64,000 nt of DNA from Terracidiphilus sp. GTDB lineage: Bacteria > Acidobacteriota > Terriglobia > Terriglobales > Acidobacteriaceae. How positions within the stretch are numbered: the first letter of the stretch is position 1; the number at the start of each line of letters is the position of its first letter. Both the position numbers and the translations under genes were made by a program. Where the stretch lies: the NCBI GenBank assembly GCA_050014335.1, contig JBEKDN010000001.1:1980-65979 (forward strand), given 5' to 3'. Positions 1 through 64,000 of the stretch are shown in pieces. The notes under the pieces are model-generated. The model was not told the DNA's origin, did no database searches, and saw only the letters and a list, made by a program, of their open reading frames with translations.

Positions 1-354
1 GAAACCCCGGACGATGTCAAGAAAACCTTTGAATTCGCGCGTCGCCTTTTGCGCGATGGTTTGATCAACTATATGTCCTGGCAGGTCGCCACGCCGTATC
101 CCGGTTCTCGTCTTTGGGGGACCGCAAGGAAATTCAACTTGCTCTGTGACTCGCATCGCTTCGGCGACGTGCGCGAAAAAGCCATGAATCTGCCCGGGGT
201 TTCAGAGGCAGACATTCGCCGCTCCTTGCGCCAAGGTTACTTCATCAAGACCTGGTATGCCCTCAAGTCCGGCCATATCAGTTGGAGGCATCTGGCGCGC
301 GCCCGCCAGATTATGGCCATCATGCTCAATCAGGATTGGCTCAAAGCCAAGTGA
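1..354 (+). CDS. C-terminal fragment of a B12-binding/radical-SAM-type enzyme (5' end outside window)
   Basis: Frame 1 is open from nt 1 (ETPDDVKKTFEFARRLL...). The VATPYPGSRLW segment resembles the TPYPGT-x-LY segment that follows the core of B12-binding radical SAM proteins. Stop at 352-354. Confidence 0.5.
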   Translation, partial: ETPDDVKKTFEFARRLLRDGLINYMSWQVATPYPGSRLWGTARKFNLLCDSHRFGDVREKAMNLPGVSEADIRRSLRQGYFIKTWYALKSGHISWRHLARARQIMAIMLNQDWLKAK

Positions 355-469
355 GCCTGCGCCGTCAAAACCCGCTATGCTGCGCCATGATCGCTGTTCT
401 AAACTGTGTAAGCACGCATTCAAGGACTCGATCTCATTGCCGGCCCAACCGGGGAGTGTTAGCTGACAG

Positions 470-1843
470 ATGAATAACCTGAATGTTCTGCTGGTGACCT
501 ATGTTTTTCCTCCAGCCGGCGGCACCGGAGTTATGCGCGCCACCAGCCTTGCGCGCTACTTCCCCGCTGAACAAATCCGCCTTGACGTACTGACCGCGCG
601 CAACGCCTCTTCAGTAGGTTCAGACCCCACCCTGCTCAAAGATATTCCAGACCAGGTCACCGTGCACCGCACCATCGCGCTCGACCTTCCCTTCGGATTC
701 AAAAAGAGGATCAAGAGGCTGATTACCGGAGGAAAGCCATCCAAAGATAGAGCCGCCGCCTCATCCGCCTCAGCTGACAACCCCAGTTTCTTGAAGAAGC
801 TTATCGGAGGCATTCTACAGCCTGATCCGCAAGTGACCTGGCTGCCGGTTGCTATTCGCGCCGCGCGCCGCATTGTTCGGGATCGCAAGATCGACCTAGT
901 ACTCATCACCGTGCCGCCATTTTCCAGCGCGCTCTTAGTTGAAAAACTTAGAAGAGACTTCCCGGAACTGCCTATCGTCGTGGATTTTCGCGACGAATGG
1001 CTCTCCACGGGCATTGACCTCGTCGGCTTTGGCCGTAGCCCGCGAGCCTTCAGAATCGCCCGCAAAGCAGAAGCAAGAGCCATCAACGATGCCACTGCCA
1101 TTGTTGCCGTTACTGAGGGGGCGCGCCGCGAGATTCGCGCTCGCCACCCTGAGCTGCCAGACAGCAAGTTCCAACTTATCTCGAACGGCTACGACTCCAC
1201 CAGGCTGCTCCGCTCGACTCTCTCGCCAATCTCTCCGCACAACGACAAGATCATCGTCACTTATGTGGGCACCATTTACTCTGCCACTGAGCCGGGTACG
1301 CTGATTCAGGCCATACAATCTCTGCCTCCAGAAATTCGTTCCAAATTCAAGCTTCGTTTCATCGGCCACATTCAGGAGACACACTTCCGCGAAGACCTAT
1401 TGCAACTCGGCGATATGGTTGAGCTATTGGGATACCTGCCGCAGCACGAAGCCCTCGCTGCCATGAATCAAACCGACTACGTCCTGCTGCTCAATCACGA
1501 TCATCTGAACGTCGGAGGCAAGTTCTACGACTACATCGGCAGTGGCAAGCCCATCCTCGGCGCGCTTCATCCAGACGGCGACACCTGCCGCCTCTTTGCG
1601 GAGATGCGCGCCGGCTGGTGGGCGCCGATTCACGATGTCGAAGGCATTCGCCGGTTGTTTATCGATGCCGCCGCGCGTGGCAACTCTCTTGCTGCGGAAT
1701 TTCAGCCCGACCGCGAAAAAATCGCCCAGTACGACCGCAAGGTTCTTGCCCAGCGGTACGCTCGCCTGCTGCACAGCATCGCCGCGGGCGGGCACGAAGT
1801 CGCCACAACGAAGCCTGCCGAAACAACGCAAAAGTCATGCTGA
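470..1843 (+). CDS. glycosyltransferase, GT4-like (GT-B fold)
   Basis: 457-aa ORF. N-terminal VLLVTYVFPPAGGTGVMRATSLARYF loop and C-terminal GGKFYDYIGSGKPILG. Its stop overlaps the next start (ATGCTGA, 1837-1843). Confidence 0.75.
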   Translation: MNNLNVLLVTYVFPPAGGTGVMRATSLARYFPAEQIRLDVLTARNASSVGSDPTLLKDIPDQVTVHRTIALDLPFGFKKRIKRLITGGKPSKDRAAASSASADNPSFLKKLIGGILQPDPQVTWLPVAIRAARRIVRDRKIDLVLITVPPFSSALLVEKLRRDFPELPIVVDFRDEWLSTGIDLVGFGRSPRAFRIARKAEARAINDATAIVAVTEGARREIRARHPELPDSKFQLISNGYDSTRLLRSTLSPISPHNDKIIVTYVGTIYSATEPGTLIQAIQSLPPEIRSKFKLRFIGHIQETHFREDLLQLGDMVELLGYLPQHEALAAMNQTDYVLLLNHDHLNVGGKFYDYIGSGKPILGALHPDGDTCRLFAEMRAGWWAPIHDVEGIRRLFIDAAARGNSLAAEFQPDREKIAQYDRKVLAQRYARLLHSIAAGGHEVATTKPAETTQKSC

Positions 1844-3018
1844 AGATCGCCGTCGTTACTCGCTATTTTCCCAGCTCCGCCGAGCCTTGGCAGGGCCGTT
1901 CGATGTATCAGACCTTGCGTCTTCTCGCCCGCCAGGTCGATCTCCGCGTCTTCTATCCCAACGCAAGTTATCCAACGCTGCTCAAGCCGCGCAGCCGCAC
2001 TTACGACCGCCTTGACCGCTCCTTCAGCCCGCCCGATGTGGCCGCAAGCTACTACGACTATCCAGCGCTGCCCGTGCTCTCGCGACCATTCAACGGAGCT
2101 ATGGCGGCCCGCGCTCTGCTTCCGCGCGTGCGCGCCTTTGCCCCCGATCTCATCTTTGGCTGCTTCGTTTATCCGGATAGCTATGCCGCACTCAAAATCG
2201 CCCGAGCCATCAAAGTTCCCGTAGTTGCCATGAGCATCGGCTCGGACATCAACAGCATCGGCGATCCCATCTCAGCCTTGCATACCCGCGCCGTTCTGAG
2301 AGACACTGACTTCCTTATCACCGTCAGTGGCAATCTCCGTCTCAAAGCCATCGCGATGGGCGCTCGCCCTGAGAAAGTCCGAGCCATCGTCAACGGCTGC
2401 GATCTGGCCGTCTTTCGCCCCGCCGACCGCCTTGAAGCAAAACGCAAGTTTGGCATCGATCAAGACAGCGAGGCCGTCGTCTACATTGGGCGCATGGATG
2501 TGAAGAAAGGTCTTCGCGAACTGGTCGAGGCCGCTGCAATGCTGCACCGCAGCCGTCCCAGGCTTCACTTTTATATGGTTGGCGCGGGGCCAGACTGGCC
2601 GCTGATTGATAACCATATTCTAGCCCGCAATGCCGCCAGTTACATCCATGCATTGCCCGCCTGTGCCTTTGACGAGGTCGCGGTCTGGATGGCCGCCGCC
2701 GACCTTGTCACCCTGCCGAGTTACATGGAAGGCTGCCCCAATGTTGTGCTCGAGGCGCTAGCCAGTGGCAGGCCAGTCGTCGCCACCAACGTCGGCGGCA
2801 TTCCTGAGATCCTTAGCGATGAATGCGGTGAACTTGTCCCTCCCAGAGATGCTGCGGCACTGGCGCATGCGCTGGCATCGGTCCTCGACAAGAACTGGAA
2901 CCCCGCAGCCATCTCAGCTCGCGGCAGCCGTAGCTGGGATGCCGTCGTAGCAGAGCTATTGCAAGTCTTCAAAACTCTGCTATTGAACCCCGGAAAAGGG
3001 AAGGCCAATGCCCTCTAA
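1837..3018 (+). CDS. glycosyltransferase family 4
   Basis: ATG at 1837 gives MLKIAVVTRYFPSS... The long upstream extension in the ORF track is Arg-rich nonsense. C-terminal EGCPNVVLEALASGRPVVATNVGGIPEIL matches the GT4 E-x7-E region. Confidence 0.85.
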   Translation: MLKIAVVTRYFPSSAEPWQGRSMYQTLRLLARQVDLRVFYPNASYPTLLKPRSRTYDRLDRSFSPPDVAASYYDYPALPVLSRPFNGAMAARALLPRVRAFAPDLIFGCFVYPDSYAALKIARAIKVPVVAMSIGSDINSIGDPISALHTRAVLRDTDFLITVSGNLRLKAIAMGARPEKVRAIVNGCDLAVFRPADRLEAKRKFGIDQDSEAVVYIGRMDVKKGLRELVEAAAMLHRSRPRLHFYMVGAGPDWPLIDNHILARNAASYIHALPACAFDEVAVWMAAADLVTLPSYMEGCPNVVLEALASGRPVVATNVGGIPEILSDECGELVPPRDAAALAHALASVLDKNWNPAAISARGSRSWDAVVAELLQVFKTLLLNPGKGKANAL

Positions 3019-3634
3019 CTCAATGCGCCAAACCGCACTTCGCCGCGCCGCCCGCAGTCTCTATCGCTTGCTCGCCGCCATCGGCCTTCTTACGGTATTA
3101 GTCATCTCGACGCCTCTCGTCTCCTGGTGGGCGCGTGCTTACTCCGGCCCGATCCAGCGGCCCAATGGCGATATTCTTATCCTTCTAAGTGCCGCCAATG
3201 ACGACCGTGGCGGTCTTTCCTACTCTTCCTTCTGGCGCGCCCGGCAGGCAATCTACGCCTGGCAGACCGGCGGATTCCAGAAGATCGTGATCAGTGGCGG
3301 CGCAGGCCCTGGCATCCTCAACTACCTCGTCGCGGAAGGCATTCCTCGCGATGCAATCCTGGCCGAATGGAACTCCACAAGCACCCGCCAAAGCGGTCTC
3401 GCACTGGCGCAGTTGCTTAGCAGCATGCCCGGCCGCAAGGTACTTCTCACCAGCGATTTTCATATTTATCGCGCGCTTCGGGTCTTCCGCAAGCTCCAAG
3501 TTGATGTAACGCCAATGCCCGCCCCCGATGCGCTGCAGTTAGCCGACCACTGGAACAGCCGCTTCTCTGTTTTTGAAACCCTGCTCACCGAAACCTGGAA
3601 GATCGTCTACTACGGCCTGCGCGGCTGGATTTAG
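3008..3634 (+). CDS. DUF218 / YdcF-SanA-like membrane-anchored protein
   Basis: N-terminal TM helix, then DILILLSAAND, VISGGAG and TSDFHIYRALRVF motifs typical of DUF218. Overlaps the previous gene by 11 nt. Confidence 0.7.
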   Translation: MPSNSMRQTALRRAARSLYRLLAAIGLLTVLVISTPLVSWWARAYSGPIQRPNGDILILLSAANDDRGGLSYSSFWRARQAIYAWQTGGFQKIVISGGAGPGILNYLVAEGIPRDAILAEWNSTSTRQSGLALAQLLSSMPGRKVLLTSDFHIYRALRVFRKLQVDVTPMPAPDALQLADHWNSRFSVFETLLTETWKIVYYGLRGWI

Positions 3635-3644
3635 CGCCGCCGAA

Positions 3645-4709
3645 TTACTTAGTCGCTTTCCCGTTAGCCTTCGCCGCCATCCCAACTGACTCAGGAATCG
3701 TGCCGGCGGCCTGCGAATCTTGCAGCTTGTAAAGCAAGGATCGATAGCTGATATTGAGCCATTTCGCCGTCTTGCGGCGACTCCAGCCATTTGCCTCAAG
3801 AACCTTCAGAATGATCTGCCTTTCCAGATCCTGCGTAGCGGCTCGCGTAATCTCCTTCAATGAGACCGGAACCGTCAAATCGATCTTGCCAATCAGCTTT
3901 GTTGGAACCGCCGGCAGAGATGGCGTCAACTCGGCAGCCAGCGTCTCTTCACTGCCGATCAGCGTGTAACTGCGAATCATGTTCTCCAGTTGCCGAATAT
4001 TTCCGGGCCAGTCGAAGCGCTGCATCATGCGCATCACCTCGCGCGAGAGCGGCTTGGGGCTGCGCCTGAAGGCCTTCGAGTGCAATTCCAGAAAATAATC
4101 CACCAGCATCGGCAGATCCTCGGCGCGCGCGCGCAACGGCGGCAAATCGATCGTCACCGCATTGATGCGGAAGAAGAAATCCAGCCGGAAGGCGCCGTTC
4201 TCGGTCTGTTGGCGCAGATTCTCACTGGCGGCGCTGATTAGCCTCAGATTCACCTGCCGCGATTCTTGTGCTCCAACCCGCATGAAGCTGCCATCCTGAA
4301 GCATCTGCAGCAGCTTGGCCTGCACGGAAAGGTCTAGGTCGCCAATTTCATCCAGAAACAGCGTACCCATATGCGCCAGTTCCACACGACCGCGCTTGGT
4401 TGTATACGCACCGGTGAAGGCCCCTTTTTCATAACCAAATAACTCACTCTCGATCAGCGTGTGTGGGATCGCCGGACAGGTCACCTTCACCCACGCCCCT
4501 TGAGAGCGATTCGAGTACGCATGAAGCAGCTTGGCAAAGATATCCTTGCCGGTTCCGCTCTCGCCCTGCAGAAGCACGGCAACAGTTGTGTCTGCCACCC
4601 TTTCCAGCTTTTCGCGCGCAGCCGCCATCAGGGCGGAATGCCCAAAGATCAGCTCCGTTGGCGGCAGATCGTCGAATCGGGGTGTCTCCGTTATGCGCGT
4701 AAATGCCAT
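3645..4709 (-). CDS. sigma-54-dependent transcriptional activator lacking an N-terminal sensory/receiver domain (AAA+ plus Fis-type HTH only)
   Basis: Walker A GESGTGKD about 50 aa from the N-terminus, GAFTGA loop (YEKGAFTGAY), Walker B LFLDEIGD, and C-terminal HTH WSRRKTAKWLNISYRSLLYKL. Confidence 0.9.
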   Translation of the reverse strand: MAFTRITETPRFDDLPPTELIFGHSALMAAAREKLERVADTTVAVLLQGESGTGKDIFAKLLHAYSNRSQGAWVKVTCPAIPHTLIESELFGYEKGAFTGAYTTKRGRVELAHMGTLFLDEIGDLDLSVQAKLLQMLQDGSFMRVGAQESRQVNLRLISAASENLRQQTENGAFRLDFFFRINAVTIDLPPLRARAEDLPMLVDYFLELHSKAFRRSPKPLSREVMRMMQRFDWPGNIRQLENMIRSYTLIGSEETLAAELTPSLPAVPTKLIGKIDLTVPVSLKEITRAATQDLERQIILKVLEANGWSRRKTAKWLNISYRSLLYKLQDSQAAGTIPESVGMAAKANGKATK

Positions 4710-4799
4710 CGTCTGTCCAGATTCTCCATCTTCCGTTCAGATTCGCGGGGGTTCATTTCTTTGTATGCAACTTCTCTGCCATAAGACAAGAATCAGATT

Positions 4800-4816
4800 C
4801 GCACCGAGCATTCCAA
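4800..4816 (-). promoter_or_regulatory. weak candidate sigma-54 (-24/-12) promoter upstream of the receiver-less activator gene
   Basis: The minus strand reads TTGGAATGCTCGGTGCG. GG and GC have canonical spacing, and it matches 9 of 12 specified consensus positions of TGGCACG-N4-TTGCW. It lies about 90 nt upstream of the start at 4709. Confidence 0.2.
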
Positions 4817-5170
4817 CGCGCTGGTCACTTAAACGATAGATGTGGGTAATCCTCGCCTCGCTCATCGGTTCTTAGCGCGTTTTTTCTTAAAATATGTGTA
4901 AATATTTGCGCATAATAGCGAATCAATTACCACTTTTCGATGGTACTATGGGGGAGATGTAACGTGCGCTTTGAATCTGCGCGGGAGCGACCCCCCTATC
5001 CCTCCCAGTGCAGGATGTCCCTGGGTTAACAAAGTTTTTTATATCTCCTTCCGCGGACCACGGAAGGATAGCTGAAGTGTTTTTTGTTCTTGCTTCGGCA
5101 ACAACCATGAGGCGCGCGCATTTTCAGAGACGAGAAGGAACCGGGTCTGATTGAATTTCCAGGAGATTGA

Positions 5171-6613
5171 ATGAAGACGAAGAGCCATAGCAAGCCGCAA
5201 ATTGCAGCTCTGGATCCTGATCCCGCCATACTGAACTACTTGCACCGCATCCTCGCGGACCGCTTTGAAACACGCCTGTTTACAGAGGCGCCAGAGCTTA
5301 CCAAAAGCTTGAAAGACTCCTTTACGCCAGATCTGCTTCTATTGGATTGGCACATCGGCGGCGACTTCTCCGGCGCGCGCGCCCTCCAGTTGCTGGCCGA
5401 GCTTCGCGCCTCTCGGCCTGCTCTACCCATCATCCTTCTTGCCTGCTCGGCTGAGTTGAAGGAAGTGGTAGCGGCAACCCGTTTGGGCGCGACGGACGTC
5501 ATTCTCAAGCCCTTCCGGAAGAGCGAAATCGATCAAGCGGTGCTGGCTTGCCTCAAAGAGGCCGCTGAGCCCCCTGCCCACGACGAAGATGAAATCAAAG
5601 AAATTCCCCTCGATGAAAACACCTCCTTTGTCCGCGCCTGCGCCCGGATGCGTGAAATTGAATCCCAATGCCGCCTGGTCGCGCGCGCCGATATTCCCGT
5701 TTTGATCCTCGGCGAGAGCGGCACCGGCAAGGAAGTCGCAACGCTGTTCATCCACAAAATGTCGGCTCGCAGCCAGCGCACGTTCATGAAAGTCAATTGC
5801 GCCGCCATGCCCGCCGATCTGCTTGAGAGCGAACTGTTCGGCTATGAGCCCGGCGCCTTTACCGGAGCCATCAAAGCCAAGCCCGGCAAATTTGAAATCT
5901 GCAACAACGGCACTATCTTTCTCGACGAAATTGGCGAGATGCCCGCCGTGCTGCAAGCCAAGCTCCTCCAGGTTCTTCAAGACGGAAGCTTCTCTCGCCT
6001 TGGCAGCCGCACCAGCGTCAAAGTTGACGTTCGCGTCATCGCCGCCACCAACATCGACATCAAATCGGCCATCGCGCAAAAGACCTTTCGCGAGGATCTT
6101 TACTACCGCCTCAATGGTTTCACGCTCAAAATGCCGCCATTGCGCGAGCGCACCGAGGAAATACCAATTCTCGCGCGCCACTTCATGCGCAAAGTAGCCG
6201 CAAAATATGAGCGGGAGGCGCTGCCTATCTCGCCCGCGCTGCTGAGAGCACTTGCCAGCTATTCATGGCCGGGCAATCTGCGCGAGTTGGAAAACACGAT
6301 CAAGCGCTACCTTATCCTCGCCGATGAGCAGGCAATCATTGACGAACTGGCTCCCCACCTAAGCGCCGAATCGCCAACGCTAGAGGGCGAGGACGCAGGC
6401 ATTAACGGCAGCCTCAAGCATCTGGTTCGAAACTTGAAAGACGGCGCGGAATCCGTCGCCATCTCAAGAACATTGGAGAGTACGGGATGGAACCGAAAGG
6501 CAGCCGCAAGCGAGTTGCAAATCAGCTACAAAGCACTGTTGTACAAAATCAAGCAGTACAATCTGATTCCTCCGCAGCGGCAATTCAGTCAGGCACTGCG
6601 CTTCAAAGCCTGA
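5171..6613 (+). CDS. NtrC-family sigma-54-dependent response regulator (receiver + AAA+ + HTH)
   Basis: Receiver with LLLLDW acidic pocket, GESGTGKE Walker A, GAFTGA (YEPGAFTGAI), and C-terminal WNRKAAASELQISYKALLYKI HTH. GGAG lies 6 nt upstream of the ATG. Confidence 0.9.
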   Translation: MKTKSHSKPQIAALDPDPAILNYLHRILADRFETRLFTEAPELTKSLKDSFTPDLLLLDWHIGGDFSGARALQLLAELRASRPALPIILLACSAELKEVVAATRLGATDVILKPFRKSEIDQAVLACLKEAAEPPAHDEDEIKEIPLDENTSFVRACARMREIESQCRLVARADIPVLILGESGTGKEVATLFIHKMSARSQRTFMKVNCAAMPADLLESELFGYEPGAFTGAIKAKPGKFEICNNGTIFLDEIGEMPAVLQAKLLQVLQDGSFSRLGSRTSVKVDVRVIAATNIDIKSAIAQKTFREDLYYRLNGFTLKMPPLRERTEEIPILARHFMRKVAAKYEREALPISPALLRALASYSWPGNLRELENTIKRYLILADEQAIIDELAPHLSAESPTLEGEDAGINGSLKHLVRNLKDGAESVAISRTLESTGWNRKAAASELQISYKALLYKIKQYNLIPPQRQFSQALRFKA

Positions 6614-7143
6614 GCGCTGCCCATCCGGCGCAGCCCAATGGGCACCTCGCGCATAGCGAAGACCACCGGACGCTGAGCGAAGGACATCCGACCAACTCGG
6701 AAAAAGTTGTCGTTCAATTCGGAGATAGAACCATCAAAGGCTACCTTGACGCCCCCGCCTGGGACACTGTCGAGGAGCTGTTGGGCCATGCTCCACACAC
6801 CTCGCCTGAAACCTTCCGCGTCCGTCTGCTAGATTCCAACCTCGTGGAAGATGTCTCCGCCAAGGATGTCAAAGCCGTCTTCTACGTCAACAATTTCGAC
6901 GGCGACTCGGATCACGAGATTCTCAACTTCCACTCCCGCGCGCCCATCATCCACGGCATCTGGATGCGCCTCCAATTTATCGATGGCGAAGTCATGGAAG
7001 GCATCGTCTACAACTCCATCCGCTACCTTATCGATCCCGGTTTCTTCCTTCTCCCAACCGATCCTGACAGCAACAACAAAGTGGTCTACGTCCGCAAAAG
7101 CCGACTGGTAGACCATCGCGTGCTGGGTATGCGGAAACTGTAG
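6487..7143 (+). CDS. conserved hypothetical protein (Q/S/A-rich N-terminus, then two beta-rich repeats)
   Basis: The only canonical in-frame start is ATG 6487 (GGAGAG, 6-nt spacer). The C-terminal 150 aa are protein-like (KAVFYVNNFDGD..., GFFLLPTDPDSNNKVVYV). Overlaps the upstream regulator by 127 nt. Confidence 0.55.
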   Translation: MEPKGSRKRVANQLQSTVVQNQAVQSDSSAAAIQSGTALQSLSAAHPAQPNGHLAHSEDHRTLSEGHPTNSEKVVVQFGDRTIKGYLDAPAWDTVEELLGHAPHTSPETFRVRLLDSNLVEDVSAKDVKAVFYVNNFDGDSDHEILNFHSRAPIIHGIWMRLQFIDGEVMEGIVYNSIRYLIDPGFFLLPTDPDSNNKVVYVRKSRLVDHRVLGMRKL

Positions 7144-7244
7144 TTTGTTCTTGCGCTCGATGCGAAAGTGCCGGCCCGCGACGCGATCCGAAGCTCTATT
7201 TTGGCAGGTACGGGAAGCTGACAAATCGCCCAACTCATTGAACC

Positions 7245-7583
7245 TCAGGCCTCGGCCTGCCGCTGCATCGAATAATGAAGAATCTCAGCCGCAACCCCGG
7301 TCATCTGGCTGGAAGTATTGTCGGTCCGCAACACCCGTCCCTGGCCCCGAATCAAGCAAACCGTCGAGAGAGTGATCTCTGGCGGCAGTTCCACTAAAAA
7401 CTCAAAATCGCCACCAATAAGTGAACTGTCCGCCACATCCATATAGAAATAGACTCCCCGGTTGCTCAAGTCCCTGGTAAAGCCGGGAATCTGGCGATTG
7501 CCCAGGATGACCGTAAAGGGCGCATTGAGCCCGAAGCGCTTGCCCTCACGCCGGTCGATTGCCGTTTGTGCCTTTGCCGCCAT
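7245..7583 (-). CDS. PilZ-domain c-di-GMP receptor
   Basis: 112 aa with REGKR (RxxxR) followed 26 residues later by DLSNRG (DxSxxG), the two PilZ c-di-GMP binding motifs. Confidence 0.75.
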   Translation of the reverse strand: MAAKAQTAIDRREGKRFGLNAPFTVILGNRQIPGFTRDLSNRGVYFYMDVADSSLIGGDFEFLVELPPEITLSTVCLIRGQGRVLRTDNTSSQMTGVAAEILHYSMQRQAEA

Positions 7584-7777
7584 TTGTTGTCTTCCTCACG
7601 AACAAGGCCCGTGGAGTTTCGCTCCCTGCCACATTTTTCCTGCAGCTCCAGTTCCTCAAGGCTCGTCAATGCCAGTTACGACGGTTCTTCGCCGTGAGTA
7701 CTACGTGTCTCATAGCAATCTCAAGGCCTAATTAATCTTCAATGAATGTGAGAGTTATCACTCACAGAATGCAGTCC

Positions 7778-7795
7778 TATGCAATCTTCTGCATA
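7778..7795. promoter_or_regulatory. perfect 6-N6-6 palindrome (TATGCA-ATCTTC-TGCATA), a possible operator
   Basis: Read directly. It lies about 85-100 nt upstream of the ABC ATPase start, in an AT-rich gap. Confidence 0.25.
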
Positions 7796-7879
7796 CTTTA
7801 TGGGAAGAATCTGAGTACTCTAGCTCAGACGGCGCTGTTTCCGCGGGCTTCTTGATCAAACGAGTGCGGGCGCGATGCA

Positions 7880-8761
7880 ATGAAATACGATGGCATCATG
7901 GCTCCGCTTTTGGAAATTCGTAACTTGAAGATTTATTTTGGCGCGGCAGAGGCGGTGCGCGGCGTCGATCTGCGGTTGGATGAGGGAGAAGTGCTCGGCC
8001 TTGTGGGCGAATCGGGATCGGGCAAGAGCGCCACCGCCCTTGCCATTCTTGGATTGCTCGGTCCCTCCGCACAGGTCGCAGGCCAGATCTTATGGCATGC
8101 CAACCAGACCGAAGCCGCTGCGGCGGTCGATCTTTTGCGTCAGCCGCCCAAGGCCATGCGGCGGATCCGAGGCAGGCAGATCGCAATGATTTTTCAGGAG
8201 CCGATGACGGCCTTGAACCCCGTCATGCGGATCGGCCATCAAGTGGCGGAATGTGCCCAGGCGCATTTCCCCTCGTGGACCGGAAGAGAGGCCAGAGGCA
8301 AGGCCTTGGCCGCGCTTGAGTCTGTCGCAATTCCCGATGCGGCGCAGCGCTATGGGGACTATCCACATCAGTTTTCCGGCGGCCAGCGCCAGAGGATTCT
8401 GATCGCCATGGCGTTGATCAACCGTCCGCGCCTGCTGATTGCCGACGAGCCCACGACGGCGCTCGATGTAACCGTTCAGGCACAGGTCCTGGAGTTGCTC
8501 CGTGAGTTACAACAGAAGCACGGGCTGGCGCTGCTTTTCATCTCACACGATCTGGCAGTGGTTGGCGAGGTGGCAAGCCGGATTGCGGTAATGCGCGCAG
8601 GAAAAATCGTGGAAACCGGCGGTTGCGCGCAGTTGCTCACTGCGCCGCAACACCCCTACACACGCAGTCTATTGGCCGCCGTCCCCACGTTGCGCAGCGA
8701 CCGAAGCCAGCCACTGGCCATGGTGCCCAATCCTCAGGAGATCGCCCGGAAGAGCCAGTAG
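7880..8761 (+). CDS. ABC transporter ATP-binding protein, DppD/OppD-like
   Basis: Walker A GESGSGKS, signature FSGGQRQR, Walker [14 protein letters not shown]-loop SHDL. Start uncertain (ATG 7880 or 7898). Confidence 0.85.
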
Positions 8762-10377
8762 AGAACGCCGGATAGCATAGCCGCGGCCGGCAGCGTAAAG
8801 ACCCATCCAGCAGCGATGTTGCGCACGGTCGAGATCCGCAACCCGCTGCCATTGGCCGTCATGGTTCCGGCCACGCCAGAGCTTAAAATGTGAGTCGTTG
8901 AAACCGGCAAACCCCACGAATCGGCGGCAAAAATGGTGCCCATCGCCACAATTCCGGCGGCCGCGCCCTGCGCGTAGGTCAGGTGCTCCTTGCCAATCTT
9001 CTCGCCGACGGTGATCACTACGCGCCGCCAGCCAACCATCGTGCCTAGCCCGAGCGCCAGTGCAACGGCGACTTTAACCCAGTCCGGGATGAAGCGCGTC
9101 GCCTTGTCCACCTTGCTCTTGTAGGTAGCCAGGGCTTTGCTTTCTTCCGTATTGAACACGGGCTGCTTGTTCTCTTTCACCAGCAGAAGGTCGTTTTTCT
9201 GCAGCAATCGGACGGCCTCGCCAGCCACATACATATCGTTGCGGACGTTGGTTTGCTCTTGTGCCGGAACGGACTTGAAAACCTTATAGAGAGCAACTTC
9301 GTGGTTCAGGTCTTCCACCAGTTCCCGCAGCGCGAGAATCGTATCCGGCTGAACCTGCTTTGTGCGTATGTAATCGGTGACCTCGGCGCGCGCATCCTCG
9401 CCGAGAATGCCGTTCTTGTCCACGTGCCTGTCGAGAATGTGTCCCGCCTGCTCGCTCGCGGCAATGAACTGCTGAATGTCGCTCGCCGTAACAGCGTGAT
9501 TCAACGCGTATGCCGTAGGAACGGTGCCGATCAGGATGAGCATGATCAGACCCATGCCTTTTTGCCCGTCATTGGAGCCGTGGAAGAAGCTCACGCCGGT
9601 GCAAGTGAGCACCATCAGCGCGCGAATCGGCCACGGCGGAGGCTGGTCGTCCTTGGGCGCTTCGTACAGGGACGGGTATTTGATCGCATGTTTGGATACC
9701 CATAGCAGCAATCCGGCAAAGGCAAAGCCCAGCACCGGCGAGATAAGCAGCACCTTGAGAACCTTCATCGCCTGTTCCCAGTCCACGCCGCTCGTGCCGC
9801 CGTGCACATTCATCAATTGGTTGGCAATGCCCACGCCAATAATCGATCCAACCATGGTATGCGAACTGGACGCAGGCAGCCCGAACCACCAAGTGCTCAA
9901 GTTCCACAGGATCGCGGCAATAAGCAGGGCAAAGACCATTGCGAAACCCGCGCCCGAGCTGACCTGCAAAATCAGCTCCACCGGCAAGAGCGTAATCACC
10001 GCAAAGGCCACCGTGCCTGTCGAGGCTAGTACACCCAGCAAATTGCAGATACCCGACAACACGACGGCAACGTTGGGCTCCAGCGAATGGGTGTAGATTA
10101 CCGTTGCCACGGCATTGGCCGTGTCATGGAAGCCGTTGACAAACTCAAAGCCAAGCGCAATCAGCAGAGCGAGAGCCAGCAGCAGGTAGGGCCAGATGCT
10201 GGTGATAATCACCGAGTCCAGATCGCGCGCCACATGAAAGGCGATATAGCAGAGGCCGCCTGAAAGGGCCAAAAGAAACGATACCTTGCCCGCGCGGCTA
10301 GGAGTCTTGGTAAGTTTACGATCAAGCAGGGATACGCCCGAAGGCATGGAATTCACCGTGGTAGCCAGGTCGGCCAT
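8734..10377 (-). CDS. pit: inorganic phosphate transporter, PiT (PHO4) family, with a ~140-aa hydrophilic central insert
   Basis: GFHDTANAVAT and FHGSNDGQKGMG signatures, the second repeat ILSSGVAGT, and many TM segments. The insert spans about aa 293-432. Confidence 0.9.
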   Translation of the reverse strand: MADLATTVNSMPSGVSLLDRKLTKTPSRAGKVSFLLALSGGLCYIAFHVARDLDSVIITSIWPYLLLALALLIALGFEFVNGFHDTANAVATVIYTHSLEPNVAVVLSGICNLLGVLASTGTVAFAVITLLPVELILQVSSGAGFAMVFALLIAAILWNLSTWWFGLPASSSHTMVGSIIGVGIANQLMNVHGGTSGVDWEQAMKVLKVLLISPVLGFAFAGLLLWVSKHAIKYPSLYEAPKDDQPPPWPIRALMVLTCTGVSFFHGSNDGQKGMGLIMLILIGTVPTAYALNHAVTASDIQQFIAASEQAGHILDRHVDKNGILGEDARAEVTDYIRTKQVQPDTILALRELVEDLNHEVALYKVFKSVPAQEQTNVRNDMYVAGEAVRLLQKNDLLLVKENKQPVFNTEESKALATYKSKVDKATRFIPDWVKVAVALALGLGTMVGWRRVVITVGEKIGKEHLTYAQGAAAGIVAMGTIFAADSWGLPVSTTHILSSGVAGTMTANGSGLRISTVRNIAAGWVFTLPAAAMLSGVLYWLFRAIS

Positions 10378-10595
10378 CAGATATCACCAATGCGGCCGGA
10401 GAAATTCCGGACACGCCTGGGCCTCCTGAGACGAGACTCGACAACAGAATGCAATGACAAATAGAAAAGGAATCGCTTGTGGCGGGAGAGAGAAAAGCCG
10501 GATAAGTTGGCGTCCATAAAACCCCAACAACCGCATTTCGCGCAGTTGTTTGCGTAGTCAGATGGGAATTCATCTGACTGAAACAATTCTATACC

Positions 10596-10620
10596 GGGTA
10601 GGGGGGGGCTTGGGAAGGGG
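10596..10620 (+). other. G-quadruplex-capable tract GGGTAGGGGGGGGCTTGGGAAGGGG
   Basis: Four or more G runs of at least 3 nt with loops of 3 nt or less. Shares the 12-mer GGGTAGGGGGGG with 12046-12057. Confidence 0.5.
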
Positions 10621-10703
10621 CAAATGGGACGGCGGTGGAAATCACCTTTAAGCAGGTTGGTAGTGTCCCCTTTTGGAACTTGAATCGAATCCCCTACGAT
10701 CTA

Positions 10704-11060
10704 CTAGGAATGGCTGGCTGTTGCCGAGCTCGCCGGGGTTGCCGCGGAAGCGGCGGGACTGGGCGAGGGGGTTGCGGCAGGCGTCGCCGGCGCACTGGGC
10801 GCAGCGTCGCCCTTGGCGTCGGACTTGGACGCGGAGTCCTTTGTCTCCGATGAAGCGGATTCGCCAGACGGCGCGCTGCTCTTGGCGGCGTAGTCGTTCA
10901 CATACCAGCCCGCACCCTTGAAGTGCAGACGCGGCACTGTGAGCGGGCGCTCCAGCACACCCTGGCAAACCGGGCATATAAGCTCCGGCTCGGCTGAAAA
11001 ATTCTGGATCTTCTCAAAGCGATGGCCGCACTGCGTACAGCGATATGCATACAAAGGCAA
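10704..11060 (-). CDS. FmdB-family zinc-ribbon protein with an A/S/P-rich tail
   Basis: A TTG start at 11060 is preceded by GGAGGAG (7-nt spacer) and gives MPLYAYRCTQCGHRFE...ICPVCQG (CxxC-x17-CxxC). The upstream extension in the ORF track is unsupported. Confidence 0.8.
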   Translation of the reverse strand: MPLYAYRCTQCGHRFEKIQNFSAEPELICPVCQGVLERPLTVPRLHFKGAGWYVNDYAAKSSAPSGESASSETKDSASKSDAKGDAAPSAPATPAATPSPSPAASAATPASSATASHS

Positions 11061-11175
11061 AGTTTGTACTCCTCCGGTAGAGCGAATGACCAGTGGAGAA
11101 ACAACCCACTTCACTCATTGTATCGGCAGAGCGGGATTGGTCCGCCAAACCCGCTCCGCCGCGATTTGGACGCTT

Positions 11176-11733
11176 TCAATGCACGGCAATCTTGACCGAT
11201 GCCGAATGGTTCTCCCACTCCAGGGTGAGTTTGCCGGACGTGCCACCTTCATCCGTAAGGGTGTACTTCAGATTCTCCACCAGCGCGGAGGGCTTGCTCA
11301 TCGCGAGTTTCACCCGGCCCAGATCCTGCGCCTTGTCGTAAACCGTGCCCCATTGGCCGGTCTGTTTGTTCACAATCAGCACCCAGTGGTCGGCATCGGA
11401 AATGTCGACGTAGAGCGAGTAGTCGCCCTTGGGCACAGTCAATCCACCAATTTTGAGGTCTGAATCCGTGTGCAGCAAAGTAGCTGAGTTGGCGCCGGCG
11501 CGCCAGACCGGATACGTAGGATCATGGCTAATCAGCCCATCTTTGCCGAAGATCTGACCGGCGCGGCCTTTGACCCTTGGCGAGCTGTAAGCGATCGTGA
11601 TCGCTTTGCCTGCGATGCTCGTCGATTCAGTAGCTGGCGGACTCTTGGGAGGGCTTCTGGGCGCCCCCTGCTGGGCAGACAAGTTAAGCGTGGCGGCAAC
11701 AAGCAGGCCCGTAAGAATCAAATAACGCTTCAT
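11176..11733 (-). CDS. DUF2911-family secreted protein
   Basis: ATG 11733 gives the signal peptide MKRYLILTGLLVAATLNLSAQ. The VWRAGANSATLLHTDSDLKIGG...VPKGDYSLYV pattern is typical of DUF2911. Confidence 0.75.
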   Translation of the reverse strand: MKRYLILTGLLVAATLNLSAQQGAPRSPPKSPPATESTSIAGKAITIAYSSPRVKGRAGQIFGKDGLISHDPTYPVWRAGANSATLLHTDSDLKIGGLTVPKGDYSLYVDISDADHWVLIVNKQTGQWGTVYDKAQDLGRVKLAMSKPSALVENLKYTLTDEGGTSGKLTLEWENHSASVKIAVH

Positions 11734-12045
11734 GTGTTTATCTCCGAGAGGAAGAATCCTGGCCGGAACCGTCGGCTCCGACGCATCGATTGTCGCACCG
11801 TCCGGCCATCGAAGGGAAACCCAAACGGGGAGTCCGCGGGGCAATCGCATGGGAGCGAGACCGGTAGGAACGGCTGCGAAAACTGGCGAAAAGGCGAGTA
11901 TTTTGGACGGAAAGGGCGATTTTTGTGGCCAAAAAGGTGGCAAAATGGGCGGTTTGCAGTTACTGATTGGTAAATACGCTGAAAATGCAAGCGATTGATA
12001 TAAAGCTTGTTACGGGAATTCTTTGTACAAAAAATGGGCTCCACA

Positions 12046-12064
12046 GGGTAGGGGGGGTGGGGGG
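12046..12064 (+). other. G-quadruplex-capable tract GGGTAGGGGGGGTGGGGGG
   Basis: Read directly. Its first 12 nt are identical to those of the tract at 10596. Confidence 0.5.
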
Positions 12065-12152
12065 TAGCGGATTTTTTGGAGAAGAAACAACGAAACTGAA
12101 TTGGGGAAACTGGTGTGTTTGGACGGATGGGATGAGCCAGACCTCGGGTTGA

Positions 12153-12306
12153 ACAGGCTGCGGAAAAAGTCTGGGATTGGGGTGGGATTTCCGAAGTATA
12201 TCCCTCAAGGGCTAAAGCTCGCCCTTTATTTTGAGGCAGTTGTGGCATGACTGAAGTCGTGCCCTGACGCTTGTAGCCTTTTTTGAAGAGTTTTTCCGGA
12301 GCATGT
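12153..12306. repeat. 154-bp element bounded by inverted copies of a 16-mer (ACAGGCTGCGGAAAAA / ACATGCTCCGGAAAAA), MITE-like
   Basis: The left copy (12153-12168) is on the + strand and the right copy (12291-12306) on the - strand. The same 16-mer brackets the IS remnant at 54766-55762. Confidence 0.4.
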
Positions 12307-12448
12307 GAAAACGAGTCTTTGGTCATGGCGGAATCTCCCTTCCCCTATTTACAGGATCTACCAATACACGGTAATTATCCGCAAAGATCCAGAAGAAAAA
12401 TGTAGGGCGCGTTTAAAAGAGATGGCCGTTGGTTCGGCTGCGGGGGTC

Positions 12449-12479
12449 AGCGAGTTAGCGAGTTAGCAGTTAGCTGATT
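12449..12479 (+). repeat. short tandem repeat AGCGAGTT x2 plus two degenerate units (AGCAGTT, AGCTGATT)
   Basis: Read directly in the noncoding gap. Confidence 0.8.
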
Positions 12480-12500
12480 GGCGGAGAGTAGCACTCGATT

Positions 12501-12515
12501 TGGCACGTTTGTTGG
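12501..12515 (+). promoter_or_regulatory. sigma-54-like -24/-12 element with a defective -12 (TGGCACGTTTGTTGG)
   Basis: A perfect TGGCACG with correct spacing, but TTGG replaces TTGC at -12. It lies about 165 nt upstream of the M1 peptidase start. Confidence 0.2.
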
Positions 12516-12679
12516 GCGGGCTTGCTGGGCAGGATTGTGGCAGGGTTGTGGGGCACTCGTATTTTTGAATGCGGTTGCCATATGGGAATCCGAGCGATTC
12601 CCGGTATATCGTATTTCGACGGCAACCCCTCTCATCGCCTATACTCGTTTCACAAAAATGATTCAAGAAGGAGCCTTCT

Positions 12680-15082
12680 TTGCCGATCCGCATTCGTCTG
12701 GCTTTTGTTCTCCTCGTCATTTTTCTTTACAGCGGATCTGTTGCGCTCAATGCCCAACATGCCGCCAACAGCAATGCCAGCTATCAACAGTTGCGTGGGC
12801 TGCTGCCGGGCAGCGAGGTTATCACGGTCAGTAATCTGGAACTGCACCGGGATGCGGCTACCTTCACCTTCCGCAGCGGCAGCTTTGCCTTATATGGCGA
12901 GGTGAACGGCAAGGTAACCGGCGCGGTCTTCAAAGGCGACGGCCATCTGCATATCACTCCGCCCACAGAGCAGGAGAAGCACAATCTCTCCATCCTCAAT
13001 CACACAGAGCAGTTCGACGAGGACTTCGACAAGGTGGTGCTGCGCTTCACCGACTCAACGGCAGCCGATCTGCGCAAAGCCGCCACCGGCAAAGGTGAAC
13101 CGGATTCGGCTTTCTCAAAAGAAGCCGAGGGTCTGCATGATTACGCGCGCCATCAACTCCACAACAATTTTGATTTGCGTTTGCTTCAGGACGTGCTGAG
13201 TCCAGTTCCTGGCGGCTACTTCTTCGCGGCCATTCACGGCAAGAAGAATGGGCATCTTTACTTCGAGTTCGATCCTCAGGGCTCTAGTGGCATTGCGCCA
13301 GAGGAGGTCTCGCTGCTCAGCAAGAATGACTCAGGCGAAACTTACCTGCTGGCTTTTCATCGCGCCGCCGAGTACACCGACGGGACGGCCAGCGGCAACG
13401 AGCACAACGCCGCTTACAAAATCGAAAGTGAAGATCTCGACGTCACCATCGAAAAAAGCGGCTTTCTATCCAGCCTGGCCACCGTCGAGTTGCGTGCTCA
13501 ACAGGATGGCGTCGCGGTGATTCCGCTCGATCTCTATTCCACGCTACGCGTCAGCAAGGTGGAAACCGCCAAGGGCGAAGCGCTCGACTTCGTCCAGGAA
13601 AAGAAGGACGACGATCCGGACTTTGGCGTGGTGCTGACGCAGGCTATCAACAAAGGCGAGACCGTAACTCTCAAGATCACATACGGCGGCAAGGATGTAG
13701 TTAGCAATGAGGGGAATGGGAACTACTATCCGGTTGCCCGTGAAGACTGGTATCCAAATTCCAGTCAAGGTTTGGGCGACTATGCGACCTACAAAATGCT
13801 CTTCCATGTACCAAAGGGTTTGCAGTTGATTGCCACAGGCACCAAGGTTAGCGAAAAGACAGACGGCGGCACGACTACCTCAGAGTGGAGGACGGAAGTA
13901 CCGCTGCCAGTTGTCGGCTTTGCACTCGGCGACTTTATGAGCAAGGAAGCCAAATTCAGCAATCCCAAAGGTGGAGATCTGACCATCGATGCTTACGCCA
14001 ACAAGCAGGCTCCGGACTTTGTCGCTCCTGTTGCAAATATCGGATTGGGCTCACTGACCACCACTCCCATGCTGGCCAATGAACTTAGCCAGGGCGAGGC
14101 TGCCGCGCAGATATACACCAACTATTTCGGTCCTCTGTCCTTCCCGCACATTGCATTGACCCAGCAATCGGCCTGCGACTACGGTCAAAGCTGGCCGATG
14201 CTGGTCTATCTGCCCATCTGCGGCTTCTTCGACGAGACTCAGCGGCATTTTCTTCTTGGCAGCAGCACGTACGATCTGTACTGGACCGTTGTAACACCTC
14301 ACGAGGTCGCGCACCAATGGTGGGGCCAGACCGTCGGCTTCCGCAGTTATCGCGATCAATGGATGAGCGAGGGCTTCGCGAACACCTCGGCCACCATCTA
14401 CATGCAGGCAACGGAGCCCAAGCAAGACAAGTACTTGGAATTCTGGAAGCAGCAGCGCAAGCTTATTACCGAAAAGAATGAGTTTGGCTTTCGGCCTATC
14501 GATGTCGGTCCGCTCACCATGGGCATCCGGCTTAGTTCGCCCAAGGCTGGCTGGGGAATCTACCAGAATCTTGTCTATCCCAAAGGCGCGTACGTCCTGC
14601 ATATGATCCGCATGATGATGTGGACTCCTAAAGACGGCGACGCCCGCTTCAAAGACACCATGCACGACTTCGTGGACAGTCATCGGCTGCAGGCCGCCAC
14701 TACTGAGGACTTCAAGGCCGCCGTCGAACGCCACATGAGTCCGCAGATGGATCTGGATGGAAACCACCGGATGGATTGGTTCTTCAATCAGTATGTCTAC
14801 GGAACGGATTTGCCCACTTATCACTTTGAGGGTCAGGCTACGCAGAATGGCGATGCGACGAGCTTGCATCTCAAGCTGGTGCAGTCGGGAGTCACGGACA
14901 AATTCAAGATGCTGGTGCCGATCTACCTGGAGCTGACCGACGGCAAGATTATCCGCCTGGGATCGTTCACCGTCAGTGGCAATAAGACGATTGAGCAGAC
15001 GGTGCCCCTGGGAAAGCTGCCGGCGCCGGTCAAGAAGGTGGCCATCAACTACTACTACGACGTGCTCTCGATCGAGAATTAG
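12680..15082 (+). CDS. M1-family zinc aminopeptidase, secreted
   Basis: TTG start with GGAG 7 nt upstream, a signal-like N-terminus, the HEVAHQWWG zinc motif and a downstream WMSEGFA glutamate. Confidence 0.85.
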   Translation: MPIRIRLAFVLLVIFLYSGSVALNAQHAANSNASYQQLRGLLPGSEVITVSNLELHRDAATFTFRSGSFALYGEVNGKVTGAVFKGDGHLHITPPTEQEKHNLSILNHTEQFDEDFDKVVLRFTDSTAADLRKAATGKGEPDSAFSKEAEGLHDYARHQLHNNFDLRLLQDVLSPVPGGYFFAAIHGKKNGHLYFEFDPQGSSGIAPEEVSLLSKNDSGETYLLAFHRAAEYTDGTASGNEHNAAYKIESEDLDVTIEKSGFLSSLATVELRAQQDGVAVIPLDLYSTLRVSKVETAKGEALDFVQEKKDDDPDFGVVLTQAINKGETVTLKITYGGKDVVSNEGNGNYYPVAREDWYPNSSQGLGDYATYKMLFHVPKGLQLIATGTKVSEKTDGGTTTSEWRTEVPLPVVGFALGDFMSKEAKFSNPKGGDLTIDAYANKQAPDFVAPVANIGLGSLTTTPMLANELSQGEAAAQIYTNYFGPLSFPHIALTQQSACDYGQSWPMLVYLPICGFFDETQRHFLLGSSTYDLYWTVVTPHEVAHQWWGQTVGFRSYRDQWMSEGFANTSATIYMQATEPKQDKYLEFWKQQRKLITEKNEFGFRPIDVGPLTMGIRLSSPKAGWGIYQNLVYPKGAYVLHMIRMMMWTPKDGDARFKDTMHDFVDSHRLQAATTEDFKAAVERHMSPQMDLDGNHRMDWFFNQYVYGTDLPTYHFEGQATQNGDATSLHLKLVQSGVTDKFKMLVPIYLELTDGKIIRLGSFTVSGNKTIEQTVPLGKLPAPVKKVAINYYYDVLSIEN

Positions 15083-15148
15083 AGGGGAGCCAGCGCAGCG
15101 GGGGGTACGATATACTCCGATACGCAGCAGAAATCAGGAGGTTTCACT

Positions 15149-15658
15149 ATGCGAATTCTCAAAATGGCGGCGGCCAGCGCGCTTGCCGTAGCAATGATGG
15201 CGGCACCGGTTGCGATGGTGGCGCAGGGCGGCGATACGTTGCTGAAGCCGGCCGACGTGCAGAAACTTCTGCCCACGAGCGTCTTTTATCGCGGCCAGCA
15301 GGCACCCACGGAACTGCGCAACTCAGGCGGCGTAAAGTTTGCCGACGGGTTCTATGTTCTGGCAACTCTTGTGGACACCAGCGGCTACTCCACCGGTGTG
15401 CAAGCCAAGTATCAGGCGTATTTCATCGTTGAGGTTCCCATAAAATTGGGCACGGGAAGCCTTGGCGCGGGTGTCTATGGAGTGGGTTTCGTCGGCGACA
15501 AGTTTGTAGTTACCGATGTCGGCGCGCATGATGTGGTCGTCGTGAACTCAACGGAAGACGCCACTATCCGGCATCCCATGCCGCTGGAAGTAACGGCCGC
15601 CCCCGCCGGCGGCTTCCGCCTCTACGCCGGACGCAAGTACGTGACCTTCAGCCGCTAG
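15149..15658 (+). CDS. hypothetical secreted protein
   Basis: AGGAGG lies 7 nt upstream. Signal peptide MRILKMAAASALAVAMMAAPVAMVAQ. No recognisable domain. Confidence 0.6.
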   Translation: MRILKMAAASALAVAMMAAPVAMVAQGGDTLLKPADVQKLLPTSVFYRGQQAPTELRNSGGVKFADGFYVLATLVDTSGYSTGVQAKYQAYFIVEVPIKLGTGSLGAGVYGVGFVGDKFVVTDVGAHDVVVVNSTEDATIRHPMPLEVTAAPAGGFRLYAGRKYVTFSR

Positions 15659-15690
15659 CTTCTCTATAGCCGACGGGGGGCTTGCAATGA

Positions 15691-15730
15691 CATGAGCCTC
15701 AGCTCTCGCATTCGGGAACTGGGGCTCATG
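15691..15730 (+). terminator. hairpin terminator candidate between convergent genes
   Basis: CATGAGCCTCAG / CTGGGGCTCATG forms a 12-bp stem with one G-U pair and a 16-nt loop, followed by the T-rich GCTTTGTCTGTCTGATTT. Confidence 0.45.
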
Positions 15731-15787
15731 GCTTTGTCTGTCTGATTTCTCTTGCTCGTAAGCTCCCCACGCAAATGCAGGACGGCA

Positions 15788-16342
15788 TCACTTGGCCACC
15801 TTCTTGGCTGCGACTTTGAGCTTGCTCTCCTCAAACTGGCGCGCAGAGCGAACCACTTGGTCGCGAGCATAGGCGGCGTCGCGCCAACCCTTGATCTCCA
15901 CTCGCTTGCCTTCCAGATCTTTGTAAATGGAAAAGAAGTGGGTAATCTCCTTCAGCATGTGGGGATAGACATCCGTGTAATTCCAGACATTGGCAAAGCG
16001 CGGATTGTTCTTGCCGACCGCGAGCACTTTTTCGTCTAGAATTCCCTGGTCCATCATCTCCAGCAGGCCGATGGGACGCACCTCCTGCACACACCCCGGA
16101 AAGCTGGGCCCTGGAACCAGTACCAGCACATCCAGAGGGTCGCCGTCGTCGCTCAGCGTGGATGGAATAAAACCGTAGTCGCCTGGATAGTGCACCGGCG
16201 AGTGGAGGTTTCGGTCTAGTTTGAAGACGTGCAACTGCTTGTCGTATTCAAACTTCTGTGTTCCATCGAGAGGAATTTCAATCACCGCGCGAAAGACTTC
16301 TGGGGAGCGGTCGCCGATCGGCAACTCCAAATAATTCACCAT
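15788..16342 (-). CDS. ppa: inorganic pyrophosphatase (family I)
   Basis: ATG 16342 gives MVNYLELPIG... Contains AVIEIP, YPGDYGFIP and DGDPLDVLVL motifs. Confidence 0.92.
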   Translation of the reverse strand: MVNYLELPIGDRSPEVFRAVIEIPLDGTQKFEYDKQLHVFKLDRNLHSPVHYPGDYGFIPSTLSDDGDPLDVLVLVPGPSFPGCVQEVRPIGLLEMMDQGILDEKVLAVGKNNPRFANVWNYTDVYPHMLKEITHFFSIYKDLEGKRVEIKGWRDAAYARDQVVRSARQFEESKLKVAAKKVAK

Positions 16343-16580
16343 TAAATGTGTGTCTCCTCGGGTGGGGTTCAGTCGAGGAAGGGGAATGAGCGGAACCTCC
16401 ACCGGAGCTATTATAGTCGTCGATTTTCCCGGTCAACGCAAGCAAATCGTGATGATAATCGGTAAGACTACTTATCTTTGAAACGGGCTTGTCAGCAAAG
16501 CACGATAAAGAATAGCATCTATAAGTTACGTCACATTCTGGCGAAGCCGGGTCTATGCGGACTCAAGGGAGCTTGGTTCT

Positions 16581-17867
16581 ATGCCAACCAATCCGGAGAC
16601 GGGAATCTATCGCTTCGATGGCCTCTCCAAAGTGCTTGCGCCCAAGGGCAGTTCGCAGTCGCAGCGGCCGCCGGCCGTGGTTGCATCGGTCTTTCAGACC
16701 GGATTGAACCTAATGCGCGACCTTGAACAGAAGGGTATTCGCGTAGTAGGAGTCGATTGTCATCCTGAGAATCCCGGTTTCCGCTCTTGCTACGGACGCT
16801 CCTATCTATCTCCGAACCCTGACACGGAGCCTGAGAAGTGGCTTGAATTCATGCTGGCGCTGGCTGCCGCAATGGGTGAAAAGCCGGTGTTGATTGCCGC
16901 AGCCGACATCTTCGTTTCGGCAATTGGGCGTCACGCGCATATTCTCAGCGAACATTACATTTTTTCTGTAAAGGGCTGCCTTCTCCAGGCCGAGCTTTCC
17001 ACCAAGGAACGTCAGTATGCATTGGCTCGTGAACTCGGCCTTCCATCGCCGCGCTCCGCTTACGTTCAGTCCTTGCATGATCTTCAAGACTTCTGTGAGG
17101 ACGCACGCTTTCCCGTTCTCCTCAAGCCTCGCGCCCATCGCGAGTGGGAGGCTTTGCCGGTGGGTAACCCACTCCGAGGCCGCAAGACCGTCTCCGCAGC
17201 CACTCGCCAAGAGCTCCTCTCCCACTATGAGGAAGTGGTTGCGCAAGTGCCTCAGGCCGTGGCTCAGGAAGAGATCGTTGGGCCCGATTCGGCAAAATAC
17301 TGCTACCTTTCGGTCTACGCGCAAGACGGCCATCGCTTGGGCGCTTGCGTGGTGCGGGAGTTGCGCGCCTATCCTCTGCTTTACGGCTGCGCTACGCTGG
17401 TTGAGCCGGTCGTAGACAATGAGATCGACGAGGCGTGCAACAAGTTTCTCTTGGCGCTGGGCTATGCAGGAGTTTGCGAAATCGAGTTGAAGCGCGACAT
17501 TCGCGATGGTAGGCTTCTTCTGATTGAGGTTAATCCGCGCGTTAGCGGCACGGGAGACTGCGCGCGGTACACTGGAGTAGAAACAGGGTTTATCCATTAC
17601 CTCGATCTCATTGGTGAAACTCCCCCGCCGGTGGCGGCTACCAACTTTGGTTTCCGCCACATGATGCTGGTCAATGACCTTTCAGCATTTCCCAAGTATC
17701 TTGACCAGGGCTTGGTGGGCTGGTGGGAGTATCTCCGCTCGCTGTCCGGGTCGATGGAGTTCTTTGACTTTGATCGGAAGGATTTCTCGAATGCTCGCCG
17801 AGCGGCGCTTCGAGGTCTCCGGGCATTGGCTGGCGGATTGTTGCGGACCTGGGGCCTTCGCAAGTAA
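16581..17867 (+). CDS. ATP-grasp-type carboxylate-amine ligase
   Basis: 428 aa with the pre-ATP-grasp to ATP-grasp order (GIRVVGVD..., FPVLLKP, ...CEIELKRD..LLLIEVNPR) seen in COG3919-like enzymes. Confidence 0.65.
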   Translation: MPTNPETGIYRFDGLSKVLAPKGSSQSQRPPAVVASVFQTGLNLMRDLEQKGIRVVGVDCHPENPGFRSCYGRSYLSPNPDTEPEKWLEFMLALAAAMGEKPVLIAAADIFVSAIGRHAHILSEHYIFSVKGCLLQAELSTKERQYALARELGLPSPRSAYVQSLHDLQDFCEDARFPVLLKPRAHREWEALPVGNPLRGRKTVSAATRQELLSHYEEVVAQVPQAVAQEEIVGPDSAKYCYLSVYAQDGHRLGACVVRELRAYPLLYGCATLVEPVVDNEIDEACNKFLLALGYAGVCEIELKRDIRDGRLLLIEVNPRVSGTGDCARYTGVETGFIHYLDLIGETPPPVAATNFGFRHMMLVNDLSAFPKYLDQGLVGWWEYLRSLSGSMEFFDFDRKDFSNARRAALRGLRALAGGLLRTWGLRK

Positions 17868-18007
17868 AGCGCGAGGAGGATCGCTCACTTCAGCTCTCAC
17901 TTGGCCAGTCTCTCAGCGATCGATTAACGGTGGAGTCTTTTCTATTTCACGGTACGTCCCTAGTAATTAGGGGAAAAATCCAACTTTGTATTCGGGTATC
18001 CAAAGCA

Positions 18008-19087
18008 ATGCGCGTGCTGTTTGCTACTAGTTATCCGTACCTGCCCCAGGCATTCAGCGGCGCCAAGATTTCCACGCACGCACTTGCGGTAGCCCTCAGG
18101 CAGCGAGACTTTCAAGTGGGTGTCCTGGGAGGGCTGCGGTCTGGAGACTGGTCCTGGTTCAGGAATCGGGTTATCTCGAAATTACGGGGTAGAGACGTAC
18201 TCACCAGGAACAAGTTTTGTGGTTATCCTGTCTTCAGAGGTTGGGGAACCGCCGGCATTCCGGAAGCGGTTAATAAATTCAAGCCAGATATCGTTCTTCT
18301 GCAAACATGCCCTCTTCGGGCATATGCTGACCTATTCATCGGCCTTGGGCTTCCCGTCATCATTTGCCTCCGCGACGCTACCTTTTGGGGCGGGAACCTC
18401 ATCGAACATCCGTCTCTTCGCTACATTGCCAATTCCGGGTTTATCGCTGGCAAGCTGCGCAATGTCTATGGTATTGAGTCGGAGGTTATCGCACCTTTAG
18501 TCTTGCCCGACCAATGCCAGATATCTACCACGAGAGAAAGCGTGCTGTTCGTGAATCCGGTGGAGGATAAGGGCGTTGAGATTGCTCTGAGTTTGGCCGA
18601 AGCGCGGCCGGACATTCCCTTTGAATTCGTTGAGTGCTGGGAACGCAGCGCAGCGCTACGTCGCAGCGAAAGGGTGCTGCGGTCAAAGAACATTCACTGG
18701 CACAAGCCTCGACTCAACGCAGCCGCTATCTACCGCAGAGCCAAACTGCTTTTAATGCCAAGTCAATGGGAAGAAGCATGGGGACGGTGCGCAACAGAAG
18801 CACATTTAAATGGAATCCCGGTGCTTGCTTCGCGGATCGGCGGCCTGCCTGAATCCGTTGGCTCGGGCGGCATTCTCGTTGACCCGAAGGCTCCAATCGA
18901 AGACTGGCTTGCGGCTCTGTCAAAAATGTGGGATGACAAACAGCAATACGACGCCCTCTCGCAAGAGGCGCTGAAGTATTCCCGGCGGCCGCAGATCCAG
19001 CCAGAGCTTCTGGTGGATCGCATGGCACAGTCAATCAGGGAGCACGCAGACGTGGGACAACGCCTTACTTTGGCGCATACTGGATGA
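18008..19087 (+). CDS. glycosyltransferase family 4
   Basis: ATG 18008 gives MRVLFATSYPY... The C-terminal EEAWGRCATEAHLNGIPVLASRIGGLPE is an E-x7-E-like region. Confidence 0.75.
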   Translation: MRVLFATSYPYLPQAFSGAKISTHALAVALRQRDFQVGVLGGLRSGDWSWFRNRVISKLRGRDVLTRNKFCGYPVFRGWGTAGIPEAVNKFKPDIVLLQTCPLRAYADLFIGLGLPVIICLRDATFWGGNLIEHPSLRYIANSGFIAGKLRNVYGIESEVIAPLVLPDQCQISTTRESVLFVNPVEDKGVEIALSLAEARPDIPFEFVECWERSAALRRSERVLRSKNIHWHKPRLNAAAIYRRAKLLLMPSQWEEAWGRCATEAHLNGIPVLASRIGGLPESVGSGGILVDPKAPIEDWLAALSKMWDDKQQYDALSQEALKYSRRPQIQPELLVDRMAQSIREHADVGQRLTLAHTG

Positions 19088-19141
19088 TCGGCGTAGTCGA
19101 TAGATATTGCAAAAGTAGATCTTCCGCAAGTGGTTCTCCTT

Positions 19142-20158
19142 TCATGCGGAACGATCAAGATCAACGTGTTTTGTTAGACCAAGACGTTGCAAATTGCGGA
19201 TGATCAATCGCTGATCGTAATCCGTCCATTTCTCGATGAACGCGGAAAGATTCCGAATTTTCACGGAGCCATAACGATTGCGGCGAGGAACCTCCGCTTT
19301 CAAAAAGGGACATCGCAAACTGGAAATCAGAACGTCCCATAAATACAATGTATTATTCACATCGCGCCCTCTAATCGCTTCATCGTGTTCGTGCCCCTGA
19401 TATCTCTCGGCTGCGGCGCGCGCCGCGAGATTTGAAATGTAAGCTTTCTGCCGAAGTCCGCGCTTTCTTGCAAGCGCCGATATTCCCAGTTCACAACGTT
19501 GAATCAATTTTTCCTTATTGACGATATAGCGGAAGTTGCGCCAAAATTCTTCAATAAATTGTTGGGTTGCATAGTTAATATCCCATACAAGAAAATATGA
19601 CTGAAGGTGCGAGTAGCCTTCCAGATTCTCTGTGACACCATACATATCGGCGTTCACAAACTGAGAGAACATCTCTGATAGGTCAAAGAGCGGCCCGTAT
19701 ACGCTATCATTGGCAAAGATGCACTGATCGAACCACCCCAGATTCCATCCTTTTTCTTGCATCTGCTGCCATGCCAGATTCCAGGAACCGAAATCCAGCG
19801 ATAACGAATTGCACGTGTAAATCCCGGCGCACAGCGGTGCAATTCTGGCAGCGGCTTCCGGCGTTAGTTGTGGCGATCCCGACACGAAAATGATTTCCGA
19901 TCCAAGCTCGTGAAGCTTTTCAAGATAGAAGCGAACATAATCATCGACCTCGTCGCGAGGATCGTAGTGAGCAAATAGCAAAAGCTTTTTCGCGCCGCCG
20001 CGCGGTCTGTCGGGCAGATCCTTCAGAGTCCGCGCCGTCATTCGGATAGCATTTCTGTCAACTTTATATCGCAGAGCGGTCAGATGATCCATCGCCAATC
20101 CGCACCCTCGGTGCAACTTCGCCAGGACCTTGTGGACTGTTATCTTTCTTAGATCCAT
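19142..20158 (-). CDS. rhamnan-synthesis protein F (RgpF)-like glycosyltransferase
   Basis: LLLFAHYDPRDEVDDYV, DFGSW, ANDSVYGP and HLQSYF blocks, as in PF05045-type proteins. Confidence 0.7.
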   Translation of the reverse strand: MDLRKITVHKVLAKLHRGCGLAMDHLTALRYKVDRNAIRMTARTLKDLPDRPRGGAKKLLLFAHYDPRDEVDDYVRFYLEKLHELGSEIIFVSGSPQLTPEAAARIAPLCAGIYTCNSLSLDFGSWNLAWQQMQEKGWNLGWFDQCIFANDSVYGPLFDLSEMFSQFVNADMYGVTENLEGYSHLQSYFLVWDINYATQQFIEEFWRNFRYIVNKEKLIQRCELGISALARKRGLRQKAYISNLAARAAAERYQGHEHDEAIRGRDVNNTLYLWDVLISSLRCPFLKAEVPRRNRYGSVKIRNLSAFIEKWTDYDQRLIIRNLQRLGLTKHVDLDRSA

Positions 20159-20248
20159 CTATTCTCCTAAGATTTGTTTCAAATCCATATTGGTCACGTT
20201 CTGTGGCGCGCGGAGATTATTTCTTATCCTTGTCCCAAAGGCGACGAG

Positions 20249-21286
20249 TCATTTCTCTCCGCGCGCCATCGCATATCTCCAGACTACGGCCGCCAAGAGT
20301 CTTGGCATCCGAAACTCGGAACGATAAGCCCCTTTTTTGTTTATCCAGCCATGCCAGGTTCCCGCCAGGATTGCATTGCAAGCGTCTTGATTTTCCCTGC
20401 ATGCGCGCAAATTCCGCATCATCCTGTCAAATGCCCACCACGACCGCCTCAGAGCACCAATTGGCCCCAGATGCTTTCTCCAGAACCAATACTCGTTTCG
20501 GGCCCAGTAATACCAATAATGCGGCTTCATTTCCAATGGATTGTTGTTTCTGTTCTTCTCTTCGTGCCGCACTATATGATTCTCATCGACTATATTGCGA
20601 AACCCTGCCTGGGAACTACGCAACGAATAATCAATGTCTTCAAAGTATGCGAAGAATCTTTCATCCAACATGCCTATCTTTCGAATTAGCGATGTCTTGA
20701 CAAGCATCGCCGTGCCCAGAGCCAAGCCGGCATTTGGATACTTTTCAGCCCAGCGCCGCGCCTCTTCCGGATCGCAAGTCTCATCGTAGATGACAGGATT
20801 TACCGAACAGACGCCGCCGCAATAGGTCAAGCGTTTCTCAACGCCCGGCACGGCGATCCTTGGTGTCGCTAAACCGATCTTCGGGTCGCTTTCGGCCAGC
20901 GCAACCAACGACTGGAGTGTATCTTTATCCACGACCTCCGAATCGTTATTCAGAAGCCAAACATAGTCCACGCCGGCAGCCAACGCGTGCTTGAATCCCT
21001 CGTTGCAGCCGCCGGTATAGCCCCGATTTTCCGGCAGTTCCAGCAGATCAACTCGATCGCCGCAAAAGCTTCTCAAATGCTCAACAGATCCATCTGCAGA
21101 TCCGTTGTCGATCATCAAGACGCGTAGGTTCCAGTAGTTCAGACGCAACACCGATTCGACCGAATTCAATGTTGCTTTCCATCCGTTCCAATTGAGAGTC
21201 ACCACCAAGACCGAAGGCTGCGATACGCCGACAGCGCCTCTTTCTTCGCGTGACATATCGATTCCCCTCTCAAAACGCATAGACAA
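20249..21286 (-). CDS. glycosyltransferase family 2
   Basis: VLVVTLNWNG...LMIDNGSADGS (DxD-type GT-A N-terminus) and LLNNDSEV. Confidence 0.8.
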   Translation of the reverse strand: MSMRFERGIDMSREERGAVGVSQPSVLVVTLNWNGWKATLNSVESVLRLNYWNLRVLMIDNGSADGSVEHLRSFCGDRVDLLELPENRGYTGGCNEGFKHALAAGVDYVWLLNNDSEVVDKDTLQSLVALAESDPKIGLATPRIAVPGVEKRLTYCGGVCSVNPVIYDETCDPEEARRWAEKYPNAGLALGTAMLVKTSLIRKIGMLDERFFAYFEDIDYSLRSSQAGFRNIVDENHIVRHEEKNRNNNPLEMKPHYWYYWARNEYWFWRKHLGPIGALRRSWWAFDRMMRNLRACRENQDACNAILAGTWHGWINKKGAYRSEFRMPRLLAAVVWRYAMARGEK

Positions 21287-22132
21287 TTACTTCTTCGCTA
21301 AATCGAGCAGGCGCGGATCCCAAAGAATAGAAGCAATATTTTCATTATGCATAGCAAATTCACGGCCCGCCTGCGCGTGAAAACGGAAGAACTCAACCGA
21401 AGTGAGTTCACCGGGGAACAACCAATCGTGTGGCTCCATCAAGATGAGGGGGAATTGATTCAAATCAGAAGCGGAACCTGCGAACAACGATTTCTCCGCA
21501 CCCTCGATATCTACTTTGAGAAGGAACGGAACATATTCGGAACTTGGTTTAGAGGCCAAGATAGTTTTGAGTGAAATAATATTGATTCCGATACCGTCGC
21601 GGGAGTTATTTGTTCTGCACCCCAGTGTGCCATCAGGGTTGTTCATCCACGCTTTGCCGTCGATTGAACCGATTCCCGCCTCTCTCAAGTCCACATCGAA
21701 TCCAGAGCAATTCTTGAAAAGCAATGCGAAGTTCGCTGGCGATGGTTCCACGGCAACGATGTGGGCTTCGGGATATCGCGCCGTGAACCACAAAACACTG
21801 GCCCCGATATTAGCCCCGCAATCCACGATCAATGGCTTCTTTCCCGAGGCAATAATTTCGCGATAGATTCGCTCAGTGAGTACACCATGCGCGCCCGTGG
21901 GAATATCGTACTGACATTCGCAGAAGCACTGATCGATCGCAAGCTTGTCATAACTCCATCTCCGGTGCACGATGGAGAAATTTCGCTGCCTGCACGATGC
22001 GCGAGTCACTGTCCATTCGAGCGGCAAGTCAGGGTGCCTTAGTCGACGGGCGAGATGGATGAGTGCCTGGATCGGGCGATAAAACAGCCGACCCAACGGT
22101 GTGGCCGTTAATCTATTCATTTCCAAGCGCAT
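21287..22132 (-). CDS. FkbM-family SAM-dependent methyltransferase
   Basis: IVDCGANIGASVLWF...IVAVEPSPANF motif. Starting at ATG 22132 avoids a 31-nt overlap with the upstream gene. Its stop abuts the GT2 start. Confidence 0.7.
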   Translation of the reverse strand: MRLEMNRLTATPLGRLFYRPIQALIHLARRLRHPDLPLEWTVTRASCRQRNFSIVHRRWSYDKLAIDQCFCECQYDIPTGAHGVLTERIYREIIASGKKPLIVDCGANIGASVLWFTARYPEAHIVAVEPSPANFALLFKNCSGFDVDLREAGIGSIDGKAWMNNPDGTLGCRTNNSRDGIGINIISLKTILASKPSSEYVPFLLKVDIEGAEKSLFAGSASDLNQFPLILMEPHDWLFPGELTSVEFFRFHAQAGREFAMHNENIASILWDPRLLDLAKK

Positions 22133-22173
22133 TTTGAACCTCTCACAAGCTAGTGGCACGGGTATGAAAACGA

Positions 22174-23211
22174 TTACGGCCAATATTTCCCCGTGACGCG
22201 GCACACCGAAGTTTGAACACGAAAGCGGTTCCAGCTTTGACCGCCAATCCCAATTCGCCTAACATCTGTCGGGGATATCTTCCCCTGCAAATTCACTCCG
22301 CCATAAAATGAAAAGGCAGCCCGGTAGCCCGCCTCGCGCGCGGCCTTTTGGGTTTGTTCCGTAAAACTTGTTTTGCCGCCCACCGGGTAAGCAATTGCGT
22401 CAGGCGCGGCGCCAAGTTTCTCCATCAGAATTTCCCTCGATTTCGATAACTCCTCTAACTGTTTTATTGGTTCCAATTGACTCAACACATGGTGCGAGTG
22501 CGTATGGGAGCCGATCGCCATGCCGCCTGCAATCATCTCGCGCGCTTCATCCCAATTCAAAAAGCGCCGCAGCGTTTCAGGTAATTCTCTACCTTTTGCC
22601 GCATCAGACAGCTCTTGCATAAATCGCGCGGGATCGGAATTCTCAGGCCTTTTATATAATCGCAAGACTTCACGCAAGCATTTTTCAAGGCCTTTTTCAT
22701 CCATGTCCACGGTTAGATCGCATGGATAATGCAGGGAGAAGCTGCGCTTTTGCGCGGTCTTTATCAAGTAGGCAATCCGATCCCACCAGGGAAGATGACA
22801 GGAACCAACCATACTTGTCGCAACAAAGAAAACTCCTTGCACACCATGCGAACGCAGAACAGGAAACGCGAGACTATAGTTATCCAGATAGCCGTCGTCA
22901 AATGTTATCAGAACGCGGCAACTGCGAGTTTCTTCTTTGCTTGTTCCGTCGATAAATGCCAGCGCCTCTTCCAGAGTTATCAAAGAAACGCGGCGCTTCA
23001 AATAGGAAATCTGATGGTCAAGCTCATCGGCAGTCGCTGAAAAAACTCCCGGATCGAAGAGATCGTCTTTAGCGTTCCCGATGCGATGATAATTCAAAAC
23101 CAGTAGCGAATTGCGCGCTGGAAGCTGCGAAAAAAGAAAAGATGCGCCGCTCCAGAACAGGCCGCGCGCTAACCATTCACGTTTTCCGCCCATGCTTGAA
23201 CCGCCCGTCAT
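22174..23211 (-). CDS. polysaccharide deacetylase (NodB-homology, CE4)
   Basis: LITFDDGYLDNY, the HGVQGVFFV block, and the later histidine-rich IGSHTHSHHVL. Confidence 0.8.
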   Translation of the reverse strand: MTGGSSMGGKREWLARGLFWSGASFLFSQLPARNSLLVLNYHRIGNAKDDLFDPGVFSATADELDHQISYLKRRVSLITLEEALAFIDGTSKEETRSCRVLITFDDGYLDNYSLAFPVLRSHGVQGVFFVATSMVGSCHLPWWDRIAYLIKTAQKRSFSLHYPCDLTVDMDEKGLEKCLREVLRLYKRPENSDPARFMQELSDAAKGRELPETLRRFLNWDEAREMIAGGMAIGSHTHSHHVLSQLEPIKQLEELSKSREILMEKLGAAPDAIAYPVGGKTSFTEQTQKAAREAGYRAAFSFYGGVNLQGKISPTDVRRIGIGGQSWNRFRVQTSVCRVTGKYWP

Positions 23212-23273
23212 AATTACCGATCATAGCAGCAGATTATATTTCTCAAAGGTCGGTGCGGCGAGCGCCGGAAAGT

Positions 23274-23948
23274 TCATGCACGCGTATTCCCACCGCGCGC
23301 TCGCAGCACAAACTCACGTACTTTGGCCGGATCCTTGCGACCCGGCGCAGTCTCAACACCTGAGACCGCATCCACGCCCCAGGGGCGCAGCGTGGAGATT
23401 GCCTCGCTTACATTCTCCGGGGTAAGCCCGCCCGCGGCAATCAGCTTGCACGCTCTCGCATCTTGAAAAAGAGTTTCGCGGCCGGCAACCCAGTCAAAGG
23501 CCACACCTGTACCACCAGCGGCTTTGGCCGCACGCGAGTCCACCAACACCGCATCCACGTGAGTGTCCCGAGAGTAGGCGGCGATTCGCATCTCACACAT
23601 CTCAGAACTCTCGCCGCCAAAGTGGAGGACCCGCAAAATGCGCAGTTCCGGCCTCAGCCGTTCGTGAATCCTTGCCGGCAACTCAGGCGGCGCGTCAAAG
23701 TGCAATTGCACACCGGTCAATCCGCAGTCTTCAACTGTGGAGGAAATCGCGTCTAGTGTTGTATCGACAAAAACTCCGATCTTTTCCACCTTCGCGGGCA
23801 GATGCGAAACAATAACCGCTGCTTGCGCCGCGGAAACCCGTCGCGGACTGGGCGCAAAGACAAAGCCGAGCGCGTCAGCACCCGCTTCAACTCCCAGCAG
23901 CGCGTCTTCGATCGAAGTATTTCCGCAGATCTTGATCCAGATACTCAT
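23274..23948 (-). CDS. trpF: phosphoribosylanthranilate isomerase
   Basis: IKICGNTSIEDA...GADALGFVFAPSPRRV. Overlaps the trpC stop by 4 nt. Confidence 0.9.
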   Translation of the reverse strand: MSIWIKICGNTSIEDALLGVEAGADALGFVFAPSPRRVSAAQAAVIVSHLPAKVEKIGVFVDTTLDAISSTVEDCGLTGVQLHFDAPPELPARIHERLRPELRILRVLHFGGESSEMCEMRIAAYSRDTHVDAVLVDSRAAKAAGGTGVAFDWVAGRETLFQDARACKLIAAGGLTPENVSEAISTLRPWGVDAVSGVETAPGRKDPAKVREFVLRARGGNTRA

Positions 23949-24754
23949 AAGGCTCCGGCCGCTGCCAGCAGCGCCGCCAGCGCCGCTCCCGGATCGGGCT
24001 GGCGCATCAGGCTCTCGCCAATCAGGAAAGCATCGAATCCCGCCGCGCGCAGCCTCGCCACCTCTTGGGGTGCGGCGATCCCGCTCTCAGCCACACGGAC
24101 GACGCCCGCGGGAATCCACTCGACCAACTCAAGCGAAGTCTCCAGCCGCACCGCAAAGCTCTTCAGGTCGCGATTGTTCACACCGATGGCGTCCGCGCCC
24201 GTCTCACCCAGCGATGAAAGCACTCGTTCCAACTCTTCGCCCGTATGAACCTCGACCAACACATCGAGCGCAAGGCCGTGAGCCAGCCGTGCATAACGGC
24301 GGAGTTCAATGTCACTGAGCGCGGCGGCGATCAGCAGAATCGCGTCCGCGTGGTGCGCGCGCGCCTCTGCGATCTGGTACTCATCCACCATGAAATCCTT
24401 GCGCAGGCAGGGAAGCGGAACCGCCGCTGAAGCCAACTCGAGGTTGCGCATGCTGCCCTGAAAAAACGGCTCGTCGGTCAATACGGAAAGCGCCGCGGCA
24501 CCGCCCGCATGATAGCGCGCCGCCAGTCGTGCCGCATCGAAATCCGCGCGGATCAGGCCCTTGGACGGCGAGGCCTTCTTGACTTCGGCAATCACCGCTG
24601 GCCCAGCCGCCGCCCGTTGCCGCAAGGCTTTGGCCCAACCCCGGGGCTCATGCAAAGCTGCACGCCGTTCCACATCCGCCAAGGGGACACGAATTTTGGC
24701 CGCAGCCACCGTGTCCCGCGTTGAAGCCAGTATTTTGTCCAGATGACTCAACAT
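23945..24754 (-). CDS. trpC: indole-3-glycerol-phosphate synthase
   Basis: IAEVKKASPSKGLI, LSVLTDEPFFQGS, CLRKDFMVDEYQI and GVNNRDL motifs. Confidence 0.9.
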   Translation of the reverse strand: MLSHLDKILASTRDTVAAAKIRVPLADVERRAALHEPRGWAKALRQRAAAGPAVIAEVKKASPSKGLIRADFDAARLAARYHAGGAAALSVLTDEPFFQGSMRNLELASAAVPLPCLRKDFMVDEYQIAEARAHHADAILLIAAALSDIELRRYARLAHGLALDVLVEVHTGEELERVLSSLGETGADAIGVNNRDLKSFAVRLETSLELVEWIPAGVVRVAESGIAAPQEVARLRAAGFDAFLIGESLMRQPDPGAALAALLAAAGAL

Positions 24755-24843
24755 ACGCTAAGTCGAGTATACGAGAGACTGAGCCTGATCCCCGCACCCC
24801 ATTTCCCGTGGAGCCGGTAGATGCCGTAAACTTCATAGCACGG

Positions 24844-25620
24844 ATGCATGCGCAGATTGAGAGTCTCGTAAAGTTGCAAGCGGTGGAGTTGGAACACACC
24901 CGCCTCACCCAAGCCTCGCGCGCCTTGCCTGCTGAGATAGCACAGGCTCAGGCCGCTCTGACCGCCGCCGAACGCCTGGCCGCCGAAGCCTCCGCCGCGC
25001 TCACCCGCGAAGAGTCTCTCCGCGCCCGCCTTGATCGCGAAATCGACACGCATCGCAAAAAAGCCGCCCGCTATCGCGCTCAGCAAGATTCCGTCACCAA
25101 TGCCGAGCAGGCCAGCGCCGTCGAGCATGAACTTCGCTTTGCGGAAACCGAGGCGGAACGCCTGGAAAACGAAGAATTCGCCAGCCTTGAACGCACTGAA
25201 GCTGAGGAGGCCGCGCTCGCCGCAGCCCGCGCCAAGGTCGAACTCCTGGCCTCCGCCCTGGAAAAGACTCGCGCGCGCGTCTCGCTGCGTCAGGCCGAAT
25301 ACGCCGCCGAACTGGCCGCGCTTAACGTCGAGCGCGAGGCCCTCCGTCCGCTCATTGAGCCCGAATCGCTCATCCGATTCGATCGTCTCTGCACCTCGCG
25401 CGGCACCGGTTTGGCCCGCGTTGAAAACCAGCAGTGCACCGGCTGCCGCATGGGCGTCCGACCGCAAACCTGGAACCAGCTCCGCGAGGGCGAATTGCTC
25501 ACCTGCGACAGTTGCAGCCGCCTTCTCTATTGGGATCCGTCGATGGCCCCAGCACCGGACCCGGCGCCGCAAGATTCCAAGCTTAAACGAAAGACCTCCA
25601 AGCCGCGCGTGGAAGTCTAG
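24844..25620 (+). CDS. coiled-coil C4 zinc-ribbon protein (COG1579/DUF164-like)
   Basis: ATG 24844 gives MHAQIESLVKLQAVELE... A long heptad-rich region is followed by CTGCRM...CDSCSRLLYW. Confidence 0.75.
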   Translation: MHAQIESLVKLQAVELEHTRLTQASRALPAEIAQAQAALTAAERLAAEASAALTREESLRARLDREIDTHRKKAARYRAQQDSVTNAEQASAVEHELRFAETEAERLENEEFASLERTEAEEAALAAARAKVELLASALEKTRARVSLRQAEYAAELAALNVEREALRPLIEPESLIRFDRLCTSRGTGLARVENQQCTGCRMGVRPQTWNQLREGELLTCDSCSRLLYWDPSMAPAPDPAPQDSKLKRKTSKPRVEV

Positions 25621-25674
25621 CTGGACCGCCCTTCCTGCTACCCTTTTCTTGGCGACTGAATTCAGGAGCAACTC

Positions 25675-26211
25675 GTGCAGCGCATCTGCGTCGACATGGA
25701 TGAGGTCATGGCGGACACCCTCGCCGAGCACATCCGCCGCTACAACCAGACCTTCGACGAGGAAGTCACTACCGGCGATCTAGCCGGCAAGGGACTGTGG
25801 GAGGTCGCGCCCCTGGACCGTCAGTTGCAACTCCGCGCCTTTCTTGACGCCGAGGATTTCTTCGAGGATCTGGCCCTCATGCCCGGCGCGCAAACCGTCC
25901 TTGAGCAGTTATCCACGCGCTTCGAGGTCTTCATCGCCACGCAGGCCATGGCCGTTCCCAACTCCCTCGGCCCCAAATACCGCTGGCTGCAGCGCCACTT
26001 CCCCTTTATCCCGCCCAGCCACTACGTCTTCTGCGGCAACAAGTCCATTCTGCGCGCCGACTTTCTCATCGACGATTTACCCAAGAACCTTCTTCGCTTT
26101 GAAGGCCAGGGCCTGCTCTACACCGCCCCGCACAATCTGACTGCCAGCGGCTTCCTCCGCGTCAACAACTGGGAAGAAGTCGCAGCATACTTCGCATCCA
26201 TCCCCTGCTGA
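25675..26211 (+). CDS. 5'(3')-deoxyribonucleotidase-like HAD phosphatase
   Basis: N-terminal ICVDMDEVMAD (DxD nucleophile motif) and a size of 178 aa. Confidence 0.7.
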   Translation: MQRICVDMDEVMADTLAEHIRRYNQTFDEEVTTGDLAGKGLWEVAPLDRQLQLRAFLDAEDFFEDLALMPGAQTVLEQLSTRFEVFIATQAMAVPNSLGPKYRWLQRHFPFIPPSHYVFCGNKSILRADFLIDDLPKNLLRFEGQGLLYTAPHNLTASGFLRVNNWEEVAAYFASIPC

Positions 26212-26253
26212 ATGCGGCACCTGCTGAATGCGATAACTCGCAATGCGACTTTG

Positions 26254-26766
26254 TTAAATCGGATGCGGAGAGGTCAGGCGCGCGCTATCGACGTTGTCTG
26301 GCGTATCGGTGACCGATCTGCCCTCTTTGTAGGCGAATTTCTGATAGTAGGTGCCGACTTTGCGGAGTACATCCTGCCAGCCGTCCGCCCAGGTAACGCG
26401 CGCCTCGCCGTTCACATAGACCCAATGACCGTGTTCGTGATTCCAGGAACGCCAGGCATCGCCGTTATCCTCGAGGGTAATTGTGAATGTGCTTCCCATT
26501 CCGTCGCCAACCTCCCACTTGCCCAGAAAGCGTGTGCGCGAGGGCAATTGGGTGCCTGCGGGGGGATTGTCAGTAGCGGCATCCGCGCTTACGGGAAACT
26601 CCACCCGCTCGATCTCAGAGAGTTTGTAGCTCTGCCGGTGGCCATCCTTGAAGACGATCACGATTGTGCCCGAGCCGCTCTTCGAGGAGGACGGCGTCAC
26701 CGCGAAGCCGGAAGCTGCAAAACTAAGCATGGTAGCCAGACTGGCGACCCCGACAATTAAACGCAT
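26254..26766 (-). CDS. hypothetical secreted protein
   Basis: ATG 26766 gives the signal peptide MRLIVGVASLATMLSFAASGFA. Lies 105 nt downstream of the malectin regulator gene on the same strand. Confidence 0.55.
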   Translation of the reverse strand: MRLIVGVASLATMLSFAASGFAVTPSSSKSGSGTIVIVFKDGHRQSYKLSEIERVEFPVSADAATDNPPAGTQLPSRTRFLGKWEVGDGMGSTFTITLEDNGDAWRSWNHEHGHWVYVNGEARVTWADGWQDVLRKVGTYYQKFAYKEGRSVTDTPDNVDSARLTSPHPI

Positions 26767-26871
26767 ACGATTCTCCTTTACAATCACCGGCGCGGCAAAG
26801 CTTCACCTCCGCCTGCGCCACTCTCTTCTACGCGGCCCGTAGATCATTTGTTCCCTGAAAATCTCCGCGTA

Positions 26872-28476
26872 CTACTCTGGAAGCACTTCAATCCCCGTCA
26901 CCGTTGCGTATCCGTTTACTGGAACAAAGCTCAGCAGAAGCTTGCCTTGCGCATTCGCCTCCAGTCCGGCAAATCTCCGCATCGCAACGTCGCCCTGGCG
27001 CACTTCCTGCGCAAGATTGAAGTTCTTCAGCAGCACACTGCCATTGCAGTAGACATCAAAGATGTGCGCGACCGCATTCCCCTCACCATCGGAAGAGGAC
27101 TGATCCCAATCGCCGTGACGCACCGCAAAGTAAAGCGTCACTGTATATCTTCCCTGCGTAACCGGGATAGCGTAAGAAAAATTTCCCCAGCGCTCGCTCT
27201 CATAGAGTTCCGCGTCGTCGGTCCCTTTCACCTCGGATGTATAAGTAGCCAATTGCCCGCCCGCAAAGTAGTTATCCGGACTCCACCAATGGCTGTCATT
27301 CGAGTAATACGGCGTTTCACGCGTCAACACTCGCACCGGGCGTATGTGCCCCCTGAATCCCGGCAGAATCTCGATCGCGGAAAGGATCGCCTGCCTCCCT
27401 GCCTCGCCGGTAAACTCCAGATGCAGCATCCCATCCGCCGCCGGCTGAATCCCCGTAAAGACCTTCACATCGGCCGTGCCGCTGGCACCCGCATCGGCCA
27501 CCAAGTCGAATCGGCTCAATAGCATCTTGCCGTTCGCCCGCACCGTCATCAGCCTGCTGCCTTCGCCGTCCCCACCCGACGACTCAGGACCATAGACCGT
27601 TTCTGCAAACTGCAAGTGCAATTCGTAAATACCCTTTTTCAGCGGAATGTTGTACTTGAAGGCTCCTTGCCGGCTACTCCGATAGAAGTCCGGATTCTGG
27701 GTTCGTCCAATCTTTTCAAGGGAACTCCTCACCGCCGTGCCGCCCTCAAACCACGCATCGGCGTTCCATAGCTTACCCGCATGATCCACCAGGCTTCTGC
27801 TTGAACCTGCCAGGATGCGTATCTCTTCTCCAACCGGGGGTCCAAGCTGCGTCTCAGTCTGCGGCGTGGTTGTTTCGTTCATCCCTCCTGCCGTTGGAAC
27901 CTGCATCCGGTGGCGCAGTAACAGCCAGGCAAAACCAGAAATGAGAATCAACACACCAACCGCGCCAGCAAGCCGCCATTGATTGCGGCGGGACAATTGA
28001 GACCAGCGCACCCCGGCCTTCTTCGGATGGTCCGACACAGCCACAGCCGGCGGCAGCGCTGCAACCACTTCAATCCCTTCCCCGATCCGAGAAGCCGCCG
28101 TGAACTCCGGAACATATTGTCCCAGCGGGATCGTGATCCGCAGCCGATGCTCCGCTCCTTCACCGGTGTAATAAGCTGCCAGCCGCTTGCGCAAGCGGTT
28201 GGCTTCAACCCGCACAATCGAATCCGAATCCTGATCGAAGGATGCGCCGCGATGGAATACCTCCACGCCGACCGAGTACTCCTTGATCTGTCGCGCCTCG
28301 CCGGCAAAGAGCTTTTCGCAGAGATAGCGCAAGAGATTTGCCATGGTTGGCGCGCGCTTGAAGAGCTCGGAACGCAGCACCGTCTCCATCTCCTCGCGCT
28401 GTGCCTCCATCTCGGCTGTCTCTCGGCTCTCAATCGCCATTGATTCCATCCCCGGAATGATTGTAATAGTAGGCAT
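26872..28476 (-). CDS. membrane-anchored protein with an N-terminal OmpR/CadC-like winged-helix region, one TM helix and two extracytoplasmic malectin-like domains
   Basis: N-terminus LLRYLCEKLFAGEARQIKEYSVGVEVFHRGASFDQDSDSIVRVEANRLRKRLAAYY...IPLGQYVPEF. TM helix WRLAGAVGVLILISGFAWLLL. Two repeats follow with W..D..F.GG ... LY.S.R.G.F.Y.IP...G.Y.L.L.FAE. Confidence 0.7.
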   Translation of the reverse strand: MPTITIIPGMESMAIESRETAEMEAQREEMETVLRSELFKRAPTMANLLRYLCEKLFAGEARQIKEYSVGVEVFHRGASFDQDSDSIVRVEANRLRKRLAAYYTGEGAEHRLRITIPLGQYVPEFTAASRIGEGIEVVAALPPAVAVSDHPKKAGVRWSQLSRRNQWRLAGAVGVLILISGFAWLLLRHRMQVPTAGGMNETTTPQTETQLGPPVGEEIRILAGSSRSLVDHAGKLWNADAWFEGGTAVRSSLEKIGRTQNPDFYRSSRQGAFKYNIPLKKGIYELHLQFAETVYGPESSGGDGEGSRLMTVRANGKMLLSRFDLVADAGASGTADVKVFTGIQPAADGMLHLEFTGEAGRQAILSAIEILPGFRGHIRPVRVLTRETPYYSNDSHWWSPDNYFAGGQLATYTSEVKGTDDAELYESERWGNFSYAIPVTQGRYTVTLYFAVRHGDWDQSSSDGEGNAVAHIFDVYCNGSVLLKNFNLAQEVRQGDVAMRRFAGLEANAQGKLLLSFVPVNGYATVTGIEVLPE

Positions 28477-28540
28477 CCTCGATTGTTTGGCTAGCCCTTA
28501 ACGGTGTAGTCAACGCGAAAAACTGGCCTGTAACGGCATG

Positions 28541-28558
28541 TAACCCCTCCTGCTTCCT
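28541..28558 (-). promoter_or_regulatory. candidate sigma-54 promoter (CCGGCACTGAGGAAGCA)
   Basis: On the minus strand, GGCAC and GCA have canonical GG-N10-GC spacing. Lies about 65-80 nt upstream of the start at 28476. Confidence 0.25.
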
Positions 28559-28786
28559 CAGTGCCGGTTAATCCTTGTTAAAACTTCTATAAACGTAAGT
28601 CTATGCAAAATAGCGACTTATGCCGCACCCCCTGAGAGTTTAACCCCACGAATCCGGTTGGTAGCAGGTATAGCGTTGCGGGTGCGTCGTCTTCGTTCTC
28701 TACTCAAATCGATGCAGGGAGCGGATCGCTGGAACCGGCTGCCGATAGCCTTCAAGCGAAATGCCCACGAGCAGGAGAGGTGACCC

Positions 28787-29545
28787 ATGAAAAGAATCAT
28801 CACAGTATTGGCGGCGAGCCTGCTATTTGGGGCAACCCCGTTTGCAGTCGCAGCTGTCGGTTCGGACACAAACAATTCCGACATGCTGCAGCGAGCCAAG
28901 TTGGCCGAGCAAAGAGGCGACCTGGCCCTTGTTCACAGCAACTACACTCAGGCGTCGGCCTATTATCAGTCCGCCGTGCGCCTCGACCGTCAAAACGCCA
29001 CGCTCTATAACAAGCTCGGGATTGCCGAACTTCAGTTGAACCAAAGGGGAGCGGCGCGCAGAAACTTCGAGCAAGCCCTAAAGTGCGACCCGCAATCCAC
29101 CGCCGCAGTCAATAACCTGGGAGCCGTGGCTCTGCGCGACAAAAAATTCTCCCTTGCGGTGGACTACTTTAAAAAGGCGCTGGCCATGGATGAGTCCACC
29201 GCCTCCACGCACGTCAATCTCGCTGAAGCATGGATCAGCCTCAAGCAGTATGACCGTGCCACCACCGAATACGCGCGCGCCCTGGAACTCGACGCGGATG
29301 TTTTCAGCGATAGTCAGGGGGGAAGCCTCATTCAGCTCAGCTCTCCCGAGCAGCGCGCCCGCGTCGACTTCTTGATTGCAAAATCCTATATGAAGCGCGG
29401 CAATCTTGAAGGCGCTCTGGATTATCTGGGCCGCGCCAAGGAGCTGCATCTCCCCGGCCTTTCCAAGGTTTACACCGATCCCGATTTCGCTCCGCTCTGG
29501 AAGGATCCCCGCTTGGCAAAAATTGTTAAGCCATCAATGAGCTAG
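28787..29545 (+). CDS. secreted tetratricopeptide-repeat protein
   Basis: Signal peptide, then repeated A..Y...(L/V)..DP....A..NLG TPR units. Confidence 0.8.
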   Translation: MKRIITVLAASLLFGATPFAVAAVGSDTNNSDMLQRAKLAEQRGDLALVHSNYTQASAYYQSAVRLDRQNATLYNKLGIAELQLNQRGAARRNFEQALKCDPQSTAAVNNLGAVALRDKKFSLAVDYFKKALAMDESTASTHVNLAEAWISLKQYDRATTEYARALELDADVFSDSQGGSLIQLSSPEQRARVDFLIAKSYMKRGNLEGALDYLGRAKELHLPGLSKVYTDPDFAPLWKDPRLAKIVKPSMS

Positions 29546-29559
29546 TCTTTCCAGTACCT

Positions 29560-29597
29560 GCCGCGCGCCGCCTTGGGAAGGCATGGCGGCGCGCGGC
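29560..29597 (+). terminator. 13-bp perfect GC hairpin after the TPR gene
   Basis: GCCGCGCGCCGCC - 12-nt loop - GGCGGCGCGCGGC. No strong T-tract follows. Confidence 0.45.
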
Positions 29598-30002
29598 ACT
29601 CCTCGAACTCTTTCAAGAATCCAGCAAATAATACGGCTCCGAAAAGGCATTCTCATCGCTTCCGCCAGCAGAGTCATCGGACCCGAATCCATACTCTCCG
29701 CATATCACTCGACGAAGTAAGTCAACCACAGAAGTGAATGGAGACTTCATGAAAGCCTATATCATCTTTGCTGGATTCTTCTTTTTCTGTTTACCCCTGC
29801 CGTTAACTTGCAAGCTCCGGCGCTGGTCTCAATCAATAACGTCCCATCAGAAATTAGCGGCGTGGATAAGTCTCCGTGGCCAGCTCCGGGGGCTAGTTGT
29901 CTTTGGACCCGATCCGCGCTTTAACCAAGACCGAGCGGCAGGTGGCGCAACTCCAAAAAGTGGTTCCCGGTACAGCACTATAGTTGGAAATACAATAGGC
30001 GC

Positions 30003-31175
30003 TCAAGAGGATTCTTTGACCTTCCCAAGCGCCCACCGAGCCGCCACGCGAAGCCCCTCATCCGCAACTTCAGACCAAGCTTCCAACCGAGCCGCGAACC
30101 GTCGTTGCCCACTGTTTCCCATCGCAACAGCCACATTTCGGCGCAGCCCCAAAAAGCCCGTCCTGCGCACCGGCGACCCATTGAATTGCCGCTCGAACTC
30201 CGCCTCGTCCATCGCCGCCAGCCAATCCAGCGCCGGGTTCACCAGCTCCGTCCGCGCTTCCAACTCCGCATCGTTGCCGATCGGCGCCTTGCGGTTCCAT
30301 GGGCAAACATCCTGGCAAATGTCGCAGCCAAAAACCTGCCTCCCTGTGCCTTCCATCAGCTCCGGCGCAATCGCTCCGCGGTGCTCGATCGTCAGGTAGG
30401 CAATGCAGCGCGCCGCATCCATCTGATAAGGCGCAATCAGAGCACCGGTCGGGCAAGCTTCCAAACACCGTCGGCAACTGCCGCAGCGATCCGGTTGCAG
30501 TGCAGCACGTGTGGCTTCCGTTTCAATCTCAATTGACGTCAGCAAAACTGCCAGAAATCCGTAGGAGCCCAGCTTCGGATGGATCAGGCAGGTATTCTTT
30601 CCCGTCCATCCCAACCCCGCCGCCTCCGCCAGCGCCCGCTCCACCACAGGTCCGGTATCCACAAATGCCCGCGCCTCAAAATTCCCAAGCTGCTCGTGAA
30701 GCCGCACCTGCAACGCCTTCATTCGCTTCAGCAGAACTTTGTGGTAGTCGGATGGCCGCCGCACACCGAGCGCATCCACTTTGCTCGACCACGCATAGCG
30801 AGCAATCCATCCAGCGCCTTCATTGGCCATGTCGGTCGAGCGCGGCTGCGGGCTGTTGTAATTGGCCCAGCAGACCACGGCGGACCGCGCCCACGGAAAC
30901 GGAATCTCCGTCCGCGACCGCAGCAGCCGCGGCTCAGGCACTGCCGCTCCCTCAGTATCTGGCTCTCCGCGCTTCAGGTAGCTCATCGTGCCCGCGCGCC
31001 CCGCCCGCACCCACTCTTCAAAGCGCCTCGCGTCTCGCTCCTGGTTCCCGTGAGGCAGCGCCACTACCCCCGCCTCCGTAAATCCGGCCTCCAGAGCCAG
31101 TTCGCGCGCCCGCGCTGGGGTCATGCCCCAGCTGGAAACAGCGGTTATTTCGAGTTTGAGCGTGGGGTTATCCAA
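30003..31175 (-). CDS. queG: epoxyqueuosine reductase
   Basis: Two 4Fe-4S motifs (CGSCRRCLEACPTGAL and CDICQDVCPWN) and a C-terminal HEAT-like tail. Confidence 0.88.
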   Translation of the reverse strand: MDNPTLKLEITAVSSWGMTPARARELALEAGFTEAGVVALPHGNQERDARRFEEWVRAGRAGTMSYLKRGEPDTEGAAVPEPRLLRSRTEIPFPWARSAVVCWANYNSPQPRSTDMANEGAGWIARYAWSSKVDALGVRRPSDYHKVLLKRMKALQVRLHEQLGNFEARAFVDTGPVVERALAEAAGLGWTGKNTCLIHPKLGSYGFLAVLLTSIEIETEATRAALQPDRCGSCRRCLEACPTGALIAPYQMDAARCIAYLTIEHRGAIAPELMEGTGRQVFGCDICQDVCPWNRKAPIGNDAELEARTELVNPALDWLAAMDEAEFERQFNGSPVRRTGFLGLRRNVAVAMGNSGQRRFAARLEAWSEVADEGLRVAARWALGKVKESS

Positions 31176-31359
31176 GTTTCAATTCTCCATCACAAAGCAC
31201 AACATCAAGGATTTTTTTAGAAATCCCGCCAGCAAGCTTTCCTATTCGCCAACAATACGCCGATTTGGCTTTTCGCTGCCCGCATCGCCGGTGGGATACT
31301 AAACTGGAATCAGCCGTGGTTAAAGTGAGCAACCAGATTTCCGTGGGAGAGCCCGAGTC

Positions 31360-32127
31360 ATGATTCATCGACCCTTCGTGAATTTCTTTCAGGTAGCTTC
31401 GCTGGTCATGCTGCTCGTGGCTGTGGCGCTGCTGGCGGCCATCGCCACGATGCACTTTGCCATTCACGGTGCGGAGGTGCAGGTACCCGCGCTCAAGGAT
31501 ATGACGGTCTCCGAGGCGCGCAGCCACACTTCTGGACTGGGTCTCGACCTGGACGTTGACAACCGCTACTACTCCTCCGACGTGGCCGCCGGACATATTC
31601 TTTCGCAGTCGCCTGCGCCGGGCACTGTGGTGCGGCGAGAGTGGCGGGTACGCGTGGCGGAAAGCCTGGGGCCGCAAAAGGTTGAAGTGCCTGAGACGGT
31701 AGGCCAGGATGAGCGTGTGGCTGCATTGCGGCTGAGGCGCGTTGGCCTGGAAGTGGGGGTGACGGCGCGAATTCCCTGGACGGGAGCGGCCGAAGGAACC
31801 GTTCTGGCTCAGGATCCCCCAGCGCACGCTCAGGGCATTGCTCAACCCAGCATCAACCTGCTGGTAGCCGCCGCCAGCACCGATGCGCCTGACGCCTTTG
31901 TTATGCCTGACCTGAACGGCCTTCCGGTGGTTGCCGCGCAGGCCGAGTTGTCGCGGGTCGGCATCCAGTCCACGGCAAAGTTTGTCGATGTGCCCGTGGG
32001 ACCGGTGGGCAAAGCGGGAGCTGCGCCCGTGCTGCCACTGCGGCCTGGAGCGGTGATCGCGCAACAGCCGCCGCCCGGTTCGCGCGTCGAGCAGAGCGCG
32101 CAGGCCGTGCTGACAGTGGCAAAATAA
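31360..32127 (+). CDS. membrane-anchored protein made only of three PASTA domains
   Basis: N-terminal TM helix, then three units of about 65 aa each (VPALKDMTVSEARS..., VPETVGQDERVAAL..., MPDLNGLPVVAAQA...). No kinase or transpeptidase domain. Confidence 0.8.
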   Translation: MIHRPFVNFFQVASLVMLLVAVALLAAIATMHFAIHGAEVQVPALKDMTVSEARSHTSGLGLDLDVDNRYYSSDVAAGHILSQSPAPGTVVRREWRVRVAESLGPQKVEVPETVGQDERVAALRLRRVGLEVGVTARIPWTGAAEGTVLAQDPPAHAQGIAQPSINLLVAAASTDAPDAFVMPDLNGLPVVAAQAELSRVGIQSTAKFVDVPVGPVGKAGAAPVLPLRPGAVIAQQPPPGSRVEQSAQAVLTVAK

Positions 32128-32147
32128 CGAACCGGCACCCAGACTTT

Positions 32148-33569
32148 TCAGGCGTTTCGTTCGACCATGCAGATAAAGAAACCGTCTGTGTGGAACCTTC
32201 CCGGAAGCAAGCGCAAATACCCCTCCGGCGTGAGGGAACCATGCAGCCCCTCCGCGCCGTCCCGCGTAAGAACTCCCTCGCCGAGCAATTCCCCAATGCG
32301 AGTTTCAAGCGAAACCACACGTGCATCCGGAGTTACAGCAAGCACTGCCGCGACCACGTGCTCGTTCTCCTCGGGCTCCAGCGAACAAGTCGAGTAGACG
32401 ACACACCCGCCCGGACGGACAGTCCGCACCGCCGCGCCGAGAATCGCCCGCTGCCGCGCGGCTTGTCGCGCCAGGTCTTCCGCCCGGAGCCGGTGACGAA
32501 TCTCCGGGTTTCGGCCCAGCGTCCCAGTGCCGCTGCACGGCACATCGGCCAATGCAAGGTCGAATATCGATTCTTCTCTAAGCTCAGTTGCGTCGGCAAG
32601 CCGGCACTCCACTCTGTTGCCAAGATGCGTCAGCCTCTTCCGCAACTGCTCCAGCCTCGGTGCGCTGGCTTCAAGCGCAAGGATGTGTGCCTGCGGGTTG
32701 CGCTCTGCAAGGATCAGCGTCTTTCCACCAGGAGCCGCACACGCATCGAGAATTCTCTTTACCTTTTGTTCGAGATTCTGGTGTGATCGTCCAGCCAGCT
32801 CAGCTACCAGTTGTGAGCCTTCGTCTTGAAACCGCACCCGTCCCTCGCGGTAGGCTTCAGTCGCAGCGACGTCTCCAGCAACCACCGATCTCGCGGCGGT
32901 CAGTAATGCGCCAGCTTCGAGGACAATCCCTTCCACGGCGAGCTCGTCCGCTACTTCGCGGTTGGCGAGTCTCACCATAAGCACCGGCTGCTTCTGGCCA
33001 TAAGAACAGATAGACTGCGCGGTATTCACGCCGTAGAAGCCAATCCAGCGCTCAACCATCCAAGTTGGATAAGCTTCCAGCTCGCCTGTAGAGCTTATTT
33101 CTAAACCACGCTGTTCTTCAGTTGTCTGAGCCTTTGCCAGCTTCCGCAGCACGGCATTCACCATGCCGGATGCGAATCTATGACCGGCCTGCTTGGCCAA
33201 TTCCACGCTTTCGTCAATGGCGGCGCGCGCCGGAATGCGATCCATGTACAGAATCTGAAAGGCGCCCATGCGCAGCGAAATCAGAATCTCAGCATCGAGC
33301 TTGGCGTTGGGGTGGTCAAGAAGAGTTTGCAGTTGGCGATCAAGCTGAATCTGCCAGCGCAGCACGCCCAGCACCAGCGCGGTTGCCAGGTTGCGGTCGG
33401 CAGCCGCAAGTGCATTGACGGCCTGGCCGCGCAGCAGATCGTCGGAGTGCGATTGCCCACGTTCGACAGCAAGCAGAATCTGAAATGCCACCTTGCGCGA
33501 CCGGGATAATTCCGTCTTGCGATTCTTCGGCGCGGTTTTTTTTGCGCTTGCCTTCTTCACAGCGCTCAT
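32148..33569 (-). CDS. rsmB: 16S rRNA (cytosine-C5)-methyltransferase RsmB/Sun
   Basis: NusB-like N-terminus, DACAAPGGKT SAM motif, DVPCSGTG and STCSLEPEENE catalytic cysteines. Confidence 0.9.
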   Translation of the reverse strand: MSAVKKASAKKTAPKNRKTELSRSRKVAFQILLAVERGQSHSDDLLRGQAVNALAAADRNLATALVLGVLRWQIQLDRQLQTLLDHPNAKLDAEILISLRMGAFQILYMDRIPARAAIDESVELAKQAGHRFASGMVNAVLRKLAKAQTTEEQRGLEISSTGELEAYPTWMVERWIGFYGVNTAQSICSYGQKQPVLMVRLANREVADELAVEGIVLEAGALLTAARSVVAGDVAATEAYREGRVRFQDEGSQLVAELAGRSHQNLEQKVKRILDACAAPGGKTLILAERNPQAHILALEASAPRLEQLRKRLTHLGNRVECRLADATELREESIFDLALADVPCSGTGTLGRNPEIRHRLRAEDLARQAARQRAILGAAVRTVRPGGCVVYSTCSLEPEENEHVVAAVLAVTPDARVVSLETRIGELLGEGVLTRDGAEGLHGSLTPEGYLRLLPGRFHTDGFFICMVERNA

Positions 33570-34528
33570 GGCGTCCCGATTCCCAGCCGCGCGCCGTCGC
33601 TCAGCACATTTCCGCGCAAAAACTCGGCTGCGGTAAGCCGCTTCTTTCCTTCCAGTTGAAGCTCAATTAGCTCAAGCCAACTCTCACCGGCACAGGCAAC
33701 AAAGAGCCGGTGATCTTCCATATGAATCTGGCCCGGCTCTGCCGCAACTGGGATCGCAAAGGTCGAAGCGTCGGCAACCGCTAGCCGGTGAGCGATCAGT
33801 TTTTTTCCGTTGAGAGTCGTAAAAGCTCCTGGCCAAGACTGAAAGCCGCGCCAGCGATTCCGCAGTTCCTTCGCCGTGCGCGCCGCAAAATCCATGCGCC
33901 CGTCCTCGCGTGTTAGTAGCGGAGCTAAAGTGGCTCCTTCAGAGTTCTGCGGCCGTGGCTGAAGGCTTCCGCCTTTCAGGCCCTCAAGCGTCTTGAGAAC
34001 CAGCGGCGCGCCACCAACCGCTAACTCATCAAAGAGCTGCGCCGCACTCAAGTCCGGTGCGATGGCGAAGGCTCGCTGCAGCAGGATCGGCCCAGTGTCC
34101 AAGCCCTCATCCAGCAGCATCGTAGTGTTGCCTGTGACAATATCCCCATTGGCCAGCGCCCATTGAATCGGCGCGGCCCCGCGATAGCGCGGCAGTAGAC
34201 TGGCGTGAAGATTGATGCACCCCAGTCGCGGCAGAGCTAGCATCCAGGGAGGAATCAGACGTCCATATGCCACCACTACGATGGCGTCGGGCGCAATCGC
34301 TTCCAGTTGCGCGCGGAACTCTGGGTTGGTGCGAATCTTCTCCGGCTGCGTCACGGTCAGGCCTGCTGCCAGCGCGGCTTGCTTCACCGGTGGAGCGGCA
34401 AGCTGCTGATCGCGTCCCACCGGCCGATCCGGCTGAGAGACGACGAGCGCAACTTCGTGCTCAGCCTCGCGCAAGGCTTCGAGAGTGGGCACGGCAAAGC
34501 GTGGAGTTCCGCAAAAGACCAGCTTCAT
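33566..34528 (-). CDS. fmt: methionyl-tRNA formyltransferase
   Basis: MKLVFCGTPRFAVP..., and HASLLPRYRGAAPIQWA. Confidence 0.93.
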   Translation of the reverse strand: MKLVFCGTPRFAVPTLEALREAEHEVALVVSQPDRPVGRDQQLAAPPVKQAALAAGLTVTQPEKIRTNPEFRAQLEAIAPDAIVVVAYGRLIPPWMLALPRLGCINLHASLLPRYRGAAPIQWALANGDIVTGNTTMLLDEGLDTGPILLQRAFAIAPDLSAAQLFDELAVGGAPLVLKTLEGLKGGSLQPRPQNSEGATLAPLLTREDGRMDFAARTAKELRNRWRGFQSWPGAFTTLNGKKLIAHRLAVADASTFAIPVAAEPGQIHMEDHRLFVACAGESWLELIELQLEGKKRLTAAEFLRGNVLSDGARLGIGTP

Positions 34529-34532
34529 GCCC

Positions 34533-35042
34533 TTACCACACGCCGTCGCGCTGCATCTTGCGAATCTTGCGCAGCGCCAACTCGCGTTTCAGGGCACTCA
34601 TGCGGAAGATGAACAGCATTCCGTCCACGTGGTCGATCTCATGCTGAAGGCAGCGCGCCAGCAGATCGTCGCCGTCCTTCTCGAACCATTTACCCGTCTC
34701 GTCCTGCGCGCGCACGCGCACCTGGGCCTTGCGAACCACCTTCTCGCGGATCTCCGGGAAGCTCAAGCAGCCTTCCTCTTCATAGAGCTTGCCCGCGCTC
34801 GATACGATCTCCGGATTGATGAGCACCAATTTCTCTTTTGGATTCTTGCCCATGCTAAGGTCGATGACCGTCAAGCGCTTGGAAACATTCACTTGCGGCG
34901 CCGCCAGTCCAATGCCCTTTTCGGCATAGGTGGTCTCGAACATGTCGTCGACAAGCTTGCGCAGCGCCGCATCGAATTCGGTGATAGGTTCACCGGGCCG
35001 CGAGAGGACGGGATCGGGATATTTGACAATCTTCAGAATCAT
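34533..35042 (-). CDS. def: peptide deformylase
   Basis: ATG 35042 gives MILKIVKYPDPVL. Contains GIGLAAPQV, EGCLSFP and QHEIDHVDG motifs. The start overlaps the stop of the upstream HEPN-like gene (ATGA). Confidence 0.93.
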   Translation of the reverse strand: MILKIVKYPDPVLSRPGEPITEFDAALRKLVDDMFETTYAEKGIGLAAPQVNVSKRLTVIDLSMGKNPKEKLVLINPEIVSSAGKLYEEEGCLSFPEIREKVVRKAQVRVRAQDETGKWFEKDGDDLLARCLQHEIDHVDGMLFIFRMSALKRELALRKIRKMQRDGVW

Positions 35043-35596
35043 TTGGGTATTGAAGACACTCCAAGTTGATCGGGCTGCTTTGCCCACTTATTGCCGAAAA
35101 TGACTGTTGCCAAAAACAGCTTTGCTTCGCCGGTAAATTGCGCGCGGTTCCAAGCATCAATAAGCAGCTTGGCTTTATCTACGCTCTCAGATGCCCAAGA
35201 TAGGCCTACCTTGCCATCCGCATCTACGACATCATAATCGGCAAGATGCCGCTCATCCTGCAACTCTTCGAAAATATCGGCAATCGTTGCGAGGTCAGGC
35301 GAATATGCGCAAGGTACAGCGACTTCTTCTGACAATCTTTTCACGCTATCAGGGGTGAGAAATCGAGCCATCGCATTCTTCATCGCGCGATGCTCCAGCG
35401 CCCTTTGCGACCTGCCGCGCAATCCATCTGGTTCCTGCGGACTCACCTGTTCCGCAACAGCCGCTGCAATCAAATGAAACACCGCGTAATAAGAAGCCGA
35501 CACGGCTCGACGAAAGTCGACATCGATAGCATCAGCAGCAGCAAGCAACTTCGATGCGTGGCCGAGTAGGTCATCAGCTAGCGACAAGCAGGGCAC
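35039..35596 (-). CDS. HEPN-like all-helical protein
   Basis: FRRAVSASYYAVFHLIAAA helix and C-terminal LQDERHLADYD helix, as in PF05168-type HEPN. RSQRALEH fits Rx4-6H. GTG 35596 or TTG 35587 as start. Low G+C. Confidence 0.5.
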   Translation of the reverse strand: MPCLSLADDLLGHASKLLAAADAIDVDFRRAVSASYYAVFHLIAAAVAEQVSPQEPDGLRGRSQRALEHRAMKNAMARFLTPDSVKRLSEEVAVPCAYSPDLATIADIFEELQDERHLADYDVVDADGKVGLSWASESVDKAKLLIDAWNRAQFTGEAKLFLATVIFGNKWAKQPDQLGVSSIPK

Positions 35597-36059
35597 TCCG
35601 CTCTTCTTTCGCCGAGAATTGAATCCGAGTGGACTGATGCTCTGGATCTACGTCCACGAATTGAAATTTCTCGCGTAGCTTCAAATAGAAGTTATTCCAG
35701 ACACGAGCTTTATCTGGAGAGGGAATTACGTTAGGCTTCAAGTGAAAATAGACCATTACCCGTGGAGTTCCATCGTACATCTCATCGAATTTCACATCAT
35801 ATCTTCCAACGACAAAATCATCGGGCCACGGACCGCACTCGTCCAGGATCTGAGGGAGCACCTTTCGCACCTTTTCTTCAGGTGGGCACGTCATCATGGG
35901 ATAGCGAATGCCATCCAATGTCAGTCCCGGATTCAAGGACTCAAGCCTGAAAAGGTAATGACCGTCGTCACCAACCTTGCGGTCCTCAATCACGAACCTT
36001 CCCTTGTAACCAAAGACCTCGACCTTTTCGTCAACTTTCGGAGTGAAGTCAATATCCAT
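35574..36059 (-). CDS. hypothetical protein, no recognisable domain (partner of the HEPN-like gene)
   Basis: 161-aa ORF starting ATG 36059, 42 nt downstream of aroC. Overlaps the HEPN-like gene by 14-23 nt. Local G+C is about 41% (49/120, nt 35641-35760). Confidence 0.55.
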   Translation of the reverse strand: MDIDFTPKVDEKVEVFGYKGRFVIEDRKVGDDGHYLFRLESLNPGLTLDGIRYPMMTCPPEEKVRKVLPQILDECGPWPDDFVVGRYDVKFDEMYDGTPRVMVYFHLKPNVIPSPDKARVWNNFYLKLREKFQFVDVDPEHQSTRIQFSAKEERSALLVAS

Positions 36060-36101
36060 CTCACTCCTCCTTTACCAGTGTACCCCGAATTGAATTCCCG
36101 G

Positions 36102-37280
36102 TTAATACACCCTTATCTGTTCGATGTACCCAGCAAAATTCCGTTGCAACTCCATCGCGGAATCGCCGCCGAACTTATCCTGCACGGCTTTGGCAAGCAC
36201 CAGCGCCACCATCGCCTCGGCCACCACTCCGGCCGCCGGCGCAACGCAAATATCGCTCCGCTCATAACTTGCGCTGGTGGCCTCGCGGCTGTCAAAGCGC
36301 ACCGAGGCAAGCGGCTTGCGCAGGGTCGAAATCGGCTTCAGATGGCCGCGCACTACAATATCCTCGCCGTTTGAGACGCCGCCCTCCAGGCCGCCGGCAT
36401 TATTCCGCGGGCGCGTGAAACGTGTTGGCTGGCCTGTCTCTTCCCGTGCGTAATAGATCGGATCGTGAACCACCGAGCCAAAGCTCTCCGCCGCCATCAC
36501 GCCTCGGCCAATCTCGACCCCTTTGACCGCCTGAATACTCATCACCGCCCAGGCCAGCAGCCCGTCCAGCTTCTCGTCCCAATTGACGTATGTCCCCAGG
36601 CCAGCCGGAACCCCGTGCGCCACCACCTCAAAGATGCCGCCCACCGTGTCGCCGGTGCGGGCTGCTTCCTCGACCTCTTCCTTCATGCGCGCCTCGGTCG
36701 GCTCATCCACGCAACCGAGAACCACATCGTCTTTGCTAGCCAGCGCGGCAATCTCGTTCCATGTCGCGGCCCGCTCCATTTCCACTTTGCCCACGCGAAC
36801 CACATGGCTCAGCACTTCAATTCCCACTGTACGCAACATCAGCTTGGCAAAGGCCCCGGCCGCCACGCGCGCCGTGGTCTCGCGGGCCGACGCGCGCTCC
36901 AGCACGTAACGGGCATCGGGAAAATTGTACTTCAGAGCGCCTGCCAGATCCGCATGGCCAGGCCTGGGCGAGGCAACCGCTTGATGCAGCGCCGGATCGC
37001 CGGCGGCAACAGGCAATTTCGCCTCCCAGTTCTTCCAGTCGCGGTTGACCAGCTCGATCGCAATCGGCGCGCCGATCGTCTTGCCGTGGCGCACGCCGCT
37101 CAAGACGTGGGCCTTGTCGGTTTCAATCTTCATGCGGCCGCCGCGCCCATAGCCCTGCTGACGGCGCCAAAGTTCGCGATTGATAAATTCCAGATCCACC
37201 GGCACACCGGCTGGCAGCCCTGAGAGCAGCGCAATCAGCGCCTCCCCATGTGACTCCCCGGCAGTTGAAAAACGAATCAT
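36102..37280 (-). CDS. aroC: chorismate synthase
   Basis: ATG 37280 gives MIRFSTAGESHGEAL. Contains the GRSSARETA-like RASARETTARV and the LEGGVSNGE-type GGLEGGVSNGEDI. Confidence 0.93.
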   Translation of the reverse strand: MIRFSTAGESHGEALIALLSGLPAGVPVDLEFINRELWRRQQGYGRGGRMKIETDKAHVLSGVRHGKTIGAPIAIELVNRDWKNWEAKLPVAAGDPALHQAVASPRPGHADLAGALKYNFPDARYVLERASARETTARVAAGAFAKLMLRTVGIEVLSHVVRVGKVEMERAATWNEIAALASKDDVVLGCVDEPTEARMKEEVEEAARTGDTVGGIFEVVAHGVPAGLGTYVNWDEKLDGLLAWAVMSIQAVKGVEIGRGVMAAESFGSVVHDPIYYAREETGQPTRFTRPRNNAGGLEGGVSNGEDIVVRGHLKPISTLRKPLASVRFDSREATSASYERSDICVAPAAGVVAEAMVALVLAKAVQDKFGGDSAMELQRNFAGYIEQIRVY

Positions 37281-37302
37281 AGCTTCTTCATTGTAAAGGG
37301 CA

Positions 37303-37339
37303 GGCGAAGACGGAAACAGGGAATAGGGAACAGGGAACG
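37303..37339 (-). repeat. pyrimidine heptad tract in the aroC leader (GTTCCCT GTTCCCT ATTCCCT GTTTCCG TCTTCGCC)
   Basis: Read on the minus strand. 17 of the first 19 nt of the core TCCCTATTCCCTGTTTCCG match the tract at 38404-38430. Confidence 0.6.
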
Positions 37340-37367
37340 GAAAACCAGGACAATTCTGAGTTCCAGT

Positions 37368-37406
37368 TTGTTTTTTCACCTATTGCAGGGTATATTACTG
37401 GATATA
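37368..37406 (+). promoter_or_regulatory. candidate promoter/operator of vapBC
   Basis: -35 TTGTTT (37368-73), 17-nt spacer, -10 TATATT (37391-96). The palindrome TATAT-TACTGG-ATATA (37391-37406) overlaps the -10. Confidence 0.3.
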
Positions 37407-37420
37407 GATTCGAGGCGGTC

Positions 37421-37723
37421 GTGACTCTTACTCCTCAAACTCGAGCGCTCACCAATTACCGCAAACGCCTCAGTCAACGCGGAATGGCGCGATTTGAAGT
37501 CCTGGGACTCTCGACGGATCGCGAACTGATCCGTTCACTGGCCCGGCAGTTGGCCGAGGATAATCCTGAGGCCAAGGAGCTTCGCGCCTCCGTGCATCGC
37601 TGCATCCGAGCGCAATCGCTGAACAAGGGCGGCATCCTTGCCGCATTGCGCCGTTCTCCCTTGGTTGGAGCCGATCTCAACCTCGCTCGTCCGCGCATCG
37701 ATGGCCGAGAGGTAGATTTGTAA
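37421..37723 (+). CDS. vapB: type II antitoxin (VapB-type partner of the PIN toxin)
   Basis: GTG start with GAGG 5 nt upstream. 100 aa. Its stop overlaps the vapC start (TAATG). The C-terminal ...DLNLARPRIDGREVDL tail resembles VapB/FitA toxin-binding tails. Confidence 0.65.
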   Translation: MTLTPQTRALTNYRKRLSQRGMARFEVLGLSTDRELIRSLARQLAEDNPEAKELRASVHRCIRAQSLNKGGILAALRRSPLVGADLNLARPRIDGREVDL

Positions 37724-38154
37724 TGCGCTATTTGCTCGACACCAACATACTCAGCAACGTCACCAAGCCCGCGCCCTCCGAGCCGCTTCTAGCCTGGATG
37801 GCAGAGCAAGCCGACGAGGATTTGTTCATCGCCTCACTGGTCGTTGCAGAAATTTGGTTTGGAGTGCTGGATATCCCACCCGGAAAGAAGCGCGTTCAGT
37901 TGGAGAAATGGTTTACCGGTTCAGAAGGGCCGCAAGCATTGTTTGCTGGCCGTGTTCTCCCCTTCGACGAGAAGGCCGGCTTGATCTGGGCGCGCCTGAT
38001 GGCCGAGGGCGAGAGATCCGGGCAACCGCGCAGCGCTTTGGATATGATTGTGGCCGCCGTTGCGGAAACCAACGATTGCATCGTGGTCACCGATAACGAA
38101 AAGCATTTTTCTGGACTGAAGTACATCAATCCGATGCGGACTCAGATCGGTTAA
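37723..38154 (+). CDS. vapC: PIN-domain toxin VapC
   Basis: MRYLLDTNILS (first acidic residue), ...SLVVAEIWFG (E), ...DMIVAAVA and VVTDNEKHF (distal acidic residues). Confidence 0.85.
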   Translation: MRYLLDTNILSNVTKPAPSEPLLAWMAEQADEDLFIASLVVAEIWFGVLDIPPGKKRVQLEKWFTGSEGPQALFAGRVLPFDEKAGLIWARLMAEGERSGQPRSALDMIVAAVAETNDCIVVTDNEKHFSGLKYINPMRTQIG

Positions 38155-38403
38155 TAGCTCCAGATACCATATTTTCAGGGGATGTGATGCGTTTCCGAAC
38201 CACGAAAACCACAATTGTTCCCTACGTGAACGTGCTAATGCCCTAGTGGGGCAAATCAAGTAATGGACCCCCAAAATACTCTCCGACTTTTGACATCGAA
38301 AATTTAAAAGTTCCATATCGTGATCTGTAGTCGACAGGTTAATTTAACTCCCGCTTTTCGGACACGGGAGGTCGCGGATTTCTATTGGCCAACAATTCCT
38401 TTA

Positions 38404-38430
38404 TCCCTATTCCCAATTTCCGCTTCCCTC
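38404..38430 (+). repeat. pyrimidine heptad tract in the EVE-gene leader (TCCCTATTCCCAATTTCCGCTTCCCTC)
   Basis: Read directly, 15 nt upstream of ATG 38446. Related to the tract at 37303-37329. Confidence 0.6.
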
Positions 38431-38445
38431 GCGTACCATCTCCCC

Positions 38446-38826
38446 ATGAGCTACTTCCTCTTTAAAACCGAGCCAGACGTCTACTCCTTCGACGATTTCC
38501 TGCGGGACAAAGAGACCATCTGGGATGGCGTAACCAACCCTACCGCCGTCAAATTCCTGCGTGAAATGAAGGCCGGAACCAAGTGGATCTTCTACCACAC
38601 CGGAGACGAACGCACCGCCGTCGGCACGGGAACCGTGGTGAGCGTGGACCCCACCGACCCCAAGGTTCCCATTGTCAAAGTCAAGGCTGGCAAGCGCCTC
38701 AAGACCCCAAAGACGCTAGCGGCCATCAAGGCTGAGCCGCTCTTTGCCCAGTCGCCGCTGGTCCTCATCGGACGGCTCTCCGTGGTTCCGCTCACACAAG
38801 AGCAATGGGATTGGTTCTTGGCCTAA
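38446..38826 (+). CDS. EVE (PUA-like) domain protein
   Basis: MSYFLFKTEPDVYSFDDFL...TIWDGVTNPTAVKFLREMKAGTKWIFYHTGDE..AVGTGTVV follows the EVE consensus. Confidence 0.8.
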   Translation: MSYFLFKTEPDVYSFDDFLRDKETIWDGVTNPTAVKFLREMKAGTKWIFYHTGDERTAVGTGTVVSVDPTDPKVPIVKVKAGKRLKTPKTLAAIKAEPLFAQSPLVLIGRLSVVPLTQEQWDWFLA

Positions 38827-38907
38827 AGCAATACGATCCCGGCGGCACAATTCCTAAGTGCGGGAACTGCACCGCCGGCGGAATACGAACTATCTTTTGC
38901 GGCGCTC

Positions 38908-39697
38908 TCAGTGACACCCGCCGCTGGCCTTTTCCGGTTCCACATAGAGCTGTGCCGGATCGACGAAGTACCCCTGCCCATACTTATCGTGGTGGCGAAC
39001 CCAGGCCATCGAATGCGCCAATCCATCCTCATCGCGTCCTTTAGGCGCATGATCCAGAAAGTTATACGTGCCGAGAAAAATATCCAGCCCTCGCGCATAA
39101 CTTGAGTACGTGTGAAATATCTCGCCGTTCGCGTCCTTGAAGAAAACGCTGAGGCCCGGTCCTTCTTCGCTCGGGAACTTCGTGACCTCGTAGTTGTAAT
39201 TCACCTTTCCCGCTTTCCGCTCCTCTGGGGTAAACGAAACGTGGTAGTCGTAGTTGAAATCGCTTTCGTTGGACGATACCCAATGAAACCGCCAGCCCAT
39301 GCGCTTCTTGAATGCTGCAATCTCGCTGCAAGGCGCGCGCTACCACTGCCAATGTAACGTCTCGATTGGCCAAATGGACCGTGGGACCGTCGAAATGATC
39401 GGCAAGAAAGGAGCAGCTTGGGCAGCCCTCTTTCCAACCCGGCCCGAGCATGAAGTGATATACGATAAGCTGGCTGCGCCCATCGAACAGGTCAGCGAGC
39501 GTCTCTTTGCCCTTCGGCCCATCGAAGGTATACTGCTTTTCAACCTTCTCCCAGGGCAGTTGGCGGCGTTGCCTGCTTAGCTCATCGCGCAGCCGTGTAA
39601 ATTCCTTCTCCTTTGTCAGAAAATCTTTGCGTGCCGCCAGCCACTCGTCGTGTGAGACAACTTTCAAATGAGTAATTTCTGTCGTGATGCTAGCCAT
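38908..39697 (-). pseudogene. DUF899 thioredoxin-like protein, split by a frameshift in a GC-dinucleotide run
   Basis: ORF 39062-39697 carries the N-terminal part (…CPSCSFLADHFDG…RDVTLAVVARA). ORF 38908-39300 carries the C-terminal part. The second frame read back to the run gives RAPCSEIAAFKKRMGWRFHWVSS. The frames meet at GGCGCGCGC (39332-39340). Confidence 0.7.
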
Positions 39698-39845
39698 TGT
39701 GATCCTCCTTGGATGGGGATAATGTTGAGATGTTGCTGGTGATCTTGCGGGTTGCTACTTTCTTGAGGACGAGCGCGGCCAAGCCGCCGGTCGTGGCGAC
39801 GCTGCCGGCAAACAGCGCCGCGGTCGCCAAACAATAAGGGCACAT
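39690..39845 (-). CDS. unannotated 51-aa small membrane protein (below the ORF-track cutoff)
   Basis: GGGAGG lies 5 nt upstream of ATG 39845. Sequence MCPYCLATAALFAGSVATTGGLAALVLKKVATRK... (CxxC, one TM helix, basic stretch). Its stop overlaps the DUF899 start (ATGGCTAG). Confidence 0.4.
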   Translation of the reverse strand: MCPYCLATAALFAGSVATTGGLAALVLKKVATRKITSNISTLSPSKEDHNG

Positions 39846-39895
39846 GGGAACCTCCCGATTGCGCGATGGGGAAAATAGCTCGTATCTTCTGGCGG

Positions 39896-40345
39896 TTATC
39901 TTGCCTCAGCGTTCTCGCGGACCCGATCTAGAATCCACTTCCATCCCTTGACCACGCCGTTCCTGTGATCCTCCTGGATAAATCCAAGCGCGGTATGTCG
40001 GAAAGCGATGGTCGTCACTCCATTCGCCTCCGTCAGCCGATACTGCACATTTGATAGAAAGGGATACGACGCAAACAGAGGGCCATAAATCTCCAGCAAT
40101 GCCGGTCGCTTGATAGCCTGCACGTGGCCCCAGAGATGGCCGTTGTTATCGCCCAGGTCGCGATACCATCTCCCGCCCGGCCAAGGCTCGATCTTCATTG
40201 GCATCGGCGTGCCATCTGGCGTATCGTTTCGCGGTCCAATTTGGTCAAGCAGCGCATCGAAGCTTACCGCAATCGACGCGTTGATCTGGATGTCGTATAC
40301 GACTTTCAATGTCAGGTCTTCAATACTCGTTGCAGTCTGGGTCAT
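39896..40345 (-). CDS. SRPBCC / AHSA1-like domain protein
   Basis: ATG 40345 lies 2 nt after the ArsR stop. 149 aa with the ...WPGGRWYRDLG..GHLWGHV... pattern seen in Aha1-like SRPBCC proteins encoded next to ArsR. Confidence 0.7.
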   Translation of the reverse strand: MTQTATSIEDLTLKVVYDIQINASIAVSFDALLDQIGPRNDTPDGTPMPMKIEPWPGGRWYRDLGDNNGHLWGHVQAIKRPALLEIYGPLFASYPFLSNVQYRLTEANGVTTIAFRHTALGFIQEDHRNGVVKGWKWILDRVRENAEAR

Positions 40346-40347
40346 GG

Positions 40348-40704
40348 TCACTCCTCGGGGATGATTTGGGGATTCAATTCCTTCATGCGTTCCTCGGCCA
40401 GTTGCTTCACGCCCAGCAACTGGCGCTTCCATAAGCGCTCAAACGTGCCGGCCCACTCGTGCAATGGACGGATTGCCTCGGCATTGGTTTGGTAGAACTT
40501 TTGCCGGCCTTCACAACGCGCACGGACCAGCCCGACGCTTCGCAACACACTTAAATGCTTCGATACAGACGGTTGGTCAATCCTCAAGGCAATCGCAATC
40601 TCGCCAACCGGGTGCTCCTTGAGAGCAAGATAAGTCAGGATTTCCCGTCTGCGAGGCTCGGCGATTGCATTGAAGGTGTCGGTGGTGGTGGCTGCTCTTG
40701 CCAT
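40348..40704 (-). CDS. ArsR/SmtB-family transcriptional regulator
   Basis: FNAIAEPRRREILTYL...HPVGEIAIALRIDQPSVSKHLSVLRSVGLV winged-helix signature. Confidence 0.85.
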   Translation of the reverse strand: MARAATTTDTFNAIAEPRRREILTYLALKEHPVGEIAIALRIDQPSVSKHLSVLRSVGLVRARCEGRQKFYQTNAEAIRPLHEWAGTFERLWKRQLLGVKQLAEERMKELNPQIIPEE

Positions 40705-40956
40705 AGAAAATAATATGTATTCTTATATAGGAATATGTCAAGTGTTTTTTGATGTTTTGTCTGCGAGGGCGAACTGAAGCATTTTTTAGTCAAGCATAGG
40801 AACTTGAGTGCCCCGTCGATTCCGCTCCTGAGCGCAGTCGACGGATTTGCGTCTCTCAATCGCGAATGGATGGAAAACCTTGAAATCGCTCCACAGGATC
40901 AGCAAAGAATGCTCTGGAGTTTCCGGATTTTCGGTAAGTGCGCGGCCTGCTCTTCG

Positions 40957-41952
40957 CTACGTGGTAGCTTCTCCCAGCCAGCGCTTCGTATTCAGCAACT
41001 GCCGCTGATCGAGAGCCCAGACCTTGCCGGTCATCTCATCGGCGGATTTGCCTTCGCGGATGCACTTATCGAACTCAACCTGTATTGCTTGCATCTTGGC
41101 GTCCAGATCGTCGATAAAGCTTAACGCCAGTGCTTCTGGAATCATCGGCAGCTTTGGTGAGCCAAACTCCAGCTTGCCATGATGACTCAGAATCATATGC
41201 AGGACCAGCACCTTCAACTTGGGCGGGAAGTCAGGCAGACTGTCCATCGTTTTCTCGGCCAGCGCCGTTCCCATCTGTATGTGGCCCAGCAGAGTGCCTT
41301 CCACGGTGTACTCAAAGCCTATCTCCCAGCTCAACTCGCGCACCTTGCCAATGTCGTGCAGGATAACGCCGGTCAGTAGCAGGTCGCGGTCCAGCAGCGG
41401 ATAATGCGGCGCAACTCGGTCGGCCAGCGTAAGTAGGCTGACAACGTGCTCCAGCAGGCCGCCAAGCCAGGCGTGATGAAGCTGTTTGGCTGCCGGTGCT
41501 TCGCGGTAGGCCTGGGCAAGCGCGGGATCGGCTAGCAGCGTGGTTAGCAGCCGTTTCAGATCCGGGTTGGCAAGGCTCTCCACAAAGCTCAATAACTGTC
41601 GCCACAGGGCGGCAACATCGTAGGTGGTCGAGGGAAGCAGGTCTGACTTATCCACCTCCGTCAGCAACGCCACGCGCAGTTGATCCACTTTCATCTGCAA
41701 GCGATCGTCGAATCGCGAAGCCGAGCCACGCGCCTTTACAATGTCGCCTCGCTCGAAGTCCTTGGCAATGCGGGGGTCGCTCGGTTCCCAAACGCGCGCT
41801 TCAAGCTGGCCGGTCTTGTCACCCAAAATTAAGCTCAAATAGGGCTTGTTGCTCTTGGTTGTGCGCTGCTGCTTGAGCAGCACCAGAAAGAAACCGTCGA
41901 AGAGCTTGCCTTCTTCGAAGTTGGCTAAATCGGCAATGTAGATGTCTTTCAT
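40957..41952 (-). CDS. OB-fold + HD-domain 3'-5' exoribonuclease, YhaM-like
   Basis: ATG 41952 gives MKDIYIADL. N-terminal OB region (YLSLILGDKTGQLEARVW) and HD motifs HHAWLGGLLEHV and ILHDIGK. Confidence 0.8.
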   Translation of the reverse strand: MKDIYIADLANFEEGKLFDGFFLVLLKQQRTTKSNKPYLSLILGDKTGQLEARVWEPSDPRIAKDFERGDIVKARGSASRFDDRLQMKVDQLRVALLTEVDKSDLLPSTTYDVAALWRQLLSFVESLANPDLKRLLTTLLADPALAQAYREAPAAKQLHHAWLGGLLEHVVSLLTLADRVAPHYPLLDRDLLLTGVILHDIGKVRELSWEIGFEYTVEGTLLGHIQMGTALAEKTMDSLPDFPPKLKVLVLHMILSHHGKLEFGSPKLPMIPEALALSFIDDLDAKMQAIQVEFDKCIREGKSADEMTGKVWALDQRQLLNTKRWLGEATT

Positions 41953-42055
41953 AATTTTGATCGGAAAACAAAGTACGCAGGCCACGGAACTGTATGAGGC
42001 GCCAGCCTGCGGTCAAGGATACCACGGCGCCTATCGCAACCGGCCATTCAGCGGA

Positions 42056-42080
42056 AAGCCCAGCCTCCAAGGCTGGGCTT
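42056..42080 (-). terminator. 10-bp perfect hairpin downstream of beta-propeller gene 1
   Basis: AAGCCCAGCC-TCCAA-GGCTGGGCTT. No clear U-tract. Confidence 0.45.
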
Positions 42081-42148
42081 CCCGCTCTTGCAAATCGATT
42101 TGATCCGAACCGCTTAACTGCCAAGACCGCTTGCGGAAGATTTGAGCG

Positions 42149-43387
42149 TTACGGCATCACCGTCTGCGAGGCATGGTTGCCATGAGGAATGACAATGATC
42201 GCCGTTGGCTCCTGATCTGTGGGGTAAGGCGATGCCTGCAGGTTGCTCAATGAACCAGCGGTCGGATCCATTCGGAAGCCGGAGATGGTGCCGCCCAGAT
42301 AGTTGGCTGTATAAAGGAAACGGCCCAGCGCCGGATCGATTGCGATTGCCACCGGCAGGCTGTCTGTCTGGTTGAGTTGGCTGCCCGACGCGCCCAACGC
42401 GACCGTCGGCGTACCCGTCGTCAGATTGATATCGTAGCCCGAAACGGTATTATCCAGCGCGTTGGTCACATACATGAATTTGCCGCGAGGATCGATAACG
42501 ATTGCGTTCGGCTCGTTCCCCGCCTTGAATGGGCCATTGGTCAGAAAGCTCAGCGTATTGCCGGTCATGATCGTATAGCCGATCAGTTGCGCGGAGGCAT
42601 AGTCGGTCACATAGAGGAACCGGTTGGTCGGATCGGCAACCAGCGCGCTGGGCTGAATACCGGCCTGGTAAGGGCTCCCTGTGGCCGCCGTGAGAGTGCC
42701 TCCTGAACCAGCCGTGAAACCAAAGACCCAGCCTGGATGAGCGGGGCTGAATACTGTGCCTGATGGCGCGCCTGGGTTGTATGCGGACTGATCGTACGCC
42801 GACACATAAACGCCAGTGCCTTGCACAATGTTATTGTTGGCCAGCGCAAATACGCCGGTGGGAATCATAGTGTCGCCAGGATAGCTGGAAAGGGTCAATG
42901 GTATTGTCGCCGTTGCCGCGGAACCGATAGTGCCAGCCGACAGCGAATACTCAGTCAGCGTGGCGGAGGTAGTTCCCGACACCACATACAAGTAAGTCCC
43001 CGCCGTATCCACCGCAAGACCTACCGGGGCGTCATTCAGCGTGACAGAGCCCTTGGCTGTCAGATTCCCATTCAATCCGATCGTGAAGTGCGTGATCGAA
43101 TTGCTGCCCGCATTGGCCACATACAAATTCGCATAGTCGGACGTAGTAGCCATCGCAACCGGCCTTACTCCGCCGGTGGAGACAGCGGATGCCACCGGGC
43201 GCAAGGCGCCGGATTGCGAGTCCGCCGCATAGGTCTGGATCTTTCCGTCCGTTCCGCTTTGCCAACCGGCAGCGCTGGCCACGAATGCAATATCGATGGT
43301 CGTGATCGAGCAGGCAGTCAAGAGTGTGGCCACCAGAAGGCCTATGGAAGAAACCAGAAAAAGCTGGCTCGATTTGCTGAACTTCAT
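42149..43387 (-). CDS. beta-propeller (lactonase/YVTN-like) lipoprotein, paralog 1
   Basis: ATG 43387 gives MKFSKSSQLFLVSSIGLLVATLLTAC (lipobox LTAC). Repeated ...P.aiavd..g.flYV.N..s.tis.y blades. Confidence 0.75.
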   Translation of the reverse strand: MKFSKSSQLFLVSSIGLLVATLLTACSITTIDIAFVASAAGWQSGTDGKIQTYAADSQSGALRPVASAVSTGGVRPVAMATTSDYANLYVANAGSNSITHFTIGLNGNLTAKGSVTLNDAPVGLAVDTAGTYLYVVSGTTSATLTEYSLSAGTIGSAATATIPLTLSSYPGDTMIPTGVFALANNNIVQGTGVYVSAYDQSAYNPGAPSGTVFSPAHPGWVFGFTAGSGGTLTAATGSPYQAGIQPSALVADPTNRFLYVTDYASAQLIGYTIMTGNTLSFLTNGPFKAGNEPNAIVIDPRGKFMYVTNALDNTVSGYDINLTTGTPTVALGASGSQLNQTDSLPVAIAIDPALGRFLYTANYLGGTISGFRMDPTAGSLSNLQASPYPTDQEPTAIIVIPHGNHASQTVMP

Positions 43388-43504
43388 GCGCTTCCTTCGT
43401 CGTGGGCTTGTCATATTGCGGGCCCAAAAACCGGTTAAGTTGCCCCGTAGTCATCCCATAAGGCTGTACGGGGGACTGCTAAGTTAGACGGCAGCCAACA
43501 GTAG

Positions 43505-44746
43505 CTATTTCGCCGTGCTACCGTGTGGAATCGCCGCCACCGCCACTGGCTGGGCGCTGGCCCCATAGGGAGAGTGTTGTGTGTTGATGAGTGTGCCTGC
43601 CGTGGGGCTCAACTCAAAGTCGGAAACATCGTTGCCAAGAAAATTGACAGTAAAAAGAAAGTGGCTCGTCGATGGATCGATCCCCATCGCCACCGGCTGA
43701 AGCCCCGCGTCGTAGGTAACAGGAGTCGGCGAGCCTCCCAGGAAACTCAGGTCGCCACTCATTGATATCGAGTAGGCCTCGACGTTACCGTCCTGCGCAT
43801 TCGCGACGTAAGCAAATGGGTAGCTGGGATCGGCAACGATCGCCGAAGGCTGATTGCCGGCCAGGTAAGGACTGTGAGGTAACGGGTTCAGTGCGCCCGA
43901 CCCCAACACCAAATAGCCAATTACATTTCCGTTGGTAAAGTCCGTCACGTAAAGATAAGTTGCGCTTGTTGAATCAGTGTAGCTGGCGATGGCCGAAGGA
44001 TAGATTCCCGCTGCCTCAATCCCGAGCAACGTAAGCGCTCCGCCAGTGCCGACCGAAAACTCGAAAACGTATCCGACCGTGGGCGTCACTGAAGAATCGT
44101 ATGCGGTTACATAGACGTTGGAGCCAGAATGCAAAACATTGATCGCCGTAGGCGCAATCACGTCGCCGGCTTTGCCGGGCACGCTCAACGGCCAATAGTT
44201 CGCGCCATTGGCCGGGTTAGTAACCGGCGTCGGTCCCGGTTCGCCGGGCGTTGCGCTTTTGGCGCCCGCAATCGGAAACACTGCCACTGAGCCCGCGCAC
44301 GGCTGCGCAGTCGAGCAACTCGGCAGCGGTTCGTAGGTATCCACAATAAACAGATTCGATCCGTTTACCGCAACCGCCATTGGGTAAGTTCCAGGCGTAT
44401 TCACCGTACTCAGCGGATAGAGCTTGCCATCGCTGCCAATTCCGAATTGAACGATCGAATTATCGTCATGGTTGACCACATAGAGATTCGAGTAGTCGCT
44501 GGAAACAGCTTCGGCCACCGGGTTGCGTCCGCCCGAAGGAAACGGCGACGTGGGAATCTGGCGCATCGCTCCAGAGATCGCATTGATCTCAAAGACGTCG
44601 ATCTCACCGTAGCTATAGGGCCCGGCGGCCTTGGAACTGGCCACATAGACAAAGTCCGTGGTGGCTGTGCCGCAGGCAGTCAGAACTCCGGCCGCCAACA
44701 GACTCACAGCACAGACCAGCAGCAGCCTCGATTTGTTGAACTTCAT
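43505..44746 (-). CDS. beta-propeller lipoprotein, paralog 2
   Basis: Start set at MKFNKS (44746) by analogy with the identical 13-nt start region of the other two paralogs. Lipobox LTAC. Confidence 0.75.
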   Translation of the reverse strand: MKFNKSRLLLVCAVSLLAAGVLTACGTATTDFVYVASSKAAGPYSYGEIDVFEINAISGAMRQIPTSPFPSGGRNPVAEAVSSDYSNLYVVNHDDNSIVQFGIGSDGKLYPLSTVNTPGTYPMAVAVNGSNLFIVDTYEPLPSCSTAQPCAGSVAVFPIAGAKSATPGEPGPTPVTNPANGANYWPLSVPGKAGDVIAPTAINVLHSGSNVYVTAYDSSVTPTVGYVFEFSVGTGGALTLLGIEAAGIYPSAIASYTDSTSATYLYVTDFTNGNVIGYLVLGSGALNPLPHSPYLAGNQPSAIVADPSYPFAYVANAQDGNVEAYSISMSGDLSFLGGSPTPVTYDAGLQPVAMGIDPSTSHFLFTVNFLGNDVSDFELSPTAGTLINTQHSPYGASAQPVAVAAIPHGSTAK

Positions 44747-44920
44747 GCGCATCTTTCGTCAGCTGGCCAGAATCTCAGACCGGCGGGATATCAGGTTTTG
44801 AATCGAATCCCAGAGCATAGGGAGGGAGCAATCATGCCCGGCATTCGTTTACGTTCTTGACATTCGTCTCCTGGGGCGGCGTTGATCGTCGCCCCAAGGC
44901 GTATCTGCTCAAAGCAAACT

Positions 44921-46327
44921 CTAGTTGCTGATACGGCCATCCACTAGGCACCAGGTAGGCGGGCCGTTCAGCGCGTAATCCGAGGGCACCTTCGACGACT
45001 GGTTAAGCGGAGTTAGTACGCCGGAAATTTGGTCCAGTACCTGCCCCGTTACAGTTTGAGCGTCAGAGTTGGCCGTATAGAAAAACTGATCCGAAGGATC
45101 TTCAACCATGCAGACCGGACCAGCGCCAGCGCCGAAGCTGAGTTGCGGCGATATTTCCGTGGGCAGAAACGGAGTATTCATGATCCAGCCGGCAACCCCA
45201 CTCAACGGTAGTGTGGAATCGGCCTTCGGAACACCCTGGTTAGCCACGTAGAATCGTGTGCCCTTGCTCTCGACTACCAGAAAAACTGGATTGCTCTGGT
45301 TGGTGTCATCCTGAATGGGCCCGCTGGGGGTTGGCGAAAGCGACCCACCGGATGCGACGCTGTTTGGAATAATCTGGCTTTGCGAGATGGTGCTGGTACC
45401 GTTTACTGTCGCCGTGAGCGGATCATTGCTCAGCACCCAAAGGTAGTTGCCTGCGCTCACCAGAGCCGTGGCCTGGTAGATGGGATTTGAGCTAATCGGA
45501 ACCGATAGGCCGCTCGTAGTAATGGTTAATTGCCCGGTGCTGGAATTGTAGCCGTAGGGAAAAACCGTATCGCCCGTCGTCGGCGTCCCGTACAACGTCA
45601 TGACATTCGAACCTGTAAATGCAAAATCGAGCGCGTTGGCCGGAACTGGAAAATACGTCAAATTCTGTGTGCCACTGGCAGTCGTCGTCACTTGAACTTG
45701 CTTGTTCTCAATCAAGCTCAAACGGCCAGTATCCGAGTTGATCGAAAAGACCGTAATGTCGCCACAGGTCAGGGCGCCGTTCAGGGCTTGCGCACAACCA
45801 TTCGCATTGACCGATTCAGTCGGGTTATAGTTGTCTGGAGAATCGTGGTCCAGCACGAAAAGGTAATTTCCTGAACTATCCCCAAGCATGCGGAAGGGAT
45901 TCGTTCCCTGCGAATAAAAAGTCTGCTGCGGCGTAAGAACTCCATTTGCGCCCACTTCAAACTCGGTAATATTTGAATTCTTGCAGGGAAACGCAAAGGT
46001 GCAGATCGAAGAGCCAGCTGGATTGTCGCTGATGCCCTGATTGAGCACATAAACAAAACGCGATTGGCCCAATAGCAAGGCGCGCACCGGGTTCGCGCCG
46101 CCCGAAGACACCGGTGGATTCAACCCGTTAATAGGCGTTAGCTTGCCCGTATTGTGGTCGATCCTGAATCCGGCAATGTATCCGTTGCCGTTCGATCCCG
46201 ACGTCACTGTCCCCGTCACATACAAAAAGCCAACCGTAAAACTCTGAGCGCAAGACGTAATGCTGAGGATAACGCCAACCGAGAGGGCGCTCATCAGGAG
46301 TGCCTTGCCATATTTCTTGAACTTCAT
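44921..46327 (-). CDS. beta-propeller lipoprotein, paralog 3 (longer, 468 aa)
   Basis: MKFKKYGKALLMSALSVGVILSITSC lipobox and similar blade repeats. Confidence 0.7.
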   Translation of the reverse strand: MKFKKYGKALLMSALSVGVILSITSCAQSFTVGFLYVTGTVTSGSNGNGYIAGFRIDHNTGKLTPINGLNPPVSSGGANPVRALLLGQSRFVYVLNQGISDNPAGSSICTFAFPCKNSNITEFEVGANGVLTPQQTFYSQGTNPFRMLGDSSGNYLFVLDHDSPDNYNPTESVNANGCAQALNGALTCGDITVFSINSDTGRLSLIENKQVQVTTTASGTQNLTYFPVPANALDFAFTGSNVMTLYGTPTTGDTVFPYGYNSSTGQLTITTSGLSVPISSNPIYQATALVSAGNYLWVLSNDPLTATVNGTSTISQSQIIPNSVASGGSLSPTPSGPIQDDTNQSNPVFLVVESKGTRFYVANQGVPKADSTLPLSGVAGWIMNTPFLPTEISPQLSFGAGAGPVCMVEDPSDQFFYTANSDAQTVTGQVLDQISGVLTPLNQSSKVPSDYALNGPPTWCLVDGRISN

Positions 46328-46623
46328 GCGATTCCTTCATCCTGGTTGGGCGTATGCCGCCAGGTTTGCTAGTTCCACAGCAGAGCTGGGTTGGGACCGG
46401 TCCCTGTTGCATTGTAAAAGCCGAGGGCTGGTTGTGCCTAGTATTCGCTGAAGTAGCGGCAATTTAGGCTTTTTTGCCCGGCTCTTCCTCGAGCGTCGCG
46501 GAATCCGCCGCCCATCCCGCCTTCCATCGCAATTGCAAGCACGGATGCGGCTTGGACGCGCGGCGAGCGAGAAAGGTCAACACTGCCTTCTGAAAGGATA
46601 GCGGTCGAGGCTAGAACACTGCA

Positions 46624-46657
46624 CCGGAGCCGTGGCTTATTCCCGCCACAACTCCGG
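46624..46657 (-). terminator. interrupted hairpin just downstream of the M13 peptidase stop
   Basis: CCGGAG..GTGGC-loop-GCCAC..CTCCGG on the minus strand. No U-tract. Confidence 0.35.
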
Positions 46658-46669
46658 CTAGTGACCAAT

Positions 46670-48748
46670 CTACCAGACCCTGCAGGATTTCGCCGGATAC
46701 ATCGGCTGTCCCTGGGTGCAGCCAAACGCCTTGCCGAACTGATCGAAGTTCTGCACCGTGCCGTTGACTCGCCAGCGGCCCGGTGAGTGCGGATCGGTAA
46801 GCGCCGATTGGCGAGCCGATTGTTCGGTCACGTTTTCGCACCAAACCTGCGCAAAGCCCAAGAAATAGCGCTGCGCCTCGGTGTAGCCGTCTATTTTTTC
46901 ATCGATGCTCTTGCCCTGTGCCGCCAGCGTGTCCAACAGCGCCATGTAGGCGATGCGCAGACCGCCATTATCGGCCGTATTTTCACCCAGCGTAAGTTTG
47001 CCGTTCAGCTTCTGTACCGGTGCATCGCCTTTGGCGGGCGCTGCCACAAAGCCGCTATATTCATCGGCCACGCAATTCTCGCGCTCTGTAAAAGCTTTGC
47101 GGTCTTCCGGCGTCTGCCACTCGCGCAGATTGCCTTTGCCGTCGAATTGCGAGCCCTCGTCGTCGAAGCCATGGGTCATTTCATGGCCAATCACCACCCC
47201 GATGCCGCCAAAGTTCACTGCCGGGTCAACCGTGAAATCGAAAAACGGCGGCTGCAGAATGCCAGCCGGAAAGTTGATGTCGTTGAATGAGGGGTTGTAG
47301 TAGGCGTTGACCGTCGGTGGCGTCATACCCCATTCCTTCTCGTCCACAGGCTTGCCCAGATGGTTCAAATTCCAGAGATCCTCGAAGAGTGTGCTGCGCT
47401 CGATATTACCGATCAAATCGCCCCGCTCCACCTTTAAGGCGGAATAGTCGCGCCACTTCTCCGGGTAGCCGATCTTGTTGCGGATCATAGCCAGCTTCGC
47501 CTCGGCCTCTTTTTTGGTGGCGTCGCTCATCCACGGCAGGGTCTTGATGTCGTCGCCCAGGGATTTTTCCAGAGCCGCCACCAGTTGATCCATGCTGGCC
47601 TTGGCGGCGGGCGGAAAGTGCAGCTTCACCCAATCCTGTCCAACCGCCTCGCCCAGCGCGTGGTCGGTCATCCGAACACATTGCTTCCAGCGCGGCGTCG
47701 GTTCCTTCTGTCCGCGAAGAGTCTTCCCGAAAAAGCCGAAGTCCTCATCAAAGAATGCCTTGGGCAGGTTGCTGGCCAGGCCGTGCAGCGTATGCCAGCG
47801 GAAGTACGACTTCCAGGCATCGATCGGCTCTTTCGCGATCAGATCGTTCAGACCCTTGAAAAAATCCGGCGTCTGCACATTCAGCGTCTCAAAGGGCCGA
47901 ATCTTCACGTCCTTGAAATAGATCGGATAATCGAAATCCGGCGTAAGCTTCTCAAGATCGGCCACGGCAAGAATGTGATATATCTTCTCTGGGTCACGCA
48001 AATCGACGCGGCTCATGGATACCTTGGCCAGAGCTGTTTCAATCTCCATCACTGCCCCGGCTTCTTTGGCGGCCTGCTCTGGAGTGTCTCCGGCCAGAGT
48101 AAACATCTTCGTCACATGCTCGATGTATTGTTTGCGAATCTGCTGAAAATGCGGGCTGTCCACCAGATAATAATCCCGATCTGGCAGAGAAAGTCCCCCT
48201 TGGCCGATTTCGGCTATCTGTTTGGACGAGTCCTTTTCGTCCTGATCGACGCCAAAGTCGAACAGGGACATTGGACTCCCTTCCGCCTCCAGTTCACCAG
48301 TCAGCGCGGCCAGCTGATGCGCGTCTTTCAAGCCGTCAATCCGCTTGAACGCCGGCTCCAACGGCTTCAAACCTTTCTCTTCCACCAGACCGGTGTCCAT
48401 GCAGGCGCCAAAGAAGTCCCCGTATTGCTTCTGCATCGGAGTCTGCGGATTCTTCGAGGCCGCGTCCAACTCCTCCCAGAGCAGATAGCGGTTACGCTCC
48501 TGAATTTGCGAGAACGAACGCGCCCACTCCACCTGATCGGCCGGAATCGAATTGTTCTTCAACCAGGTACCGCAAGCGAACTGATAGAAATCCGTGCACG
48601 GATCGGCGCTCTTGTCGATTGCCGCCGGATCGAAGCTCTTGGTCACCGGCGGAGCCGTAGGCTTTGCTGTATCGGGCGGCGCGGGAGTTTGCGCAGTGGC
48701 GGACGCTGAGGCCAGTAATAACAGAGAAATAAAACGAAAACGGTACAT
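46670..48748 (-). CDS. M13-family (neprilysin/PepO-like) zinc metallopeptidase, secreted
   Basis: Signal peptide, NAYYNP, the HEMTHGFDD zinc motif and a downstream ENTADNGG (ExxxD). Confidence 0.9.
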   Translation of the reverse strand: MYRFRFISLLLLASASATAQTPAPPDTAKPTAPPVTKSFDPAAIDKSADPCTDFYQFACGTWLKNNSIPADQVEWARSFSQIQERNRYLLWEELDAASKNPQTPMQKQYGDFFGACMDTGLVEEKGLKPLEPAFKRIDGLKDAHQLAALTGELEAEGSPMSLFDFGVDQDEKDSSKQIAEIGQGGLSLPDRDYYLVDSPHFQQIRKQYIEHVTKMFTLAGDTPEQAAKEAGAVMEIETALAKVSMSRVDLRDPEKIYHILAVADLEKLTPDFDYPIYFKDVKIRPFETLNVQTPDFFKGLNDLIAKEPIDAWKSYFRWHTLHGLASNLPKAFFDEDFGFFGKTLRGQKEPTPRWKQCVRMTDHALGEAVGQDWVKLHFPPAAKASMDQLVAALEKSLGDDIKTLPWMSDATKKEAEAKLAMIRNKIGYPEKWRDYSALKVERGDLIGNIERSTLFEDLWNLNHLGKPVDEKEWGMTPPTVNAYYNPSFNDINFPAGILQPPFFDFTVDPAVNFGGIGVVIGHEMTHGFDDEGSQFDGKGNLREWQTPEDRKAFTERENCVADEYSGFVAAPAKGDAPVQKLNGKLTLGENTADNGGLRIAYMALLDTLAAQGKSIDEKIDGYTEAQRYFLGFAQVWCENVTEQSARQSALTDPHSPGRWRVNGTVQNFDQFGKAFGCTQGQPMYPAKSCRVW

Positions 48749-48936
48749 CGAACCTCCTCGGGAAACAAGGTTGGGTTAACCAGGTCAACCGGCAATCCCC
48801 ATCCGCATAACACTCAAATGCGGATTCAAGGCCAGGACCAAAATCGAGCAGCCAATTCCCAGCAGGCTGCGGCGCTTCTAGGAAGGCTATCACGCCGGAT
48901 GGGCCGAATGCGCTCCCAATCCGGCTGCGCACCTAC

Positions 48937-48980
48937 TTCAAAAACAGAAGAGGCTCGGGGCAATCTCTCCCGCGCCTCTT
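48937..48980 (-). terminator. rho-independent terminator of the ECF operon
   Basis: The minus strand has GAAGAGGC-19-nt loop-GCCTCTTC followed by TGTTTTTG, 27 nt after the stop at 49007. Confidence 0.65.
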
Positions 48981-49006
48981 CCGTGGTCGCAAATTCCCTC
49001 CACCCG

Positions 49007-50647
49007 TTACTGCGCTACCGGTGCCGCTGGAAGTTCCTTGGGTGTTTTCAAGTGGCGCGCATTCGCAGCCGGGGGCGCGCTGGGAGATTTGGGAGCAGCT
49101 GGTGCGTTGCCTGCCGGCCCATAATCCGCGCCTTTCTTGATCCGCACGTCGCCGTTGTCCGCGGTCAAATCGATCTTGGCCGTCCCTCCTCCGATCTGGA
49201 AGTTTGCCAGCTTGTTTTCAGAATCGATTGATGGCATGGGAAAATCCGAAACGATATCGCCGTTGTGCGTCCGCACCGTCACCTTTGCGGAGGCGTTCGG
49301 CGGCAGCGTAACGTTCACGTCGCCTTTGCTGTTCTTCGCGCTCACTCCAAATAGCCCCGCCGGCTCAACCGAGATGCTTCCGTCGCGATCCTCAACGTAG
49401 CTGTCGCCGCCAATCTGGCTAAGGTCTACGTCCTTGGAATGAGTCACAACGCGCACCGGTCCCTTGGCTTCGTTGACTCTCAAGTCGTCGGAGTTCAGAG
49501 TAAGATCGCCCGGCAGCTCGCCCAGTTGCATATCGGTCACTGAGGTATGCAGGTGAATACTTCCGCCAATGTCCTCCATGTGCACGTCGCCCAGAATTTC
49601 TCCATTCTGCGCCACCTTCCCTTTGATCCCGGAAAGGGTCAGGTCGTTCAAGTCGCCTTCGGCCGTTACGTCGCCTTGCAGATCGTGAACGGAAAAGTCG
49701 TGCTTGCCACCTGAGAAGTGCGCCTCCGCCACGCCGCTCATTGAGCTCAGATGGACGTCCCCTTGCGCGGTGACCGTGATGCCCGAACCTAGCCCATCGG
49801 CCGTCACGTCGCCTTTTCCAGTGTTGACGCTGACTCTGTCGGACTTCGGAACGATAATGGCCAGATTGACCCGCCCGTTTGAATTCGAGTCGAGCTTCAA
49901 CTCCACCTGGTTGCGGTCGGAACTGAAGTGAACCTTTTCCGAGTCGTAGATCTTTTGCGCCTCGCTCTCAGAGCTGGTGTAGGCCACATCGTGAGCCTGC
50001 ACTTCGATCGTTGAAACGTCGCCCGCTGTAATACTCACATCGCCGCGAGGGTTCTCGATCTGGATATTCGCGTTGCTGGGAATCTGCGTCTTCAGCACCG
50101 GCGGGTCGAAGTCGTGTTCCGGCAGGCCTAAAGTATTGAAGAAGTCGCCGCCATGGTTGCCCCAGTCGCCATGCCACAGTCCCCACTCCCGGAAGTTGTT
50201 TGACCCGGCCGCACAGAAGCCCAGGATCGCCAGCAGGATAATAATTCCCACAAAGCTTCCGCCACGGCGTACCGGTGTCTCGCGGCGCAGGTCCAGCATC
50301 CACTCGCCCAGCAGAGCCAGGCCGGCGGCTATCAGAAGCAACGGCCACCAGTGCCCATACCAGCCCCAGAACTGATCCGCGGCAATGTGGCCGGTAAGCA
50401 GCAGCAGGGCAATGATGCCGACCGTAATAAGAATGATCGGGCCCACAACGGAAGGCACGCGAGGGCCGTAGACGCCTATGTAGTTGGCCTTCATGGCGCG
50501 TTGTTGAGTTCTCCACGCGTCGCGCTGAGCGCGCCATGCGGCCTTCTGCTGTTCCTTGTAAACCCGCCACTGATTTTTGGAGTCGTAGGGCGGAAACGGT
50601 GGCGGCGCGCCGCCAGCCGGAGGCATATTCGGAGGTGTCGTGCTCAT
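49007..50647 (-). CDS. membrane protein with LiaF-like N-terminal TM region and DUF4097-type beta-helical (putative adhesin) repeats
   Basis: ATG 50647 has GGGAGG 7 nt upstream. Pro-rich N-terminus, 4 TM helices, then many GDV-containing repeats (NPRGDVSITAGDVS..., GKGDVTADG..., QGDVHLSS...). The upstream 119 codons in the ORF track overlap the preceding gene. Confidence 0.7.
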   Translation of the reverse strand: MSTTPPNMPPAGGAPPPFPPYDSKNQWRVYKEQQKAAWRAQRDAWRTQQRAMKANYIGVYGPRVPSVVGPIILITVGIIALLLLTGHIAADQFWGWYGHWWPLLLIAAGLALLGEWMLDLRRETPVRRGGSFVGIIILLAILGFCAAGSNNFREWGLWHGDWGNHGGDFFNTLGLPEHDFDPPVLKTQIPSNANIQIENPRGDVSITAGDVSTIEVQAHDVAYTSSESEAQKIYDSEKVHFSSDRNQVELKLDSNSNGRVNLAIIVPKSDRVSVNTGKGDVTADGLGSGITVTAQGDVHLSSMSGVAEAHFSGGKHDFSVHDLQGDVTAEGDLNDLTLSGIKGKVAQNGEILGDVHMEDIGGSIHLHTSVTDMQLGELPGDLTLNSDDLRVNEAKGPVRVVTHSKDVDLSQIGGDSYVEDRDGSISVEPAGLFGVSAKNSKGDVNVTLPPNASAKVTVRTHNGDIVSDFPMPSIDSENKLANFQIGGGTAKIDLTADNGDVRIKKGADYGPAGNAPAAPKSPSAPPAANARHLKTPKELPAAPVAQ

Positions 50648-50979
50648 TCGATTCCTCCCTTCCCTGAATCCGGTGGTTGCGGTGGAACGTAGGCGACGGG
50701 CTGCCCCGGATATGCTGGAATGCTCGTCGTAGAAGTGGTTACTGGCCCAGCCCCAGGCCCCCCGGAGTAAGTTGTGCCTGGATAAGTCGCCACTGGCGTA
50801 CAGCCTTCCGAGGCCAGCGCGGCCCGCTCCGCCAACTGCAGCACACCCGCCAGAATCAGAAAGAATGGCCAGCTCTTGCCCCAGCCAATCACTCCGGTCT
50901 GGTTCAGCAGTGCAAGCGCGCCAACCAGCAAAAGAAATGCGGGACCACGTAATCGGCGAATCATAATGTAACGGCTCAT
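50644..50979 (-). CDS. small two-TM membrane protein (LiaI/LiaF-like TM region) with a P/G/T-rich tail
   Basis: 111 aa. ATGA overlaps at both ends. RGPAFLLLVGALALLNQTG...WPFFLILAGVLQL. Confidence 0.55.
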   Translation of the reverse strand: MSRYIMIRRLRGPAFLLLVGALALLNQTGVIGWGKSWPFFLILAGVLQLAERAALASEGCTPVATYPGTTYSGGPGAGPVTTSTTSIPAYPGQPVAYVPPQPPDSGKGGIE

Positions 50980-51842
50980 TTGGAACCTCCTTGCGATTCT
51001 TCAATGCGGCGAATAATCAGCCAAACACCCAGCGCAATCAGAATCATCGGCCAGGCAAATTCCATAAATCGGCCATGGAAGATATCCAACTGCCCTAATA
51101 GAAACATCGTTCCCAGCCCAATCAGCACCACCGCTCCAACCGGCACATTGCTCCGCCATGGCAGCGGTGGAAGCGGCGGAAGTGGAGGCAAGGGAGGAGG
51201 AGCGGCCGGGATCGCGGACCCAGCGGCCGAAGCACCCGAAGGCATTTGGTAACGATCCTGTCCAGCATACGGTTCATGGTAGCTGCTCGCCTGCCCCGCC
51301 GGAACCTGACCGGTCGCATCGGCGGCCGCCGGATTCAGCGGACCCGGGTTCGGCTGTCCAGGATGATACGGCGGAATCCGTTTTCCCATATTCAGCCAGT
51401 TACCCACCTCGTTCAATCCAAAGGGATCGGGCGGCGCCTCCCCGTCCCGCAGTGCCTTTGCGGTGTGAAAGGCCTCAAACGACTGATAGAGAACCCAAGC
51501 CGCAATAAACAGTCCGAAGATCGGGTAATGATCGGTGATGCCGATCAACACCGCGAAGACGATCACATGCATGAAACCCTTCACGAACTGGCCGTTGTAC
51601 ATTGCGCCAACACCGGGAATCACTCCCAATATTGCGGCGGCCACCGGGTTTGGTCCGCTTGAGCGCGGAGCCGCAAACGGCTGCTGGTAGTTCTGCCATG
51701 CGGTAAAGCAGCCTTCGCAGAGCATCGTTCCCTTTGCCGCGCCGCGCAGCACCGCCGTGGCTGTACATTCGGCGCAAAGTCCCCTGCCGCAATTCTGGCA
51801 ATAAGCCGTCGCATTTACTCCACTGTGCTTTACGCAGTCCAT
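50976..51842 (-). CDS. B-box-type zinc-finger membrane protein with a (PPL)n linker
   Basis: N-terminal C-x2-H-x7-C-x2-C-x4-C-x2-C...C-x2-C (MDCVKHSGVNATAYCQNCGRGLCAEC...CEGC), TM helices, PPPLPPLPPLPPLP, and a C-terminal LiaF-like TM pair. Confidence 0.6.
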   Translation of the reverse strand: MDCVKHSGVNATAYCQNCGRGLCAECTATAVLRGAAKGTMLCEGCFTAWQNYQQPFAAPRSSGPNPVAAAILGVIPGVGAMYNGQFVKGFMHVIVFAVLIGITDHYPIFGLFIAAWVLYQSFEAFHTAKALRDGEAPPDPFGLNEVGNWLNMGKRIPPYHPGQPNPGPLNPAAADATGQVPAGQASSYHEPYAGQDRYQMPSGASAAGSAIPAAPPPLPPLPPLPPLPWRSNVPVGAVVLIGLGTMFLLGQLDIFHGRFMEFAWPMILIALGVWLIIRRIEESQGGSK

Positions 51843-52690
51843 TTTGTGCTCCTTTCCCGTATTTCTATTTGGGAGCCGCCGGAATGCGCGGGCCGTAGCT
51901 GAAATCTCAGGTAAGTTTCCAAAGAATCTGAATCGTCAAAGTTTGGTTCCAGAGCCGGTACAACCACCGGGTTGCCTGATTGCTGAGGAGGCTCCACCCG
52001 CGAGCCGCCGTCCTTCATCCCCGGCGCCTGTCCCGGAGCATGTTTTGACTCGCCGGGCGCCGAATCTTGCCGCTTCTGGCGATTGTCTTCGCCTTCGCCC
52101 TCGCTGTTACGCCGCAGTTCGCGCATCCGCGTCTGCACCTCGTAAACCAGCCGCAGGTGATCGTAGTAGCGGATGATCGGCGTAGAAGCCATCGTCAGCC
52201 GGCGTTCCATAAACGAGCGCACCGCACTGGGCCGCAAGTTCGAGAAACGCAAGTCGCTTAGCCGCACGCCAGTCATATTCAGCGTCATCGCGATCGAGAA
52301 AAATGCCATCGCCGCCGTCATCATCAAGCGAGGCTCGGCAAAACGCCGCACCCCGCCCATCAAGCCCGGACGCTGCCAGGCCGGAATCATCGGTATAACA
52401 TTGCCGACGCTCGTCGCCAGCGTATAGCCCGCCGTCTGTCCTGGGCCGGTATGGGCCAGAATCTTATCCAGCAGCCCGGCCGGAATCTCCGGCTCGGGCG
52501 ACAGGAATTCCAGCCACTCGCGGCCCCTGCGCGCCTCCTCAAAGAGCGCCGCGCAGGCCGGACATGCGGACTTGTGCGCGGTAAATACCGCCTCGTCCTC
52601 GGGCCTCAACAGCCCGTCCAACGCCTCCGCCAAAAGTGTCTCCCACTGCCCACAGGCAGGAGAGCCCGGAATGAAACTGCGCTCTGCCAT
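51830..52690 (-). CDS. zinc-binding (ZAS-type) anti-sigma factor, membrane-spanning
   Basis: HKSACPAC (H-x3-C-x2-C) about 40 aa from the N-terminus. TM helix MMTAAMAFFSIAMTL. Starts 2 nt after the sigma-factor stop. Confidence 0.7.
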   Translation of the reverse strand: MAERSFIPGSPACGQWETLLAEALDGLLRPEDEAVFTAHKSACPACAALFEEARRGREWLEFLSPEPEIPAGLLDKILAHTGPGQTAGYTLATSVGNVIPMIPAWQRPGLMGGVRRFAEPRLMMTAAMAFFSIAMTLNMTGVRLSDLRFSNLRPSAVRSFMERRLTMASTPIIRYYDHLRLVYEVQTRMRELRRNSEGEGEDNRQKRQDSAPGESKHAPGQAPGMKDGGSRVEPPQQSGNPVVVPALEPNFDDSDSLETYLRFQLRPAHSGGSQIEIRERSTKWTA

Positions 52691-52692
52691 GG

Positions 52693-53325
52693 TTACATCA
52701 CCTCCCGTCTATTACGTTCCAGCAGCCTCGCAAGTTCCGCTCGGCCGCGGCTGATGCGGGATTTCACCGTTCCCTCGGGGATGCCCAGCACCTGGGCGAT
52801 CTCTTTATAGTCCAAATCCTGAAGATCCCGCAGAATGACCGCCTCGCGCAGTTCCACAGAGACCTTCGCAAGCGCATTCTGCACCATTTTTGCCAATTCT
52901 TTTTGCGCCGCCGATTCATGTGGCGACACATCGCGGGCCACCAGCCGGTCCACCGGCTTCAGGTTCTCTGAACTCTCCCACCCGTCGTCCAGCGAGCCCG
53001 TGGCGCGCTGATTGCGCGTCCGCCGGAAGTTGTCCACCAGCAGATTGCGGGTCATCGTTGTAATCCACACCTGCAAGCTGCCCCGTAAAATGTCAAAGCT
53101 GGCTAGATTCGAGTAGACCTTCAGAAATACATCCTGGGTCAAATCCTCGGCATCCGCCGGATTGCCGGTAAAGCGGTAACAAAGTCCGTAGACGCGCCGA
53201 TGGTGGGTGCGGACCAGTTCGGCCCATGCGCCAGAATCTCCGTCCATACAGCGCCGGACGATCTGAGACCAGTCGGTCTCCAACGAACTCACCTCGATCT
53301 TCGCTTGGCGAGTTTCTGGAACCAC
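52693..53325 (-). CDS. ECF-type RNA polymerase sigma factor
   Basis: Region 2 (AWAELVRTHHRRVYGLCYRFTGNPADAEDLTQDVFLKVY) and region 4 (DYKEIAQVLGIPEGTVKSRISRGR). The preferred start, GTG 53325, has GGGAGG with a 7-nt spacer. ATG 53421 is an alternative. Confidence 0.85.
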   Translation of the reverse strand: MVPETRQAKIEVSSLETDWSQIVRRCMDGDSGAWAELVRTHHRRVYGLCYRFTGNPADAEDLTQDVFLKVYSNLASFDILRGSLQVWITTMTRNLLVDNFRRTRNQRATGSLDDGWESSENLKPVDRLVARDVSPHESAAQKELAKMVQNALAKVSVELREAVILRDLQDLDYKEIAQVLGIPEGTVKSRISRGRAELARLLERNRREVM

Positions 53326-53503
53326 CGTTCTGCCTCCCTGGTAGTCGCCGGTTGCGGCGGCCGGAATCCGTTGAGAGCCGATCTCCGGCGTCAACTTCGG
53401 CGCTTTACCTGGCGCTACCATAGTAAGCCGCGATGGCCGCCCCGGCGACGCCAGCCCCACCATGCTCCAGCTTAATGTACCCGCGCATTCCATATTGCGC
53501 TAG

Positions 53504-53529
53504 TACGCAGGATTTTTGCTTTTGGTTCC
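53504..53529 (-). promoter_or_regulatory. ECF-type promoter candidate GGAAC-N17-CGT
   Basis: The minus strand reads GGAACCAAAAGCAAAAATCCTGCGTA, upstream of both candidate sigma starts. Confidence 0.4.
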
Positions 53530-53599
53530 GTAGGCTGCAACAGACGCCGGATTTCACCCGGCACTTAACCCGCGCCTCGGGGTTGGATAGGATAGGAGC

Positions 53600-54370
53600 A
53601 TGGCTTTCAAGGGAAAGATCGTCTTCATTACCGGAGCTTCGGCGGGCATTGGCGCGGCTACCGCGCTGGCCTTTGCGGCCGAGGGAGCGCGGCTGCTGCT
53701 GGCCGCTCGCCGCGCGGATAAACTGGCCCAGGTTGCCTCGGTTGCGCTGGAGCGCGGCGCTGAGGCGGTTCATTGCATCCGTTTGGATGTTCGCAACCGC
53801 GAGGCCGTCGGGCAAGCCATCGGCGCACTGCCCGCCGAGTGGGCTGGCATCGATATTCTGGTCAACAACGCCGGCCTCAGCCGCGGCCTCGACAAGCTCT
53901 ACCAGGGAAAAATCGAAGATTGGGAGGAAATGCTCGACACCAACGTCAAGGGTCTGCTCTACGTCACTCGCGCCGTGGCGCCGGGAATGGTGGAGCGCGG
54001 CTGCGGCCACGTGGTGAACCTTGGTTCGACAGCCGGCGAGTTGACTTACCCTGGCGGCGCCGTCTACTGCGCCAGCAAGGCCGCCGAGCGGGCCATCAAC
54101 GACGGCCTCCGCCAGGACGTGCTCGGTACCCCGATTCGCGTCACCACAGTGGACCCAGGAATGGTTGAGACAGACTTCAGCCTGGTCCGCTTCCACGGCG
54201 ATGCCGAGCGCGCGGCCAAAGTGTACAAGGGGGTCAAGCCGCTTGCCGCGGAAGATGTGGCCGATGCCATTCTCTGGGCCGTCGGCCGGCCCCAGCATGT
54301 GAACATCGCGCGGATTCAACTGACCCCGGTGCAGCAGGCCAATTCCCTGCTCTTCCACCGCGAGCCTTAG
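53600..54370 (+). CDS. short-chain dehydrogenase/reductase (YdfG-like, NADP-dependent)
   Basis: TGASAGIGAATA cofactor loop, NNAG, and catalytic YCASKAA. Confidence 0.9.
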   Translation: MAFKGKIVFITGASAGIGAATALAFAAEGARLLLAARRADKLAQVASVALERGAEAVHCIRLDVRNREAVGQAIGALPAEWAGIDILVNNAGLSRGLDKLYQGKIEDWEEMLDTNVKGLLYVTRAVAPGMVERGCGHVVNLGSTAGELTYPGGAVYCASKAAERAINDGLRQDVLGTPIRVTTVDPGMVETDFSLVRFHGDAERAAKVYKGVKPLAAEDVADAILWAVGRPQHVNIARIQLTPVQQANSLLFHREP

Positions 54371-54413
54371 TCCTCGCGCGGTGAAGAGCCCCAGGCCGCG
54401 GGCAATAAAAAAG

Positions 54414-54439
54414 CCCGCGCTCTGCGGGCCACCTTATTT
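54414..54439 (-). terminator. rho-independent terminator (possibly bidirectional)
   Basis: GCCCGC-GCTCT-GCGGGC. On the minus strand the hairpin is followed by TTTTTTATT. Confidence 0.7.
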
Positions 54440-54661
54440 CAATGCTTCTATCTGCCCTTCAATCTGAGCCAGGGCCGCCACCAGTGCGGCTCGCCGCGCT
54501 GGATGAGAAGTCCTTTGCGAGAGAATATTCTCGCGCTGCAAATTGAGTTCCTGTCTCTGGCGTGCCCGTTCTGTGCGCCTCATATCGGCTTGGCGCCGGG
54601 CCTCCTCGCTTACACGACCGTTGCCGGGGGCGACCGCCGGTTGCTGCAAGGCACTTGACAT
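54434..54661 (-). CDS. small coiled-coil protein, hypothetical
   Basis: ATG 54661 has GGAGGAG 3 nt upstream. 75 aa, R/Q/E-rich. A terminator follows the stop immediately. Confidence 0.45.
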   Translation of the reverse strand: MSSALQQPAVAPGNGRVSEEARRQADMRRTERARQRQELNLQRENILSQRTSHPARRAALVAALAQIEGQIEALK

Positions 54662-54765
54662 CTGCTCCTCCAAGGTCTCATCTTCTTTTCCGGATTTTGA
54701 GGCCTGATTACTATTCTACGAGGGTTCGCCACCTTCCCGTCCCGCGAAATGGTCTGTTTTGCTAA

Positions 54766-55762
54766 ACAGGCTGCGGAAAAACTCTTTGGTCTGGCGGGGG
54801 TGTTAGCAACTTTTCGGATATTCATTGATCCAATCAACGTGCGTGGAGACGACCAGAAGCAGGCGGCGAAGTTCAGTTATTTAACCTGAGGCAACGAATT
54901 CCAGCCGATCATCCGGCGCGTCAGATTTGCGCTAACGGACCGCGTGCTTGAGCGCATGGATGCCGCGTTGGAGAAGCTCTACTCCGACACGGGCCGCCCG
55001 TCGATCGCGCCCGAGCGGCTGCTGCACACCACGCTGTTGATGGTGCTTTACTCCATTCGCAGCGAGCGGCAGTTGATGGAACAGATGAATTACAACCTTC
55101 TCTTCCGCTGGTTTGTTGGCCTTGAAAGGGACGATGCGGTGTGGGATGTGACGGAGTTCGCCAAGAACCGCGAGTGCCTGATTGGCGGTGAAGTTAGCCA
55201 GCGGTTATTGGAGTCCGTATTGGTTGAAGCGCGCGAGCACGCGTTGTTGAGCGAGAGGCATTTCACCGTGGACGGCACGCTGATTCAGGCGTGAGCGGCG
55301 GCGCGGTTCTAGGAAGAGAAATTTGTTGAGGCGTTGCGCCAGCGCGAAGTGGCGCCGCACGTCAGCGAATATGTGTGGGGTAATCTGGAAAAGAACAGCT
55401 TGACGGAGGCCGAGCGCGCCGGCCCGCAACGCGCAATCAGCCAGCGGAAACGCAAGCTGATCGAGCGGGTCTTCGGCTGGAGCAAGCTGGACCTGTCGTT
55501 GCGCCAGGTGAAGCTGCGCGGACTGGAGCGGGCTGATTGGTTCTGCCGGCTGACCATTGTGGCGCAGAATTTGGTGCGGATGCGGCGTCTGATTCCGATT
55601 GAAGCGCTAGCCAGCTAAGTCCGAAGTGTGCCCGAAGGCCGGAAAAGCGGCATTCAGGGGCAAAACGAAACGAGGAAACAGCGGCAAAAACAGGCTGCCA
55701 AGGACAAAAAAACAGCTCCAGGATGAAATCGGGCTGGAATTACAGGTTTTTCCGCAACCTGT
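54766..55762 (+). mobile_element. decayed IS5-type insertion sequence bounded by inverted 16-mers
   Basis: ACAGGCTGCGGAAAAA (54766-54781) and its inverted copy ACAGGTTGCGGAAAAA (55747-55762, minus strand) bracket the transposase pseudogene. Confidence 0.45.
54839..55618 (+). pseudogene. IS5-family (DUF772/InsH-N plus DDE C-terminus) transposase pseudogene
   Basis: One reading frame carries three in-frame stops (54887, 55292, 55310). N-terminal hallmark GRPSIAPERLL...YSIRSERQLMEQMNYNLLFRWFVGL and C-terminal SQRKRKLIERVFGWSK...NLVRMRRL are present. The catalytic middle is missing. Confidence 0.75.
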
Positions 55763-55863
55763 AAAGTCGTGTCCATTCAAAGCACGGGCTTAATCCGAGG
55801 TTCCCTGGAAGCTGCGCACTGCCGCATTGACGCGCGCTTGGCACCTTTGCGAAACTTTTTGGC

Positions 55864-56577
55864 ATGGGATACGCAGGCAAAGTGGAGTACGCCGAGCGGA
55901 GAAAGTTGCGCACTCGGAATACGCGCATTTACCGCTCACTGCATTGGCCAATCTGGATTTGGGTTTTCTTTCTTGCACCGGGTCCGCTGACCTTTTCACT
56001 GTTTGCACACGGCTTCAGTCTGCGTAATTCGATCTGGCTGGGGCTGGTGCTGATAGGTACAGGCGCGGCAGCGGTGCGCGGACGTCTGCCGGGCGCAGAG
56101 CCGGGGCCGTATATTCTGCGCTTCGATGAGGACAAGCCAAATCCGCTTTATAGGAGAGTCTGCTATACCTTTGCGTGGAATGCGGTGCTGAGTTATGCGC
56201 TGTTGAATCTGGCAGGACTGACGATTGCCGCGGTGACGGGCGTATGGCTCATGAAGCAAATTTACAGCTACGGATATTATGAGTTGGCCGCGATCATCCT
56301 GCTCACGGGAGCGGCGGGCAAGCTGCCGCGCGTAGAGCCTTCGACCAAAAAGGAAGGCACGCACCGGCGCTACTTTTATGGCTCAGTGTGGGCGGTAGTG
56401 ACGGCGCAGACGGTGCTGCTGGTACTGTGGAAGACGCTGCCGCAGAATTCGGCGACGAGTTGGATAAAGCTAGGGGCCTTTGCAGGGGTGCTGGCACTGA
56501 TGGGCTGGATTGCTTCGCGGGGATTGCTGCCGCGGACGCGACCGATACTGCCGGGGGAAGATATGGTGGCGGACTAA
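55864..56577 (+). CDS. hypothetical multi-pass membrane protein
   Basis: 237 aa with about 6 hydrophobic segments. No recognisable motif. Confidence 0.55.
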   Translation: MGYAGKVEYAERRKLRTRNTRIYRSLHWPIWIWVFFLAPGPLTFSLFAHGFSLRNSIWLGLVLIGTGAAAVRGRLPGAEPGPYILRFDEDKPNPLYRRVCYTFAWNAVLSYALLNLAGLTIAAVTGVWLMKQIYSYGYYELAAIILLTGAAGKLPRVEPSTKKEGTHRRYFYGSVWAVVTAQTVLLVLWKTLPQNSATSWIKLGAFAGVLALMGWIASRGLLPRTRPILPGEDMVAD

Positions 56578-56761
56578 TCACCTGCGGCGCGGCAGACGCT
56601 CGCTGATCGCTCGCAGGAGAGTTGTGATCGCCAACGCCCAAGAACGGTACTTGGGACACCCGACTATTTCAGACTCCTAGGATTTGTCCTTCGATCTCAT
56701 GATCGACTACCATTGGCGATGGAATTCGGCGGGAAGATTTCCCGTCGTGGAGCTTATCGCG

Positions 56762-59023
56762 ATGCGCCGTTCTTTGACTGTATTGTTCGCTACTTTCTTT
56801 GCCTCTGGCATTCTTCTTCCTTGCGTAATTAAAGCCCAGAACGCCGCACACAAAGATGCGTCGGCGATTGCGCCTTACAAGAATGCGAGGCTCTCTGCGG
56901 ACAGGCGCGTGGCCGACCTGCTGAAGCACATGACGCTGGAGGAGAAGGCGTCGATGGTGGCTGGCTCGGGGTGGATGGAGTCAATGCCGATTCCGCGGCT
57001 GGGGATTCCGGCGATCAAGATGGCCGACGGGCCGCTGGGGGTGCGTTCGTGGGCGGGCAGTTCGGCGGTTACGGGATTGCCCGGCGCACCGCTGAAGGTG
57101 CTTTCAACGAGCTTTCCGGCCGGCGTAGCAATGGCCGCGACGTGGGATACGGATCTGGTGCAGCGCGAGGGGCAGGCCATTGGCCAAGAGGTAAAGGCGC
57201 TAGGACGCGACATGATTCTGGGGCCGACGGTGAATATCAATCGTCAGCCGCTGTGGGGACGCAATTTTGAGGGCTACGGGGAAGATCCGTACCTGGCGGC
57301 GCGGCTGGGCGTGGCCTATATCAAGGGCGTGCAGGGCGAGGGCGTGATTGCCTCGGTCAAGCATTTTGACGCCAATAACGAGGAGTTCGAGCGCCACCGC
57401 ATCGACGAGCAGATTGACGCGCGCACGCTGCATGAGATCTATCTGCCGGCCTTTAAAGCCGCGGTGCAGGAGGGCGGCGCCTGGGCAGTGATGTCAGCCT
57501 ACAACTTGGTGAACGGCTTGCATTGCGCGGAGAATACGACGCTGCTGACCGATGTTCTGAAACATGAATTCGGCTTCAAGGGCTTTGTGATCTCCGATTG
57601 GGGCAGCACATACTCGACGGTTGCGACGGTGAACGCGGGCATGGATCTGGAGATGCCGGGAGGCCAGCCGATGAAGAACTGGTTTGCGATGCCAGAGACG
57701 CAGCGGGTGGGCAACGGCGCGGGCTGGCTGACGGCCGACAAAGTGCTGGCCGAGGTGAAGGCGGGGCATTTTACCGAGGCCACGCTCGATGACAATGTGG
57801 GCCGCATTCTGCGCGTGATTTTTCTTAGCGGCATCTACGACCATCCGCACGCCGGCGGCGGGGAAGTGAATACACCGGCACAGGTGGCCGTGGCGCGCGA
57901 GGCTGCTACGGAGAGCATTGTGCTGCTGAAAAACGCGGGTGGGCTGCTGCCGCTTGACGCGAAAAAGATTCATTCGATCGCCGTGATTGGGCCGAACGCC
58001 GCCGTGGCTCGCACCGGCGGTGGAGGCAGCTCGCTTGTTGCGCCCAAATATGCCGTTGCGCCGCTGGATGGAATTCGCTTTCGCGCCGGCAGTGCAATCG
58101 CGGTGAAGTATGCTCTGGGCGTAGGGATGGAAGGCGAAGTCGCGACTCAGGACATGCCTGAAGTTCGAGCAAAACTGCTTAAAGAAGCTGTGGATGCCGC
58201 CACGCACAGCGATGTGGCCGTGGTGGTGGTGGGCCGCTACGAAAAGATCGAGCGGGAAGATTTTGACGTGAAGACGATGGATTTGCCGGAGGGACAGGAT
58301 GAGCTGATCCAGGCCGTGGAAGAGGCGAATCCGCATACGATTGTGGTGCTCAATACCGGCGACCCGGTGACCATGACGAAGTGGATTGGCAAGACACCGG
58401 CGCTGGTGGATATGTGGTACGGCGGGCAGGAGGCGGGCTCGGCACTGGCCGCGATTCTCTTTGGCGACGCCAATCCCTCCGGCAAGCTGCCGCTTTCACT
58501 GTCCAAGGAATATGAGGACACGCCGGCCTACGCCAACTATCCCGGCATGAATCTGAAGGTGAATTATGCCGAGGGAATTTACGTCGGCTACCGGTACTAC
58601 GACACCAGGAATGTGGAACCGCTTTTTCCGTTTGGTTTTGGGCTGAGCTATACGTCGTTTGAATACAGCGGGCTTACGGTGACGCCGTATATTGCCGCCG
58701 GTAAGGCAGGGCTGGTGGAAAACGTGGTCAGCCTCACGCTTCGCAACACCGGCAAACGCACCGGCGCGGAGGTGGTTCAGCTTTATATTCATGATGGCCA
58801 CGCGAAGATTGACCGGCCAGTGCATGAGCTGAAGGGCTTCAAGCGCGTAGAACTGAAGCCGGGCGAGTCGCAGACGGTTGCCTTCACGCTGGGCCGCTCA
58901 GATCTTTCTTATTGGAGCCCGGAAGCGAAGGCGTGGGTCGCCGATCCGGGAAGCTTTGAGGTGCAGATAGGGGCAAGCTCGCGCGATATTCGGCTGAGGG
59001 CACCGCTGGTTCTGGCGCACTGA
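56762..59023 (+). CDS. glycoside hydrolase family 3 beta-glucosidase, secreted
   Basis: ATG 56762 gives a signal peptide. Contains KHFDANNEE and the GFVISDWG nucleophile region, plus a C-terminal fibronectin-like domain. Confidence 0.9.
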   Translation: MRRSLTVLFATFFASGILLPCVIKAQNAAHKDASAIAPYKNARLSADRRVADLLKHMTLEEKASMVAGSGWMESMPIPRLGIPAIKMADGPLGVRSWAGSSAVTGLPGAPLKVLSTSFPAGVAMAATWDTDLVQREGQAIGQEVKALGRDMILGPTVNINRQPLWGRNFEGYGEDPYLAARLGVAYIKGVQGEGVIASVKHFDANNEEFERHRIDEQIDARTLHEIYLPAFKAAVQEGGAWAVMSAYNLVNGLHCAENTTLLTDVLKHEFGFKGFVISDWGSTYSTVATVNAGMDLEMPGGQPMKNWFAMPETQRVGNGAGWLTADKVLAEVKAGHFTEATLDDNVGRILRVIFLSGIYDHPHAGGGEVNTPAQVAVAREAATESIVLLKNAGGLLPLDAKKIHSIAVIGPNAAVARTGGGGSSLVAPKYAVAPLDGIRFRAGSAIAVKYALGVGMEGEVATQDMPEVRAKLLKEAVDAATHSDVAVVVVGRYEKIEREDFDVKTMDLPEGQDELIQAVEEANPHTIVVLNTGDPVTMTKWIGKTPALVDMWYGGQEAGSALAAILFGDANPSGKLPLSLSKEYEDTPAYANYPGMNLKVNYAEGIYVGYRYYDTRNVEPLFPFGFGLSYTSFEYSGLTVTPYIAAGKAGLVENVVSLTLRNTGKRTGAEVVQLYIHDGHAKIDRPVHELKGFKRVELKPGESQTVAFTLGRSDLSYWSPEAKAWVADPGSFEVQIGASSRDIRLRAPLVLAH

Positions 59024-59033
59024 AGACCGTTTT

Positions 59034-61358
59034 CTAATGATGAACACTGGCTATGAGCTCAATTTCCGTTGTTGCCGCTGATTTCTCAGTGTTCTCACGC
59101 TTGGCGTTCTTGATCTCATACATGGCGGCGTCGGCCGCACTGAGCAGGCTGTCTCTTGTACTGCCATTCTCCGGGTAGAAGGCAGCGCCGAAGCTGGCTG
59201 AGCCATGCAGCGTAATTTCTTCCACCACAAAAGGCTCCTCGAAGCAATGCACCAGCCGGTCCATGATCCGATCCAAGTCGGATTTGTCTTGGTGCAGGGC
59301 AACCAATGCAGCAAATTCGTCCCCGCCGAGGCGCGCCAGCATATCGCTACCTTGCAACTGTCGGCTCATGCGCAGTGCGACCGCCTGGAGATAAATGTCG
59401 CCTACGTGGTGGCCGTAGGTATCGTTGATGAGCTTGAATTTGTCCAGATCGATGTAGATCAGTCCCAGCGTTCCGCCAGTCAAACGCGCACACTCAATCT
59501 GCAATTCGATGAACCGCTCCATTGCAAAGCGATTGGGAATATCAGTGAGCAGATCATACTCCGAGCGGTGGCGCAGATCCGAATAGAGGCGGCGGGTTTC
59601 AATAGCCAAGGTGGCTAGGCGCGCGCCATTGTTGAGCGCTTCAATTTCGCGACCGGCAAGCGGATTCCTGGAATCGACACCGGCAAAGAGCGTTCCCAGA
59701 GCTGGACCGGTACGAGCTTCGATACTGACCTGGACAATCCGCAAGCTGTGCGGCGCTGCAGGACGCTCACCAACCATCGATCCGTCGTAAAGCTGGCACC
59801 AGCATGGCACACCGTCTAGCGTCGAGGAAACCATCTGGGCAATCTCTTCGATAATCTCGATGAGCGGCCGTGAACCATTGATGTCTTCCAGGATGCGGCT
59901 GCGCTGCCGCTCCAGTTCCGCTTCGGCCTCGGTGCGCGCGGACATGGCAGCGGTCTGTCGGCGCATGTTCCGTTCCAGAGCCCAGCCCCTGGCGCCAAAG
60001 AAGGCCACGGCAACTAGCAAGAGAAGAACGAGGAGGGTAAGGTTGCGCGTATTCAGCACCGAGGGCCGGCTGACAATGGCAATATCGTCAAAGCTGCGCA
60101 GCATGATGTCAAATGCCACTGGACCGCCAAAGGGATTGGCATCGTGCAGTGTGCAGATGCCGGTTACCCGGACCTTCGATCCGAGCGGAACGTCCTTCAT
60201 GGGTGCGGTGGGGCCGGTGGAATGCTGATAGATGGCCGAGAAGGGATGTCCATCGGTTACTACAACGTATTCGTCCTGCGCGCCTTCTCGCGCTTCACTC
60301 ACGACCTGTCCTTCAATCGATACCAGATCGTGATGGTGTCCGGTGCCTCGGTCGCCTGAGTCGGCCAACTGCTGCCATGAGACTGGAAGCGGAGTGATCG
60401 GAGCCTGCATCCGCATATCGATGACCTCGCTGCGGGTCAACGTCAGAAAGCCGTCGATGACATCGGGGAAGCCAGTTGCCTCCGCCAGGTCACCCAGGCG
60501 CAACTCTTCGTCGGTGCCAGTTCTGATCCACAGACTTCTGCCGCCGCTTTGCAAGACAACCACGGAACCGGGATGATAGTAAGTGATAACGCCCTGGACC
60601 CGGATTCGCGAAGACTGACTGCTGTCGCGATAACCGACCAGGATCTCGTCGAGGGGAGTGGCCGGTGTATTCCAAATATTTCCATGGGCGGGTTTAATGA
60701 CCTTCAAGTATTCGGCTGACGGAACGTGCAGGACGATTCCTGTCTCTTGCATTTTGCTGTCAAATTTTCCGCCGGCACTCCCGGTGATCTCGACCTCCGC
60801 ATCCAACATGCCATTGAAAGCGCTCAGGTCATTGCTGTCGATCATCGCCTCGACATATCCTCCATCGGTGAGGATTTCCATCGTGGTGCTGCGAATGGGC
60901 ACTCTAGTACTCATGACGAGGTCGGCGGCGTGAACCACGCCGTGCATTGTGACCAGAAGGCAATCATGCTGGCCAAGAATCAAGTCATTGAAGTTGGCTT
61001 GAAGGGGTTTGGGCATGGGGCCGTGGTCAAGCACCGTGATGTCATTGCTTTGGATGATGGCATGAAAGCTTTGGCGGGTCGTTCCTTTCACGCGAACCCG
61101 GTCGCCGGGAACGATGGTGGCATTCGTGTTGGCCAAGACAAAGAGGGCCAGATCGCCATCCTGCACAAAAAGAACATTTTCATATCGGCGGAAGTAGGTG
61201 ACTGTTCCCTCAAAGTCGACTAACAGGTGCTTATTGGCTTCTTCGCTATTGAGCGCAGAGATGGTGCGCATCGAGGTGAGGACGGGTTGCCGCGTCGGCC
61301 AGGCAGCCGTGGCCCATCCAAGTACGATCACCAACACAGGAATCAGTCTTCTTATCAT
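59034..61358 (-). CDS. membrane sensor diguanylate cyclase (large extracytoplasmic N-domain, TM helix, coiled coil, GGDEF)
   Basis: Signal/TM at the N-terminus, second TM LTLLVLLLLVAVAFF, DKFKLINDTYGHHVGD and RLGGDEFA. No RxxD I-site (QGSD instead). Confidence 0.85.
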   Translation of the reverse strand: MIRRLIPVLVIVLGWATAAWPTRQPVLTSMRTISALNSEEANKHLLVDFEGTVTYFRRYENVLFVQDGDLALFVLANTNATIVPGDRVRVKGTTRQSFHAIIQSNDITVLDHGPMPKPLQANFNDLILGQHDCLLVTMHGVVHAADLVMSTRVPIRSTTMEILTDGGYVEAMIDSNDLSAFNGMLDAEVEITGSAGGKFDSKMQETGIVLHVPSAEYLKVIKPAHGNIWNTPATPLDEILVGYRDSSQSSRIRVQGVITYYHPGSVVVLQSGGRSLWIRTGTDEELRLGDLAEATGFPDVIDGFLTLTRSEVIDMRMQAPITPLPVSWQQLADSGDRGTGHHHDLVSIEGQVVSEAREGAQDEYVVVTDGHPFSAIYQHSTGPTAPMKDVPLGSKVRVTGICTLHDANPFGGPVAFDIMLRSFDDIAIVSRPSVLNTRNLTLLVLLLLVAVAFFGARGWALERNMRRQTAAMSARTEAEAELERQRSRILEDINGSRPLIEIIEEIAQMVSSTLDGVPCWCQLYDGSMVGERPAAPHSLRIVQVSIEARTGPALGTLFAGVDSRNPLAGREIEALNNGARLATLAIETRRLYSDLRHRSEYDLLTDIPNRFAMERFIELQIECARLTGGTLGLIYIDLDKFKLINDTYGHHVGDIYLQAVALRMSRQLQGSDMLARLGGDEFAALVALHQDKSDLDRIMDRLVHCFEEPFVVEEITLHGSASFGAAFYPENGSTRDSLLSAADAAMYEIKNAKRENTEKSAATTEIELIASVHH

Positions 61359-61523
61359 GAGTGCAAAGCTCCGGCCGGTTGTTCTCTGGGGCCGATTACA
61401 GGTACTATCGGCAGCAATGGCCCGAAGGGTTACATTTGAAGCGCTGCGGTCAGTGTAGTCTTTTGGAACATTTTATTCCCCGGTGAATGGGACGGTGGAA
61501 AACCGGAGAGGTCACGCAGGGAA

Positions 61524-62321
61524 TTATCGCGCCGGCATGAATGGCTCAACGCGCAGCATGTCGAAGAGGATGCCGCGTTCCTCGGGAGTGAAGACGCCCT
61601 GGTAACGGCTGGAGTTGAGCACGGTGGGACGCTGATCCAGCGGGACCTCGCGCAGGTCGCGGAAGGCATTTTTCATCATCGCTTGGCGCTCGACGGGCAA
61701 CTCAGCCCAGCGTCGCGCGGAGTTACTGATCTGCAAGCGATCTTGCGGCGAGAGATGCTCGATCAACTCCGTGCGGGCGACGCGGCGCTGGCGTTGCGCT
61801 TCAGTCAATTGATTGACTTGATGCAACTGCTGGATAACGCGCTGTTGGTCGATGGAGGGCAGCCGACGAAAGCTGGGGTCGCCGCGCAAGACACGTTCCT
61901 GCTCCTGAACGGGCACATTTCGGTGCTGATTGAGCCAGTCGCCCAGGTGGCCGGGCGGTCCTTCAGCCGGCGGCGTAAAGCCAGGGTAAGCGGGCCGGGC
62001 ATAGCTGGGGCCCAGATAGGGCGGACCTGGGTAGGCGGGATGAGGACCATTTCCGAGATTACCCGGCCCTGAACTTCCCGGACCTGTACGCGGGACGGAA
62101 TTACCGGCTGGCGCGCGGCTCAGATTTCGTGGCTGGACTCCGTGATAGACTGGGCCGGAATGAAAAGCTGGAGCGTTGCTGTGCGGTGCTGCTGCCGAGT
62201 GCGAGGCGGAGCCCGAAGCATGCTGGCCGCCTGCCCAAGCCGCCGGCAAACAAAGCAGAATGGCCGCTGCGGCAGTGACCGCGCGGCCCTTCCATCCTTG
62301 ATTGAGCGCCCCGGCAAGCAT
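61524..62321 (-). CDS. DUF3106-like secreted protein
   Basis: ATG 62321 gives a signal peptide. P/G-rich linker, then helical repeats LSPQDRLQISNSARRWAELPVERQAMMKNAFRDL... Confidence 0.6.
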   Translation of the reverse strand: MLAGALNQGWKGRAVTAAAAILLCLPAAWAGGQHASGSASHSAAAPHSNAPAFHSGPVYHGVQPRNLSRAPAGNSVPRTGPGSSGPGNLGNGPHPAYPGPPYLGPSYARPAYPGFTPPAEGPPGHLGDWLNQHRNVPVQEQERVLRGDPSFRRLPSIDQQRVIQQLHQVNQLTEAQRQRRVARTELIEHLSPQDRLQISNSARRWAELPVERQAMMKNAFRDLREVPLDQRPTVLNSSRYQGVFTPEERGILFDMLRVEPFMPAR

Positions 62322-62343
62322 CCTTGCTCCCCCGTCAGAAAAG

Positions 62344-62907
62344 TTAGTCACCGTTGTTGTCGTTACTGGCCGACAGTGCTTCCAACTGGTCCAGCAGTTT
62401 GGCATTATTGTCCATGGTTTGCAAATCGTGCACCACGGCAGTTTGCGGTGGAATGGCGGGAGTTTGATCCCAGTTGGTCAAGCCCAGATATGTGCCACCA
62501 CCGATAAATAACACGACAGTCAACGCTATTGCCGCGAGCGGACGCACATGCGTTGCCGAACCATAAACGAAGTTGGCGCGCATATGGGCAAACCACCCGG
62601 CCGGCGCAGCCTGACGCTCTTCGCGCAGCCGCGCCTCCAGACGGGTCATAAAATATGAATTCGGCTCTGGCGCCTTCCATCCATCCAGCACCGCCACCGT
62701 TGCCCGAAGATCATTGAGTTCGCGGCGGCAATCTTCGCAGCTTTCGACATGGGAATGAAGCTTAACGGGCGCCGCGGCAGGTTCCAGCAGCAACTCCGCC
62801 AGCCGCTCGCGCATATTAGTGCAACCAGGCTTGATCCGATTTTTCAGCATCTCTTCCATCACAACCACCCCGCAATCGCCGGTTCCGTCCGGCTTCTTTC
62901 GACTCAT
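62344..62907 (-). CDS. zinc-binding anti-sigma factor
   Basis: HVESCEDC (H-x3-C-x2-C) and TM helix PLAAIALTVVLFIGGG. Starts 6 nt after the sigma stop. Confidence 0.7.
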   Translation of the reverse strand: MSRKKPDGTGDCGVVVMEEMLKNRIKPGCTNMRERLAELLLEPAAAPVKLHSHVESCEDCRRELNDLRATVAVLDGWKAPEPNSYFMTRLEARLREERQAAPAGWFAHMRANFVYGSATHVRPLAAIALTVVLFIGGGTYLGLTNWDQTPAIPPQTAVVHDLQTMDNNAKLLDQLEALSASNDNNGD

Positions 62908-62913
62908 ACAGAC

Positions 62914-63582
62914 TCAAACGAAATCCTTCAGCTTCTCTCGCAGCGACTGATACGCGCGGAAGAGCAGGCTTTTGGTCGCCGACTCGCTCAGCTTCAGCAC
63001 CTCACCGATCTCTCGGTAGTCCATCCCCTGATACTTGTGCATCAAAACCGCCATTCGCTGCCGCTCCGGCAGGGCCATCACATGCGCGCGGATCGCCTTC
63101 ATCCGCTCCTGGCGCAGCAGGCTTTCCTCCACCGACAGCCCGTCGCTAGCCACATCCGGCGTTGCCCCGGTCTCTTCGTCCGGCGCATCCAGATAGATGG
63201 TGTGCGCCGCTCGTTCGTGCTTGGTATCGCGCGCATGGTTCACGGCCAGGTTCGTCGCGATCCGGTAAAGCCAGGTGGTAAACTTCGCTTCCGCCCGGTA
63301 ACTTTGTCTGGAACGGTAGACGCGAAGAAAGACCTCCTGGGTAAGTTCTTCGGCAATCGCCTGGTTGCGCACCATCCGGAAGAGGAAATGAAAGATCGGC
63401 CGGTGGTACTTTCGCGCCAGAAACGTAAAGCCCGATTCCTCCCCCGCAGCCACGCGCAGCATGATCGCCGCATCGCTCGCTGGGTCTAATTCCGCGCCAG
63501 ATGTCCATCCTCCGGCCCGCGCTTCTGGACCGACAGTCGGGCCGACTCCCAAAACCGAGTTACCCAGTACGAGGGTCGCCAT
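62914..63582 (-). CDS. ECF-type RNA polymerase sigma factor
   Basis: Region 2 (FTFLARKYHRPIFHFLFRMVRNQAIAEELTQEVFLRVY) and region 4 (DYREIGEVLKLSESATKSLLFRAY). The start at ATG 63582 is uncertain because the frame stays open to the window edge. Confidence 0.8.
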   Translation of the reverse strand: MATLVLGNSVLGVGPTVGPEARAGGWTSGAELDPASDAAIMLRVAAGEESGFTFLARKYHRPIFHFLFRMVRNQAIAEELTQEVFLRVYRSRQSYRAEAKFTTWLYRIATNLAVNHARDTKHERAAHTIYLDAPDEETGATPDVASDGLSVEESLLRQERMKAIRAHVMALPERQRMAVLMHKYQGMDYREIGEVLKLSESATKSLLFRAYQSLREKLKDFV

Positions 63583-64000
63583 ATCTCCTGAAACCCCATC
63601 CGTGTCGGAAGGTTGCGGTGGAATCGGTTTTTCCGGTTCGGAATCTTCGGCTGTGAAACAGTTGTCCCCCCTGCCTGGGCCGCCTATCGCCAGCAGTGCG
63701 CAGCCGCCGGGGCCAGAATGCCTGGAGCCGGACGGAAGGCGCAGCACAGTCTCGCTATCCGCGGGTAAATAGCCGGCGGAGAAGCCGCTTGCCAGTCGAA
63801 GTGGATTGGATCTCCAACGCATAGGCAATTGGGTGCGGAGCACGGTCGGCAGATTCTGGCCGCAAAGCCCCACTGGTGTTACTTTAACTCGCCGGATGGG
63901 CTTATGGCTCAGGCTTTTGTCCGGCAAAACCACGATCTGCACGGCACCGAATACTTCCGAGGCACTTAAGCTCCCGAGGCCCGTTTGTGATTCAGCGCCA

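Follow-up and report, generated by a model that had tools for sequence, protein, structure and literature searches.

What role does a pair of small, AT-rich genes play in the middle of an operon of essential genes? In the 64,000-nt stretch of Terracidiphilus DNA analyzed here (the window), the minus strand reads aroC, X, a HEPN-like gene, def, fmt, and rsmB. The first-pass annotation had regarded X and the HEPN-like gene as a foreign addiction or defense module with a novel partner, fused to the start of def. We asked how much of this view holds once homologues, predicted structures, and related loci are taken into account.

Layout of the aroC/def locus

All reading frames of the first-pass annotation and the spacing between them were reproduced, with their coordinates unchanged (Table 1). 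From aroC to rsmB, the successive genes are separated by 42 nt, by an overlap of 14 or 23 nt, by an ATGA overlap, by 4 nt, and by a 4-nt overlap. The G+C counts given earlier proved exact as well (49/120 in nt 35641-35760 and 39/60 in def, nt 34621-34680), and the cassette as a whole has a G+C content of 50.1% versus 57.2% for the window, which places it in the lowest 1.9% of 1021-nt windows. Likewise, GC3 amounts to 0.49-0.54 in the cassette genes versus 0.77 in def and 0.72 in aroC. Judging from their substitution patterns, X and the HEPN-like gene are both real genes, because the dN/dS ratios between orthologues (0.08-0.34 for X, 0.12-0.29 for HEPN, and 0.05-0.22 for the flanking genes) show purifying selection.

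Table 1. Features of the locus, in window coordinates
Feature	Position (nt)	Strand	Remarks
rsmB	32148-33569	-	ORF
fmt	33566-34528	-	ORF
def, peptide deformylase	34533-35042	-	First gene downstream of the cassette; Pfam Pep_deformylase, 4.5e-54
C-terminal HEPN extension	35039-35077	-	12 codons (QPDQLGVSSIPK), specific to the window; no homologue has the extension (family form, 170 aa)
HEPN-like gene	35039-35587	-	182 aa from TTG; alternative GTG start at 35596 (ORF 35039-35596, 185 aa)
X/HEPN junction	35574-35599	-	HEPN start TTG 35587-35585 inside the last X codons, 14-nt overlap
Gene X	35574-36059	-	ORF, 161 aa
aroC-X spacer	36060-36101	-	Block TTCAATTCGGGGTACACTG at 36094-36076 with -10-like TACACT (36082-36077); X Shine-Dalgarno AGGAGG at 36071-36066
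aroC, chorismate synthase	36102-37280	-	Upstream of the insert; Pfam Chorismate_synt, 2.2e-111

The TTG codon is the likely start of the HEPN-like gene, because the aligned homologues begin with M[S/P]LAD. A GGAG sequence (35599-35596) lies 8 nt upstream of this TTG, and an overlap of about 14 nt between X and HEPN (…GCTAGCTGA…), together with an internal Shine-Dalgarno sequence, is found family-wide (L001-L008, L014, L039-L042, and L094). At the other end of the cassette, the HEPN TGA overlaps the def ATG, as claimed earlier, but this ATGA (35042-35039) exists in this genome only and is not a feature of the family. It arose because the HEPN stop was lost: the family TAG is changed to CAG at 35077-35075, and reading continues across what had been the spacer, as far as the TGA. 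Relatives have HEPN-def spacers of 10-40 nt, as in L003, where the protein ends in WAK* and a homologous spacer follows. An apparent HEPN-def fusion in L003 and L094 was rejected, since tblastn had read through the true TAG stop.

The block in the aroC-X spacer is conserved in 12 loci, including both deletion scars described below, even though X identity drops to ∼45%; from this conservation, the spacer may be regarded as a candidate promoter or operator of the cassette. A promoter and terminator scan gave hits no commoner than in shuffled sequence and nothing significant on the minus strand, and Rfam had no match within 34800-36300. No terminator of the cassette's own is evident, and the cassette is probably transcribed with def-fmt-rsmB.

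A noncanonical HEPN-like protein and its partner

The assignment of the second protein to the HEPN superfamily, proposed earlier from a few motifs, is borne out by the family as a whole. Taken alone, the window protein has no match in Pfam at E <= 1 and none in NCBIfam. PF05168 is nevertheless matched by 12 of the 33 aligned family members (best, 5.5e-6), and the family profile retrieved from the PDB 9xbd, a "HEPN domain-containing protein" (9e-4), and 2hsb, UPF0332 protein AF0298 (1.9e-3), both aligned over the QDxR(H/N)xxDYD helix. The AlphaFold2 model of the protein (pLDDT, 91.5) is all-alpha, with eight helices. Foldseek matches of this model in the PDB were weak helical-bundle ones (all E > 0.2), the best HEPN structures being 1wwp (probability 0.80, TM score 0.46) and 7ae6 (probability 0.57), followed by 6m6u. 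The protein also matched the phage family phrog_5176 (2.6e-7).

In the alignment of 96 homologues, numbered here according to the 185-aa GTG form, R29, R30, S33, Y36, Y37, F40, H41, Q113, R116, D120, and Y121 are invariant and R65, H69, H117, and D122 nearly so. Characteristic motifs of the subfamily are RRxVSxxYYAxFH and QxxRHxADYD. The first-pass annotation had taken an RSQRALEH stretch for the Rx4-6H motif. This does not hold, as R62 varies among the homologues; conservation falls on the pair R65-x3-H69 within the helix 2-3 insert. The motif arginine is instead the invariant R116 of QDERHLADYD, where positions +4 to +6 are occupied by D120, Y121, and D122 and not by a histidine, and the canonical Rx4-6H at the end of helix 3 is accordingly missing from the family. 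H69, retained in at least 90% of the sequences, belongs to helices 59-79, which are flanked by helix 25-51 and helix 100-121. In the AF0298-like variant of HEPN-T, the basic residue of the motif is kept, the histidine is lost, and an alternative histidine comes from the helix 2-3 insert (PMC3710099). The same three traits are seen here in R116, in the lack of a histidine at +4 to +6, and in H69. Profile matches and residue patterns thus support placing the protein in the AF0298/UPF0332-like HEPN-T branch (PF05168; PDB 2hsb, 1wwp, and 1o3u) as a noncanonical member. It differs from the known members in having ∼45 additional residues and, within the helix 2-3 insert, three helices (59-92) that they lack, in falling below the Pfam threshold, and in being paired with X rather than standing alone or being associated with a minimal nucleotidyltransferase (MNT).

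Both earlier statements on X, that it is no MNT and that it cannot be assigned to a family, stand, as Pfam, NCBIfam, PADLOC, PDB, and Foldseek searches all ended without an assignment. The PDB sequence search returned noise, and neither X nor the HEPN protein matched a PADLOC-DB 2.0 family at E <= 1. A divergent MNT was considered and rejected, since the alignment lacks GSx(n)DxD and no nucleotidyltransferase was found with Pfam, NCBIfam, or Foldseek. The X family is small: clustering at 90% identity leaves 27 clusters, and a search of 1.84 billion proteins yields 10 representatives at 50% identity. The AlphaFold2 model (pLDDT, 86.7) predicts a small N-terminal beta-barrel (residues ∼10-57) followed by an alpha-beta-beta-alpha-beta domain (60-151) and a tail, KEERSALLVAS, which is conserved and predicted to be disordered. 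The alignment contains an invariant loop, D96-G97-x-P99. Foldseek yielded no convincing global match for the model in PDB and BFVD; the subdomains generically resemble SH3/PWWP-like barrels, ferredoxin-like domains, and many phage proteins of 50-80 aa. A DNA-binding domain such as type II antitoxins usually carry is absent from X.

X and HEPN were found paired wherever X occurs, in more than 15 independent loci. The recurrent pairing that the first-pass annotation had asked about is therefore confirmed, X being always adjacent to HEPN, with overlapping frames, in the homologue neighborhoods surveyed. The divergence of X covaries with that of HEPN (Spearman, 0.74).

An old and dispensable insert

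The comparison set consisted of the 80 closest metagenomic def loci. The cassette is present at 10 of them, and aroC directly abuts def at the other 70, which bears out the earlier view of an insert into the aroC/def array; two further loci, L061 and L062, carry deletion scars. In cassette-free relatives, the aroC-def gap is 6-66 nt, the operon structure is identical, and the Shine-Dalgarno sequence of def lies inside the end of aroC. These relatives, which lack or have lost the cassette, the scars, and the position of the def Shine-Dalgarno sequence contradict the prediction that def translation would suffer if the cassette were lost. The 70 empty sites also led us to reject a core function in the lineage.

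The presence of the cassette is not clustered on the tree of the flanks (2 of 11 nearest neighbors are also carriers; permutation P = 0.62), and no correlation exists between identity in the cassette and identity in the flanks (rho, −0.20 and 0.06). The identity of X ranges from 23 to 94% across the clade, with allele types A (window, L001) and B (L003, L094) set apart, and the low G+C content is common to all cassette relatives in it. The description of the cassette as foreign does not hold in the sense of a recent arrival, since both the low G+C content and the diversification are clade-wide. A recent foreign insertion was likewise rejected on the grounds that relatives whose X is only 23-50% identical share the low G+C content and the cassette. 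The cassette is an old, variable, and dispensable insert, which relatives swap or lose regardless of the flanking sequence.

L023 and L039/L040, and possibly L046, have a disrupted HEPN, and no locus has a disrupted X; these cases are few and drawn from metagenome assemblies. Database entries of 102 aa annotated as HEPN were considered as truncated toxin genes and rejected as gene-caller artifacts, the intact frame starting with GTG right after the TGA.

Only a narrow set of uncultured Acidobacteriaceae from peat and soil carries the X-HEPN module. More distant HEPN relatives (∼30-39% identity) each have a short unannotated gene upstream and occupy other chromosomal contexts (pyrG/yraN, an autotransporter, and dapB). 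One is found on an Acidisoma plasmid, beside rep/ParA and integrase genes, and another, with a short upstream partner, on the conjugative Rhizobium leguminosarum plasmid pRL23b2. A search of IMG/VR viral contigs found no HEPN relatives. The upstream partners of the distant relatives measure ∼100 aa, and their comparison with the C-terminal domain of X by hhalign gave E values of 0.14, 0.0092, and 0.0023 at probabilities of at most 12.6%, which hints at a relationship but is not significant. A homology search with a 105-aa partner returned two proteins, too few for a profile.

A proposed toxin-antitoxin-like module and competing explanations

HEPN-T proteins of the PF05168 type are very common, and their biology beyond MNT pairing is poorly known. 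For the pair described here, we lean toward an accessory toxin-antitoxin-like two-gene module with a new partner, lodged at the aroC/def junction of a Terracidiphilus-like chromosome. This reading is drawn from the HEPN assignment, the constant pairing, the patchy distribution, the disruption of HEPN only, the purifying selection, and the plasmid-borne relatives. The layout is that of such modules, with two small codirectional genes whose frames overlap and which recur as a pair. So is the distribution, the pair being absent from most of the closest def loci, deleted at others, and represented on plasmids by distant relatives. That HEPN is disrupted in two or three lineages and X in none is an indirect hint that HEPN may be toxic and X may neutralize it.

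Mechanistically, we infer from the residue patterns and models that HEPN would be the effector, probably an RNase or an RNA-binding protein, with a putative polar cluster formed by R116, which sits where helix 3 ends, and by H69 and R65 from the helix 2-3 insert. X, encoded upstream and translationally coupled, would occupy the place of the MNT in classical HEPN pairs. It would most likely restrain HEPN by direct binding, through the conserved C-terminal alpha/beta domain and/or the tail, and its fast-diverging N-terminal barrel may provide specificity or sense a trigger. Several observations were counted against the toxin-antitoxin-like reading, namely, the missing Pfam match of the window protein, the weak Foldseek matches, the want of a DNA-binding domain in X, the missing PADLOC match, and the lack of relatives on viral contigs. 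The fixed site beside translation-related genes, which could indicate a local function, and the small number of HEPN disruptions were weighed in the same direction. We know of no experiment showing toxicity or RNase activity for AF0298-like HEPN-T proteins.

We also entertain, more tentatively, the possibility of an undescribed family of toxin-antitoxin or defense modules of which X-HEPN would be the branch sampled best, a noncanonical HEPN-T RNase (Rx4Y plus the alternative histidine) being controlled by a dedicated small alpha/beta protein in place of a nucleotidyltransferase. The ∼100-aa partners of the distant relatives, those on plasmids among them, would then share ancestry with the C-terminal domain of X, and the barrel would serve as an exchangeable module for specificity or sensing.

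A role in abortive infection or defense, which shares its mechanism with the toxin-antitoxin-like reading and differs in its biological role, seems to us rather unlikely. X would be the sensor, its barrel recognizing a phage component, and HEPN an RNase effector released upon infection. Such a role would fit the uneven divergence between the window and L003 (29% identity in the X N-terminal domain, 59% in its C-terminal domain, and 78% in HEPN), the hypervariability of alleles at a fixed locus, uncoupled from the flanks, and the persistence of low G+C content across the clade. It is also consistent with the fold of the X N-terminal domain, which in Foldseek resembles many small uncharacterized phage proteins, with the HEPN match to phrog_5176, and with the frequent use of HEPN RNases as defense effectors (PMC3710099; preprint 10.1101/2024.05.05.592566). 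However, PADLOC models are unmatched, the cassette is not in a defense island, and a single cassette type is found at the site in the 80 loci. Moreover, allele swapping, and not measured positive selection, seems to account for the divergence of X, because its dN/dS is well below 1 in close pairs, N-terminal domain included (0.00-0.19).

Unlikely in our estimation is a nontoxic accessory pair that would act locally on the def-fmt-rsmB operon (translation start and rRNA methylation), HEPN being, for example, an RNA-binding regulator of the operon transcript and X its cofactor. In the clade, the cassette is always at the same site, on the same strand, and immediately upstream of def, with short spacers and without a terminator. 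Inactive RNA-binding regulatory HEPN domains exist, such as MtlR (PMC3710099), and the canonical histidine of Rx4-6H is missing here. On the other hand, the pair is deletable and is absent from 70 of the 80 close relatives with identical operon structure, and distant members reside in unrelated chromosomal contexts and on plasmids. The conserved R29, R30, H41, R65, H69, R116, H117, D120, and Y121 further suggest an active site over a plain binding surface. Last, we consider it highly improbable that X is a new-fold enzyme that covalently modifies HEPN, e.g., on Y121, as MntA AMPylates HepT: an invariant tyrosine does stand at R+5, near the position of the modified HepT tyrosine (PMC13000451), and X has its D96-G97-x-P99 loop, but X lacks GSx(n)DxD, any nucleotidyltransferase match in Pfam or Foldseek, and more than a few conserved catalytic-type residues, and the ∼100-aa partners of the distant relatives look too small for an enzyme.

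Among known systems, the type VII pair HepT-MntA shares with the toxin-antitoxin-like module proposed here a two-gene operon with the partner upstream, overlapping frames, an accessory distribution, and a tyrosine near the motif arginine. It differs in that X is not an MNT, that the window protein is HEPN-T and not DUF86/HepT and lacks RxxxxH, and that AMPylation is unsupported here. RnlA-RnlB and LsoA-LsoB follow the same proposed logic, in which a HEPN effector is held inactive by binding of a small protein encoded next to it. They are unrelated in sequence and architecture, RnlA being a large multidomain protein with the canonical motif and X not being homologous to RnlB. Because of its alternative conserved histidine, AbiV has been placed among the AF0298-like HEPN-T proteins (PMC3710099), and it is an RNase within a two-component system in which an RNA reportedly serves as the antitoxin (type III; preprint 10.1101/2024.05.05.592566). 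In contrast, the partner of our HEPN protein is a conserved protein under purifying selection, and no sequence match to AbiV was found.

The immediate impact of the module is modest, because it is limited to a narrow group of Acidobacteriaceae. If the toxin-antitoxin-like reading is true, HEPN-T would gain a second, protein-only class of partner and a new antitoxin or regulator fold. X-HEPN would also be a tractable case for asking whether HEPN domains without the canonical histidine are active RNases. The aroC/def locus itself provides a clear natural case of a cassette of the conflict type that behaves as a presence/absence and allelic polymorphism within an essential-gene operon.

Gene X and its pairing with the HEPN-like gene

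ORF calls confirmed the gene order and spacings that a first-pass annotation had given for aroC-X-HEPN-def-fmt-rsmB (table), and its G+C counts of 49/120 in the cassette and 39/60 in def were exact. The cassette, i.e., gene X plus the HEPN-like gene, has 50.1% G+C compared with 57.2% for the window, placing it in the lowest 1.9% among 1021-nt windows, and GC3 is 0.49-0.54 in its two genes compared with 0.72-0.77 in aroC and def. The two ORFs are real genes, with dN/dS between orthologues of 0.08-0.34 for X and 0.12-0.29 for the HEPN-like gene, against 0.05-0.22 for the flanking genes.

Features of the aroC-def region and low-G+C segments of the window
Feature	Coordinates	Strand	Match or content
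Low-G+C stretch	4351-5372
Low-G+C stretch	11651-13022
Largest low-G+C island	18551-23472		Polysaccharide biosynthesis cluster
rsmB	32148-33569	minus
fmt	33566-34528	minus
def	34533-35042	minus	Pfam Pep_deformylase, 4.5e-54
HEPN-like ORF, 182/185 aa	35039-35587/35596	minus
Gene X ORF, 161 aa	35574-36059	minus
aroC-X spacer block	36076-36094	minus	TTCAATTCGGGGTACACTG
aroC	36102-37280	minus	Pfam Chorismate_synt, 2.2e-111
VapBC-like pair	37421-38154	plus	PIN domain, PF01850, 4.8e-13
EVE-domain protein	38320-38826	plus	PF01878, 9e-28

The X family comprises 27 clusters at 90% identity, with only 10 representatives found among 1.84 billion proteins by exhaustive profile search, and X has no sequence match in Pfam, NCBIfam, PADLOC, or PDB. 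Its AF2 model (pLDDT 86.7) has three parts: an N-terminal beta-barrel (strands 12-57), an alpha-beta-beta-alpha-beta domain (60-151), and a disordered yet conserved tail, KEERSALxAAS, whose final codons double as the HEPN start. Foldseek against PDB and BFVD returned no global match and no nucleotidyltransferase, only generic resemblances of sub-domains to barrels and ferredoxin-like folds. X belongs to a small orphan family outside the nucleotidyltransferases, in line with the earlier view that it is not the usual minimal nucleotidyltransferase (MNT) antitoxin.

The neighborhoods of X homologues revealed recurrent pairing: at every occurrence of X, the HEPN gene comes next with the same overlap (…GCTAGCTGA…), and the divergences of the two proteins covary (Spearman 0.74). 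X and HEPN form one unit. Public 102-aa "HEPN" entries (P0072-P0081; related loci L098 and L100, 1797-2309 in each) begin at an internal Met (MKNAMA…); we rejected these as truncated genes and regard them as annotation artefacts, the full frame in L098 and L100 being intact, with a GTG start right behind an in-frame TGA and overlapping X.

A noncanonical HEPN protein

The window HEPN-like protein itself has no match in Pfam, NCBIfam, or PADLOC. Among its 96 homologue clusters, however, 12/33 aligned family members match PF05168 (HEPN; best, 5.5e-6), and the family profile matches PDB entries 9xbd ("HEPN domain-containing protein," 9e-4) and 2hsb (UPF0332 protein AF0298, 1.9e-3) as well as the phage family phrog_5176 (2.6e-7). 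These profile matches bear out the HEPN call, albeit for a noncanonical type. The confident AF2 model (pLDDT 91.5) is all-helical, and the fold evidence is supportive at most, because the Foldseek matches, HEPN structures 1wwp and 7ae6 among them, are weak.

In the family alignment (numbering of the 185-aa GTG form), R29, R30, S33, Y36, Y37, F40, H41, Q113, R116, D120, and Y121 are invariant, and R65, H69, H117, and D122 are kept in at least 90% of sequences. The RSQRALEH stretch that had been taken for Rx4-6H lies elsewhere: its R62 is unconserved, and R65 and H69 belong to the helix 2-3 insert. R116 in QDERHLADYD, where helix 100-121 ends, is the equivalent of the motif Arg, and no His lies at +4 to +6 of it in the alignment. 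AF0298-like HEPN-T proteins and AbiV have likewise lost the motif His, and a conserved alternative His is supplied by their helix 2-3 insert (Anantharaman et al., PMC3710099), the pattern shown here by R116 and H69. Because of this agreement in residues, we place the window protein in the HEPN-T branch rather than with the canonical Rx4-6H RNases, and any activity is putative. The family N terminus, M[S/P]LAD…, points to a start at TTG 35587, which has GGAG 8 nt upstream and makes the X/HEPN overlap 14 nt.

The motifs RRxVSxxYYAxFH, R…H, and QxxRHxADYD recur in HEPN relatives at 30 to 39% identity, each of which directly follows an unannotated 91-125-aa gene. These relatives lie beside an autotransporter, near dapB, or next to pyrG; the pyrG pair, of a second lineage, consists of a 91-105-aa partner and a 167-aa HEPN-like protein and occupies, in two genomes, a different fixed site flanked by pyrG and a UPF0102 (yraN-like) gene (L009, 4677-5504; L095, 2501-3286). 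Two relatives are plasmid borne, one in Acidisoma adjoining rep, ParA, and integrase genes and the other on the conjugative R. leguminosarum pRL23b2. The short partners and the X C-domain have a common beta-turn-beta-helix-beta pattern (e.g., DGTPRVMVYF, DGDPILLVDV, and HGEPSVYVTY); their profile-profile comparison was not significant (best E, 0.0023; probability, 12.6%).

A variable insert at the aroC|def junction

X occurs in six species-representative genomes, all Terracidiphilus or Acidobacteriaceae MAGs, with the order aroC-X-HEPN-def-fmt-rsmB in 6/6 and also in the more distant cassette types L007, L014, and L042. The cassette is not universal: among the 80 closest loci of a def-anchored metagenome scan (78 to 87% identity to the window def), 10 carry it and 70 have aroC directly adjoining def with 6- to 66-nt spacers, the 70 taking in two loci, L061 and L062, with about 220 nt between the genes. 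Most cassette-free relatives (L015-L094; e.g., L017, 1722-1740) have a gap of only 6-11 nt, and in many the def Shine-Dalgarno GGAG falls within the final codons of aroC (CGGAGCTAT-TAG-N7-10-ATG), implying tight aroC-def coupling; in others the spacers measure 30-66 nt and contain an ACGGAGC of their own. The 217/220-nt spacers of L061 and L062 are deletion scars, which retain the cassette 5' spacer and ∼80 nt from the 3' end of HEPN (blastn, 2.7e-8; tblastn, 5.8e-6).

Cassette presence is unclustered on an aroC+def+fmt tree (2/11 nearest neighbors also carriers; permutation P, 0.62), a star-like tree of weak topology. Identity between genomes is 41 to 86% for HEPN, 23 to 94% for X, and 73 to 88% for the flanks, and cassette and flank identities are uncorrelated (rho, -0.20 and 0.06). 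L003 and L042 have 93% identical aroC and only 26% identical X, and for L003/L094 and L006/L007, the cassette dS falls below that of aroC and fmt. Mosaicism extends into the cassette: the window and L003 share 78% identity in HEPN, 59% in the X C-domain, and only 29% in the X N-domain. The AT-richness behind the earlier description of the cassette as foreign stands, but low G+C is common to every cassette locus and therefore does not date the insertion. The insert occupies a fixed site and is old, variable, and dispensable.

The aroC-X spacer holds a conserved noncoding block, TTCAATTCGgGGTA(C/A)ACT, found also in the L001-L007, L023, L094, L061, and L062 spacers, and kept where X proteins are only ∼45% identical and in deletion scars. 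With its tandem AATTC-AATTC and -10-like TACACT, it may be a cassette promoter or operator; a consensus promoter scan gave no support for a promoter.

A toxin-antitoxin-like reading and neighboring modules

The evidence best supports a module of toxin–antitoxin-like (or abortive-defence-like) type, in which X, a new protein partner standing in for the usual MNT, would control an AF0298-type HEPN effector. The module persists in the aroC|def junction as a polymorphism both of presence or absence and of alleles, and it is probably cotranscribed with def-fmt-rsmB. HEPN is a pseudogene next to an intact X in a few loci, by deletion after about residue 70 (L023, 2688-2978) or by a nonsense codon directly after DYD (L039, 344-790; L040, 2584-3093), and is possibly disrupted in L046; X is disrupted in none of the loci. 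The numbers are small but point the way that a toxin/antitoxin pair would predict. Toxicity, RNase activity, and neutralization by X are putative. The rival readings are a defence role with X as a sensor, local regulation of the def operon, and X as an enzymatic partner.

The proposed ATGA coupling to def is present in the window and is not general. In 32/32 aligned homologues, HEPN ends in …WAK or within a few residues; in L003, WAK-TAG precedes a spacer with homology to the 12 extra codons of the window, and in the window, CAG at 35077-35075 replaces the family stop, so that translation continues as far as the TGA within ATGA. In relatives, HEPN-def spacers of 10-40 nt carry a GGAG of their own; the fusion is private to this genome, and anchoring through essential-gene coupling is therefore not general. 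The companion idea that cassette loss would disturb def translation is contradicted, empty sites and scars showing that loss is tolerated.

The HEPN side belongs to a known clade; the X partner and the X-HEPN pairing are undescribed in Pfam, NCBIfam, PADLOC, PDB, and the searched literature. X is a plausible candidate for a new class of HEPN partner; its population-genomic pattern is neat, its distribution narrow, and its function putative.

Just upstream of aroC, on the opposite strand, a 100-aa ORF abuts a 143-aa PIN-domain protein. This VapBC-like pair, conserved beside aroC in L002 and L006 and absent in other relatives, places a second TA-type module on the flank of this operon. The EVE-domain gene, conserved near aroC in L002 and L004, lies in a low-G+C stretch (0.45-0.46 around 38100-38500). 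The largest low-G+C island (minimum, 0.48) encodes GT4 and GT2 glycosyltransferases, an RgpF-like protein, an FkbM methyltransferase, and a polysaccharide deacetylase, and two further low-G+C stretches precede it (table).
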